Part shown: one piece after another, positions 1 through 64,000 of the stretch
How positions within the stretch are numbered: position 1 is the first letter of the stretch
Layout of the letters: each line of letters begins with the position of its first letter
NCBI GenBank assembly: GCA_047495785.1
Contig: JBLDXI010000074.1
Location: 1,240,001-1,304,000 of the forward strand
Origin: Lepidodermella squamata
Taxonomy: Eukaryota; Animalia; Gastrotricha
Reading direction: 5' to 3'
DNA length: 64,000 nt
Program-made: the position numbers and the translations under genes
Notes under the pieces: model-generated
Seen by the model: the letters and a program-made list of their open reading frames with translations, nothing else
Told to the model about the DNA's origin: nothing
The model's database searches: none

Positions 1-1316
1 TTCGATCGTCGCAAAATCTGGTTGTCTTAGCCCAGCACGAAAACTTTTTCGATAATCGATATTGCATATAAGGAATCCTAGTAAGTTTTACAGTGATTTG
101 AGTGATTCCATAAGCAACAATACCATAAGAGCCTCCTGCAATTAGCGTGTACCATTCGAAAATGCGATCCAGGTCAGCTAACATTTGAAGCATTTTTTGC
201 AAACTGAGCTCAAAATGTAAGATAAAAATAGCGTCAGCTAAAGCTCGCTACGCTCGCCTGTAATACGAAAGAGAGATTGGCATAAAACGCAGAAATATGG
301 TAGCCAAATCATAAGTGGAAGGTTCGCGAGCGAGCGTAGCGAGCGAGCGCAATTTTTTTTGCTCAGTTACATGCGTACCTGGCAGGTCAAATGTCCTACT
401 TTCAGCGCTGCTGGGACATGCTGACTGTATCTTGACGCTTGATATGGGAGCCAGTTCACTCGTCAACCTGTTATTCGATTAGCAATCCTTGTTACCCGCC
501 TCACGCCTCAAGTTGCTAAGGCTGGTGGTGGTGCCGGTTGTGGTCGACGCTGGTGTCGCTTTGTCACGCTCGCCGTGTTGACGCATACTACGATGGCTAC
601 GCTCGCTGGTCATGGTGCTGAGCGCGAGAATGTCCCACTTTCCAATTGACTCGACAATTTGAAAAATCATCTGAAAATAAGAAAATAGCTTTAATGACTT
701 GGCTTTTTCGCGATGTAATGTGAAGGTGGAGGCCCATACGAAAATTTTCATAAATATCTCGCAAAGAAGCTGGAATTTCGTTCAACGTTGTGGACATTGT
801 AAAATTTGAGACCACTCATGTTAGCCGAAAAATTATGATCGGTCTTTTATTCAATTTTCGTCGATCATAATTCATCACTTGAATGGGAATATCAATTGTT
901 AGGTAACTTGTGCAAATGAAAGTCAACCGATCAAACCAAAATACCCGGAAAAAAATATTCATGGGTCTGAATTATTTAATTGCGGCGAGATTATTTTTTC
1001 GACGTTCATCAATTCTTAAAAAACGACAAAATATTAGAAATGCTGTGTCATTGCTAGTCGCGGCTGGTAACTTGCTCGAATAGCTCAAATTCAGGTTCGA
1101 TTATCGTTAAATCTGTTCATCAGTGTTTTGACCTGCTTGTTCTCGTTTCGACATTGAAATTTGCAGAATTAATTTTACGAAATAAATTGGGCGCATCGGA
1201 TGTGTCCCCTAACCCATTTCCATCATGTTATCTTCCTACGTCATTTCATTTGCGTCATTAGAACGCCTAAAACCATATCGAATGCACCGAAAACGCAAAA
1301 TACACCGTAGCCCAGA

Positions 1317-1396
1317 CGCGGCTGATCCAACAATTGGAAGGTGCCAACTCATTCACGCGATTTTCACGTGAAAATTCACGTAATGGAGGCTATAAA
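1317..1396 (+). promoter_or_regulatory. Conserved family A promoter (CGCGGCTGATCCAACAAT block, TTCACGTGAAAATTCACG block, TATA box)
   Basis: The same blocks occur at about 10750-10855 and 39641-39736, each about 80 nt upstream of a paralogous ATG; TATAAAA at 1390. Confidence 0.7.
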
Positions 1397-1470
1397 ATGC
1401 AGGTTTTTCTACTGAATTTTCACTTTCAACTTCTCTCTCCCATCAACATTTTATTTTCTCTCCTTAGAAA

Positions 1471-2021
1471 ATGAACAAGTTCCTCGTTGGCACCGTCGTT
1501 TTGGTAAGCATTGTGTCTTTACTTTTGATGCGTTCTAATGTATTTTGCAGGCCGCTTGCATCGCCGTTGTGTCGTCTGCCGCACGCGCTGCGAAGGCCCC
1601 ATCTGCCGCCGTTGGCAAACCGAAGTCTCCCAGTACTTCCGCCCAGAAGCCCCACGCTGCCTCGGGTGTTCAAAAGAAGCTGCATCAGAGCAAAGCTCAG
1701 CGGAAAGCTTTCGTCAAGGATGTCGGCGGTGCCGCGAAGAGCAACCAAGCTGCCTTTGCCAAGAAGATCCAAGCCATGATCAAGGCCAAATCGCTGCGCA
1801 AGTTCGTCGGGAGGTACTACTCGGGCAATGCGGCTGCGATCACCAACGGGATTACTAAGATCGCTAAGGACGAGAAGAAGTTGAAGGCTTTCGTCGCTAA
1901 ACTCGCAAAGGACCCCAAATCGGTCGCCAAAAAGCTGACCAAGATCAAGCGAGCCAATAAGACGAAGGGCAACGCCAAGCCAAAGGCATCGACTGCCAAG
2001 CCGGCCGGCCGTGAGGAGTAA
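1471..2021 (+). CDS. Secreted highly cationic Cys-free Lys/Ala-rich protein, family A copy A1 (exons 1471-1503, 1551-2021)
   Basis: Splicing GTAAGC...TTTTGCAG gives signal peptide MNKFLVGTVVL|AACIAVVSSA. The mature part has 38 K/R versus 6 D/E and ends GREE. Homologous to the repeat unit of 10927-12336. Confidence 0.85.
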
Positions 2022-3477
2022 TGCGAGTATGCCGTGTGATACCGTGAGTAATGCGATCTGCCACATGAACGTCATACTCTGTAGTTAGATTCTATTATGA
2101 TATTGAGTTCGAGGAAGGGTGCCGATTTTATAGAGGCTGGTGAGACGTTTTGAAGTTCTTATTAATACTAGTAGCTGTTTTATTGCATATTTTAACTGGC
2201 GTGGGTTGAGTTTCATTAAAATGTGTGGATTTTCTGGCATCACTCGGATTTTTTTTAGTTGACATGGCCCATGGGTCATGCGACAGTCAGAGGAATTTTG
2301 TTACCACTTTTTTGCCTGCCAATTAAATTCATGACGCCATTGAAATCGAAATCCGGAATCACGACGGTTTACCCCAAGCCGATAGCCAAACAATTCCCTA
2401 TCATTCAATGAATTATTTGGTGAAATCCGAACGCATGCTGGCACTACAAAAATTATTCTGGGGTATTTAAAATGCATCATGGATTTTCGCAACTGATCAG
2501 AAATTGTAGGGCAAAAACTAAATTTGCTTCTGTGTCACTCCTTTTTCAGAGCAGGTTACTTAAGGTGAGCTAAGAGCTCATTTTAAACTAAAACTTAAAA
2601 CTAGCTCTATGGCTAACGATAACTGTTTGTTTGACTACTAAAAAGATAAATAAACGGTTACATCTATTGCAAACATGTTTAACTAAACGGTGTTTATGCA
2701 GATGGCTCTTTCTCAAAACTTTTCCCGCTCTTGAACCCTTCATAAAGACCTGAAATCATACCTTAATATATATTTACAAGCCTCTCAAATAATCAATTTA
2801 AGAACTGATATTCAGAAACATGCCACATCTTGCAGGAAAATCGTTCGCTATTAGCCTCTGCCTTGTTTTACTATTTACGGTTATTGCTGAGTCCCGCCCC
2901 GCAAGCAAAGAGGCCGAGGTTGACCACGATGGCATAGCCGATACGGTAAGATAATAATTCTAATAAAAGCAGACAATGTCTCATTTGAAAATTCACAGGA
3001 TGACGGTGAAGATCGGGGATATTCACTCCTCTACGGCTGCAGCATGTCACTGAATAAATGCTGGGGCTCATGCTGGAGCTTCCCGCCGAAATATTGCATT
3101 CTGAAGGCTCCGGAATCCTGCAAGGCCCACTCGGATTGCGACCCGTTAGCTGATTGTGCTACCGAATGCAACTCCAGCTTATTTTAATTCTTGCTTTTTT
3201 TACCAAATAAAGATTTCGGTTCTATATTTTTGCTATTTTCCATTGTTGGGCTATGCCAAGATACTACATATCGTCATAGATTGAACTCATAACGACATGG
3301 TTTCATTCCTATTCTAAACTAAGAGATTCGGCATAGGTATATGGTTAATAAACTGTAAGTGAAATGCCTTCAAGCAAGAACAATCTAGTTTGGGACCGAA
3401 CAACATTGACCGGAAACGTCAATAGCAATGTCGTGACCGACAGTGAATTCCAGGTTTTTCACCCCTTGGCCATATGC

Positions 3478-6376
3478 CTAGATTTTATCGATTCTCCATT
3501 GACGATGCCATTTTAACCCGACTCGACGTGAGAGTCTTTCTGGACACGGGCAGTATCTGGTCATACGAGAGGAATAATTACTAATACATTTTCTAAAACG
3601 CTTCAGATAAACTTTTGGCCCACCGATGAAGATTAGGTTCAACACGCCACAAAACAAAGCAGTGATTGAAGCAAGCAGCAAAACATTGCGCTGATCGCCG
3701 GCTAGCAAAAACCCAAGAAAAGAACTGGCAACGACGATGCTCAACTCTACGAAGACACACATTCGGTAAAGTTTAATGGCAAGTCCAACACGCATTGAAC
3801 CCTGCAAAAGCGTATTTCAATTCTGTTGCTAATATTGAAAGAAAATGCTATTATACCAATCGATAAAAGCCATGAATACAGCTCTTAAAAGATCGACTGC
3901 CAACGTTAGGAACAATAAAGCAATCAGGACAAAGCTTTCATGCTTGTTGAAGTCGAAAACGCAGACTTGTCTTATTTTCCTGAAAACGATGCTGTCATCA
4001 AATGGCGAAGGTTCCGACTTATCAAAAACTGTTGCTACTCTTGCAGGCTCCAGAGCCAACCATATCGTTGCCAAAGCGAAACAAACAATTATGTCTACAT
4101 ATTTCGCACGCTTTTTGAACTTGGAAAACGATGAATTGGTAGGGCTAGAAGGTAGGTGCTTTTGAAGACCGCAAACAAGTCCTGTTATAGACACTGAGAT
4201 ACCGAGAACGATGGAGAACACCATTACACCACATTGGGTTGCGATTGACGGATTCAAGGCTATTGGTAGCAGATAAACATTTCCAATCATGTCATAGGTC
4301 GGTATTGAACTTTCCATGTCTTCTGCGGGAAATGAGAAGTACAATGAGGGACCAAGCCACAACTTCACCGAAGGTGGCCAAACCTGTCAATGTAGCAAAC
4401 AACTCAAATCGAGGGCTATATTTTTACTGAAAACACTTACCAGCTAAAGGCGCAAATACCGAGTGATGGATCATAGCCATTTCTACTACGATGATCGTCA
4501 CTCTGTCTTTCGGATGTTTCCCGTCCCGCGTTCTCCATTTCAAAGCTCCATTTAAGAACTGCAGCCGCGCATGTTCCTCAGCGTTAGATTTGTAGTAAGC
4601 GAAAATTCGACTCTCGAGTGTGCCATCTTGGCGTGTTTCAAATCGTGAAAATGTTTTCGGCGAGAAACCCTTCGAGTTTGCATTAGTTTCCTCATCAAAC
4701 CAAAACTCGCCTTTGAACGCTTTGACGCGACCTTTGTCAGAAAACATAGCTTGCCTCAAGACCTTGTTGAAGCCACTGACAGCTTGTTGCTTGAATCTTT
4801 CGCTGCTCGTCACCCAATCACTCAAAGTTTCGTTTCCTGCAATTTATTTCATTTAATTCGAAAATTCCTTTTTATTATTGAGACGTCCCATTCGTTGAAT
4901 GGATGGGCCGAAGCCATGGGTCCCGAATGAGCGCTCTTAGGGTCGCTTGTTGGGGTGTCTTCAGTCGGACAGCTCGGTAGCGATTAATGCAGTCTCGCTG
5001 ACACTCCTCCTTATTTCATTTAAATTGTGTACCTTTTTGACAGCCAACGTACTTTCTCGTAGCGTTGTTTCCGTTGCGTTTAAAACCATCCCTACGTACA
5101 CGAATTGGTCGTAGCACATAGTTCGCCAGTAGGGCCAAGACGGGTGTCGCTCAGGGTTGGAAAGTTTAGTCCCGAGATCAGCTAAAAACCTTGGATAACT
5201 TATGCCTGTCGAATCTGTCATGTTGCTGCCGTAAATTACAGACATACTTGCCGATGAAGTGTAAAATATGATGCTCTCGGCAACCTATTAAATTACTCAT
5301 TTTTAAATCGGAGGCTATTGGGCATAGGTAACCGTTTCATACCTCAATCAGCATTTTGTTACTGCACCACTTCTTCCAACTAGCGGGGATTGAAACGGTC
5401 GCAGGGTTGAAAACGCTCCATGAATTGAAAGCTACGACATAATTTGGACCGAAAATGCCGTAGCGATGTAGCCAGCAAGACAATGAGACTGGGGAATTAG
5501 TGATTCCGATGATGATTCTCGGATCATGTCGCAGCATCTCATCCATTGCCGAAGCCATTTCGGCCTCGTCTGCCGAGGCGTAGCCGATTGTACCCATCCA
5601 TGAAATCGTTATATTGCTGCTCTCCATTACTTTGACTACATAATTATCAGTGACTGTATTGAAGAAGTCGTAGATCTCGGAAATGACTGCGATGCGTTGC
5701 CAGCCCATTGTTTTGAAGAGACGAGCCATGGCAATGAAAATAGATCCAGATTCATCGGCTAACGAGTAGAATGAGCTGTACCTCAGTGGGTTACGACCAG
5801 TTTCTGGGCTCTGATTGATCGCAAACTAGAATTTAGTATTAAAAGAATTAAAACTATTTCACGTTAACATTTACCCCTGAGTAGTTGAATCGTTTTACCA
5901 ACGATGCCGTTGTTACCCGAGCCCGCGCCGCGCACATCGAAACCATGAGGATTGGTAGCCGGCCATCAGCCAAAGAGCTTGACTCCATCACTCTTGTGGC
6001 CATTAAAGTCGCTTTTGCATCATCACACTGAAAAGCCAGTTATGTTAGCTGCTAAGTAAGATTGAACTATAAAACCTCATCGTCGATTAGTTCTACCCCC
6101 ATTTCATAGCCTGATAACCAGTTGGGTAGGGTTTCAGCCTATCTAGTGCCAACTCGATGCCTTTCGTGCAAATCGCACCAGCTGGAGTGTTAGCGCCGCC
6201 GTAGTTTACAGAGGCAAGGATCGAAATGAATTTGCCGCGGGGCGTTTCTTTGCTAAACGAAGAAGATACAGCGAATTTCGGCATTTCAACGGACACATCT
6301 GGTGCGATTTGGGAAGATGTTGTCAACTCAATTGGTGGAGCCGCAACAATTTTACGAGTACTGTCAGTAGCATAAG
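3478..6376 (-). pseudogene. Class C (GABA-B-like) GPCR with Venus-flytrap domain and 7TM, apparently disabled
   Basis: Recognisable segments GYEMGVELIDDE|C, LFKTMGWQRIAVISE, HDPRIIIG, FKGEFWFDE and TM segments ending GGPK. Frame breaks near 6125 and 4290, a stop at 4961 and a splice-phase mismatch near 3800-3860. Confidence 0.65.
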
Positions 6377-6939
6377 TCTAAAGACAATCATTTCTCTGTC
6401 GATATTTTTTTCTGATTGATAATCACTTTCGAATTCAAAACTGCATGAGTGTCGTAGCATTTGAGCCCGTACTGACAGCACGATGCGCATTAACCTTTGA
6501 ATGAACTTCCTTCAGGGTCATTTCGGAAAAGTCAGTCTTCGTTTCCAGTCATTTTGACTTCATTTGACACGATGGCTCAAATATGGTAAACATCAATTTC
6601 TGGGAAACGCTCGCCAACATTACCAGCCGGAAAGATGGTCTCAAATTTACGCGATCTCTTCCGTGCAATGAGCGGCGACTAAACGTGTCATGCTCAACAC
6701 TTTCGGTGATCGGCCATGCGCGTTATGTTCTGTTTGCATAGCACATAAAACCTTCATCAGCACATAAAACCTACTTCAAATTTCTTTCACAATTTTGCAG
6801 CCTATACTAAATATTTTTATCGGTTTCAATATTTTGGAAAAAAAAATAAAAATGAGCACAATTTAAGGAGGATCATCACTCACTTTTTGGCTGCTATTGT
6901 CGCCATCATACAGCGGTTTTTTGATGTGATCGAAAATCG

Positions 6940-9291
6940 TCACTTGGTTGAAACGCATGGTTTTTCGACGTTTCCCTTTGTCAATACATATCTCTGGATC
7001 ATATAGCCCCGGATAGCAGCAATCAACTGCTCTGGGGTCGGATTCATCGCAAAACCATTGAATTGTCGAGCAAACGAGAACAACAACTCTAGGCTGTCCT
7101 GTAGAAAATAGTAAGTCGCGACGAATGCGACGTCACAGCTGAATAATAAGAGGTATTCAACAACAGCAACAGTCGTTCTTATCGCTTGGACCATTCCACG
7201 CACGCCAGATTTCAATGTGCTTTCAATAGCCTTGTTGCCAACAGTGTCGGTGAAACTCAGTAAAACATCGATGCCATCTTCGAGGTGAGATTTCCAGGTC
7301 GGGAAGGTTTCCTTGCGAACTGGGCGCCGATTGGGTTCGACATCGGAAAGATTGCGCTGGTTGAGGCAGTCCCACACTGTGTTAATAATTCGGCACAATT
7401 TCTCCGTGCCTTCGCTATTTCCGAAATTCGTCTGATATTGAGGGATGCTACGCAGTACAGCAAGGGCATCGGCGACGCTGCCGCTGAAAATTTGTACAGC
7501 GAGTGTCACCTTCATCGGCCACTTTGCCCAAGCCAAGTGAGAACTGGTCAATTTGGTGCGAAGGTGGAGGCCAACTGCATCTTGGAGATGAACCAGTTCA
7601 ACGACGTGGAGCCAATAGGCTTTGTAAATCTGGCCACGGTAGGTAAAAACTAGAATTCCCCATTTGGCAAAGAGAGCGCGAATTAGTTTTAAGCAATGAG
7701 TTGCGTCTTGGCTCCAGTACCAACTCGACTCATGCGCAGCTGGAAACGGCGAGAAAATTTCGGTCGGAATTTCTTCAAAACCTTCCATGGTCTTTACATT
7801 CGTCCGGTGGCCATCGGCAGTAGTTACAATAGCGTGCAACCCTCGCGTTACAAACTCCTGTCGAATTTCCTTCAGAACTGCTGACTGAATTGTTTCGCAA
7901 GTCGATTCTAACAACAAGAGGCAAACCGGGTAGCACACGCCACCTGACAGTGAAACAGCTAAAAAAACTACTGCTTCGTGCGGAGGTTTGCCGAGCTGAC
8001 TTTCAACATCGGGCAGGGTGTTGAATGATCCCGCGTCAACCAAACCGTGAACTGTTTCATCACCGAAATGGAAGTACTCGCCCCTTTTGATTACCATAGC
8101 GTCCATTTGGATCACGTAGTGACGCTTTGATGGCGATTTAAAACGAATCGTTTCAAGGAGAGACAAAGCCAATTGATTAAGCCCAGGCTTAACAACAACT
8201 TGAGCCAGCCATCGACGAACTGTTCGCTCAGACGGCATGCATTTTCCGAAATATACACGAAGTTTCATTCGAGCAGAGGGCTGCAAACCTATAAAAATAA
8301 TTTAAACATTTACCGGAAAAATTAAAAAAATTCGAATTAAAAAATGTACAAATTAAAAATTAAAAATTAAAAAAATGATTTCGAATAACATATTTTTCCG
8401 AATTTCACAGTGAAAAAATTCAGATCGGTAAAAAGTATAATAATAAAAATTAATCAACGTATATTTAAAAACTATATGAATAATTAAGGAGATTTTTGAT
8501 CATTTCTATAATTTTATTGAAGCTTCAATTTGTTAAAATATGATTCGTAAATTCGATACATGAAGTGGCTCGATTAACCTATATTCAATAAGTATAGTTG
8601 TTTATTAGTTATAATAAAAAATAGCCAAAAAAATCAAAGATTTCTTTGAACCTGTTGCCATTTCCTTGAATAAATTTGAGTATCGTCGTCCTTTGAGCGG
8701 CTTTGATGCAATTGTTTCCATCTCGTCAACTAGTTGCTTTCCAACCTCGCCCAGGGAATTTCGCTTTTGGTGTATTTTGTTCAATTGATTTTCAAGCGAC
8801 TTCATTTTTCGCTTCATTCTGCTGCAATTTGTCTTCGCTATACTGAGCCTTGCTTTCAGTTGTTCTCGGGTGAATTGGGTTCGACCAGGCCGCCGGGCCG
8901 GCAATTCTTTCACGGCGACGGCTGCAGAGGTCGATGCAACGTTTTCCTGGGACTGGAGAGGTAAGCCGTTAGAACCACCGGAACTATCTTGTCCGGAAGA
9001 ATTTTCTGCATCTATTTGTCCACCCGAACCCGGGCCTTTTGATTCGTTAATTTTGTAAATCCCGAATTCGAGTTCATTATTGTTGAATTGGTGAAGCTTT
9101 CCACCTGAAGGCTTGCGCCTTTTCTTGAGTTCCCGAACGCGGCTGGCTCGCGAAACAAGCGCGAGTCGAAGCGAAATTTCATCTTCGTCCTCGGCCAAAT
9201 TGAACTCCTTCTTCATCAGCTCTCTTTGGACTTTGTGGGTGGCCTGTCTCCAAGAAATTAACCATGAGAATCGAACTTTAACAACCCGCAT
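6940..9291 (-). mobile_element. P-element/THAP9-type DDE transposase (exons about 9291-8651 and 8288-6940)
   Basis: Motifs PSERTVRRW, QMDAM, TADG, QDATHCLKLIR, KWPMKVTLAVQIFSGSVADAL and QDSLELLFS match the P-element transposase family. Possible terminus CATAGACAAT (minus strand) at 9791-9800. Confidence 0.85.
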
Positions 9292-9944
9292 ATTAAGAAA
9301 TGCCGCATGCCCGCATGCTATATTAAGAAATATTAAGAATGTTAAGAAATTAAGAAATCAGCAAAATTAAAAATTAACTGAAAACTAAACATTTTAGGTT
9401 TGCATTTAAAATGAAACTCAATAAAAATGGGTAGGAAATAGATTTCGAGAAATCCTCCTTAAAAATTACCTCTGAAGTGCTGACTTTAATGACACATGCA
9501 CACAACAACTTTACATTTTTCGAATGCTTATTTTTATTGAGTGAGCATGGCACGCGATGACGCAACACAACAGAGTGTGAGTAATCGATTTTTCGATATT
9601 GATTTTCTCGGCAACGAAATCGAACCGCACTACGGGACTTGGATCATTATTACCGTAAAAAAATGCCCGATTTTTCGATATTTTTCAAGAATTTAGGAGA
9701 ACAACGACTTTTCGGCCGGATTTATAATGGCCGATCCACGCATAATTAGTGTTTCAATGCGAAGTGCGTGAGTGTCCGATCTGTACCATCATTGTCTATG
9801 GGCATGCCACTTACTCTAACCCTAGGTCTTATCTTAAGAGATTGAGATGAACATTTCCGTATGACGGATTTCGACTGGTGCAGTCTAGCTGACACTCCCA
9901 GCCTCCCAATTTTCTATTTTGTAACGCGATGGATTGGTAAAACC

Positions 9945-10060
9945 ACCGCGGGGCCGAGGGGGGACTCGATCCTGGTTCCATCACTAGGACTTGAACCCAG
10001 TCCCGAGCGATATCCCCTCAGATACACAGTAGCTCAACGACCCAACTGAGCCACCGTGCC
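9945..10060 (-). mobile_element. tRNA-derived SINE-like sequence
   Basis: Minus strand begins GGCACGGTGGCTCAGTTGG (A box), has GGTTCAAGTCC (B box) and a second B-like GGATCGAGTCC. No clean cloverleaf. The 5' 12-mer is triplicated at 10052-10088. Confidence 0.5.
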
Positions 10061-10212
10061 TCCCACCGTGCCTCCCACCGTGCCTCCCTATTAGAAAAAA
10101 TATCATCCAAAAAAATAACGACGAATCAAGCATGTCTCGAAATAAATCGTTCCTGAAATGCTGAAATGCCGCTGGCGCGTCAATCCGAATGGCATGACCA
10201 GATATTCAAAGA

Positions 10213-10490
10213 GCGATGAGTAGATCGGGTGCTTCACCATGCAGAATCTGCCAGACCAGTTTGATGGTGTGAACTTTTCTTCTTCCTGCTAGCGAGATCC
10301 AGCGAAGGTCGCGGATCAGGGGCTCAACAGAAAAAGTTTCCGGCTTCATCATGAGTGCCCTGATTCCGGCGCGCTGTGCTTTGTCGAGCTTCTTCAGGGC
10401 TTTCTCGGAACCAGCTTCGAGGAGGGTGTCGCAGTAGCCGACGCGAGATTCGATGAGTCCGTTGTAAATGGCCTTCCGAGCATCCAGAGG
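10213..10490 (-). mobile_element. Internal fragment of the same LINE family as 52985-54162
   Basis: Nearly identical by eye to about 53384-53665. Confidence 0.85.
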
Positions 10491-10926
10491 ATCGATCCAC
10501 CTTCTGTCTTTTAAATTCTGCCAGTTTTAAATTCAGCTGTATGTAATTTCATGTGCTACCTCTCCGCTTAACCCCCCCCCCCCTACACTCCCTGCTTCTC
10601 CCGTCCACCCTCCAATTAACGGACGAGTCTCACACGCCCGTAAGTCTCGTCCGTTAAATAACATAATTCTCATCTTCTTAACATATCATTTACGTTATTT
10701 TAACACTTACTAATAGGTACCCGAAACAAAAAAACGCAACCCGGCGCAAAACGCGGCTGATCCAACAATGGGAAGATCGCTATGTTTATTTTTCACGTGC
10801 TACATTTTTCACGTGATAATTCACGTGAAAATTCACGCTATAGAGCCTATAAAAATGCGAGCTTGCCGACTGAATTTTCACTTTCGGCTTCACACCCAGT
10901 AAAATTTTATTTTCTCTCATTAGAAA

Positions 10927-12336
10927 ATGAACAGGTTCCTCACTTGCGCCGTCATTTTGGTAGGCCTTTGCAGATTATTAGATGATTGATGCATAGTTCC
11001 TTTGTATTTTTAGGCCGCTTTCGTCGTTGTGGTATCGTCTGCTGCCCAGAAGGCTCCAGCTATCTCGACTGCTGCCAAGAACTCGCCCAAGACTGCTGCC
11101 CAGAACGGCCACGCCGCCTCGCCAGCTCAAACGCAATCGCACCAAACTGCGGCTCAGCAGGCTGCTTTCATCAAGGATATCGGAGGTGAGGCGAAGAGCA
11201 ACCAAGCTGCGTACGCCAAGAAAATCAAGGCCATGACGACCAAGGAGCTGCGCACCCTCTTCAACAAATACTTCCAGGGAAACCCCGGGGCTGTCACCAC
11301 GCTGGTCGGACAGTTATCCAAGGACGACAAGAAGCTCGCAGATTTCGTCGCTGACCTTTCCAAAGACCCTAAAGCTGTTGCTATCAAGCTGGCGGCACTC
11401 AAGCCGAACATCACGTCAAAGTCCACGCAGTCTCACCAAACTGCGGCTCAGCAGGCTGCTTTCATCAAGGATATCGGAGGTGAGGCGAAGAGCAACCAAG
11501 CTGCGTACGCCAAGAAAATCAAGGCCATGACGACCAAGGAGCTGCGCACCCTCTTCAACAAATACTTCCAGGGAAACCCCGGGGCTGTCACCACGCTGGT
11601 CGGACAGTTATCCAAGGACGACAAGAAGCTCGCAGACTTCGTCGCTGACCTTGCCAAAGACCCTAAAGCTGTTGCTATCAAGCTGGCGGCACTCAAGCCG
11701 AACATCACGTCAAAGTCCACGCAGTCTCACCAAACTGCGGCTCAGCAGGCTGCTTTCATCAAGGATATCGGAGGTGAGGCGAAGAGCAACCAAGCTGCGT
11801 ACGCCAAGAAAATCAAGGCCATGACGACCAAGGAGCTGCGCACCCTCTTCAACAAATACTTCCAGGGAAACCCCGGGGCTGTCACCACGCTGGTCGGACA
11901 GTTATCCAAGGACGACAAGAAGCTCGCAGATTTCGTCGCTGACCTTGCCAAAGACCCTAAAGCTGTTGCTATCAAGCTGGCGGCACTCAAGCCGAACATC
12001 ACGTCAAAGTCCACGCAGTCTCACCAAACTGCGGCTCAGCAGGCTGCTTTCATCAAGGATATCGGAGGTGAGGCGAAGAGCAACCAAGCTGCGTACGCCA
12101 AGAAAATCAAGGCCATGACGACCAAGGAGCTGCGCACCCTCTTCAACAAATACTTCCAGGGAAACCCCGGGGCTGTCACCACGCTGGTCGGACAGTTATC
12201 CAAGGACGACAAGAAGCTCACACATTTTGTCGCTGAGCTCGCCAATGACCCTACAGCTGTTGCTGTCAGGCTCGCGGCACTCAAGCCGAAGACGTCAACT
12301 GCTACCAAGCCAACAGTTTCTGGCCGCGATATTTGA
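10927..12336 (+). CDS. Secreted Cys-free protein with four tandem 98-aa helical domains, family A copy A2 (exons 10927-10959, 11014-12336)
   Basis: Signal MNRFLTCAVIL|AAFVVVVSSA; long open frame; ends GRDI; TATA near 10848 and AATAAA at 12502. Confidence 0.88.
11140..12295 (+). repeat. Intragenic tandem repeat, 294-bp unit x about 4
   Basis: Units start at 11140, 11434, 11728 and 12022. Units 1-3 differ at only 1-2 nt; unit 4 diverges in its 3' part. Confidence 0.95.
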
Positions 12337-13020
12337 AAATCATGCAAGCATCCGTCATCATTACTCCATCATATTATAACCATGTGGTTAGCTTCTAAAT
12401 ACATATAATGTTCTTATTATGTGGAAGCTTTGTAGCTGAGCGACGTGCTATATACCTTAGGTATAGCCGTTATATTTTAACTCATGTGTGGTGTGATTTT
12501 CAATAAAATGTGTGGTTTTACTGGCAACACGGGAGGCGTTCTGTTAATATAGCCCTATGGGAAGCATGGTACAGAACTATTTTGCCTGCCAATGAACTTC
12601 ATAACACCATTGAATAGTCTAACTCTAATTCTGGATTTTACGCCAATCACGCTGGTCCATCTCAAGCATCTAGCTTCATCAAATTATAAGATTTCTCGAA
12701 TGCTACAATTGGTCTGGAATATATACCATATTCTTCCAAGTTCTAACATGCTTTTCTGTTATAAAAAAATAGCGTTTGCAGTCACTTATTTTTGGTAAAG
12801 TTATACATTTTAAATTTCGTCACATTCTGTCCTAATTGCACTAGGCAAGGAATCAATTCCATGTGCAATAATTCCTAATTAGGAGTTGCATAACACTTCA
12901 TTTACGTTGATTCAGTCCTTTTATTTTCATTCAAGTTTTAACACCAATAACGAGCGTATAGAAAAGCGAATAACACAAGCTAAATAAGGTGGTCGTGAAA
13001 GAGCATCGTATCAAGCGTCG

Positions 13021-15605
13021 TCAGAGGGGCAGGCCCAACTTTTTGCGCACTTTCTCCTTCTTCTTCACCAACTCGATGTTGCGGTCTTTCCACGTCGACT
13101 TGCGCAGCTTGATCGGCCGATTGCCCACGTACTTGCCGTTCCACTCGCGGATCGCCCGAGCCAGGTCGAGCGGGTCCTTGAACGATACGAAGCCGAAGCC
13201 GCGCGATTTGTTCGTCCGCTTGTCACGCACGACCTTCGCTTTCTGGAAACTCGGATAGATCGAAAACACCTTCGCCAGCGATTCGTCTGTCGTCTCGTTG
13301 CCGAGATCGCCGCAGAACAACCGGTGGTCATCTGCAGAAAGCGCAGGATCAAGTGTTAGAGAGTACATTAAAAATAACCCATTTCCCGAAAAGACATGTT
13401 ATCGCTTTTCCTTTTTAAATGGTCGGATCCGCTGATGACTGCAGCAGAATCTGACTTGATTGAGAAATCGGAGAGGATATTCGTGCTTGAATAAGTAGGC
13501 ATTTTTGAGTATTCGAAGTTCGAAGGGGTTCCGGGAGCGGATAATTGTAAATGGTTCTCGAAATATTCTACATTAGAAACTAAGTAAGGCTCATATACTT
13601 CATCTGGTCGGAAAAAGATCTGGCCTTGGCTAAGAAAAAAGCTCATTTTTGATTGATTTCATCATTACAACTGAATCCTAAGCCTCTTGACCTTTCTGAA
13701 AGGTTCCACAGCAACTTTTATCGCCTTAAAATTCATCCACTGAAATCTCTTTTTCCAACCGATTGAGGGGTGAGCCTAACTTAGTTTCTAATGTAGAGTA
13801 TTTCGAGCACAAACCATTTTCCATTATCCGCTCCCGGAATCCCTTCCAAGTTCGAATACTCAAAAATGCCTAATTATTCAAGTAGTACGAAAATACCGAC
13901 CCAATATTATTAACTATGGAAATCCAAAATTACCCCTAAAAATTGTCAAACTTTATTCAGAGGTGCTTTCGATCGGATAAAAATCGGAAATCATCTTACA
14001 CATCTGTGTCTTCAATGTCATAAATTTCTAAAAGACTAATTTATATATGTCGTAGTCTAATAAGCGATTTAGTTGGATTGGGAATCCAACTAGTTTTGTG
14101 CCAATTTGCTCAAAAAACTAGTTTAATATCCTGTAATAATGGATATTATTATAATGGATAATGATAATGATAATGGATAGAGAACTCAACCCTGAAGACG
14201 GTCGGGAGTGGTTTTCTTGGCCGTTCTGTCTCTTTTATTTCGCTGGAGAGTGCAATGACTCCACCTTAACAAAATATAATTTTCCGAACTGAAATAAGGC
14301 GCAAAAAATACCCATAAATGCATTTCTAACACTGGTTGACGCTATCAATCGAGTTGGTTGTTCAAAACCTCAGCCCTTCCAGGGAGGTAATGTTTTTGGT
14401 TTGAACAATGTGTTTGATTGCCTTATAAACTAGTTTTTGAAAAGTTTGCCCATTAAACATATACATCGACGGTTTTTTCAAAATTGTCCCTAAACAGGCA
14501 AGACTTCGGCTAACATGAAGTATTTCGATTCAGGACCCTTCGTATCAGTCGCGAGTTGTCAAGGACGCCAGTTCAATGCCCAAGCTCTTCCTTCTATTTC
14601 TATTTCATGTTTCTGGTGAAGTTTGAAGTTTGATCGTGGTTTTTCAAAGCTCAATCACGAGATTACGATTTTTCTGTATTTTGTTGCGTAAAATCTTTCG
14701 CAAGTGGAACTTACTGGGATCCCACTCGAACAGCGTCATGTCCATCCAAACTTCGCCGCCGGCTTTGCGCTTGCCCGAAAAGTAATCGGCATCGTCCGAC
14801 GTCGACGCGCCCTGGTTCTTCGCCGACTTCTTGCCGCCCGCGCCGCCGGCCGAAGACGACGCCCCGGCAGCACTTGCTCCGGGCATGTTCGCCGGCATCG
14901 GGATGGACGCGTTCGCCGTCGCCGAGCTGTTCTGCTTGTTGAGCGCCGCTTGCAGCGTGTCGTGCGCTGTGCTCTGAGTCGACGCCTCCGTTTTCGCTTT
15001 GAAAGCGTCCAAAATCGCCTTCGCCCGAGCCAACGCTTCGGATTGAGGGGCCGAGGAAGGTGCAGCCGCTGGCTGAGCAGCTAAAATAGATAAAAATTAA
15101 AATCAAAATTAAAAATTTTTAAAGATTTTAGAAGAAAAAATTAACCTCATATTTAAAAGTGAGGCAAAATGACTTAAAGCGCTTTTTGAGCAAATAGAAA
15201 TTGCTGTAACTGACCTGGAGCTGAAGAAGGCGCATCGTCATTCGCGTTATATTTGATCGGTTTCGCTTCGATGACCGTATTCGGCCTCACTTGGGGCGGG
15301 TGGCCGAAGCCCCTGCCCGCCGCCGGCATGAAGGTGCCATGCATCGCCGGTTGGTAGGCCGGCCGGGCTGAGAACTGCGCCATTTGCGGCGGCATGTAGT
15401 GCTGAACAGGAGGTCTGATGGGCGGTGTTGCGCCGGACGGCTGGCCGAGGCCTAGTCGAGCCCGCAATTGCGGCGGGATGAAGGCTGTGGTTTTCTGCGG
15501 CTGTTGCGGCCGAATCGCTGGGCCATTGCTGGGTGCAGCTGGTAGCTGCTCGATTTCAGCTTCAAATCGCTCAAATTCACGCTCGATATCATTAAATCTG
15601 CTCAT
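13021..15605 (-). CDS. RBM42: RNA-binding protein 42 (exons 15605-15215, 15080-14715, 13331-13021)
   Basis: Pro-rich N-terminus, AGGEVWxDxTLxEWDP, RRM DHRLFCGDLGNE...GFGFVSFKDP...KYVGNRPIKLRKS; splice phases are consistent. Confidence 0.93.
13486..13883. repeat. Intronic inverted repeat / MITE-like foldback (arms about 110 bp, spacer about 180 bp)
   Basis: 13486-13593 is an imperfect reverse complement of 13771-13883. Confidence 0.8.
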
Positions 15606-16207
15606 CAGTGTTTTCAGAAATTCTTAAAAAAAAATTCCTAAAAATTGAAGATAGGTAAGATTTCAAATGCTGCAAATTAACACTTAGGTTCCTGCGATAT
15701 TTCAAGCGCGTTAATTTTGAGATCTAGTCTGAAAATTTAGAAAATATTATTTTAGAACCTAATCTAATTTCAAGAACGGTGCAAAAATTACGTTTTGGAG
15801 GTCTCAAGGTTCAAGGTCCACATTTTGAGCCGTCTATTTGATTTTAGATAAAAATAATGAAGTCCCATTTGAATTTTCGGAATCTAACCCAGTTGTTTCG
15901 CAAAATTGGTCAATGAGTTAAATTTTCGAAGTGGTAATATCTTTCGAAATCAGGGCTATTCAACTTTTATCTGGTCATTTTGGCAGCTAATTTCAGGATT
16001 AATTTCCTGGAAAGTTCTGCCTCTATCAATACGCGATTCTTGATACAAAAATCCCTCTCTTCTGTGAAACATTGCCACATTTTATAGAACATCACATGAC
16101 TCTTTTAAAGCAATCAATAAAATAATAACATCAATCAATATTCAATTTTAACAAGTAAAGCGACTTGTTCAGCGGTAGAAAATAAACGAGAAATAAGAAA
16201 ATTGCGA

Positions 16208-16860
16208 TCAAGTCGCCGCATTTTCTACGACTTCTACTGATTGTTCGTTTTCCGATTTTGCCGTCGACTCGTTCGACGCTTTTGCCTCCAGCTTTTCGTT
16301 GGGGCGCTTTTTTAGCACAGTATCGTCGTCATCGTCGTCGAAATCCTCGGCTAGCTTCAATTGGCCATTCAAAGCCTGGAGACCAAGTGATTTTTCGCAC
16401 TCGCCAAACGCTTGCGGGTACAGGCGAGAGCATTTCGATTTCAAATTTCGAATACGACGAGTTACGTTGAACAACCGCTCGCGTAATTCGCCGAGCTGAA
16501 CTGTCGCTCTTCGAATATCTTGAACAACGTCAGTCGGCGGAATTCGATCCAAAGCACCGCTGTTGAATGAAAGAACTTGTTGAGGCGCCCCGGGTGGAAG
16601 CAATCGTCGAGAGGAGACCTGAAAACATCGTATTATTCAATTCTTTGTTGTCATAAAACGCAACTTACATCTATAGCTGTGCTGAGCAATGCATTTGTTC
16701 GCTCGAATCTAGCTAACATTCGTTGTTGGACGGCTAACATTTGACTGATTTGACTAGCTGGAATCAATGCTTCCGTGAATGAGGTAGCGAACAGTTGAGA
16801 TGCCGGTAGTTCATCATCGAATATATCCTCCGATCCAAGCTTCTGAACTACACTCGTCAT
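16208..16860 (-). CDS. KXD1: KxDL motif-containing protein 1 (BORC subunit; exons 16860-16669, 16618-16208)
   Basis: QQRMLARFERTNALL and LFNVTRRIRNLKSKCSRLYPQAF resemble the KxDL domain; 50-nt GT-AG intron. Confidence 0.75.
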
Positions 16861-17164
16861 TATTTAAAACACTAGTAACAACAAGACAAACTTGGTTTTG
16901 AAAGAAATCGGGTTTTATTTTTTCACAACTAGAGCTATATAGTATAGTATGCACGGGGTGTCGGCTTTTATTTCTTTCGACTTTAGAGCAGGCAATCAAT
17001 ATTCGGTGACGGAAACCTGGCAGTTCAATCATCAAAAAGGTCATTGTTTTCAAACTACAGTGATCCAAGGAGGTTTCACACAATCATTAGTTGTAGTGTT
17101 TTGGAGATATTTTTATTCATCAAGTTCTTAGTAATTTACGTACTGACAGCCGGTTGACAACTTT

Positions 17165-17590
<426 letters not shown>

Positions 17591-19562
17591 TTAACGTAAA
17601 TAAGATTAAATATACTTATGTCTGAAAAAACAGTAACAAATTAGAAAGCAATCAAGTATCCTGTTCTTTCTGTGATTAGATAGCTTTTCAAGAAATGAAT
17701 GTCTGCATACCATTCAGCATTTGTACACCAGTTTGGAGTCAAACACTATTTTGGCAAGCAATTTAATATACATGTCGACCAAACCACATCGCAAGGTCAA
17801 TGCCAACAAAAGAGTAACTTCAGCGTGCGTAACAAGCCGCTAAACACGAGAAAGCTCAAATGAGACATCGGCAAAGCAGTCCTGTCGCTATGAATTAAGA
17901 AATTTTCGCGATCATCTCAGCAAAGCTGTATATAGGCCAACTTTGCGGAAGCCTTTTGAATCAAACTAGGGTTAGGGTTACGTCGTTACCATCAACGAGC
18001 GAGACAAAAAATGACGTCTTCGAAGAAGGTCCCGATGGCTTCGCCGAACACGCTCAAACGAAAAAAAAACACAACCGCAAAATTCCGAGCAGGCGAATAT
18101 ATATTACTAATTAATAAAATTATTGTATAAAATTATGGAAAATTTAAAAATTATTGGTCAAGATGAAATTTTGAAATTATCTGGCGCGGAAAAGTAGAAG
18201 AACCGATTTGTCGGAATTGAAGTTCGCGGAATGCAATGATTGACAGGCTGTTTCACGCAATTCATAACACCTGGTAGCAGCGAGCACGATGTTGATTACC
18301 TTTGTTGTTCCTTGTTGTCGATAGCTCGAGCAATTAGCACTGAATTTACGTTTGTGATGCGCCAACACCTGTCTCTTAGTAAGCTATGTGGATGGTCATT
18401 TGGCAGGTGTTTTGCTCGTAAATTTGAATTTATTTTGTTATTTGCACCGAAGTGATACCTGGCTATGTTCTGATATTCTTACCTCTTACCATATATTGTA
18501 TAATTGGGGTTGACATGTAACGGTAGATTGGCTAAGTATTCGCGATACAGGATAAGTAGTATTAATATTCTTGTTACTAGAGGGAATTACAACAAACAAC
18601 GAACAATGATTCCCGAGTGCACCACTTTTGATTCTTTTCAATAATACTGAAAACTCGTAGCGTCATTTGACGAAATTGTCATATACTCAAAAAGCTCAAT
18701 GCTCTCGATGTGTTCTCATTGAGCAATTCGTGTTGAGTTTTGATAACTAGTTATATCGAAGATCTCCCGTTGTTCGAATTACGACGGTCTCGCATGAAAG
18801 CGAGATGTGACTGGGGACCAACCAGTCCTCGGACTACTTTGTGGCCGACTGTGACTGGACAAAGAATAGGACAGCCAAATCGAATTGATGTGTGTTAACG
18901 CAAAATTTAGCTCTCAATTAGTTCAGACGTCGTAGTTGTGGTTTTAATAATAATTGTAGAAATTTTATCAATTACCTATTTCTCTTTGTAAATCTGTGAT
19001 ATGCCGTAGGCCGGTAGCTATTCATCTGAGCTGTTGCCAATATGAAAGCTGCTCAATTCATGTAAATTCAACATCGATACATAAATGGGTCCAAATCAAT
19101 ATTGACCGTTACCGATAATTCGGCATGAAAATATGTTCAATTTTTGGCCTTAGAATTTAGAATGTCCCTGAAGCAACCTCAATAACGAATCATTGAAAGC
19201 CTGGCTATTTTTTGGCAGATCTGTGCTTGCTCGGGACTTGGGTTAGGCATATTGACAGCCTCTTCTCTCTTCATGGCTTTCCTTATGCCAAAAATGCCTA
19301 TCTTTCAGGCTGCTGTTAGAATCATTCCTTGGCTTATGCCTATCTCGATTTTGAATTGCTTGAACTTTAGCAAGTTGATTAGTCTACGGTCATCTTGATA
19401 TAATTCGCACTTGCGCTGGTTGTTTTGTAGATTTTGTTCTTGAATCGCGCCGGAAATTTATTTATTTGTTTACTATTTACATATCGCTTGATCGTGTGTG
19501 CGTGCGCGTTTCCAAATCAGAGTCAAAGTCAAAAATTGCATTTCATCACTTCACTAGAAATA

Positions 19563-20057
19563 ATGGTGTTTAATTTCAAGCGCGAAGTTAAAGACTACGG
19601 CTTCTTGCGCGGCACGCGTGCGTTTTTTGTCACGAACCGCTTGTCGCTGCTGATTGCTTTCGGCGTGTGCGGCGCATGGGGCGGCCTGTTCTACTGGGAG
19701 CCCAAGTGGTTGTCGGACATAATCGACGAGATGACGGTGCGTTGTTTTTGTTTTGTTTAAAAAGTCGCATAGCACAACGACTTCTGCTATTGTTATTTAT
19801 GCCGGATTGATTTCACAATTATCGATTTTTTCCTGCGCATGTCTACTTGTTTTTCTTGTTGTTGTTTCTACCGTGTGCAGTTAGCGGAAGTTGAATCGCA
19901 GCGACGGTCAGATAGGGCTACGTATTTTTACGCTATCGAACGGCAACAGCAAATGGCACGCGAAGAAGAAAACCGAGTAGAAGCCGATTCGAGCGTTGCC
20001 ACCCTCGGCAAACAATCAAATCAGGGCTCGTGGAGGCCGTCGTGGACTCGTTTCTAG
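19563..20057 (+). CDS. Small single-pass membrane protein of unknown function, 116 aa (exons 19563-19736, 19881-20057)
   Basis: Phase-0 GT-AG intron joins two open frames; one TM segment (LSLLIAFGVCGAWGGLFYW); AATAAA at about 20095 and 20111. Confidence 0.6.
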
Positions 20058-21947
20058 CTCTATTGACTCGACAGCCCGACTTGTTATATATGTTAATAAA
20101 TAATAATAACAATAAAAATACCCGTTATTTTTACTTTATTGACGTTTCTAGATTTTACATTGTTTATTTACTATTTTCTACTTTTTTCTTGCAGTAGATT
20201 TTTTACCGAGTAATTTTGTTATTATTTAACAGGCGATTTGGTTGTTTCGAATGCCACCTATCTTGGATTTTTCGCTGCGTAGTGAATCTAGGTCGCATTC
20301 TAATTTAAAGTGGGGCAAACATCAAAGCAAAGTTTATTGCTGGCAGTTTGCTGTTCCCAAGCTGATTATAACTAGCTTGTTGCTGTTCTAAGGTCCTCGC
20401 ATTTTTTATTACGCGCTGTTTAGAGTTTTGAAGTTCGCGGTTTTCACTTTTCTGGGTCAAAGTAATTTAAATGAGGGCGCAATTCTCAAATGTGAGGTCC
20501 TCGCATTTTTTTCTAGCGAGTTTCGCGTTTTCGTGTTATCTTTGTCGGCTGTTGACTTGCTGCTCTTCTTTGTCTATCGACTAATCGAAGAAGTGAAAAC
20601 AATAAACAGGGCGAGTAGTTTTTCGGCTGGAATGCCACGCTCTGTTGACGCGCGAACGTGCAAAAGGCGTAATGTTTATCAGGGTGTCGGTCGGCGGTGA
20701 ACAAAAGTGACTTCGCTTCGTTTGCATTAATTGCTGCACGCTTTCTTACTTCGTTCAATGTAGTTACACAGCTCTGTATTACTGCGATATTTAGCGGTGT
20801 TGGATTTCGGCTCGCGTTATCTGCAGGCGCGTCTTGCATAACCTCGCCCTAGCCTCCAGTTTTGTTTTGTTATCATTTAGCTGTTGCTCATACCCGGCCC
20901 CCGCTCGCTCGCTCGTCGATGTTTCTGAGCTCTTCATAAGTAACGCTAATAACAATATAATGGTAGCACTGTTATTGTTGCGCGATTACTGCTAGGCTAG
21001 CCGCCTGAAATATTAGCCGCTGCTGCTGCTGCTCTTGTATTTACTGGCCTCTTTAGAAGCTGCTGCTGTTCGCCCATCGAATACTTATGCATATAATATT
21101 GTTATTTTCCACTTACTTCCTGTTTGTTATTGTTCCATATACGAGGCATGCGATTTCCGCTAACGAGTCGATTTGTTTCCGCGCACAATTTTTCCTCGTC
21201 GTCATTACCTTGTTGTTTTTTTTCATTCCTTTAGGTAGTGTTGTTTATCAACTTGCATCACATCTAAGCAGTGTTAGGCGAGGTCCGTTTTTCAGTTTTA
21301 TTGCTATGCGCGTTGCTGTTTTGAGGACCGCGCACTTTTTTATTGCACGAGTGTGCGATTTATTGCCACCATTTTTGAGCACTCGAAAATAGTGACCGCA
21401 GCGAGTCAAATTTGAGATTTAGATACAGTGAGATGACCAGTGAACAGCAGCAGCGCCTCATCTCACAGATGGCGTGCAGCAGCGTGGACAATTGAGACTC
21501 GGATGGTTATAGTAGTAGCCGAAATACTAGCTTTGGCCGTATTCTAACAAGTATAAAGCTGAATTAGCGCGCGCGCGAGTCCGTCTGCGCGTGCTTTCAG
21601 AGCGCAAGCCGCACGCCACACACACAGCCACATACTACACACGTTGTTTAACGATATATATTGTCTTTGAAGATTTTCCCAGTCTTGAATTTTAATTAAA
21701 AGGGATTTGCCCGTTCACTTATGCACGCAGCACGCTCTAAATCACAGTTATAGTATGTGTATAGCGTGAGTGTGTGTTGGTATTGCTGTTGCAATTTTCT
21801 TCATCTTTATCTTCATCATCATCATCGCGTTTGTTTTCCGGTTCTTGCACCGATGATGATCTGTGCTTGCTGCCAGCTCGAGTCTCAAGTGGGCCGTTTT
21901 TATAGGTGGGTTGTAAGCCTGCATGCCCCACTCAACGCTCAACGTTG

Positions 21948-24900
21948 ATGGCTTTATTATTTGTTATTTGTTATTGTCGTAAAAACATCGTGTTCTCGAT
22001 TACTTACTCTTCTGACAACATGATAGCAGCTGTCAGGCGGAACTATGAACAAGATGAACGAACTAAACGATATTTTCTAGGTCGCAAGAAATCCGTGTCG
22101 TTTTATTGCTGCGAGAAACAGCAAAAAGTGCGTTGCGGTTTTGAGGTCCGCGCATTTCTTTCTTTTTTATTGCTAACATTTATGTGTGTGCGCGATTTTT
22201 GAATTTCTTCCTCTCTCGCATCTTTTTCCACGTGCTGTTTCTGGGCCATTGCGAGTATTATTATCGCGATATTAGGGCGCGTTATTAGCATTGTTTATTG
22301 CTGCTGATGATGTTGTTTGTTACCAGTGACCGGCAACTACTTGTACTACTGCTGGTACTACTACTAGGTGTCACTCATTCGCGATAATATAACCAGGCCG
22401 CCGCCTGTGCTAACACGCCTGTTTGTCGTTTGACACAGAGCTAGCTGGGCAGGCAAACACGGCGCCGTTTAGTCGACGTCGTTGTGTCTCATCGCCAGGC
22501 TCATGATCTACCTACTACTGCTATCATCGTAGTGTGTAGTGTGTGTGTGTGGCTGGTTGGTTTCTACGTTTGATACAAAGCCAACTCGTGTTTGCGCCGC
22601 ACCGGCAGTGGCGTTTTTATTACGACGACTGCTGCTGCATTTATTTCCAATCCGACTCGAGCGAGCCTGGCCGCAAAAAAAGCTGCCTGACATTTCAGCG
22701 CCATTATTCATCATACAACAATTCTCTTGTTTTTAGATTATTCATCTAGCGTATTTTCAAATTAGAAAAGTTACTCACTGCAATTGGCTGGCGTTGTTAA
22801 ATACGCCAAAGGAGCAGAAGAAGGACGATTGTTATTGTTATTTTTAACGCGTTATTAACGAGCCGACTTGACTGCTAAATGTCGTGAAGCGGAATTTCAA
22901 GCGTTAGCTGCATATTATTACGACGACGACGAAGATGATGATGAGGACGGTCGCCGATTTTACGCCGATTGTTCTCTTATCATTCATTATCGCTCAATTT
23001 TTCAAAGGTTTGCTGATTTTCTCGATTTTTTATTCACAGTTTTAGGTCATTTTTTACTAGTTGTTTAATGCCGATATGACAAAATTTGAGGGATTTTCTG
23101 GCTAATTATGAGAAATATTATTTAAATTAGCACCTAATTTGCGATTTTTTATTTTAATGTTTTCGCCCACTTGTCGGTGTCAACTGAAATCCGAGGCTTT
23201 AGGGGATAAATTTCACACTCTTAATAGGTTTTTCGACTTGTTAAGCTGCCGCCATTAATGGCTGAATTGTGAAAAGAATCAACAGGTGGTTTAAGCAAAA
23301 AAATTATGGAAAATTAAGGAGAAAAATTACGAAATTTTGTTTGACTTTGTTTTTTTCTAGAAATTTCCTGCCTATCTTTCAAGCAAGAGCCAACGGGAAC
23401 CGGTTACTACAAGCGCCGCGATGTAGTCCGGCTATTTTGCCAATTGGACGTGGCGAACGTTGAGATTACGTGGTATTTAAACGGCCAGCCGCTGTTGCAC
23501 CACTCGGCGTCGCAGCAGAAAGCGGCGCGGAATGGCGGCGGCGGCGGCCACCAGGCGACGACTCGGTCGCTGTCGAAGCGCGAAATCAATACGTCGACGA
23601 GTTCGCGGAGTGTCCACGCGGATTACATTGTTGAGAAGATTACGAATGGCTCGTCGCTGGTGTTCGCGCCCTTCCGGCCGAACAACAACGCCGGCGTGTA
23701 CCACTGCTCGGCGATGGACCTCGATTCCGGGTTGATTGTGCTCAGCCGGAGTGTTGTGCTCAAGAAGCCGATTCCGCCGAAGCAGGAGTTCGAGGAGTAC
23801 ATGCGCAGCGTGGACGCGCTCGCCGGCAACAACGTGGTGCTGAACTGCACGCAGCCGGTGCATGCCGAGCCGGCCGTCTACAAGTGGCGGTATCGCAAGT
23901 CGCAGATTCTCGAGGAGTTTCGCGACGTTGACGGCGAACTGCCAACGGGGCGGTTTTACACCACGCCCAACGGCAATTTGTACCTCTTCAATGTGACTAC
24001 GCAATTTGCAGGTGAGCATTCCACAACAAATCATTGTTCTGAGTCACCCGAGAAATATATTTCAGAAAATTAAGAAGAACATTTGATGAGATAGTGGGAT
24101 GATATTTTCAAATTTTAGATTATTTTCCTGTTAAAAGATCGAAAAAATGTAAAACTGAGTGTCTTCAAAATCCAAACTTGTTCATAAAATGCGTGAAAAT
24201 CGAGAAGATCATTAGATCTGGAAAATTATGTACCATTTATATTGTAGCGTAACTGTCTGTAATGGAAGCGAATTTTCAAATTAGGCACGTAACTTGGAAT
24301 ACTTATACGAAGTATTATTTTTCGAATATTGTTAGCTGGGTTTTCAGGGGAACGAATCCATCATTGTACAGTCGATTCGTGAAGTTTCTTATGATTTTCA
24401 TTGAATTCGTTTTGGAGAGGTTCGTTGAAGTCTGATTTAGCTTTTTGGAAAATTAGAATGCCTGAATCTGAACCTTATAAAATTTTCCCCAAGTTCCCCA
24501 CAAGTTGTTAACGAGGAAGCCGACTTGCTTAATTTTTCTTTATTTTAGGAATATTTTGAACTAACTGTTCCTTATTTAAGGGTAAAAAAGGGAGGGATCT
24601 GTCGCGAAAATGATTTACGTTAACTCTAAGAAATTAACAAATTTTTCGAACTTCTTTACCTAGATCTTGGAATTTTGGAAAATTTTTGGTTGACCGAGCG
24701 ATTTTTTATATACCTGAGTATAAATTGTTTTTACATATTTTCGACATCAAAATTTTGACGTGTTGTATGGCAATTTAAGTTTCAATTGGAAATTATTGTT
24801 GGAAAATCTGAATTTCCTTTATTTGATATAATATCTTTCATTTTTTTCATTCAATTATTCTGAATTGTTTTTCTTTCTTTTTTTAAGGTGACTTTCGATG

Positions 24901-27900
24901 TGTAACCGTCAACGAACTGCTCGAGAAAGAAGCCGTGACATCGTACTACTACCGGCTGTTTGTGAAAACGCCGAAATCGCTGCGCAACCCAGTGATCAGC
25001 CACTTCTCATGGTTCTCCGCCACGCAGGTCGAACAGGGCCAGTCGCTGACGCTCGAGTGCAACGCAGACGGCGCCCCACGGCCGAGCGTCAACTGGCGAT
25101 TCTCGTCATCGCAGTACAAGCACAAGCTGGAAACAGCCTACGAAGGCGTGTTGACCCTCAAAAACGTAACGGCGGACGATTCGGGCATCTACGCGTGCGA
25201 ACTCGCCCCGGCCGGCTCCGAATTCGTCAAAACCGTCAACGTCAGCGTCGTGCCGCCGCTCGCCATCGACATTTCAGTCGGTGAGAAATCGATGAATCTG
25301 GACGTCGGGGCGTCGTTGGCTGTTCGATGCAGTGCGAATCGCGGTTTGCCGGCTGGTTATCGCATTTCGTGGCTGAAAAATGGCACGCCCCTCGGCGAGG
25401 AAGCAACGGGCGTTCATCAACAGGGTGAGTCATCATCATCGTGGATTTGAATCTGTTTTTCATTACCGAGCCGCCTTTTCTCCGGGCTTGTTTATATTTT
25501 TTTGTTACGCGGGTTCACAAAGATTTGTGGCGCCGGCCGGCGGAAAAATCACGTTTTGTACCATGTTATTGCGTACGCTAATTTTCCTGCTGTTAGCGTG
25601 TATAAACATCAGACGGTTTTCTGTGTGTTTATAAGCCGAAAAAAGCTCGTGTAAGGTCGTGGTAGACCAATTTTCGGGCCATTATTTTGGCTATTTTGCG
25701 ATATGTAAATGGGCGAGACTGAATCATTGCGTGATAATCTTATTAGCCACCGGTACTACAGCACTTACGAGCAGCAAATCATCATGAAAATAACACATTT
25801 TTTCTTTCAAGCAAGAAATGGTGGGGGAAATAATTATCTAGAATTGAATGAAAATTCCTGATTTTGAGGCTACTGAATACTTAAGGTGATAATTTGCTGT
25901 CTTCATCTAGAAAAAAATAAGAAATTGAACATATGGAAAATTGTTAATATCTCGAATATGGAATACCATGAAGTAATACTCGGGAAGTTCATGATAACGA
26001 TATTTCATTATTAGAACGAAATGTTAACTTTTCTAATAAAAAATTACGAATGACGTTTTTCAAATTTTCAAATTTCAGCAGCCTCCTAAAAATCACAACA
26101 AACGCAAATATATCGTATAATCTTTAAACCAGACTGGTTTTATTGGTCGTCAACAATCTGTCCACGAGTTTTATTGTGGAGAACACCATTTATAAAATAT
26201 TTTGAATACATTTTTTCTCGCGTCAGTCATTGGGTAGATTCTATTTTTTCGATCCATTTTCAGTGCGAAACGATTTTATGAATAACTTGGAGTCCTTTTT
26301 ATTTTAAGACTCGTTGGTAACCAGATTTGATTGGTATTTCAGAATTTTTTGAAATTAGCATCGATGCCTTTTACAGGCTTAAGGCAGACTTGATAAGAAA
26401 TTATTGTTCTGCCCAATTTAATTTTGCCGAAGATTCTAGATTCTGGTGAATTTGATGTTGGCAATTGTTCAATTATTAATTCGGGAATTTATTGCTTTAT
26501 TTTAGAATTTTGGATTTTATTCTAAAATATTTAGTTCAAACTTGAAGTATTCCATTCTCTGCAAATTTACCTTCATTTTTTATCACACTTTTCTTTGTTT
26601 TTCAGTCCAACAATCGATGGGCGTGGCCGAGTTGCTGATAAGCAACGCACAGCTGGCGGATTCCGGCGTGTACCAGTGCTTCGTAGCCGAGGAACTGCCA
26701 TCAGCCGCGGCCGCCTCAGCCGCCTCCGCATCAGCCAACGGCTTATCCGGCTCAAAAAACGGTCAACGCAGCCCGTTCGGCGCGTTGGTCGCTTCGAACG
26801 ACTACTATTCAGGCAGTAGCAGCAATAGCCAATCTACAGCCGCTGCGGCTGCTTCATCCGGTCCAATCGCCGCAGACAACGCAGATCGGGCGTTGTTAAT
26901 TTACGCGGCACACGCCGACGTGTTCATTAGCGTCACTTGGCCGGCAACGACGACGACTGTCGAAAGCACGGCAGCAGCAGCGGCGGAGCAGACTACGGCC
27001 GAGCCACAGGCGGCTGTTATACCGCAGCACTCGACCGCCATGTTAGTACATTCATACATACATGCGTCCCAAATAATACATCCCTTCACTTCCCATACAT
27101 ACTACATACACTTATTTTGTTACTAAACGCTGAAAATGACGCGAGGATTCGCGCCTTTTGTTGTTAGTGTCGCTGCTGTGTGTTACTGCTAAACGCTAAA
27201 AACACAGAGAGAGCGCATTAAAAGGGAAGCGGCAGCTAGCGGTTGGATAAAGCACAGAAACTATGGGAGGGTAGATGAATGAATGAAGGAAAATAGGCGA
27301 GGCGCTTTTGTTTCAGCCGTTATTGTTGTTGTTGTAGGGTGGAAAAGTGACGCTCATAAAATAACACTTGTTGCAAATAATTAAGTCTACTCCAACTGCT
27401 TCTGCTACTGCTAAATTCAGGCTATCGAGAGAGCTATGCTCAACTCAAGAGGCAAGCATAAGAAAAATGAGACAAATTACGGCATAAATATCTGAGCAAA
27501 AACAACTGAAAACATGCACAAAAAACTTGATGAATTCGAAGAGAAAACGAATTTTCTTCTGGATTTCTGATCATTAAACAATGGAAAAAATTTGAAAGGG
27601 AATTTCCTTCAGAATTCAAAATTTTACATATGATATTCGGCAAGCCGATGAATGCAGTTATTTATGGCTAGAAGGAAGTAATGTCCCATAGAGCCACGAT
27701 TCTCCGCAGATTCCGATGCTTTTTCGGTCCATGCTCAATTACGTGTCTGACGAATTTTTACCAAATCTCAATTAGATCCTTCTTTGATTCTTTAAGCTAC
27801 AAATGAATCAATCTTATTTCAGAATCGCGAAATTTTCCCCAGTATTGATCGTCATATCATTTTCTGATCAGTTCCCAATTTTTCTCTTTATTAATGTTGA

Positions 27901-30900
27901 TGTATTTAATAATTTTCTCCTTATTTTTTCTTTCAGGCCAATGTCGGGCGATCACGGCATTGAGGCGCCAGTTGTAATGCGCGTCGACCGGCCATCGGCG
28001 ACGAACCACGGCGCAGTCGACGTGCACTGGGACTTCAAGCCGCCGCAGAACCTGCCGCGCGACGCCCTCGTCGGCTTCTCCGTCGAGTTCTGCCGCCACC
28101 CGTGCCTCAACAACCAGTGGCAAATCGGCGCAACGGTCAACGCCACGCAACGCAACGCGCTCTTCTTCGTCATTGCGCCTGCCGGCCACCAGCGCAAGTT
28201 CTCGCTGAGCGAACTCGGCGAGGCGAGCTCTTACGTGTTCCGCGTGGTGGCGCGGTTCCGGGCGCCCTTCTTCGCGCCCTTCGCCGGCATGCTGGCCGGC
28301 AACGCGAGTCAATTGGCGGTGCAGTTCGAGCCGCTGCCGCCGCCCGGCCTCGTCAAGGCGATGGCGATCGGGCCGGAGCGCATCGCGGCCGTGTGGGCCG
28401 ACTCGCAGCAGCTCGAGGCGCTGGTAAGTCGAAACACGCGACGCGCATCTGTCATCGCAGAGACTAAGCTATACTTAGGGTAGTGGTGTAGCTGGGCGGG
28501 GTCGATAGCGTGATAATTGAATAAGGCGCGGCCTGCAATTAATACCGACGCTCAGACGTGCACAATTGATACGTTGTGTGCAGAAGTGATTTTGCGGGGT
28601 TATGATTACCCAACGGATCATATGCGCGATTGTGTGTAGAAATTTTGATTGCGATTTGATCCTCCTTGCGTGCGTGCACGCATGCGCTCTCGGGTTCAAG
28701 TGAGCGGGCACGCGGCTCAAATGTTATTTCGCGCAATTGAGTAGCCGCCGTTTGACTCGATTTTGGCAATGGTGGTGGTGTGAAATGTGATCAAAATTGG
28801 TTTTATTAGATTTCATCCATGTCCATGGGTGGATTTTTTTCATGCGCAAGGAGATGATTCGATTGTTTGAAACTTGCACTGACCAATTGATGCGGCAAAT
28901 GAGCGGCCATTGTAATTTTCACGTCCGAAAATAAGTAAGATAATTCTTTAAAATTGAGGAAAAAATTGAGCAAAATTGGATAAAAATAATTTAGATCAAG
29001 ATTGGATCAAGTTGATCATCCTGTTAAATTTCAAGTACTCGGCCGTGAAGTTGGGGAAAAATGTGCACCTAGGCTTTTCTTAAGCAGATTTATTTCCGAG
29101 TATCACATCTGAGCTATTTTCGAATTTGATCGTAATTTGATTTGGTTTCAGAAGTTGATCAAATTTTACTCTTGAATTGATCTTTATATGATTTAGTTGG
29201 AAGAAAACTCGAATCGAATTTGATTCGAATTTTTCTCGATCAAATAAAGAAAAAACAATTAGCCAGATGAAAATTAATTCAGCTAATGATGAATGAAAGA
29301 TCCATTTTAGCTTGAAGATCGAGAAACTCATCAGTTTAGCCGCTGCTGGGCGAGTATTTAGAGCAGTTTTGACTGTGAACCAGCCACCTTCTTCAAGCAA
29401 TCCGACCAGATCTATGATGATAGCTTTGCGAAATTTTATCGAGAAATTAAAAAAATTCGAATTGAAATTGATGATGAAAGCTCGGCAGTGATATAATTAA
29501 GGGTTAAGGGTTAAGTTTGTTTGATCCCTTAGAGATATAAAAATAGCTCAAGTTCGGTTTTTGAGACGTTACTAATTATTTCTATTATTTTCGATTCAAG
29601 GTGCCGAATATTCGCGACACGCTGTGGTACGAAGTGCAATGGCGGCCGCTGGGCTCGCAAAACGGCGATACGTCCAACGTGTACGAAGTTCAACACTTCA
29701 GCGTCCGCAAGCCGGTGTCTTCGATCAAGAATCTGCCGCACCGAGTGTCGCCCTTCGTCGTCATCACCGACCTGTCGCCGTCGACTTTCTACGAACTGCG
29801 AGTTCGCTACATCCGCCTGTCGGACGCGCTGTCCCAGGTCGAACCCGTCTCGCCGTGGTCGGCGTCGGTGCACGCTGAGACCGCGTTGAAAGGCTCCCCG
29901 CTGCTACTGGACACCTTGAACATGTCGCCTGAACACCAGGCCATCTCGATAAATGCCCTATTCCACCCGAATAAGAACGACATGTCGTCGACGCTGCCGA
30001 ACAGGGCGAGTGAGGGTGTGTTAGGCGCGTCGTCCGAATTGCTCTACACAGTGCTCGGCATTGTGATGGGCTGTCTTGTCATCACCCTGATCGTATTCGT
30101 TGTGCTGTGCGCGTTGCGGCAGAAACGCCAGCGGAAGTACATTCAAAACATGCGGCGGCAGTTGAATAGGCTGCCGAGTAAGGAGAATTTGAACCGGCTG
30201 CTGACGCCGGCGCACTCGAAGATGCCGAGCCCGCCGACGCAGGAGTCGACGCCGAACGGCAACTTCCAGCCGACGCCGTCGCATTTTGCCCACCAGCTCG
30301 GCATTTTCACGGGCTCGGCGCTGTCGAGTCCGACGGCGGTGAGCGCGGCGCTGGCGGCCGACATTTCCGATAACATCCTGATTGCGTCGGGCAACGGCGG
30401 GCTCGGCTCGTCTGATGCGAATCGGCCCAAGTTGGGCACGAGTAAGCTGGGCGGCAACAACGCGTATGGCACCATGTCGCGGAAACCGGCTCAGTCGCCT
30501 CTCGTCGCTCACAATCCTTACTACAGGTGAGTGAAGCTAGTTCGAAAAGTGAAAATAGTGTCGTAATTCTGAAATTTCTTTTTCTCATGATTTACTAGTG
30601 AAACCAATTTTCAAACTATCGTACCCCTTCGAAAACATTCGAACAATTCAAAACTAAATTATTTCGTTTCAAATCCGTTTTTTGACAGTCAGTTCAACTT
30701 TCGGAATTTTCTTGTTGAAAATGTGACAATTATAACAGGAAATTTTGGAAGGGTCAAAATATTTGAGCCACTAAAAATGAGGTTCCAGCACTAGACTGAA
30801 CCTGGTTTATCATTTCAGTAGTTGTTGGGTTCCAAATCGGTTGATATCGGAAAATTCATTGCCTTGTGAAAAGCATGTTCCCGTGATTTCTTTTTCGGAG

Positions 30901-32536
30901 TTCGCATATCAATCAAATTATTACAAAATTTAATGAATTTTCATGCAAATTTCCAAGTTAATAGACGAATTTTCTGCAAGTTCTGCCATCATCGGTTTAT
31001 GATTCGGTCATTTTTAAATGAAATATTTTTTCTATTTTCAGGACTCTGGACAGCCATCGAATGTTCTCGAACGGCGGCGGGTTGTCGCAGAACAAATTTG
31101 TCGGCGGTGGCGGCGGTTCGAAAAACGGCACGCCGGTGCACGGCGCGGCCGAACTCAGCCAGCCGCTCCTCACCACGGCCGAGTCGGCCTTCGTCGAGCC
31201 GCCGTACGAACTGCCGTCAGCTGTCGTCGCGCAGCAGCAACAGCAACGCCTCATCCTAGCGAACCAACACGCGCTGGCCGGGCTCGGCGGGCCGCCGTTG
31301 TCGGTCGCCGCCGCGTCGCAGCCGGCCGGCGCAGGCAATTCGGTCGCGCAGCACTACTCGACGTACTCGACGTTCGGCCGTAAGAACCCGCTGAGTACCA
31401 CTGGCATGGGTGCTGTTGGTGGCAATCGGCTGATGAATGGCGGGCTGTCGTCGAACATCGGCTCGAATGCGTCGAATCTCTACTTCAATGATGGTAAAAC
31501 TAAGTTCTAATTAACTATGAATGAAAAAATAGGCACTAAACTCATCAAAATCAAATCCGATTGAAATTCAGTCAATGATTCTGTAAACCCTTGACTTCAT
31601 TTTTCACTATTTTCTCTCAATTAGGTGGCGTGCCGGAGGGCGTGGCGTTGTCTGAAATGGGCGTCACAGCGAATGGCATTTTCCTGAGCGACAACGGCGC
31701 CGTGGACGCGTCGGGGCGCCTCGGCATGCCCGTGCCGTCGTCGTCCGTGAAAAGCTCCTCCACGTCGTCGCCATCTGCCCACAACGGCAACTCCAACTCC
31801 AACAACAACAACAACAACAACGGGAATAACACTGCGAATAACAGCAGCAGCAACTTCACGATGCAACTCGGCTCGCTCGCCTTTGTGCCGCACTCGTCGA
31901 ATCTGCACAGCAACGCGAGTAGCAGCAACGGCTTTTTGAACGGCGGCGGAGGCGGAGGCGGGCCGCATTCCATCATCAGCGGCAGTGATCAAAATGGTAA
32001 GCAAGAAACAAATTTCGAATGTCCAATTCACTTTCGGAGAAATTATTTTGCCAACATTTCATGATTGAATTTAAATGCAACTAATTGGGCCTAGACGGCC
32101 TAGACCCTTTTACGGTCTAATATTTTCAGCCGAACCAATTAAGGAAACGACGAAACTAGTCGGGAAATCGAAACACGTATTACATTTTGTTTGATCCACC
32201 TTGCAAAACACGTGGAAAAACACCTGTGGATTCTGTAAAAATCAGTTAGGTACTGTACTTACGCTTTGAAGCCTTGAAATTCTTCAGCATGTAGTTTTGC
32301 TATTCAAATTTCAAATTTCTCGCCTTATCGTAATTCTGATTTTAATTTTAATATTTGTTTTTGCAGTTGAAGATTCGAACACGAACTTCAGCGTCGAAGT
32401 GGCGCCGAACGGCATGTCGCAGCGGTACAGCAAAACCAGCAACAGCAACAACTTGCCCCAATCATCGCACCACCTGCAGCTCGGCAACGGCTCCGCGTCG
32501 TACCGCCCGCCGCCTCAACTCTCGTTTCTGACATGA
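21948..32536 (+). CDS. Ig-FnIII single-pass receptor, Ihog/Boi/CDON/BOC-like (putative exons 21948-21978, 23361-24011, 24888-25424, 26606-27041, 27937-28423, 29601-30526, 31042-31493, 31625-31996, 32367-32536)
   Basis: About 4 Ig domains (GVYHC, DSGIYAC, DSGVYQC), FnIII repeats (SSYVFRVVA, LSPSTFYELRV), TM LLYTVLGIVMGCLVITLIVFVVLCAL and a low-complexity tail. Splice phases are consistent; the first exon is tentative. Confidence 0.8.
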
Positions 32537-33587
32537 TCCAAGTTTTAGCTATTAGAAATTAATAGTACATCATACGCAAATTTCACCTCTTTTCCTCGTT
32601 TAATTCGAGGAAATGTATATCGCAACCCCGTTTCACGCTTGAGTGAGCAGAACAAGTATCTGATTTCAAGACTCATCAACTTTCCGCGCCGGTGCTATTG
32701 AGAAGAAGAAAAATACATAATTGCGCCTGAAATTTGTATCAATAATTATGAATATTTGCCGAATAATAATAATGAGAATTTTTGCGCTTCAAATAATAAT
32801 TGTTCCCCCACTTCTCTTCCTACTCCTCCTCTTCTTGTTTTTGGTTTTTTTTCTGTCGTTGGTACATAGGTACATTGGTACATTTTTATTGTCTTTATTT
32901 GGTCTCACGATCTTGCAAAAAATTCGTTTTGTTGTGACTTGGTTTTTTCGAGTCAATTGATTACCTAATTGCCTTACATGAAATTTGAACAAACAAACTG
33001 AAATAATGACGATGCATAATTTCTTCCCCTTTTGCTATTGCTCGCTCTACTTTTTCTAATTGGTTTTCCTACGATGATGCTTTTATTCTCTCTCCTCGTC
33101 TCTCGTTCTTCTTATCAATGATGATCATAATTGTTGATCGGTTTTTTTGTTTTCACGATACTTGAGATGATGCAGAAGTTGTAAACAAAATGAGCTTTAC
33201 GATAGAAATGAAACTCAACAAATTTTTGTGTTTTTTCCTGTTTTTTTTACTTGCAACTTTCAGGTTGGTACATCAGATTATATGAATAAAAAATTACAGA
33301 ACTATAGTGAAGGCTCGAACTTGCGTCGGAAGGTTTCAAGGGTCGAGTAGCTGCTTTTAAAGCTTAAAATGGAGCTTGAACTAGAGGAAGCCAAGATCTT
33401 TGTAAGAATATACAACTGCCAAGTCGTTGCTCCTCGTTGAGTCGCCCATGAAACCGACTTGGCGATAGCAATATTAGGCGAGTCAGCTCGTTCTCCCATC
33501 GGTGGACGTCGTCGCCACTCTACCACCGCTACCGGCCGGGAGAAGAGCATATTTTCGAATGCTAAAATCTGTATATTTGTAGCTGTA

Positions 33588-34330
33588 CCGTAATGGTGGT
33601 TATTTTGGACAAAAACATGGTTTTCAGCTCTAGAAAATCAGGAAAAAATTATAATAATGTGAAACTTTCAGGGCATGAGGGGGGGACCACATCCGATCTC
33701 TGGGCAAAATTTGGTAATTTTCTCATTTTACCTTGATTTTATAAAAATGGTGCTGGTTAGGCTAAATTTGGACACTTATGGGGTAAATTTGGACACTTCA
33801 TTAGCATATTCATAATTGTCGGAATGCGTGCGGAACTTGAAACTTTTCTTGAAATTCCTAAAAAAATGCGCACATGGTGCAAAGAAACTGATGACGTCAT
33901 CCAAACTCGATTCAAATTTTTTCCCGCTATTTTTCTCTCAACGCATTTATTATGTCCAAACTTACCCTACGTGTGGCCTAAACTTTGAGGTCACCTGTAC
34001 CGAATTCCCGTCGACAAAGGTCAATTATTTTTTTGCCAGTCGAGAGTTCATGGTGTCAGTTGCCACTGGTAAAAATTTCAAGTCGAGATATATTCAGATT
34101 GGGAATTAGGGGGTCCCAAATCGACGTTTAGAGAGATCCTACCTTATCAATTTTTGTTGAAGACAGGTAACTTCCATTATACCTCGTATTTGGTACCGTT
34201 GGAAAGCCCAACTCTCAAGGAATCTGAGGATTTTTACCGATATTTTTATTCACCCTCCTGATCGAGCACAATTTAGCTGATAAGGTGTAGTGTCCAAATT
34301 TAGCCTGTCCAAAATTACCCAGCGTTACGG
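33588..34330. mobile_element. Non-autonomous Tc1/mariner-pogo-like DNA transposon (MITE)
   Basis: TA|CCGTAA...TTTTGGACA at the left end, TGTCCAAAA...TTACGG|TA at the right end; internal AAATTTGGACAC repeats. Confidence 0.75.
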
Positions 34331-35033
34331 TATCTATTTTCTGTTGCGAATAAAAAAACCCTCAGCGTTCAACATTGTGACTTCGGATGGAAAATTAGAA
34401 TGATTCAAAATAAAAAGGGTGCACATAATTATGTGTTACTTTATCCCTATTTGTGCAAAACCTTTTCAAAACTAACCCAAATCCCAATCCTAACCCTAAC
34501 CCTAACCCCAGGAAAACCCCGAATATCATTAGAAGGCAGTATGACTCATTTCGCACCACCAAATCGCGAATGTTGTTCATTTCGATCGAGTAGTCGTGCA
34601 TTTCAACATTGAACGCAGAATAAAAGTCAAAATGCACTACTGTCAAGTGCAAGGCTGAACAATGCAACCCCGCAGCGGGAAACATTTTTCTCCCACCCGC
34701 GTTAGTATTAGCCGGCCTGAAGAATAATATTTCCTATTGCAGTAGATATTGTCTGTTAGCCAGCATCGCATCATCTCATCAAACACCGGTTTCTTGGGTA
34801 AATAAACAGCTAAATTTAATCAAACTCGCTGGCGATGATCGCAAACGTGCAGGATGCCGCTCGCCTACTCCGCCATCAAGTGCATCGGTATCTACGAAAC
34901 ACAAGAGTGCACCTCGTATGCCATACGCTTAACACAGGTTTACTCAGTTGGCGGGGTTTGGCAGGGAGATGCTTATAAAATGGCAAGGCTCCGCAGTATA
35001 ATGCATTCTTTCGTTTAAAATTTTCTTTCAAAT

Positions 35034-35314
35034 ATGAACAAGACCCTCCTTTTCACCCTCGCAGTGGTAGGTTTCCCCCTTACATGAGATCTGATGATAT
35101 TTATGTAAATATATATATTATGTTCAATTAACAGGTTTTCGCCGCTGTGCTAGCTGTATCAGCAGAGGAAGAATCAGCGCGTGGAGGTTCAATGACAGGC
35201 GGCCGTGAGGCTGCTTACGAAGAAGAATCAGCTCGTGGAGGTCATCCAGGTGGCCGTGAGGCTGATTTCGAAGAAGAATCAGCTAGGTCGCCATCGAAGA
35301 GGCCTGCGAAGTAA
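35034..35314 (+). CDS. Secreted multi-peptide precursor, family B copy B1 (exons 35034-35066, 35135-35314)
   Basis: MNKTLLFTLAV|VFAAVLAVSA-EEESAR-GGSMTGG-REAAYEEESAR-GGHPGG-READFEEESAR-SPSKRPAK*; TATAAAA near 34975, AATAAA near 35468. Confidence 0.85.
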
Positions 35315-36489
35315 AATTGAATCTAAATGCGAGCAGCTTTGAAGCACTTGTGTGGAGCCGTCAACTTTTTGCCAGCTTTGATTTGCTTTTATGTGGTCGT
35401 AGTTAAGGTCATGGTATTGCACCCATCAACTTCTCTTGAATTGATTGTCTCATGATGCGGTTATTGGAATAAATGCTTAATGGCACTCATTCGCCAGGCT
35501 TCAGTTTTTAAAATCGAGAATGCGGTGATTGCCGATCGCCACTTTCCCTCTGCTTTTGGATTCGCGAGAAGGAATAGAACTTTAACGCATTTTATAACAC
35601 CTATTCTCGAAAACGCTGCCTCTCGTAAACTTCGACTCGTGATTATTACGCGTTTTCTCGCTTAGAATCAAAACTCGGTGTTCTAACATATATTAGTATT
35701 AATTTTGTATATTTTACAAAGTGCGGCAAAATCGCAGCGATTGACAAGCGATCCCGGGTGGGTACTTCACCTCAATGTATCTCAATGTATCTCTTTTGTT
35801 GGTTTGATCCACCTTAATACATCTAGCACCTCCGCCACGTAAAAAAGTGGCCGCAAGCGAGGAAGTGGGGCAAAGCGGAAACGCGGCAGGCCTGCTAAAG
35901 TGAACAGCAGCACCCACAACAGCACCTAAGATGCGCGGTCAACAGGCGTTGAGCAAACAACTCGCTGATTAAAACTTCTAGTTTCCGATAGGAGTTTCAT
36001 CATCATCTCTGGTATCTCTATTCTCTATGATTGCATCATTTAAAAATTCCCCACGCAATAAATTCTGATAGTATTATTTTCTTATGCACAGTTGATCAAC
36101 ACTTTCCCTCTGCTTTTGGATTCGCGAGAAAGAAGAGAAACGCTTTCGTTTGATATTTTTCCCTTTGCCCTAACATTGGGGTATTTATAACTTGTTCTTG
36201 AAAGAGTTGTGTTCAACGAACGACCTATTAATAAGTACTAAAAGTTAGCGGTATCCTTTCAAAAGCTGCGCATGATTTTTCGATTAGCCGACCGACTATG
36301 GCATATTTACGTCTGATGACACTTGATGCTGGAAACATAGACAAATAATAAGAGACTGGACACTCACGCTTATTTAATACTGCCGAAATCAAAATTTTTT
36401 ATTTTCATCCGCACACTGACTTTGTGTTTTAATTGCGCCTTGAGTTTTCACGATGCAGAGATATGGTTTCACGACCTAGTGCAACTTTT

Positions 36490-38642
36490 CACGCTCTATT
36501 CAACCATATAAATTTTGAAGCTGTATCATAAAAATTTCCTCGAAAATGAGGGCTTTAAAAACTTTGAGAGCCTGCCTTGCAATTTGCCCCATCTCGGATT
36601 CCAGAATGGTACTAATGGTATCAATGCAGTATTTTATGAGCTTTCTTTTGATACCAAAATTATGTGGTGCATACTCGTGATAGAGAGAGAGAGAGATACC
36701 GATTTATTGGTGGTCTGCGTTACATAATTCTTAGTAACATTGCCTTTAAGACACAGAGATATGAATTAATTAACTTCAGTATAGGTGATATTTCTTAATA
36801 ATAAGTATTGGTTATTTATCGTTGGTTGGAATATAGATGGTGGTGAAGAATTCGAATACTGTCTTTGAGGGCCTGTGAAGCGATATCGATGGCTGTGCCG
36901 GCGTTGATTCCATAATCGCGCAGAAGTTTTACGGCTTCTGTTGTCAGGGATCCGCGGGCACCGATATATAGTCCATGTACTTCTATTGAATCTAGGTTGT
37001 ATGCTTCGCAAATAAACTTGCTACATGGCTCGTATATTGCGCGTTTTTCCGCATCGACCAATTCGAATTGGTTTTGCGAAGACTCGCATCTGATAGTTGG
37101 ATCAATAATTATTCCTGTTCGGCTTCCTTTTCGGAGGGCTAGGATATCAAAGCGGCGAGAAGAGCCGTTGCTGGCTACACAATGTCCTTCCTCAGTGACA
37201 TTATATCCCTGGCCGCGCAATTCGCTCGCTATTTTCTGGCGGATTTTGTTATGTCTCGAAGTGATTAGCAACGAGTTGTAGGGGCAGGCGCCAAGGACGT
37301 GAGCAAGAGATCCAATCTCAGCGCCGCATCGACGACACTGGTTTCCGTCCTGACTGACACCTGGTACCCCTCTAACCGGAGCCGTGTTTGTAGACATTTT
37401 GATCGCCATGGTCCATTCAGCAACGCTTAGCCCATTTCTCCGAAAAACCCAATTGTTTGTTTTGGGCACGCATTTGAACTGGGCAACTCCTCTCCCTTTT
37501 TGATCCAAGCTGCACCATGCTTCAAATTCTCGCAGTCGAAGAGTGCTACGTATAATCTTAGCATTCGGAGGAAGATTTTTCTCCGGGTCGAATCGATCAT
37601 CGTTTTCCAATTCCTCATCCAGATTCTGATCAAGCTCATCATTGTTAAGGTCAACATCAAGTTTCGCTAGACATTCTTCCATTTCCTTCTCAAGGTTTCT
37701 GCAGGCCAGTACCGGGGGTTCGCCGTTAACTAACAATTTTCTACAAATATTATATATTTGAAGATAAGCTTCCCAAGTAGCTTTCGGAAGGCCAAGACCA
37801 CGATGTTTACGAGCAGCATAGAAGAAGCTAGTGGGCGTGCTTGTAGGCAAACCGACGCATTCTTTAACGACGCTACGCATAATGACGTCAACGGATTCCA
37901 AAAATGTTTTCCTGATCGCTTTAATTGGCGCCGTTTGAAACGGATAAATAAGCTTTGGCCAGATGAACTGAGTCACAATAGTCAGTTTTTGGTCTGCTAG
38001 TAATAGGAGTGACGAAAAAGTTAAAAAGGCTATTTTTTGTTGCGCGTTTTGATATGTGAGCCGCGACAAGTGAAAACCGTAATTTACGAACAATTTGAGT
38101 TCATTTCATGGTCTACTACAGTTTTTCATGCCGATTTCAAATCTGAAACCCGTTTTTCAATATCTTTTACCGTTCTCAAGATCTAAGCACAATTGAGTGT
38201 GCGCACATTACAAATGCAATTTTTCAGAAGAAGCAAAAAATAAACTCATAGATTTACGAACATATTTCCTTTAGGTATAGCGAATTGCAACACCTCATTC
38301 AGCGGTTTTTATGACCTACTAGGGCAGTTTGAGTCCTAGATTCCGAATTTTGCACTATTAAGAGCCCAATTTCCACCGATCTACCTAAAATTGGATTAAT
38401 AAACCACTTAATCAAATTTGCTTTTTCGTTTTTATTAAACTGTGAAAGCCCATGTAAATACGCACCTCGTGATTTTTGTATCAAAAGAAAGCTCATACAA
38501 TTCTGCATCGATGCCATTAGCACCATTCTGGAATCCGAGATGGGGCAAATTACAAGGCAGGCTCTCAAAGTTTTTAAAGCCCTGATTTCCGAGGAAATTT
38601 TTATGATACAACTTCAAAATTTATATGGTTGAATAGAGCGTG
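36490..38642. mobile_element. DNA element with about 190-bp terminal inverted repeats (CAC...GTG ends) hosting a retrotransposon fragment
   Basis: About 36490-36675 is the reverse complement of about 38457-38642; no clear TSD. Confidence 0.7.
36681..38030 (-). mobile_element. 5'-truncated non-LTR retrotransposon with restriction-like endonuclease (R2/NeSL/HERO/CRE group)
   Basis: RT thumb (GLGL), CCHC knuckle CRRC...HVLGAC, RHN, RFDI...IIIDPTIR...EKRAIY; 3' AATAAA followed by a (TC)n tail. Confidence 0.88.
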
Positions 38643-38839
38643 AGCTACTGCCTTTTATGGTCAAGGCTCGTCCACAGCCGATGAAAACTGTCGTTGCAAC
38701 GCCAGGATATAGTGAGGGCTGATATTTGCAAATTTCCTTAAGAATGTGCTTAAGGAGGAATTTTAAATTGTAAATTCGAATAATTTCGGCAGTATTGCAA
38801 AGGCAAGAGTGTCTAGTCTCTTATTATTTCTCTATGGCT

Positions 38840-39215
38840 GGAAAGAATTTATCTGGGCCATAACGAGACTGCTGATAGTTGCGCAGAGTTGCGCGTCTTA
38901 GGCATTCACTTTGACACGAAGCAGTCGTGGAAGCCCCACATGGACCGTACTCTGAGCGGCTGCGGGCAAAACCTTTCTTGGTAACACATTGTCGTTCGGC
39001 GCCCTGGGCTCTCCTTCCGCTGGCGACGTGCCAGCTATACCTCGCTCTCGTCCGCTCGATCGCCTCTTTCGGATGCGTCGTCTTTTCGTCCGCTGCAAAG
39101 CAACAGTTGTGCCGCCTCGACGTCCTCCAGAATAAGTGCATGCGTGCTATGCTAAAAGTTCGCCTCGCTGACCGTGTTCGCATCACCGAACTTGAGCGGC
39201 GTTGCCGCCTGCCTA
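38840..39215 (+). mobile_element. Degenerate LINE RT C-terminal fragment
   Basis: LYLALVRSIASFGCVVFSSAAKQQLCRLDVLQNKCMR resembles the post-RT region of LINE ORF2. Confidence 0.6.
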
Positions 39216-39224
39216 GCCTTTCAG

Positions 39225-39345
39225 TAAAATTTGTCTAAAGTTTAACTTACTCGGATCCCACTCAAACAGCGTCATATCGGAGTCGAGGCCTGAGTTTTCA
39301 CTTTGAACACTTCCAAAATCGCCATTGCCAACACTCTGGATTGAT
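39225..39345 (-). pseudogene. Rearranged partial RBM42 copy (parts of exon 2 plus the intron 2 donor)
   Basis: Encodes DMTLFEWDPSK, matching about 14690-14745, fused to sequence matching about 14975-15020. Confidence 0.75.
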
Positions 39346-39808
39346 GGCGCTTCAACAAAGAGCGAAATGTCCCGAATCTTGCTTGGCAAAGATCTTGCTG
39401 GACATGAAAATACGCGATATCGCATAACAACGGTCCCCTTCTGACTTATGCCAGTTTAAAATTCAGCTGAATGAAATTGAACGTTCTACTTTCCCGCTTT
39501 AACCCCCCCTCCCTATTCATCCTCCATCTCGGCTTCCCGTCTCGCAGTCTCGTCCGTTAAATAAGATGATTCTCATCTTCTTACATTCAATTCATTAACT
39601 TCATTTTAGCAACACTAAGAAAACGCATCCTAGCGCAGAACGCGGCTGATCCAACAATGGGAAGCTCGCTAGGTTATCGTTTTCGCCACGTTTTTTAGAA
39701 TGTTCACGTGAAATTCACGCCAAGGAGCCTATAAAACTGCGAGCTTGCCGACCGAAATTTCACTTTCGACTTCTCTGGCATCAAACTGATATTTTCTCAC
39801 ACTAGAAA

Positions 39809-39980
39809 ATGAACAAGTTCTTGTCTTGCGCCGTCCTTGTTGTAGGCATTTTGCTGAATCTTAGATGATTGATGCATAGTTCCGTTGCATTTTTAGGCTT
39901 TCGTCGTTGTGCTGTCATCTGCCCACCCGGGTGCTCGTGTTGTCGCGCAAAACTCTCTCGAATGCTACCATTGGTATTGA
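39809..39980 (+). pseudogene. Family A copy A3: promoter and signal peptide intact, helical domain missing (exons 39809-39841, 39897-39980)
   Basis: MNKFLSCAVLV|AFVVVLSSAHPGARVVAQNSLECYHWY*; upstream 39445-39808 and the intron closely match A2. Confidence 0.75.
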
Positions 39981-40579
39981 ATATACATCACAGCTCTACT
40001 GTTTCTTAAAAGTTCTAGCATACTTTTCGGTTGTGAAAAATATCGTTATACACTTTTCTATCGTGCACATTGGGCATTATTATATAGTGTGCACGACGGC
40101 CGTGCACGATGAAAATGTCAGTCTCACTTTTGTCAGGCTTTAAAAATCATTTCGGTCGATTTTAAAAATAACCGGGCAGAATAAACCGGTTAAATTTTAT
40201 ATCAGCATTATCGGGCTAAGGAGGTCTATGTAATGGATCAGATCATTTATTTACAATTTGTCGCGTTTAAAATTTAGCTGTGCACGACGGATCTTGCACG
40301 ACCTAGTAAGGACCAGTAATTAAATCGCCGATAATTACCGCGCCCGTACTCAAACATATATAATATAGGGAATAGTGCGCGCACCTTGATTGAGGTTATT
40401 AGCGCGCGCGGGACGCTGTACTCAAACATGAAACCGTATTTATTACCTTAAAAATCGGTAAAATCAGAAATAATATTTCTTGTTTTGAGATTTTAATTTT
40501 AATTTTTATTGGACGCGCCTCCTTCGTCGGCGCGAGCGCGCTATTTTAATTTCTACCAACTGACCCATCCTTCTCATTT

Positions 40580-40618
40580 CTACATTTTTGATCTATAGCC
40601 ATCAAGGCCGAGAAGCGT
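40580..40618 (-). ncRNA. U2 snRNA 5'-end-like fragment (non-functional)
   Basis: Minus strand ACGCTTCTCGGCCTTGATGGCTATAGATCAAAAATGTAG resembles U2 nt 1-36. Confidence 0.55.
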
Positions 40619-41662
40619 CCAATTGGGTCTGGTTTGTTGCTACTAAAATCGGGAAAATCAGACAAAATATTATTACCTTATTTCGTGTAATTTTTGTTTA
40701 ATTTTTTGTGGACGCGCCTCCTTCGTCGGCGCGAGTAATATTTTTAAATAATTATTGGGAGCGCTCGGCGCATTGTTCTTGCGTATTTGCGGTTTCATTT
40801 TAACTCTTTAATTCAATCTGGGACACGCTCCCTGCGGTCGCGTGTTCGTTTTAAATTGGGTCATTTATTTTCTCTCGTGGCTACCTCATTTTTTAATCTG
40901 GTTTATTTATTGTCTTCAGGGCCATTGCTTGATAATTATAATTGAGATAATAGGTAAAATCAGGAATAATTTTTTTTACTGGACGCGCCCCCCTGCGGTC
41001 GGCGCGCATCCCTGTTTTTTAGGGTCATTTATTGTCTCTTTGGCCGCAAAGAAGCGCGTGCGCAATAATAGTGACCTGGGTCATTTAATTGTGTCAGGTC
41101 AATTATCGGAGCGCGCCTCCCTTCGGTCGGCGCGCACGTGCCATCTTCTGGGTTTCGGTTTTTTACCGGGTTGGGAATGTGACCCAGGTCATGAAATGAT
41201 TACGGGAGCGCGCCTCCCTTTGGTCGGCGCGCATATGCCTTTATACAGGGCTTGAGATTTTATTACAGGTAATGGAATGTGACCTGGGTCACGTTTTTTG
41301 GCAGGGCCGGGCGGACGCGGCAGGGGTCTCATTAATTTTACGCGGCAGCCCTATGGAATCCTAGTGGGCTGCCGCTGCGGCTGTCGTGATCAACAAAAAG
41401 GGGTGTTTTCCTCTATTTTCGGAAAAAGTTAAAATTTTCAAAAAATCGTAGAAAATCAACGGTTTATGACAGGGCAATTTGGAAATCAGATTCCAAGAGA
41501 CAATTTGCGACTGAATATGGAAAAAATTAGCAAGACGTAAGCACACCTCCACAGCGAATAAGCGGCAGGTCTATTGATGTCTTATCAAATGAAAAATGGG
41601 TGTTATTTTCAATAATTGTAATTTTCATATATATTTAAATAAATTTAACCAGAATCAAATGG

Positions 41663-41701
41663 ACGCTTCTCGGCCTTGATGACTATAGATCAAAAGTGTA
41701 G
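41663..41701 (+). ncRNA. U2 snRNA 5'-end-like fragment (non-functional)
   Basis: ACGCTTCTCGGCCTTGATGACTATAGATCAAAAGTGTAG versus U2 ATCGCTTCTCGGCCTTTTGGCTAAGATCAAGTGTAG; similarity stops at the branch-point-pairing region. Confidence 0.6.
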
Positions 41702-44700
41702 AAAGAGAAGGATGGGTCATAAAGGCATCCTAGTTATCTATTTTTCTCGTAATTTGGAATTTGCATATTTTACGGCTATTTATAATGGCCTTGTTCCTTC
41801 GGTCAATCTCTACAAATTTGAAATGAAATGATGAAAAATAGGTGAAAAAATTTCTCTGGCGCCTTGACCTATATTTCGGAATACGCGCGCACTCAGGTAA
41901 TTAGCGTGGCCGACTATATTATTGCTGTTAATTATGGGCTGAATTTTATATAATTTTTATCTCGCTGATTTTTCACTCGATTTTCATCGGGTAAAATTTG
42001 TTAGTCTCCGCTTGGCGAATATTATGTGGCTGCAAATTTTCAATTTTTTTAAATTAAAATTGGGAGAATTATAGCGTTTTGAAATTTTAAAGTACTGGCA
42101 TGCGTGAATGACCCAGTGTGTGTGCACGATGGCCTGGTAACAGTCGTGCACACTAATATTAGGCACTGTGCACGAAAAAAAGTGCGGTAAGGACGTTTTA
42201 TTGTGCGAGTCTTGTGTTCAAACAAATCCGGTGATTGGTGTAAAGCGCCTGACGCGAAGCTCCAAATGAGAGAAAGAAAAGCAATATAACCTCGATTCGA
42301 ACAGTAGTGCAATGATTTACATCCCAAAAATAATCGTGCGCGGACTCCTTAAGATAAATTGGAAACAGCATTTTACTGCTTTTTCCAGTAGACGGTCTCA
42401 AATTTAGAATGCCATGGCATATTGAATGGCGCGGAATCACAAATAAAGTACTTCTACTTAAATTAAATGCCCGATTTGTACGATTTATCTCTGCATGTTG
42501 ATTCTTCTAGTAATAGAAGTGAGAAGGGAATCGCTGGGAATCGTCCGAAATGAAGGACATGTCTCAGCGAAACCCCGCCCGGAATGCCAGGGTCCAAGTC
42601 TGAATAATGCATTTGGCAAGCTGGAATGCATGGCTTCAAATACAACTTACACATTATTCTGATTGAATCATTGAATATAAATCAACAAATAGTCTTTTAG
42701 AGCCCTATATCTGATGTGGTTCAGTGAGGAAATGGACGAGCGATCAAATTAACGTGAAATTAGCTACCCCAGTGTAGAGTGTACACTTGGAGCTATTTCA
42801 TTTTGCAAAATTAAGCATGAAATTTTATTTTTAAAGAGTTGAATTTCAGCTTCGGGTATCCCCAGTTCGTGAGGCATAAAATCGGGAATTGATGTCAATA
42901 TGTCAAGCTTATTCGATTAGTCAATCGACCAAGGAACAAGTCTGATGACACTTGACGCTGTAAAGCAATTAGCTTGGGGCGAATTAGGCGAAGAATGAGC
43001 CGGTTTCGCCGCAAGACAACAAGTCACGCATACGATTCACATACAAGACATAAAATGAAGCTAGGAGTGGCACAGAGTTTCTCCTGCGTTTCACCTATAA
43101 CTTATACAAGATTAGGTATCTATTTTTTTTAAATCGATTCGATTAGCCCATCAATGCAGCCGATGAAATGCAGCTTTCACGTGTTTTTCTTTGTGAGGTG
43201 TTGTTTCTTCTTCAATCATCACCCCTTTGGATTTGTACACTTGGCAGAGTTGAGAAGTTGAACTCGGGAAATAGCTAGTAAACTACTATAGTCGCCTCTA
43301 GATCGAACCAGCTGCCTAAAATGCAAGAAAACGAAATACACAAATTAATACTCGCGCAATTTTCTGTAAAACGTTGGTATAAAGCTTACGCTATTCTTCA
43401 CAATGTACATACTCTAGGTGCTAGGTAATAGTGGAAAAAGGCTTAAGCGTGAATAAATTTGGAGAAAAACTCGATGTAACCATGTGACTGAAATCGGGAA
43501 CGGTATCTCAGGAGGATTGTCAGCTCCAGAAAGTATGCCATCATCCAAAGTGAAACATGTTAATAGCCTAGACGGTCGCTTAATTTCAGCAAGACCCATT
43601 TTATAGCGGAAGCCAAGAGAACCCTTTTTCCAGCGGCTATTAACAATAAAAATAAAGTATTTACTTTTATGGATATTATGCTGAAATTAGATAGAAATTA
43701 GGAATAAATAAATCAGGAACCAAACATACATGTGAAAAGGGAAAAAAGTCGACGCTGAGGTGCGGCGATTTTCATGCCATGGTGTTCCGTGCTTCGGCGG
43801 AAGTCATGAAAATGCTAATCATCACACTCTAAAACTTTACACTACTTTACACTTTACACTGCTCTACACTTTCGTTTTATCGGAAGCCGGTCAAAGCCCG
43901 TGGCAATGTTAGAAAAGCTAAAACTCCAAAAACGCAGTTGACCAATGTGGCGTATGGGACTGTATACTGCCGCGTGTCTTTTTGCATTGACTTTCAAACT
44001 TCCGATATTCCGCATCGACTCCGGCAAAGCCAGTCTCAGCCACGGCGGGCCAGTGTTTTTCAACACCCTGCCAGTCCACTTCCATTGCTCACGTGGATAG
44101 CAGATACAGATACAAAGTCAGCCTTCCAACCCGCGAATATATGGAATCAAGGCCTGCGGGCTACGTCACCGCGAATGACTGTCGACAGCTTGTTTATGAA
44201 CATATACTTTGCTGTCGATTATTTTTATACTATACTTCATTTTATTTGTTGTTGACTGTTGACTGTTGACACGAAACGGAACAAACACATCAGATACTTG
44301 CACCTCGCATCTATTTTAAATCTAAATTATTTTTAGGTCGAATATTTCGAGTACTTACAAAGGGTGGCATTTGAGTGTGGCTTTTCTTTAAAAAAAATGC
44401 CCGGTGGTCCTGTCATTGGGTCACGGGGTGAACTCTTGATGGTTACCTATGTACTTCTGTCCGAGAACGAACCCGTTTTTCGGGGCCAGCCCCATTGCTT
44501 TCAAGAAAAAGACGAATATCCCATCCCGCTTCACGTATCAGAATTCTTGAATTATTTTCGACCACAAATCTCGAGCTACGAACACTATTTTCATATGCGC
44601 CATGCTAAGTTTTTCATTTTATCAAGTTCGAAATATCGAAATTCTCCGAATAGGAAGTCAAAGATCCATTTTCCTCTGCTCTATCTGACTTCAGCTATCA

Positions 44701-45010
44701 AACAATTGGAGAATAAAGACTAGTTCAAATTGTTTGCTAGCATCGCTTCGCTTCACTAAGCGCCGGTGTCTTGGGTAAACACGTCGCTCAGTTTATTCAA
44801 ATTCGCTGGCGATGATCGCAAACGTAGCAGGATGTCACATGATTTCAAGTTATCATTCGTTGAGTGCATCGGTATCTACGAATCACGTGCCTTATACGGT
44901 GAACACAGGTTCAAGGTTTACACAGTTGGCAAAGTTAGCAGAGGCCTAGCTATATAATCGCCAGGCTCCGCTGTACACTTTACGCTGTCTTTTTAAAATT
45001 TCGTTTAAAT

Positions 45011-45278
45011 ATGAGCAAGATCCTCCTTCTCACCCTTGTGGTGGTAGGTTTTCCGCTTTCGTGAGATATGATGATAGTGATACATATTCATTTAAAAGGC
45101 TGTCGCCGCTGTTGTAGCTGAGGCTAACGTCGAGCAAGAAGTAGCTCGTGTAGCTGGTAAACCATCAGGTGGCCGCGAAGCTGTCTACGAACAAGAAGTA
45201 GCTCGAGTAGCTGGTAAACCAGCAGGTGGCCGCGAAGCTGACTACGAACAAGAAGTAGCTCGAAGAAGAAGAGACTAG
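45011..45278 (+). CDS. Secreted multi-peptide precursor, family B copy B2 (exons 45011-45043, 45099-45278)
   Basis: MSKILLLTLVV|AVAAVVAEA-NVEQEVAR-VAGKPSGG-REAVYEQEVAR-VAGKPAGG-READYEQEVAR-RRRD*; 57-bp internal repeat; promoter homologous to B1. Confidence 0.8.
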
Positions 45279-47658
45279 ATCCAAATCTGAGTAATGTGGC
45301 TATGATTGTGGAGCCATCAAACGTTGCCAAACGCTTTTGTACGGTTTATGGTTTATTTGTGTGGTTTTTATTTATCATGCATTTGTAGTTTAGCCTGAAC
45401 TTTATTTTGAATTAGTTGAACGCTTCATGTTGCAGTGGTTCGGATAAATAATTATTGGCATTCATCTTTCAGGCTTTAGTTATGGATTCCGTTAATCAAA
45501 GAAAAGATTTCGCTGCGTTTATGTGACTATTTATATTAGCTTTTCGAGTATTCTATTTAGAGTTCTATTGCCATTAAAGAACTGGCGCTGCGCTAACTAG
45601 ACTTCTACTCCGAAGATAGCACCGACCTTCTTCAAGTTATACTCGTGATATTTCACAATGCTCAGCTGCTGAACCCGCCATTCAAAAATCAAATCCATCA
45701 AGAAATCTGCAATCACGTTCTATACCTATGCCAAGTTGAAAATTAGTTGTTCATGTGTTCACGGTCGAAAATGCAGTTTCATTTAAACAACGTGCAGCAA
45801 TACAAAATACAGAATGAAACCACACACCAGAAGTACAAAGAAAAACGGCATAAAACCGGGAGTTGATTTTGGGGGTCTTGGTCCACAGCTTGGTCCACGG
45901 ATTACCCAAAAAAACGTTTCAATTTAGGAGAACGAATAATACTATTTAAGAACCCGAAATTTGTGACCGTTGGACACCCTAATTCCACCTGTGCTTGGCG
46001 ATGAACGACTATAGTAGCTCGGCAGCTTCGGTAGCTCGGCAGCTATACGGCGCTGCGACCCGACATCCTCTGCCTTCGGCCAGCAATAGCCACTAGATAA
46101 CACTAGAGTGCTTGTGCTAAATATGCCTTACTATGTGCTTTAATCATGAATATGATGCTTGCACGCCAAAAAAGTTTAAGTTTAAGTTTAAGCTCGGCAT
46201 CGCAGCGCGGGGGTGCAAGAGAAGCAGCTGGAAGGGCTGCTGCACACAGGCCGCCGTTTACACGCTCCGCAACCCGTGGCCCAACAGGAAACAGGAACCT
46301 ACTCAGGTACTCAGGACGTCAGGAACCAGGAACAACCTGTAAAAGTGAAGAACAACAAAGAGCGGGTGAGAGAATAGGGTTACCGTTTTACCTGCGGTAA
46401 AAGGCCGGGAGGTCGTGTCGCAGTGAGGGCCTGGGACCGATTGCTAGGCCTCGTTGAAGCAACCAGGCAGCTGGATGAACCGGGCGGTGATCCGGGCGAA
46501 CAGGCGGTCTTCGCAGGCGGCAAGGTCGGCGGCGGCCAAGGCGGGCGGTAGCTGTGCGAGCAGTCCCTTTAGCTCGGCGGCGACGCTAATAAGCGCTGAG
46601 ATTTCTTGACGTTGGGCGGAAAGCACGGCTTGTAGGGACAGAAACTCACTAGTAGCGAGAGTCTGTCCCTGCTAGTTTGATGATTTCAACAAACTGAACG
46701 CTAAATTGATTCGAGATCATCTATGAGGTGAAGCAGTTACGAGGACTAGACTGGAAAACGCGCAATCAAGTTATGGCAAACCATTGTTTGTCTATGGCAG
46801 CCAATTAAGCTTTTGCTCCTTAATCAAAGAACAATCAGTTTCAAAAGAAAGGTTGTTATCAACAGGTAAACGCCTAAAAAATCTCTTGCAACATTAACAG
46901 AATCTAGCTTGGTGTCGGTATTGTAGTAGTCAAAAGTCAAAAGGAACATGACGATTCCCTATTCTAAGCATGCATCGAAGTACGCAGCATGTCTTAGTGT
47001 TAATCATATGACCATTAGCTGCTAACCAAGATCACAAGTTATTGAGGAAAGTTTGATAATGAATCATTTACTTTGACTTGAAACTTTCTGCCTGACAGCT
47101 AATCTTCCAGCCAGTTGAATATATTGCCGCAGACGTTGATATCTTCTAACTTGATCAGTTGATTTATTCGAGCGTGGCCACAAAATTACCTGTGACATGT
47201 GAAAATGTCGAAAATTTACGCTTTACTTAGCCCAGTATTTTCAGTGTTTTTCTAAGTACCCTTGAGTCATCCTTGAGTAAATACCGAAATCACCCAATTT
47301 TTCTCAGCTGTGTCTTGGGCTCATAAAACTCATATAGAAATTATAAATAGCGAGAAAAAAATTATAATTTTTGGGTCAGCTTTATATGTTAGCCAACACC
47401 GCATCGTTTCACTGAGCGCCCTTAAGTAAATACGCCGATGAACAATTCTAAACGATGTCATAGATGGCAGGATGCCAGCAACTTCCATCTATGAGTTGTC
47501 ACAAATCGGGCATTGGCATCCAGATGCTTCTAGCATCATTCGCGTGATCACTGGTTTACACAGTTGGCGGAGCGTTTAGCAGGGACATGCCTATTTAACC
47601 GCAAGGCTCCGAGGTAAAATTTCCATAATCATCTTTCGTTATAAAATTTCGATCAAAT

Positions 47659-48100
47659 ATGAACAAGATCCTCATTCTCACTCTTGTGTTGGTAGGTTTC
47701 CCGCTCAAACGAGATATCGATAGCGGCGCGCCAAAACAACCACTTAGATGATTCATTCGATCGTACTTAAAGTCGCCGAACGTAATGATAAAGTACGATA
47801 GGCCATTTGAGCACTGATTTTTTTCTACTCTCGATCGTACTATCCATATAAAATCTATAAATAGTAAAGTGGTTGTTTTGGCGCGCCGCTAACGATATGT
47901 TGTAATGTTGATTTCTATTAATTGAACAGGCTTTCTCTGCAGTGCTGGCTGTATCAGCACAGGACAACTACACCGAGGTAGCCCGGCACAACTGGCTGCG
48001 TGACTTGGAAAAGGAATCAGCTCGTGGAGGAAAGAAAGATGAAGCTGACTTCGAACAGGAATCAGCTCGTGGAAGAAAGAGAGGTGGCCGTGGGGGGTGA
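47659..48100 (+). CDS. Secreted multi-peptide precursor, family B copy B3 (exons 47659-47691, 47930-48100)
   Basis: MNKILILTLVL|AFSAVLAVSA-QDNYTEVAR-HNWL-RDLEKESAR-GGKK-DEADFEQESAR-GRKRGGRGG*; AATAAA near 48334. Confidence 0.8.
47718..47894. mobile_element. 177-bp MITE in the B3 intron with ATAT target duplication
   Basis: TIR CGATAGCGGCGCGCCAAAACAACCACTT / AAGTGGTTGTTTTGGCGCGCCGCTAACG, ATAT on both sides; the B2 intron has the empty site GAGATATG. Confidence 0.85.
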
Positions 48101-48914
48101 AGGCCGGTGAAGACTAATTACTCCAAATCTGATTAATGCAGCTGCGAAGCTCTGCTTGTGTTGAGCCGATTTAAAGCATATTCTAAGTGGCTGTGAAGCA
48201 TCACTTGTGGAGCCATTAACCTTTAGCCAGCTTTGGGGTCCGGTTTGCCTTTGTATGGTTTGCTTTTGTGTGGTCGCAGTTTATTATCCATCAGCTTTTC
48301 TTGAATTTTTATCTTTCATGATGTGGTTATTGGAATAAATTACTATTTGTCCATGTAGAAAAAAATCTCAACGTTAGACGGTCAGGAAATCATCGTAAAA
48401 TCTGGAGTTGAATTTGGGATCTTTGCCCACGACAAATCAATGTTTTATTGTCGAAAATGTACCAAAAACTACACGTTCGGCATTATTGCATTATTATTGT
48501 AAATTATGAGTGGAGCATTACAGTCATAGAGAATGGAGTGATGATAGTATGAAGCCGGATCATCTCAGCTAAATTTTTCGTTCTTGTCTTGGCTTTTATC
48601 TTTTATTGGTTTGGCTTGAATGCAAGTGTATTGAACTAAACCTACCTACCGGCGTAAGATTTTTCCTTGAACGATTGCCTAATAACAATTACGATTCAGC
48701 GGTATCTTTCCATAAATGTAAGTGGCGCAGGAGATACTTAGCGTTAAAGAAATCTCAGCGAGAGATTATCGACGTCAATTATTAATGAATTTTCTTCAGC
48801 GTAAGCTACTAGCTCATCCAGGAGGCTCTGCAGCTGCTAAGGGCTTTCTGCCAGTAGGACCAAGTCATCGGCGAATAGGATTGCCAAGACTACATATTCA
48901 CCGAAGGTCAAGCC

Positions 48915-49797
48915 AGGGAAAACTTTCATTTTCTCTTGGTTCTCATCAACTTCCTACCTGTCACTCGTACAAGGACCTCGGTCTGATCATCGACGACGGT
49001 CTCACGTTTCGCCCTCATCTTAACACTATTGTTACCAAAGCCTATAACTGCGTTAATGCTATTCTTAGAGCCTTTTATGGCCAGTCACCTTCCGTCCTCG
49101 CCTGGGCTTATCGCGTCTATTCTAGGCCTTTACTTGAATACCTACCTTCTATTTGGTCGCCTTACAAAAAATGTGACAAAGAACTTGTTGAAAATGTACA
49201 AAAATACTTTACCTGTCATGCCTTGGGCTTCTCTTCTCATGATCCTAACCGCCCTTCTCATAAACAAAGGCTTTTAATCCTCAAACTAGACACTTCGGAA
49301 AAGCGCCGAATTCTTTTAGATCTGTCTCTTCTGTACAAAATTTACTACAATGCAGTTGATTCGTCTATTTCTTCTTACATCGAACCCTTATCTACTAAAA
49401 CTCGCGGTCATTGTCATCGTCTTGGATATCGTCGATGTGATGACCGTTATCGCAATGCTACCTCGCCTCTTTTCGCAAATTTTTTTCTTAATCGCGTTCT
49501 TCCCATTTGGAACGAATTACCGTCTCATATTTTTCCTTCTTCTGACAATTTTGATACTAATCTGATATATTTTAAATCAAAAATACGTAAACCTGATTTT
49601 TCTAAACACTGCACTCTTACTAACTAATTTTACTACTTCATGCTCTTCAAAACTACATTCTCCCTCTTCAGAACTGTTTTATATCATTACATTACCCGCT
49701 ATACGGTTCAGAGTTAGTGGCCTGCGTGCCCTTCTGTTTCCTCGAATTTTGTACCATCATTTTTTTTTCATGAATATATTTTTCGAAATAAAATAAC

Positions 49798-49835
<38 letters not shown>
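48915..49835 (+). mobile_element. 5'-truncated CR1-like LINE, 3' end of ORF2 with (AAT)n tail
   Basis: KDLGLIID..LTF, RPLLEY..SIWSPY, ENVQKYFT, FFLNRVLPIWNELP; AATAAA and (AAT)n at about 49787-49835. Confidence 0.85.
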
Positions 49836-50805
49836 GGAAAGGTATGGGATCGTTTATAAAAATCGAAAACAAAAGTGGTGATAATGGGTCACCCTATCGG
49901 ACTCCCACGTTTGACTTTATTGGCTTATCGAATATCGCTGCCCGTGCCACAGCTGTTGGAGGCGTACGGCTAGGCGGCCCCGTTGTTGAGGCTGTGAAAA
50001 GCTGACTGAAAAAGCTAATTATTTCGCTGGCCTCAGGCATATCGACGTTGGTTTCAATGCTCTTCAGGCGATCTAGTTCGTTTGCTAGTTTGAAAATGTC
50101 GGCCGGGTGTGTTTCGATTAATTCAGCGAATTCTATCATGTACTACTATGTACTGGAAGTTACAAGAAAACGATAGCTCATCGCTTTCTCGATCGCAAGA
50201 ACCCTTGCTGTTCGCTAGGTTAATACCTAGGGTCTATTTCATCTCCTCGCAGAAAAATTGATATTTCATTGTGATTTTTCAGTGAGCGGATGAAATACAC
50301 CCCTAGTGTTGATAACAAAATCAAATCAACCAGCCTCACTATATCCCAAACCCCAAAAAATAGTTGAACTTTGACGCTTTATAGCATTTATAAAAAATGG
50401 CGGTGGGTGATTCCATATCATTTTCCTTTATCAACATCACACATTATCTAGAAATTTGTAGACAATTAACGATGGATTCTAGTGCATGTATTTGACGATT
50501 GCCTATTGCCGAATTGAACACCGGCTTATTCGTATGTCAATAAATAATATTGTTATTAGTTCAGCGATGATCATTCTTCATAAACACGTTAGAAAATTAA
50601 GCCGGAGCCGCCTCGCCCCTGTCATCGGGCTATCTATCATCAGTCGAGTGCATCGGTTCTCCGAAACACGCCGGTCGCCTACTCCCGCGCACGTGAAGGC
50701 AGGTTTGCACAGGTGCCGGACATCGGCCGGGAGAAGCCTATAAAATGGCGAGGCTGTGCTTCAACATTTCACAATCATTTTCGTTTATAAAAGTTTCGTT
50801 CAAAT

Positions 50806-51187
50806 ATGACCAAGATCATCCTTCTCACTATTTTGGTGGTAGGTTTACGTGAGATCTGATGATATATATTTTATGTATTCAATATTATTTTAACAGGCTT
50901 TCGCCGCGGTGCTCGCTGTCTCAGCTACTAGCAAGGTCGCAGCGTTGAATAAAGGTTCTAACAAGCACAGCCACGTCGTCCACAACATTGGTCAAGCCAG
51001 AGTTGAGCTTCAAAGAAGCTTCTTCGATCAACAAGGAGCTCATTTTGGTCCAGGGAGTATAGGCTTTCCGGGTCGCAGAGAGGCTGCCTACGAAGAGGAA
51101 TCAGCTCGTGGAGGTTCAATGACAGGTGGCCGTGAGGCTGATTTCGAAGAAGAGGTTGCTCGTAAACAAGGCCCCGGCCGATTCTAA
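50806..51187 (+). CDS. Secreted multi-peptide precursor, family B copy B4 (exons 50806-50838, 50897-51187)
   Basis: MTKIILLTILV|AFAAVLAVSA...VELQR-SFFDQQGAHFGPGSIGFPG-RREAAYEEESAR-GGSMTGG-READFEEEVAR-KQGPGRF*; TATAAAA near 50739. Confidence 0.85.
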
Positions 51188-51599
51188 GTGGCTGCTATCA
51201 ACCATCTATCATCAGTGGAGTTCATCAACCGATGTGAGTTGCTGTGTTGTGCTATCCGTGTGTAGCATGAACTTATGTTTTATCTGGAATTTCGACTTGT
51301 TTGTGTTGCGGTTATCGGTTATTTTAATAAATATTTATTTGCATTCAGCTGTCAGGCATTTGGTTAGGAAACCATCAACCTAAGGATTTCGCGGACTTAC
51401 TATGATTGCTATGATTTCCCGACTTGTTGCACTAGCGTAGAAATATTCCTATAACTTGTTTCGTTTATGATTTCGTCACAGTTAGCGGTTTCCTTTCATA
51501 GTCACGGTCATACTGGAATTTTTATTGGATTCTTTAAGCAAACGTGCAACAGTGTTGAGTACAAAATCACAACAAGATAAAAAGTAAACATTCATAACA

Positions 51600-52782
51600 T
51601 CACGAGTTGATTTGGAGCTTTGCAGCAGCATTTGCGGCCACGTCGTCACGGAACGGCCGCAATACAATGGTTGGTACGAGTTGATTGACGAAAACGTAAC
51701 GACGGATTCGCGTGAAGACGTAGTTGAATATGAGCAAAATCGACACGTATTGAACCCACGCCCATTTCATCAATTCCCAGAAACCACACTGATACGTAAA
51801 AAAAAGACAAACAAATAAATTAAATAATTTCATCCGAAATGTCACGGTAAAACTTATCATAAAAGTTCTTCGATGTAATTCAACGTCAACTTGATAGTAA
51901 AAGGCTGGGTTTGAACTCGACCGGGCGTCCATATTGGCATCGCATTTCCGATGTAAGTCGTAACTAAACGAAGAAATGTTAGGAACTTCACAAAAGATGG
52001 ACAGGTTAAAATTTACCATTTCTCTTAGCGTATTCGTCATAGAAGGAGAAGAGATTGAAACCTTGCGAGAACATGCGTTTGTTACTGAAAATCTCCAAAT
52101 CGTATCTTTTATCAACGCCACGGTGGTAGAGTGGTTGCCGCAGATACAGCCGTAAATCACCATTCAGGAAAAACGCATTTCCGTGCAATGCATTTGAATG
52201 ACCCACGTGAACCAACGTTTCCATTCTCAGCCTCGACTTTTTCTACGATAAATCTGTATAGCTGACGCTTGGGAAAATATTGAGAAAATTACCTTCAAGT
52301 TGTAACTATAAACCATAAACAAATCGAATCCATATATTTCTTCATCGCCTCTCATAGGAACGGTGATTTCTGCCTTGAACCTATCGTTGATGCCATCGTA
52401 ATTCCAATCTTCGTCGTAATACTAAATAATTGCAATGTTTCCATACCGAATTGTTGCACGGAAAATGTACACTTACCGAAACTGATACCGGCCTGAGATA
52501 TTCACGATACAACTCGTTGTACGAGTCGAAAGTGCTCCACACTAGCAAGTTGTCCAACGTGTTTTTAGTGTGCATGAGTAGCACGAATTGATTCTTAAAT
52601 AGCACCGATGGTTGTTCTCTGTATGTTGATTCCTTTTTCCAGAACCCATCACTTCGATATGTGATGATGATAGGAATGACTATGACGATGGCTGTGATGA
52701 AGAGTTGAATAATGGCGGCTCTTGAGCAGTAGTCGGCTTTATGAACAGCGACTTCCGGCCGCTCATAAATTACAGGCGGCAT
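51600..52782 (-). CDS. TMEM231: Transmembrane protein 231 (ciliary transition zone), multi-exon
   Basis: [31 protein letters not shown] and [20 protein letters not shown] are TMEM231 hallmarks; internal exon limits not fully resolved. Confidence 0.9.
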
Positions 52783-52984
52783 ACCAATGTCTTCAACGGC
52801 AGCAAAATAATGTCTATTGAATTAATTAAAAAAACAAAGATATGTGAGATGGACCACGCGCGGATTTTTCGTAACTATAAAAACATAATCAGAGAAGTTT
52901 CTCGGGAGACAGAAGCTAACTTAGAAGAACATATAAGTCAATCATACCGATTTTCAATAGTTTCTCAAAAGCAGCAAGACATGC

Positions 52985-54162
52985 ATTGGATGGATGGATG
53001 GATGGATTTATAAGCCCAATCGCCAGTTGCCCGACGATATGCTTGGGCATCGGTTTGAGAGTTTGGCACCCGAGTCACCGCTGTAGCGATGTTTTACACG
53101 GGTCAAGTGGCACAAAGGAGTAGAAAAATAAATTAGAAAAATAGATTACGGATCTAATAAAATAATATCTTCGAGTTGCTCTTTCGCGAATTCGACGATG
53201 TAGGCAGCTTGACGTGTGCTTTTTGACGAGTTCATTTGCCGGATGAAGTCGGTTGCGCTGTTCCACGCTGCCGTGCCACGATAGAGAACGGTTCGTTGAC
53301 TAGTGGTGTTGCTGTGGTCAACAGGAAGACATCCTTGGGCTTTTTGACGTGTCTCCCTCGCGGCTTCTCTCTTTGTGAAATCAGCGATGAGTAGATCGGG
53401 TGCTTCACCATGCAGAATCTGCCAGACCAGTTTGATGGTGTGAACTTTTCTTCTTCCCGCTAGCGAGATCCAGCGAAGGTCGCGGATGAGGGGCTCAACA
53501 ACAGAAAAGGTGTCCGGCTTCATCATGAGTGCTCTGATTCCGGCGCGCTGTGCTTTGTCGAGCTTCTTCAAGGCTTTCTCGGAACCAGCTTCGAGGAGGA
53601 TGTCGCAGTAGCCGACGCGAGATTCGATGAGTCCGTTGTAGATGGCCTTCCGAGCATCCAGAGGAACGCCATTTCGACCAGCTAGGCGGAGAGCATAGGC
53701 GCCACTGTGGCATTTTGCAGCAATATTTTCGACGTGGTGTTCGAAAGTGATGCGGTAGTCGATTTCAAGTCCGAGGAGGGTCATTGTAGGTTGTGGAGCG
53801 ACGAGAATGCCGTTGACGTTCACTTCAGGCAGTTCGTCGTCAATTTTAAGCAGTTTCGGTGCCAAAAACATTATTTGAGTCTTCTTTTCGTTCAGCTTCA
53901 GGCTATTTGGCCGGAGCCAAGTTGCTACTGAGGTTAGTTGTAATTCGAGTTTCGCTTTAACTGAAGGAATTGAGTCACCATAAGCATAGATAGTGGTATC
54001 ATCAGCGTATAGGAATATTCCGCAGTCAGGGTCGGTTACCAGACTTGGTAATTCGTTTACGTAAATGGTGAACAGGAGAGTCCCCAGAACACTTCCTTGA
54101 GGGACGCCGTATTTGATGGGTAAAGGTTCAGATGAAGCATTGCCAAGTCGGACATTTGCCAA
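52985..54162 (-). mobile_element. 5'-truncated CR1/L2-like LINE with RT domain and (ATCC)n tail
   Basis: GVPQGSVLG, LYADDT, LKLNEKKT; (GGAT)n at about 52988-53007; possible GCATT duplication at the ends. Confidence 0.9.
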
Positions 54163-55285
54163 GCATTACGCTCAGACTAATAAATGGCAAACGGTCGATA
54201 ATGAGTCTCAAATGAGTTGCTATTCTGAATCAAATTCAGGAATAATATTTTAAAAATATTGAGGATTATGGAATAATCCACCCCTCAAGTCTGCCGTTAA
54301 GCTGCGGGTAGTATTCAGTATTCACATGCAGTACTCGCATGAAATTGCGAGCAAGACTGCAAGATTTTGTGAGTTGTGAGCCGGGAAAATAACCCGAGCG
54401 CTCGAGAATCGGCTTTCGTGGATGGATGGATCCGTGGATGAATGGATTGAAGCCTATCACCAGTTCTGGAGAGCTGAGGGTTGAGCTGATAGAGCAGTCC
54501 GTTCATCACAAGTTTTCACAGGTTTCACAGGTGCTATCGATATAGGATCTCGGGTAAAAAACAACTTCGTAGAAAAATAAATGTATAATCACTCAATGCT
54601 CCTGGACAAACTCAACAAGATAGGCGGCTTGACGAGTGGCTTTCCGCGATGGAAGAACGTGCGCTGACCGGTAGTGTTCTACTTGGTCCGGCAGGTCCAT
54701 GGCTGACCAGACGAAAGACGCCATTTCCATGAAAATAAAAATTTAAAATTACATTTGATGGAATAATTATTGAGACGTGGTAATGGTCATGTTTATTGAA
54801 ATATAAGTCAACAAAAATTAATCAGAGGAACGCGGTAAAGCTTTTTATTAGTGGCGCTTTTTGCCGCCGCTTATGACCGGCCAAGTCTCAGACCGCAGCC
54901 GCAAACACGGTGGTCAAACAAAACCGCGGTGACGCTACTATACGTGAGATGTGAAGTGACCAATGACAAAACAGGCGGTCTCATAGACATTTAGCCGGTG
55001 CTAAACCTTGTTGTTAGCTGTACCCAGCAATGATACTCAGCCCTGCTCGACTGTCGTTTATGAGGACGCTAAGCTGCTTATTAGCCAACATAGTATTTGT
55101 TACGTTGTCTTTTAAATGCATGCATTTAACGCTTGAGCGGAACATTTAAACCGCATCATTTTTTCCCTTAGTGTATTTGTTCCCTATTTGGTCGCTAAAA
55201 AACGCATCTCCCCAGAACTATAACGCGGCTCGTATTTTCCAGCTGCGTGGCGAATCTGTTACGAGTTCCATCGTGTGGTATTCGA

Positions 55286-56014
55286 ATGGCTAGTTTAAGT
55301 AACGTATCACTGTTAAACCAGCAAGAAGCAACAAATATAGATGTCGAGTTGTTTTCCGATTATGGATTCAGTGTCGATCAGCTTATGGAACTTGCTGGAT
55401 TAGCTTGTGCTGTTGCTGTTCGCAGATCTTACGAAGACCGTTTAAACAGTAACGGTAACATTCTTGTTATTTGCGGGCCGGGTAACAACGGTGGCGATGG
55501 CTTAGTCTGCGCGCGACATCTCGCTATGTTTGGCTACAAACCATCAATTCTCTATCCGAAGCGTCAGTCGCCAGAGAAGGACAAAACCGGACTATTCGGT
55601 CGATTGGTAAAACAAATGAACGGGATGGAGATTCCTTTGATTGATAAATTACCTGATAACTTATCGAATTACTCAGTTATTATCGACGCAATATTTGGAT
55701 TTTCATTCCGGCCGCCCGTTATTCAGCCCTTTAAAGACATTTTGACGTCGCTGGCCGAGATCAAGGACATTCCTTTAGCAAGTATTGACATTCCCAGTGG
55801 CTGGGACGTTGAGAAAGGCCCGCCAACGGACGATAATCCTGTGATTTACCCGGACTGCTTGATTTCCCTGACTGCGCCCAAGCTTTGCGCGAAATTTTTC
55901 ACTGGAAAGTATCATTGGCTGGGTGGAAGATTTGTCCCACCACCTCTGAAGGCGAAGTACCACCTGAAATTACCGAATTACGAAAAGGACGATGGCGTTT
56001 ACAGACTTCAATGA
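55286..56014 (+). CDS. NAXE: NAD(P)H-hydrate epimerase (YjeF_N)
   Basis: [53 protein letters not shown]; a mitochondrial-targeting extension upstream of 55286 is possible. Confidence 0.95.
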
Positions 56015-56110
56015 ATTATCTTATTGCAAATTTTGATTTTCCATAGGTTTTTATTAAATTTTTCTGACCAGTGAGAGAAAAAAGCACCGAAAATTGCGGC
56101 GGCAATAGCC

Positions 56111-59100
56111 ATGAAGGAGTTTTACTCCAAGGGTACGCGGGTATGGATCCCGCACCCGCTCGTCGTGTGGCAAGAGGCCGTCGTCGAGGAAGATGCCGCC
56201 TCAAAGCCCGGCTCACTTCTCATTCGATGCGTCGAAGACCCGTCGAAACTTGTCGAATTGGCGATTAAAAGCGATGCCGACTACCCGCCCCTTGTTAACC
56301 CAGACATGTTGCTGGGTGTTAATAACCTAACTTCTTTAAGTTATCTCCACGAGGCAGCTGGTAATTTTCTTTGCGATGATTACGATATTTCAATGCAAGG
56401 GATGATGTTTTTTCTGTCTGACAGTTCTGCACAACTTGCGGTATCGATTTTGCGAGCTCAACGCTATTTACACATATTGCGGTACTTGATAAATTAGATA
56501 ATGATTTGTTTTATTGCTCAGATATCGATTTTTAAAATAGGCATTGTGCTGGTCGCTGTTAATCCGTATCTCGAGCTGCCGCTGTATGGCCCTGAAATTA
56601 TGCAGGCGTATAGCGGCGCTGATCCAGAAGCCATGGAGCCGCATATTTACGCCGTCGCTGAAACGGCCCTTCAGAATTTGACAAAGTTGGTCGACGATTT
56701 ATTTACAATATCAAATGCAATAGGATAATTACTGCTGACTCGAATTCAAAACAGTTTTGATTTAAAAAGAGAAAAAGCGTCATCAAATTTCTCAGGGAAT
56801 ATTTTTAATTCGCGAATTTCAAGGTTGTAAATTGAAATTAATTTCGAATTGTTTGCTATTTAGTTTCGGCACTAGTCAGTCGATAATTATCTCAGGCGAA
56901 TCAGGCGCCGGAAAAACGGTGAGCGCAAAGCATGCGATGCGATATTTTGCGACAGCGGCGTGCGGAGCAGCCGACGAACCTGCAACCTCGGCGTCTTCGA
57001 ACCGCCAAGCCCGCGTTTCAGCAATGGCCGTCGAACAAGCGGCCGCCTTGGAAGAGACGCCCGTCGAGCGGAAAGTGCTAGCCTCTAACCCGATAATGGA
57101 GCTGTTTGGCAATGCGAAAACAACGCGAAATGACAACAGTTCTCGCTTTGGCAAGTACATTGAAATCGGCTTCACGAACCGGTTTGAAATTTGCGGGGCG
57201 CAAATGCGGACGTACCTGCTCGAGAAGTCGCGCGTTGTTTGCCAGTCGGCCGGCGAGCGGAATTACCACATCTTCTACCAGCTGTGCCAAGCAGCGACGA
57301 AACCTGAATTTTCGTTCCTTAAACTCAGTATGTTAAACTAGAAATTATTCAACGATTTTTCGTTATTATGGTAAATTCTAGTAAAGGGATCTGAGGCGAA
57401 AATACATGTTTCCAAATCATAGTGTAAAAATGGAATATCTTTTAATTTAGATTTTGCAATCATTTAAATTTAGATTTGTTAACATTGGTGTAGTTATTTG
57501 AATAATTATTCGATTATATGAATAAATTGTTTAAAAAGTGTTTAAGACGCCCGGGATTTTGTAATTTGTTTAGCCTTTTCCCTTGGCTGGTATTTGAAAT
57601 TTCAATTAATGATTTGAAAATACAGAAAAATTAGAAATTGGGTACCATCTTGAAATTCTCGTTTAAATTATTTGGCTTTTATAAGTTTGAAAATCTGCAA
57701 TGTTCATAGAATCGAAAACGGAATCAGAAATGTTCCTCGTAGCTCAACAGATTTTCATCTGGCGTCACTTCATTTTCTTGACAAAAAAGTGCCATTATAT
57801 TCGTAAATTAATAATTTTTGGGATTTCGAACCAAATATTCTGTTTAAACCTCGATAACTTCAGAATTTCGACCTTCGATTAAATTTCTATAAATGAGTCG
57901 TTGGTGGACTGTTGGGCACTAGTAATTATTGCTGAAGCCCTAGTTTCGTGGCATTGATGGTTGAAAATCAAAAAATTGAAAATCCATCATTTTTTATCTT
58001 CGCCCTTGGGTATTTTCAGAATACTCTGAGATGATTCCCTGTTCCCTTCGATTTTTTGTTTGTTGGTATAAAATCGCAATTTATAGTTTTATATGGGCGT
58101 TGAATAAGTATTCTGGTGATTATTATTATTATTAGTATTATTGATGTTTTTTCATTGCATTGCAGAAAAAGCGGAAGAGTTCTACTATACGGCGCAGGGC
58201 AAGGCGTGCGCGACCAGCGATATGAGCGCTGATTTGGCCCTCGGCAACGTGCGCTCGTACTTCTACATGCTCGACATCAGCGACGACGACCAGATGGCGA
58301 TTTTCCGCGTTATCGCCGCCATTCTCCACTTGGGCAATGTTGTCATACGCGAAGGTTCGTTCGTTTGTTTTCTCCCCATGGCACAAAACACCCGATTTTT
58401 TGTACTAATGCGAGTATTTCGCGTATTTCGGCTGGGCGTGAGAACACGGATTTACATACATTTTGTTATTTCAAGTGTATATTCAACTCACACACACGAA
58501 TACGAAAGCGTTTCTTGCTTCGATTATTTCGCTGTTTACTCGGCGTCTCATGGCGATTCAATACACGCCATGATCTAGACGTATAGCAAATTGAAAACGA
58601 AAAACTTGCATCGCGAGATGAAATTCGATGGAAAACAAAAATTCGCTGTGAAAATATGGTAAAGATGTGTGTGGTGGTCACTTCAGAGAAAGCCGCTTTT
58701 TACATGGTTAACCCTGATCGGATTTATGAAAATTTATCAAAATTGTCGAATAATTTTCGATGCTAGAAAAATATACGTTGCATTATATTATTTCGGCTTC
58801 GATTATATATTTCAAATAATTTCTCTCATCGATACAGCTGTCAATGAAAAAAGTAAAAGAGTCACATCTTTTTCAGTTTTACCTGCTACTCATTTGATCG
58901 CTAGTGATCGCACGAACTATTGATAGCAGCTCGGTCAAATTTTTCAAATCACCAGTCACTGAATTTCGCAAAACTTCAGCTTTGCTAACGTTTTTGTTTA
59001 CTGTTAATCATTACAAAAATGTTGAAAATAATATTTTCTACTGCTGATCAGTAATTTGAGTTTAAATTGGTGCATGGTATGTTGTAATATTTTATTATTT

Positions 59101-62100
59101 ACATATCGCTATTACATAAATCGAGCTATTTCGCTGGTTGAGGTTGCACATGCCAAGCAATTTTGAATCGGACGGTTCGGAGCACGGATTTTTCTCACGC
59201 TATTTTTCCTTCATTTTTACGGGTCTTTCTCGAAGGCTGCGGCTGATTTTGTTTTCTTGAAATTTTTCGGGGATTTTGGTCGCTGTTTGCAACGACTTAT
59301 AATTATGTTGAATTAATTTGTGTATTTTTTGCTCTAGCTGAAAAACAGCCGGACGTGTCGTCGGTGGCGGCGAACGACCACCACCTGCGGTGTTTCTGCG
59401 AGCTGCTCGACGTCGACGCGAAGGAAATGGCGACGTGGCTGTGCAGTCGCAAGTTGGTCGGCGCGAAAGAAACGCTCGTTTCGCACTACACCGTTGAACA
59501 GGTAATGCGAAACGTCAACAGAATGACACATTTCGCCACTTCTTTCCTCCTTACATTATACAACGTCTTATTTACCTCCAAATAGCTTATTGTAGTGTAT
59601 ATGCTAGAATTTCTTGGCTCATGTTTAATCTTGTTTTGTTACTGTCATTTTGCATTCGTTAAGTAGAAGATTACAAAAATATTAGTGGGCCAATTATCTA
59701 ATTTTGATGGTTTTTATTGTGTAAGGGTCTTGCTTCTAACGGAACCAAACAGGAGGCGGATTTCCATAATTCGGAAAAAAATTGGAAAATTATAATTTTG
59801 CATACTTTTCGTTTGGTGTAAAACTTTGAAAATTGGTTCCGCTAAAAGATATTTTGTAAAAATATGAGAAAATAAGGAAAAAGCTTACTATTCCGAATTT
59901 TGAAGCTGCAAATGTACATTTTAATTGTTTAAAATTTGCGAATAAATTGGGTAAAAATTCCTATTTGTTTCATAGCGTTTCGATCTTTATTAGCAGTCTG
60001 ATTTTATTAATTTGAAATCTTCATTTTTGTTTGCAGGCAAATTTTGCTCGTGACGCGTTAGCGAAACACCTGTACGCGCAACTATTCGCGTGGATTGTCA
60101 CGCGCATCAACAACACACTGGCGCCGCCCGTGCCGCCGCACCGGTTCATCGGCGTCCTCGACATCTACGGGTGAGTACAAATTATCACAGCTAAATTGCA
60201 GACCCCATTGACCTCAAATCCCAAGGAAATTATTTGTTTAGTAAATGTAACTTTGAATGTTGAAAAATGTTAAATTTTCAAAATTCGGCTAAAATAGCAG
60301 TTAATTTAGTCAGTGGTTTAAATTTAAAATTTCCTAACTTTTTTTTACTTGATTACAGGTTTGAAAAATTCGATACGAACAGTTTCGAGCAGTTTTGCAT
60401 AAATTACGCGAATGAGAAGCTGCAGCAGCAGTTCAACCTTCACGTGTTCAAGCTCGAACAGGACGAGTACATTCGCGAGGGCATCGACTGGTCGCGCATC
60501 GACTTCTCCGACAACCAGCCTTGCATCGATCTGTTCGAAAACAAACTCGGCATCGTCGATTTGCTGGACGAGGAGTGCAAGTTGCCGAAAGGCTCCGATC
60601 AGAACTGGTGCAATCGCATTCTGGCGACGCATTTGAACAAGGCGACGCATCTAGCGAAGCCGCGAATCGGCGGCAAATCGGCGTTTGTTATCACGCACTT
60701 CGCGGATACGGTCGAGTATTTAGCCGACGGGTTTCTAGACAAGAATCGCGATACGGTCAACGAGGAACAGCTTGTTGTCCTTCGCAGTAGCAAGGTTTGT
60801 CATTTTAACCGAAATTCAAATATGTTTTGTGATAATGTATCAAATTATAAATGAAAAATACGAATTAAAATTAGGTAAAATTATAAATTATAAATAATTT
60901 AAAATTAAAATGCGATCGACAAAGCCTCACAGGACGAACGCTCATCCTTTCCCACTCCAGCCACCTTATTAGTGCTCGCCTCATTTGTTACTTTTTTTTA
61001 CTACAATTTTTTGGCGGCACCAACTCGTGGACTGCGCACCACCTTCTCAGCCCCGCCGTTGGCCCTTTCAACGGTATTTCCCCGTTCACCACTACTGGAC
61101 GTCGTCGTTGCGCCGTTACGCCGTTCTCCCATATGAAAATCGAACCTGCCGCGAGCTGCGAAGCTCTTATCACAGTGTTCGCGCTGGAACTTCTGCGCGC
61201 CCGAGTGACACCTTTCAGTTGGTATGAGTAGTTATTCAGGGGGAAGAAGAAGTATCAATCAGATTGCAAAAGATGTGGAAATGCTCAGAAAGGCGGTAGA
61301 GTAGTGGTCAAGGCATCTGTCAATGTTTCTGGTGTAGAAATTTACCCCATGAATAACTTATGAAGAAACGAATTCAGTAGAAGTAGTGGATTGTAACTTC
61401 GAGGAATATTTTGCATGAAGAATTTTCAGAATTCGCCCCAATAAAATCGGGGTTGTTTTCAGTCTAAGTAAAGTCTTCAATTTAATTCTCTGGAATTTTC
61501 TCGGCTCGTGATAATTTTTTTAATTTTTCGGTTTTCTTTTTTTAGAATAAATTCATCGCGCAACTGATGGATTTCGTGGAGGGCGTGGAATTCGCGTCGG
61601 ACACGCCAGCCGGGCAGGTGACCCTGCGGCCCGGCCAATCGGCAACATCGTCGCTCTCGTCGGGCAAATCGCCGCGGCAGCAATTTCGGAAATCGGTCGC
61701 AGTGCAGTTCCGCGACTCGTTAGCAGATCTCATGAAAACCCTGTACTCAACGACGCCCCACTACGTGCGCTGCATCAAGCCCAACGACTCGAAGGGCTCG
61801 TTCGAGTTCGAAAACAAGCGGTCTGTGCAGCAGTTGCGGGCGTGCGGCGTCCTCGAGACGATCCGCATCTCTTCGGCCGGCTTCCCGTCCCGCTGGACCT
61901 ACCTCGACTTCTTCCGCCGCTACCGCGTGCTGGCCCACTCGACCGAGGTCGATCGATCCGACCCGCGGCGGACCGTCGAAATTATCCTGAAAAAGTACAT
62001 TCGCGACGAGGACAAGTACCGCCTGGGGCGGACGAAGGTCTTCTTCCGGGCTGGCCAGTTGGCGTACCTCGAGAAGCAGCGGGCGCAGAAGCAGAACGCG

Positions 62101-64000
62101 TGTGTGACGCTCATCCAGAAAATGGTGCGCGGTTTTATTGCCAAGAATAAATATCGCAAAATCAAACGGTCGATATCGCTTGTTCAACGATTCGGCCGCA
62201 GTTTGCTGGCGAAAAGGTGGGGACATTTTTTTTTAATTTCAAAGGTTTTTATAATACTATGATGAGAATGCCGGGGAAATTATTCTCAAAAAATGGCTTA
62301 TTTTGAGAATTTAACTTGATAACGGCCATTTGTTTGCAATTTTCCAAATTTTTCGGTGCAATTATTTTCGAATTTTTTGGAAAGCAGAAATCATAAACAT
62401 GGCTACGGCATTGGACTGGTGCTTGGGCTGCTAAGAGTAGTCTCAAACGTACTCCATGTCGTCCACAGTAAATATCGGATAAAATATTTTGAATTTTGTT
62501 TTCCACAACCTAATTTTGTTTTGGAGCCTATGGTAAAATCTGAAACTTTCAAGAAATTTATTCTAATATGAAATTTTATGAAATTTCTATGAAATTCAAA
62601 ATTCATTCATATTTCAATTCAAATTTTAAAGTTTAAACTTTGCGATGAACAATGAATTCCCAATTTTCGAGCCTTTTTCAATTTTTTCAATCGAAATTTT
62701 TTCACTGCATTGTCAGATCGGAAAAATTCCAAATTTTGGCTCCTAAAATTGACCATTTTTATTTTAAGATTTTTGGCTTGCCTAGTTGATTCATGACGCG
62801 AGCCTAGTTTTTGACCTTGAAAAAAATCAACTGAGTAAATACTGATTTACCGGGTTTAACCCTTGTTTTCTCTCTCGTTTTTTCCATTCTCGCTCTTGTG
62901 CTGCCATGATCTCGGTGTTATATTAACATGTATTTTTCTTTGTTTGTGTTCAGACATGCGGTGCACTTGCGGCGGACGAAAGCGGCGACGCGCATTCAGG
63001 CGCGGTGGCGCGGGTTTGTTCAGCGGCGCAAGTTCCAACGCGTTCGCCGGTGGCTGGTCGGCCTGCAGTGTCTCGCTCGCCAGCACCTCGCTAAACGAAG
63101 GTAAGACGACTAAGATAATACTCATACTCATACACACTTCATAACACTTGATATAATTGACTGCGACAAAAACCCGACGAAAAGTCATTACTAGCTTAGC
63201 TACGCTTGATCGTGTATTTTTCACACCTCATACAGTGTACTAAAGAATATCTTATATAGTTTTGTTTTATAATCCAAAATAATCAGAATTTACATAGAAT
63301 TCTTAAAAAAATTTAAATGCCAAGTATTTAAGCTTAGAAAATTAGCTTTTTGACTGGCTAATATTTTAATCTTGGAATTTCTTTCCCGACTTCCCATATT
63401 TTCCAGGAAATTTCTTTTTATTTAGTGGAACAATGATGTTGAATTTAGTTTTCAAGCACTAAACTCGAGATTCTAGCTTTAGTTTTCAACAAAATATGGG
63501 TTTTCGAGTTTCCAGTCGTCACTAGAAACTCGATTTTTGTTGCCATGTCTAATCAATGGATGTTCATCTTACGTTTGCGCTATGAGCGGTCAGCGGGTCA
63601 TTTATGCTTCAGAGTCTATATCGATTCCACGTATCGATTTAAAAAATCAGTGATTTTCCGATATCAACCGGCTTGGGGCCCAACATCGATAGTTTCATCT
63701 ACTTAGCTTAGGGCACCATGTATCTAAAATAACAAATCCCAGTTTCAGGTAGGGTATTAGGAAAAAGCTGAAAACAGGAGAATTTAGTTCCAGGACGCCT
63801 AATTTTAGTGCCGGAACCTTATTTTTAGCGTTGCTAATATTCGGATCCGATTTTCTTTTCCAAGGTTTGACGAATTTTAAATTCATTTTTTTGTTTGCTC
63901 ATGCTAGACTTCTTGCGATTCGATACGAATCGGCAGCGCTCGTTATCCAGAGCTCAGTTCGGCGATGGCTGGCGCAGAAACGGTACAAAACCATGCGCAA
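56111..64000 (+). CDS. MYO5: Unconventional myosin V, 5' part (motor domain and IQ motifs), continues beyond the window
   Basis: [39 protein letters not shown]|[26 protein letters not shown] repeats; about 11 exons in the window. Confidence 0.95.

Follow-up and report, generated by a model that had tools for sequence, protein, structure and literature searches.

The closest described counterparts of the genes reported here are the complex precursors of spider venom peptides (cupiennins, latarcins, lycotoxins), in which anionic linkers of 11–13 residues run from Arg to Arg, opening with an inverted quadruplet motif (iPQM) and closing with a Glu-containing quadruplet that ends in Arg (PQM); the commonest propeptide PQM in spiders is EEAR (PMC7889660, PMC8290080, PMC6832493). 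A review of spider venom (PMC6832493; section 2.6) regards maturation of the PQM type as exceptional for a venomous animal, and it calls unambiguous PQMs rare outside spiders. It also names complex toxin or antimicrobial precursors from Bombina toads, the sea anemone Urticina, centipedes and the honey bee, which, likened by description only, share with our genes the presence of several peptides per precursor.

In this work we have analysed a window of 64,000 nucleotides (the whole stretch of DNA under study) that holds four such genes, B1–B4. Like the spider complex precursors, their predicted proteins have a signal, an acidic propeptide ending in a Glu-containing quadruplet with terminal Arg, linkers probably derived from the propeptide end, and an amidation Gly. 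Unlike them, they are only 67–107 residues long and show no sequence homology that we could find, and the host is not a spider by its NAXE gene, which in both quick trees lies apart from the arachnid rows. By this one-gene, weakly supported tree the host is probably a nematode; a nematode-labelled clade in the 121-row NAXE tree was discounted, as two of its rows form a pair with one member grouping with a ctenophore protein, and as Plectus was placed outside it. The peptides of lycosid spiders are cationic and mostly of 19–28 residues, whereas the predicted B products have 4–9 residues, plus one 18-mer, and the amidated ones carry at most one Lys and no Arg. As judged from these predicted sequences, they lack the spider trait of cationic, helical, membrane-active linear peptides; given their shortness and lack of amphipathicity, membrane lysis is not proposed.

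The glycine-rich secreted peptide (GRSP) genes of Caenorhabditis elegans form tandem paralog clusters. Like nematode GRSPs such as C. elegans NLP-31, the B precursors are under 200 aa and have a signal peptide and Gly-rich segments, but Gly makes up only 16.3, 11.5, 15.2 and 15.1% of their mature regions, below the GRSP criterion of 17% (PMC10506718), and their regular acidic linkers fall outside the GRSP definition. With nematode FLP and NLP precursors they share a short, secreted, multi-peptide layout and the amidation Gly; those families are identified by flanking dibasic sites (PMC9881375), while most B sites are single Arg residues and no Pfam or sequence match links B to them. Among the papers retrieved, none describes PQM-type precursors in nematodes, judging by titles and abstract openings.

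Architecture of the four genes and transcript evidence

The first-pass annotation had proposed four precursors here, and all were found on the + strand with open frames. B1–B4 are intact two-exon paralogs, each with a TATA box and a signal-like N-terminus. In every case exon 1 has 33 nt (11 codons) and is followed by a phase-0 intron GTAGGT..AG (predicted lengths 68, 55, 238 and 58 nt in B1–B4) and a frame open to the stop. The predicted signal peptides have a 12-residue hydrophobic core (mean Kyte-Doolittle 2.8–3.1) and small residues at −3/−1. The peptides GGSMTG(G), GGHPG(G), SPSKRPAK, VAGKPSG(G), VAGKPAG(G), HNWL, GRKRGG and KQGPGRF, named in the same annotation, could all be located in the sequences. 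The features are as follows.

34974..34980, +: B1 TATA box, inside a region of about 300 nt upstream common to B1–B4
35034..35066, +: B1 exon 1; N-terminal half of the predicted signal peptide
35135..35314, +: B1 exon 2; signal end, short propeptide (PQM half only), stop
35183-35206, +: B1 peptide GGSMTG-G-R
35207-35236, +: B1 acidic unit, the first after GGSMTG-G-R
35237-35257, +: B1 peptide GGHPG-G-R
35258-35287, +: B1 acidic unit after GGHPG-G-R
35288-35311, +: B1 basic tail
35468..35473, +: B1 polyadenylation signal AATAAA
44951..44957, +: B2 TATA box
45011..45043, +: B2 exon 1
45099..45278, +: B2 exon 2; ends in an R-R-R-D tail
45120-45149, 45177-45206 and 45234-45263, +: B2 acidic units
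from 45150 and from 45207, +: B2 peptides VAGKPSG-G-R and VAGKPAG-G-R, respectively
47592..47598, +: B3 TATA-like box (TATTTAA)
47659..47691, +: B3 exon 1
47709..47903, no strand: MITE-like insertion in the B3 intron, with 37-nt inverted arms
47930..48100, +: B3 exon 2; two degenerate units, K-K junction, Gly/Arg-rich tail with a G-R-K-R site
47987-47998, +: B3 HNWL
48041-48070, +: B3 full acidic unit
48334..48339, +: B3 AATAAA
50739..50745, +: B4 TATA box
50806..50838, +: B4 exon 1
50897..51187, +: B4 exon 2; basic, His-rich pro-segment with E-L-Q-R at its end; C-terminal tail KQGPGRF
51017-51070, +: B4 aromatic peptide of 18 residues, then G-R-R
51080-51109 and 51134-51163, +: B4 acidic units
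from 51110, +: B4 peptide GGSMTG-G-R
51326..51331, +: B4 AATAAA

DNA depth was very high in the bin of the MITE-like insertion.

Transcript evidence, for B1 and for the family, comes from contigs of a probable RNA-derived run (X2; no library record, contigs only). One contig covers B1 from 35162 to 35464 with 0 differences, and the contigs include one spliced family member. X2 leaves the bin with the B3 3' region (48082-48715) uncovered; this does not speak for silence, and the contig depths cannot rank the B genes.

Acidic units and the two kinds of Arg site

B1–B4 hold 11 acidic units ending in E-[SV]-A-R, seven of them complete decapeptides of the form E-A-x-[YF]-E-[EQ]-E-[SV]-A-R. A six-frame reading of the window gives the decapeptide seven times, always within B1–B4, and it is absent from 40 shuffled windows; the half-motif E-[SV]-A-R is found 16 times against 2.1 expected, with 11 copies in the B genes. 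The 11-residue spacer consensus first proposed, which opened with R, describes six of the seven decapeptides, and the B3 copy has D at that place. In E-[SV]-A-R neither the E nor the A nor the R varies among the 11 units, the Arg being encoded by four codons (CGT, CGA, CGG, AGG), whereas the N-terminal half of the unit, aromatic residue included, decays in 4 of 11 (the first units of B1–B3 and a second B3 unit), and constraint thus centres on the putative cut site. The full decapeptide linkers are under purifying selection (pooled inter-gene pN/pS for the seven full units 0.137/0.496 = 0.28, from pairs that are not independent), and length changes between repeats all lie in the peptide segments, none in these units. 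Because the units descend from a single ancestral repeat, pooled p-values count one event repeatedly. In three of the four genes the propeptide that follows the signal ends in the E-[SV]-A-R motif (E-L-Q-R in B4), and the linkers may have arisen by tandem duplication of the propeptide.

The reading we prefer, with confidence evenly divided for and against, is that B1–B4 would be secreted precursors cut after Arg at both ends of each linker, giving short, mostly amidated peptides that a gland would secrete as signals or effectors. A linker was defined as running from an Arg with Glu at +1 to +3 (iPQM) to an Arg with Glu at −2 to −4 (PQM). When this definition is applied loosely, 21 of 29 Arg residues qualify against 18.3 in shuffles (p = 0.20); since such a match is at chance level for this composition, only ordering and conservation count. 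In shuffles of the mature regions, ordered iPQM...PQM linkers number 2.1, against 7 observed; one B3 junction is without its opening Arg. Glu at P4 occurs 12 times against 4.3, G-R-[ED] 6 times against 0.95, and not a single Arg serves as PQM and iPQM at once, against 4.3. Gene by gene, the linker count does not differ significantly from shuffles in B1, B2 or B3. What survives of the PQM/iPQM-like code originally announced is the agreement of the linkers with the published definition and the Gly that precedes the basic residue(s) at 6/6 R-E-A junctions; the bare motif match carries no weight.

None of the 11 E[SV]AR sites has a basic residue at P2, P4, P6 or P8, the helper residue of the ordinary convertase rule as given in PMC6756747, and two of those in B2 have Val at P1'. 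A special, non-convertase protease must therefore be assumed for the A-R cut. Such a helper is present at 5 of 7 R|E/D sites, which speaks for a rival processing at G-R|E alone: convertases would cut only there and at dibasic sites, releasing amidated peptides of 15–17 residues whose acidic head, possibly Tyr-sulfated, is conserved and whose tail varies, as members of a lineage-specific neuropeptide or hormone family. We consider this somewhat unlikely. It requires no new enzyme, and it would account for selection that spans the whole decapeptide and for the ordinary dibasic or multibasic sites found behind the last unit of every B gene (K-R four residues on in B1, R-R-R in B2, G-R-K-R in B3, R-K in B4). 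However, neither GGSMTG-G-R site has a helper residue, and the aromatic acidic head, which should here be part of the product, is the portion that decays, while E[SV]AR never does.

B3 departs most from the scheme, in that its second junction reads K-K-D-E-A in place of G-R-E-A, one iPQM Arg is lost, and no amidation Gly precedes R|E/D at any of its junctions. This loss of Arg and of Gly-Arg signals would be expected if there were no programmed cutting at all and the proteins acted whole, as small, disordered secreted block polyampholytes (Gly/basic segments between acidic helices) that form a glue, coat or cement with the cationic family A described below. The mature regions, with near-neutral net charge, alternating charge blocks and basic tails, are of a suitable kind, and the predicted structure of B4 has no confident fold (pLDDT 54, pTM 0.20, 4-row alignment). 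Nevertheless, we judge this unlikely, as it is not evident what purpose Gly at the six R-E-A junctions, or the retention of Arg across several codons, would serve if the protein stayed uncut, and the 18-mer of B4 is framed by E-L-Q-R and G-R-R.

It is also conceivable that both Arg sites are cut and that activity resides in the acidic decapeptides, as sulfotyrosine peptides or, in line with an alternative in the first-pass annotation, as counter-ions of family A, with the Gly-rich pieces as disposable linkers. The decapeptide is the sole part common to all four B genes; the last linker of B2 is intact, yet would release only R-R-R-D; and the last unit of B3 ends in a classical G-R-K-R amidation site. 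Against this, the amidation Gly stands on short peptides at six junctions and on a decapeptide at that one only, and B1 and B4 carry the same GGSMTG: the 14-codon block around it shows four synonymous and no replacement changes, whereas the two genes share 67% identity in the promoter and 59% in the 3' region. GGSMTG could owe its identity to gene conversion. Overall we hold the decapeptides to be very improbable as the product. The B units may resemble the acidic motifs of fibrinopeptide B, hirudin and gastrin, a resemblance on which we make no claim.

Homolog searches and the shared exon 1 of family A

No homolog was recognised in any protein, Pfam, PDB or pattern search, nor was any known neuropeptide family, the latter in agreement with the first reading of the locus. 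Exon 2 of B4 compared with 5.8 billion proteins gave three candidates, none at E <= 1; Pfam gave nothing at the curated cut-off for B, with just two matches of E about 0.1, both on B2; and PDB sequences gave one match (E 1.1). A metagenome scan returned 410 pattern matches, none of them confirmed. The single match (E 6e-4) of a profile of the four B exons among 1.84 billion representatives was rejected as an unrelated coiled-coil repeat protein with neither signal nor linkers, and the 21 matches of a DNA pattern scan were all attributed to chance, being single copies in sequence of 55–75% GC without repeat layout. None of the papers listed for six peptide strings was relevant by title and beginning of abstract. 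The Atlas neighbours of B4 are mostly arthropod neuropeptide precursors, all below 0.9; if anything they lean to a neuropeptide reading with convertase processing.

The window also contains three genes of a second family, A:

1471..2021, +: A1, Lys/Ala-rich secreted-type gene with the B exon-1 layout
10927..12336, +: A2, B-type exon-1 layout followed by four tandem helical repeats of 98 aa
39809..39980, +: A3, gene of the family A type, short or truncated; shares TATA, exon 1 and intron with B

The frame of A3 stops after 39 codons and has no acidic units, and A3 is not a B gene. All seven matches to TATA plus exon 1 in the window belong to A or B genes, and with exon 1 and layout in common, the two families appear to form a single secreted superfamily. 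No family A homolog was found among 141 candidates, nor any Atlas match; the Pfam matches of A2 are inflated by its repeats, and the top ones have no stretch that passes. The structure model of family A is helical (pLDDT 82), and its fold matched nothing known (best Foldseek E 3.7, best Z 3.9). A common exon 1 would suit a material built from uncut B and family A together, but it points to common origin, not to a binding partnership. A neuropeptide family would not usually be expected in a tandem cluster whose exon 1 is also that of cationic helical proteins. An exocrine role is likely, favoured by the tandem, TATA-driven, lineage-restricted cluster, its exon 1 in common with family A and the lack of a neuropeptide match.

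Proposed maturation and its significance

We propose that in B1–B4 signal peptidase would cut after residue 18–21, and that a protease specific for Arg and recognising Glu at P4, similar to the spider PQM protease and independently recruited, would cut E-[SV]-A-R|. The G-R|E bond could be cut by the same enzyme or by a convertase, after which a carboxypeptidase would remove Arg and PAM would turn Gly into the amide. The expected products are the amides of GGSMTG, GGHPG, VAGKPSG, VAGKPAG and the 18-mer, together with unamidated basic tails; working via receptors or metal binding, they may act externally or within an exocrine duct. The neutral monoisotopic masses calculated for the amides are 507.21 (GGSMTG-NH2), 422.20 (GGHPG-NH2), 613.35 (VAGKPSG-NH2), 597.36 (VAGKPAG-NH2) and 1893.88 (B4 18-mer). 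No trypsin-like or convertase catalytic motif was found within the 64-kb window. The initial proposal of an undescribed group of tiny amidated secreted peptides, putative toxins, pheromones or exocrine signals, thus gains from the conserved genes, the transcripts, the want of a homolog and the amidation Gly, and its weaker part is the A-R cut, which depends on a non-convertase enzyme.

More tentatively, and with considerable doubt, the spider maturation code may have evolved independently here in an early-branching nematode, so that the A/B superfamily would yield combinatorial tiny gland peptides, a venom-like or pheromone secretome with its own protease. In this setting the GGHPG amide would be a candidate copper-binding pentapeptide of the Gly-Gly-His ATCUN type.

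What would this mean for the animal? If only G-R|E is cut, B1–B4 would be a new lineage-specific peptide family with ordinary processing, of much less consequence. The predicted peptides are short enough for synthesis and direct search. If both Arg sites are used, pipelines that catalogue nematode peptides by dibasic sites (PMC9881375) would overlook a class of products, and a full iPQM...PQM linker system in this probable nematode would be a clear convergence in protease code.

Gene organisation and expression

The window reads as part of a compact animal genome whose introns are short and contains, besides the precursor genes, NAXE, TMEM231, ATP synthase c, a myosin head, an Ig/FN3 receptor and transposon remnants.

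Features of the window
1471–2021, + strand: A1, Lys/Ala-rich secreted-type protein with a helical domain
3478–6377, − strand: ANF-receptor-domain gene, then membrane-spanning exons, between A1 and A2; in appearance a GABA-B-like GPCR
6940–8301, − strand: P-element/THAP9-type transposase frame with three TNP-like Pfam domains
10927–12336, + strand: A2, Lys/Ala-rich secreted-type protein with four near-identical tandem 98-aa helical repeats
13021–17590, − strand: RRM protein, KxDL protein and ATP synthase c, closely spaced housekeeping genes, operon-like
35034–51187, + strand: B1–B4, predicted multi-peptide precursors of 70, 70, 67 and 107 codons, respectively
36816–38105, − strand: 429-codon frame located between B1 and A3, within an inverted-repeat element, with no Pfam match; it resembles the RT end plus restriction-like endonuclease of a retrotransposon of R2/NeSL type
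39809–39980, + strand: A3, with family-A promoter, exon 1, intron and 3' flank, 39 codons only
55286–56014, + strand: NAXE, followed on the same strand by myosin (from 56111), ~96 nt apart, operon-like

In each of B1–B4 a TATA box lies 60–67 nt 5' of the ATG, exon 1 measures 33 nt, the intron is of phase 0 with the form GTAGGT..AG, and the frame of exon 2 is open until the stop, with a 3' AATAAA (B1, B3 and B4) or the variant GATAAA (B2). All four proteins have a predicted N-terminal signal peptide (12-residue hydrophobic core and small-residue cut site), and Cys is absent from their mature part. Since identity among the genes is 58–71% over the upstream 260 nt and 54–68% in the 3' regions, they are paralogs of moderate age. 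The four promoters (34740–35075, 44715–45052, 47375–47700 and 50520–50847) have conserved blocks in common, one ~40 nt and another ~90 nt 5' of the TATA box, which may be shared gland-specific regulatory sites. The B3 intron holds a MITE-like element (47709–47903) that a contig of the DNA run X1 bridges, and there is therefore an allele or paralog without it. The B4 pro-segment (50927–51004, + strand) is basic and His-rich, whereas those of B1–B3 are acidic, and it may itself be a product.

None of the three sequencing runs is recorded as RNA; X2 was treated as RNA by its behaviour, because one of its contigs links 52242 to 52293 and omits the 50-nt GT..AG intron of TMEM231. Transcription of the family, the absence of which would have counted against the first-pass annotation, is supported by this run. 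One contig covers 35162–35464 of B1 with 0 differences and ends 4 nt 5' of the AATAAA, and in another a B1-like exon 2 directly follows a B3-like exon 1 at the expected splice site, so that splicing as modelled is seen for a family member, at the level of the family rather than gene by gene. The bins of all four genes have X2 cover, that of B3 also containing repeat. X1 joints whose intron letters differ, together with an X2 loose end that follows the signal peptide, point to additional paralogs or alleles beyond the window.

The acidic units and the spider processing code

The acidic decapeptide E-A-x-[YF]-E-[EQ]-E-[SV]-A-R, which alternates with the short peptide segments, occurs in 7 copies confined to B1–B4 and in none of 40 shuffled windows. 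Across the four genes 11 units are closed by E-[SV]-A-R, the sole invariant part: the acidic aromatic head has decayed in 4 of the 11, and the first unit of B1 has shrunk to its PQM half, the Glu-containing quadruplet ending in Arg. The closing Arg is preserved via four different codons, and pooled inter-gene pN/pS is 0.28 (7 full units; 18 non-independent inter-gene pairs). Between B1 and B4 the GGSMTG block has 4 synonymous and 0 replacement differences, which suggests that the short segments matter, a pattern that gene conversion could also have caused.

As described in PMC7889660 and PMC8290080, the anionic linkers of spider complex precursors run from an iPQM Arg (Glu at +1 to +3) to a PQM Arg (Glu at −2 to −4); they measure 11–13 residues in Cupiennius, are characteristic of each transcript family and in many cases duplicate the propeptide's end. 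After cutting, the Arg is removed and the Gly becomes an amide (PMC6832493). By the spider definition B1–B4 contain 7 linkers, six of them with an Arg-to-Arg span of 11 residues; the propeptide after the signal ends in the linker motif in B1–B3 and in E-L-Q-R in B4, and all six R-E-A junctions have a Gly in front of the basic residue(s). The PQM/iPQM-like code of the first-pass annotation stands for the order of its sites and not for the loose motif, which 21 of 29 Arg match against 18.3 expected (20,000 shuffles, p = 0.20). The order exceeds the shuffles for Glu at P4 (12 versus 4.3), linkers (7 versus 2.1) and G-R-[ED] (6 versus 0.95), pooled statistics that count descendants of a single ancestral repeat; taken gene by gene, only B4 has a linker count with p < 0.05.

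B1–B4 resemble a spider complex precursor in layout and are not members of that family. Searches of 5.8 billion proteins, 1.84 billion representatives, Pfam, PDB and metagenome contigs revealed no homolog; they have little power for sequences that are short and biased, and the host's own proteins lie outside them. As far as the accessible parts of these sources go, the genes fall below the Gly criterion for nematode GRSPs (PMC10506718) and, with a single Arg at most sites, appear to lie outside the dibasic definition of nematode neuropeptides (PMC9881375), and PMC13311285 holds nothing pertinent. The literature covered (main texts, few from subscription journals) neither describes these peptides nor reports PQM-type precursors from nematodes.

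The best matches of NAXE are 53–60% identical, with nematodes at the top. A quick tree of 35 of the 122 rows placed the query in one group (SH-aLRT 92, not starred) with each of the 8 named nematodes and two unnamed rows; in the 121-row tree the starred group took in a ctenophore-like pair and excluded Plectus, so long-branch attraction is possible. The host is probably a nematode, from a lineage whose close relatives lack annotation, and in neither tree does it fall with the spiders. Close same-strand spacing, as between NAXE and myosin, resembles nematode operons.

Predicted cleavage sites

Convertases look for a second basic residue nearby (PMC6756747), a rule that fits 5 of 7 R|E/D sites and none of the 11 E[SV]AR sites. 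As each gene also has dibasic sites beyond its last unit, ordinary enzymes, cutting at G-R|E and the dibasic sites, would yield acidic-headed amidated 15–17-mers, and the tiny peptides would need an extra enzyme; the window contains no trypsin-like or convertase catalytic motif. We nevertheless consider processing by ordinary enzymes alone less likely. It is the E[SV]AR end that stays invariant while the head decays, the first unit of B1 keeps a PQM half alone, and both GGSMTG-G-R sites also lack a convertase helper residue, so that single-Arg cutting is needed in any case. For these reasons cutting at both ends of the linker is favoured, although we would give it about an even chance. B3 is the poorest fit, with one K-K-D junction and no Gly-Arg before an acidic unit.

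Likely action and a probable exon-1 superfamily

In contrast to the spider peptides, the predicted B amides have 5–7 residues with 0–1 Lys, or form one aromatic 18-mer, a size and charge by which spider-type membrane lysis would be excluded; receptor-directed signalling is their most likely mode. If the A-R bond is cut, GGHPG-amide would carry Gly-Gly-His at its N-terminus, which is the simplest copper-binding motif of the ATCUN type (PMC11638278), and this one peptide may bind copper.

The pattern ATG + 30 nt + GTA[AG]G with an upstream TATA box has 7 matches in 64 kb, namely B1–B4 and the cationic family-A genes A1 (1471), A2 (10927) and A3 (39809), and two more matches have no TATA box. Exon 1 of A and B genes has 15–22 of 30 nt in common, and we infer that family A is a relative of the B genes. 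Searches with A1 and A2 gave neither a homolog nor a match to a Pfam family or fold; A3 may be a deleted copy or encode a very short secreted peptide, and an X2 contig represents a spliced A-type transcript with letters differing from A3 at its junction. Conserved signal exons with divergent cargoes in tandem arrays are typical of gland and defence secretomes, a pattern established for toxin and antimicrobial gene families. Mainly because the conserved signal exon here carries very different cargoes in tandem arrays, an exocrine role would be preferred over a neuronal one for the B peptides.
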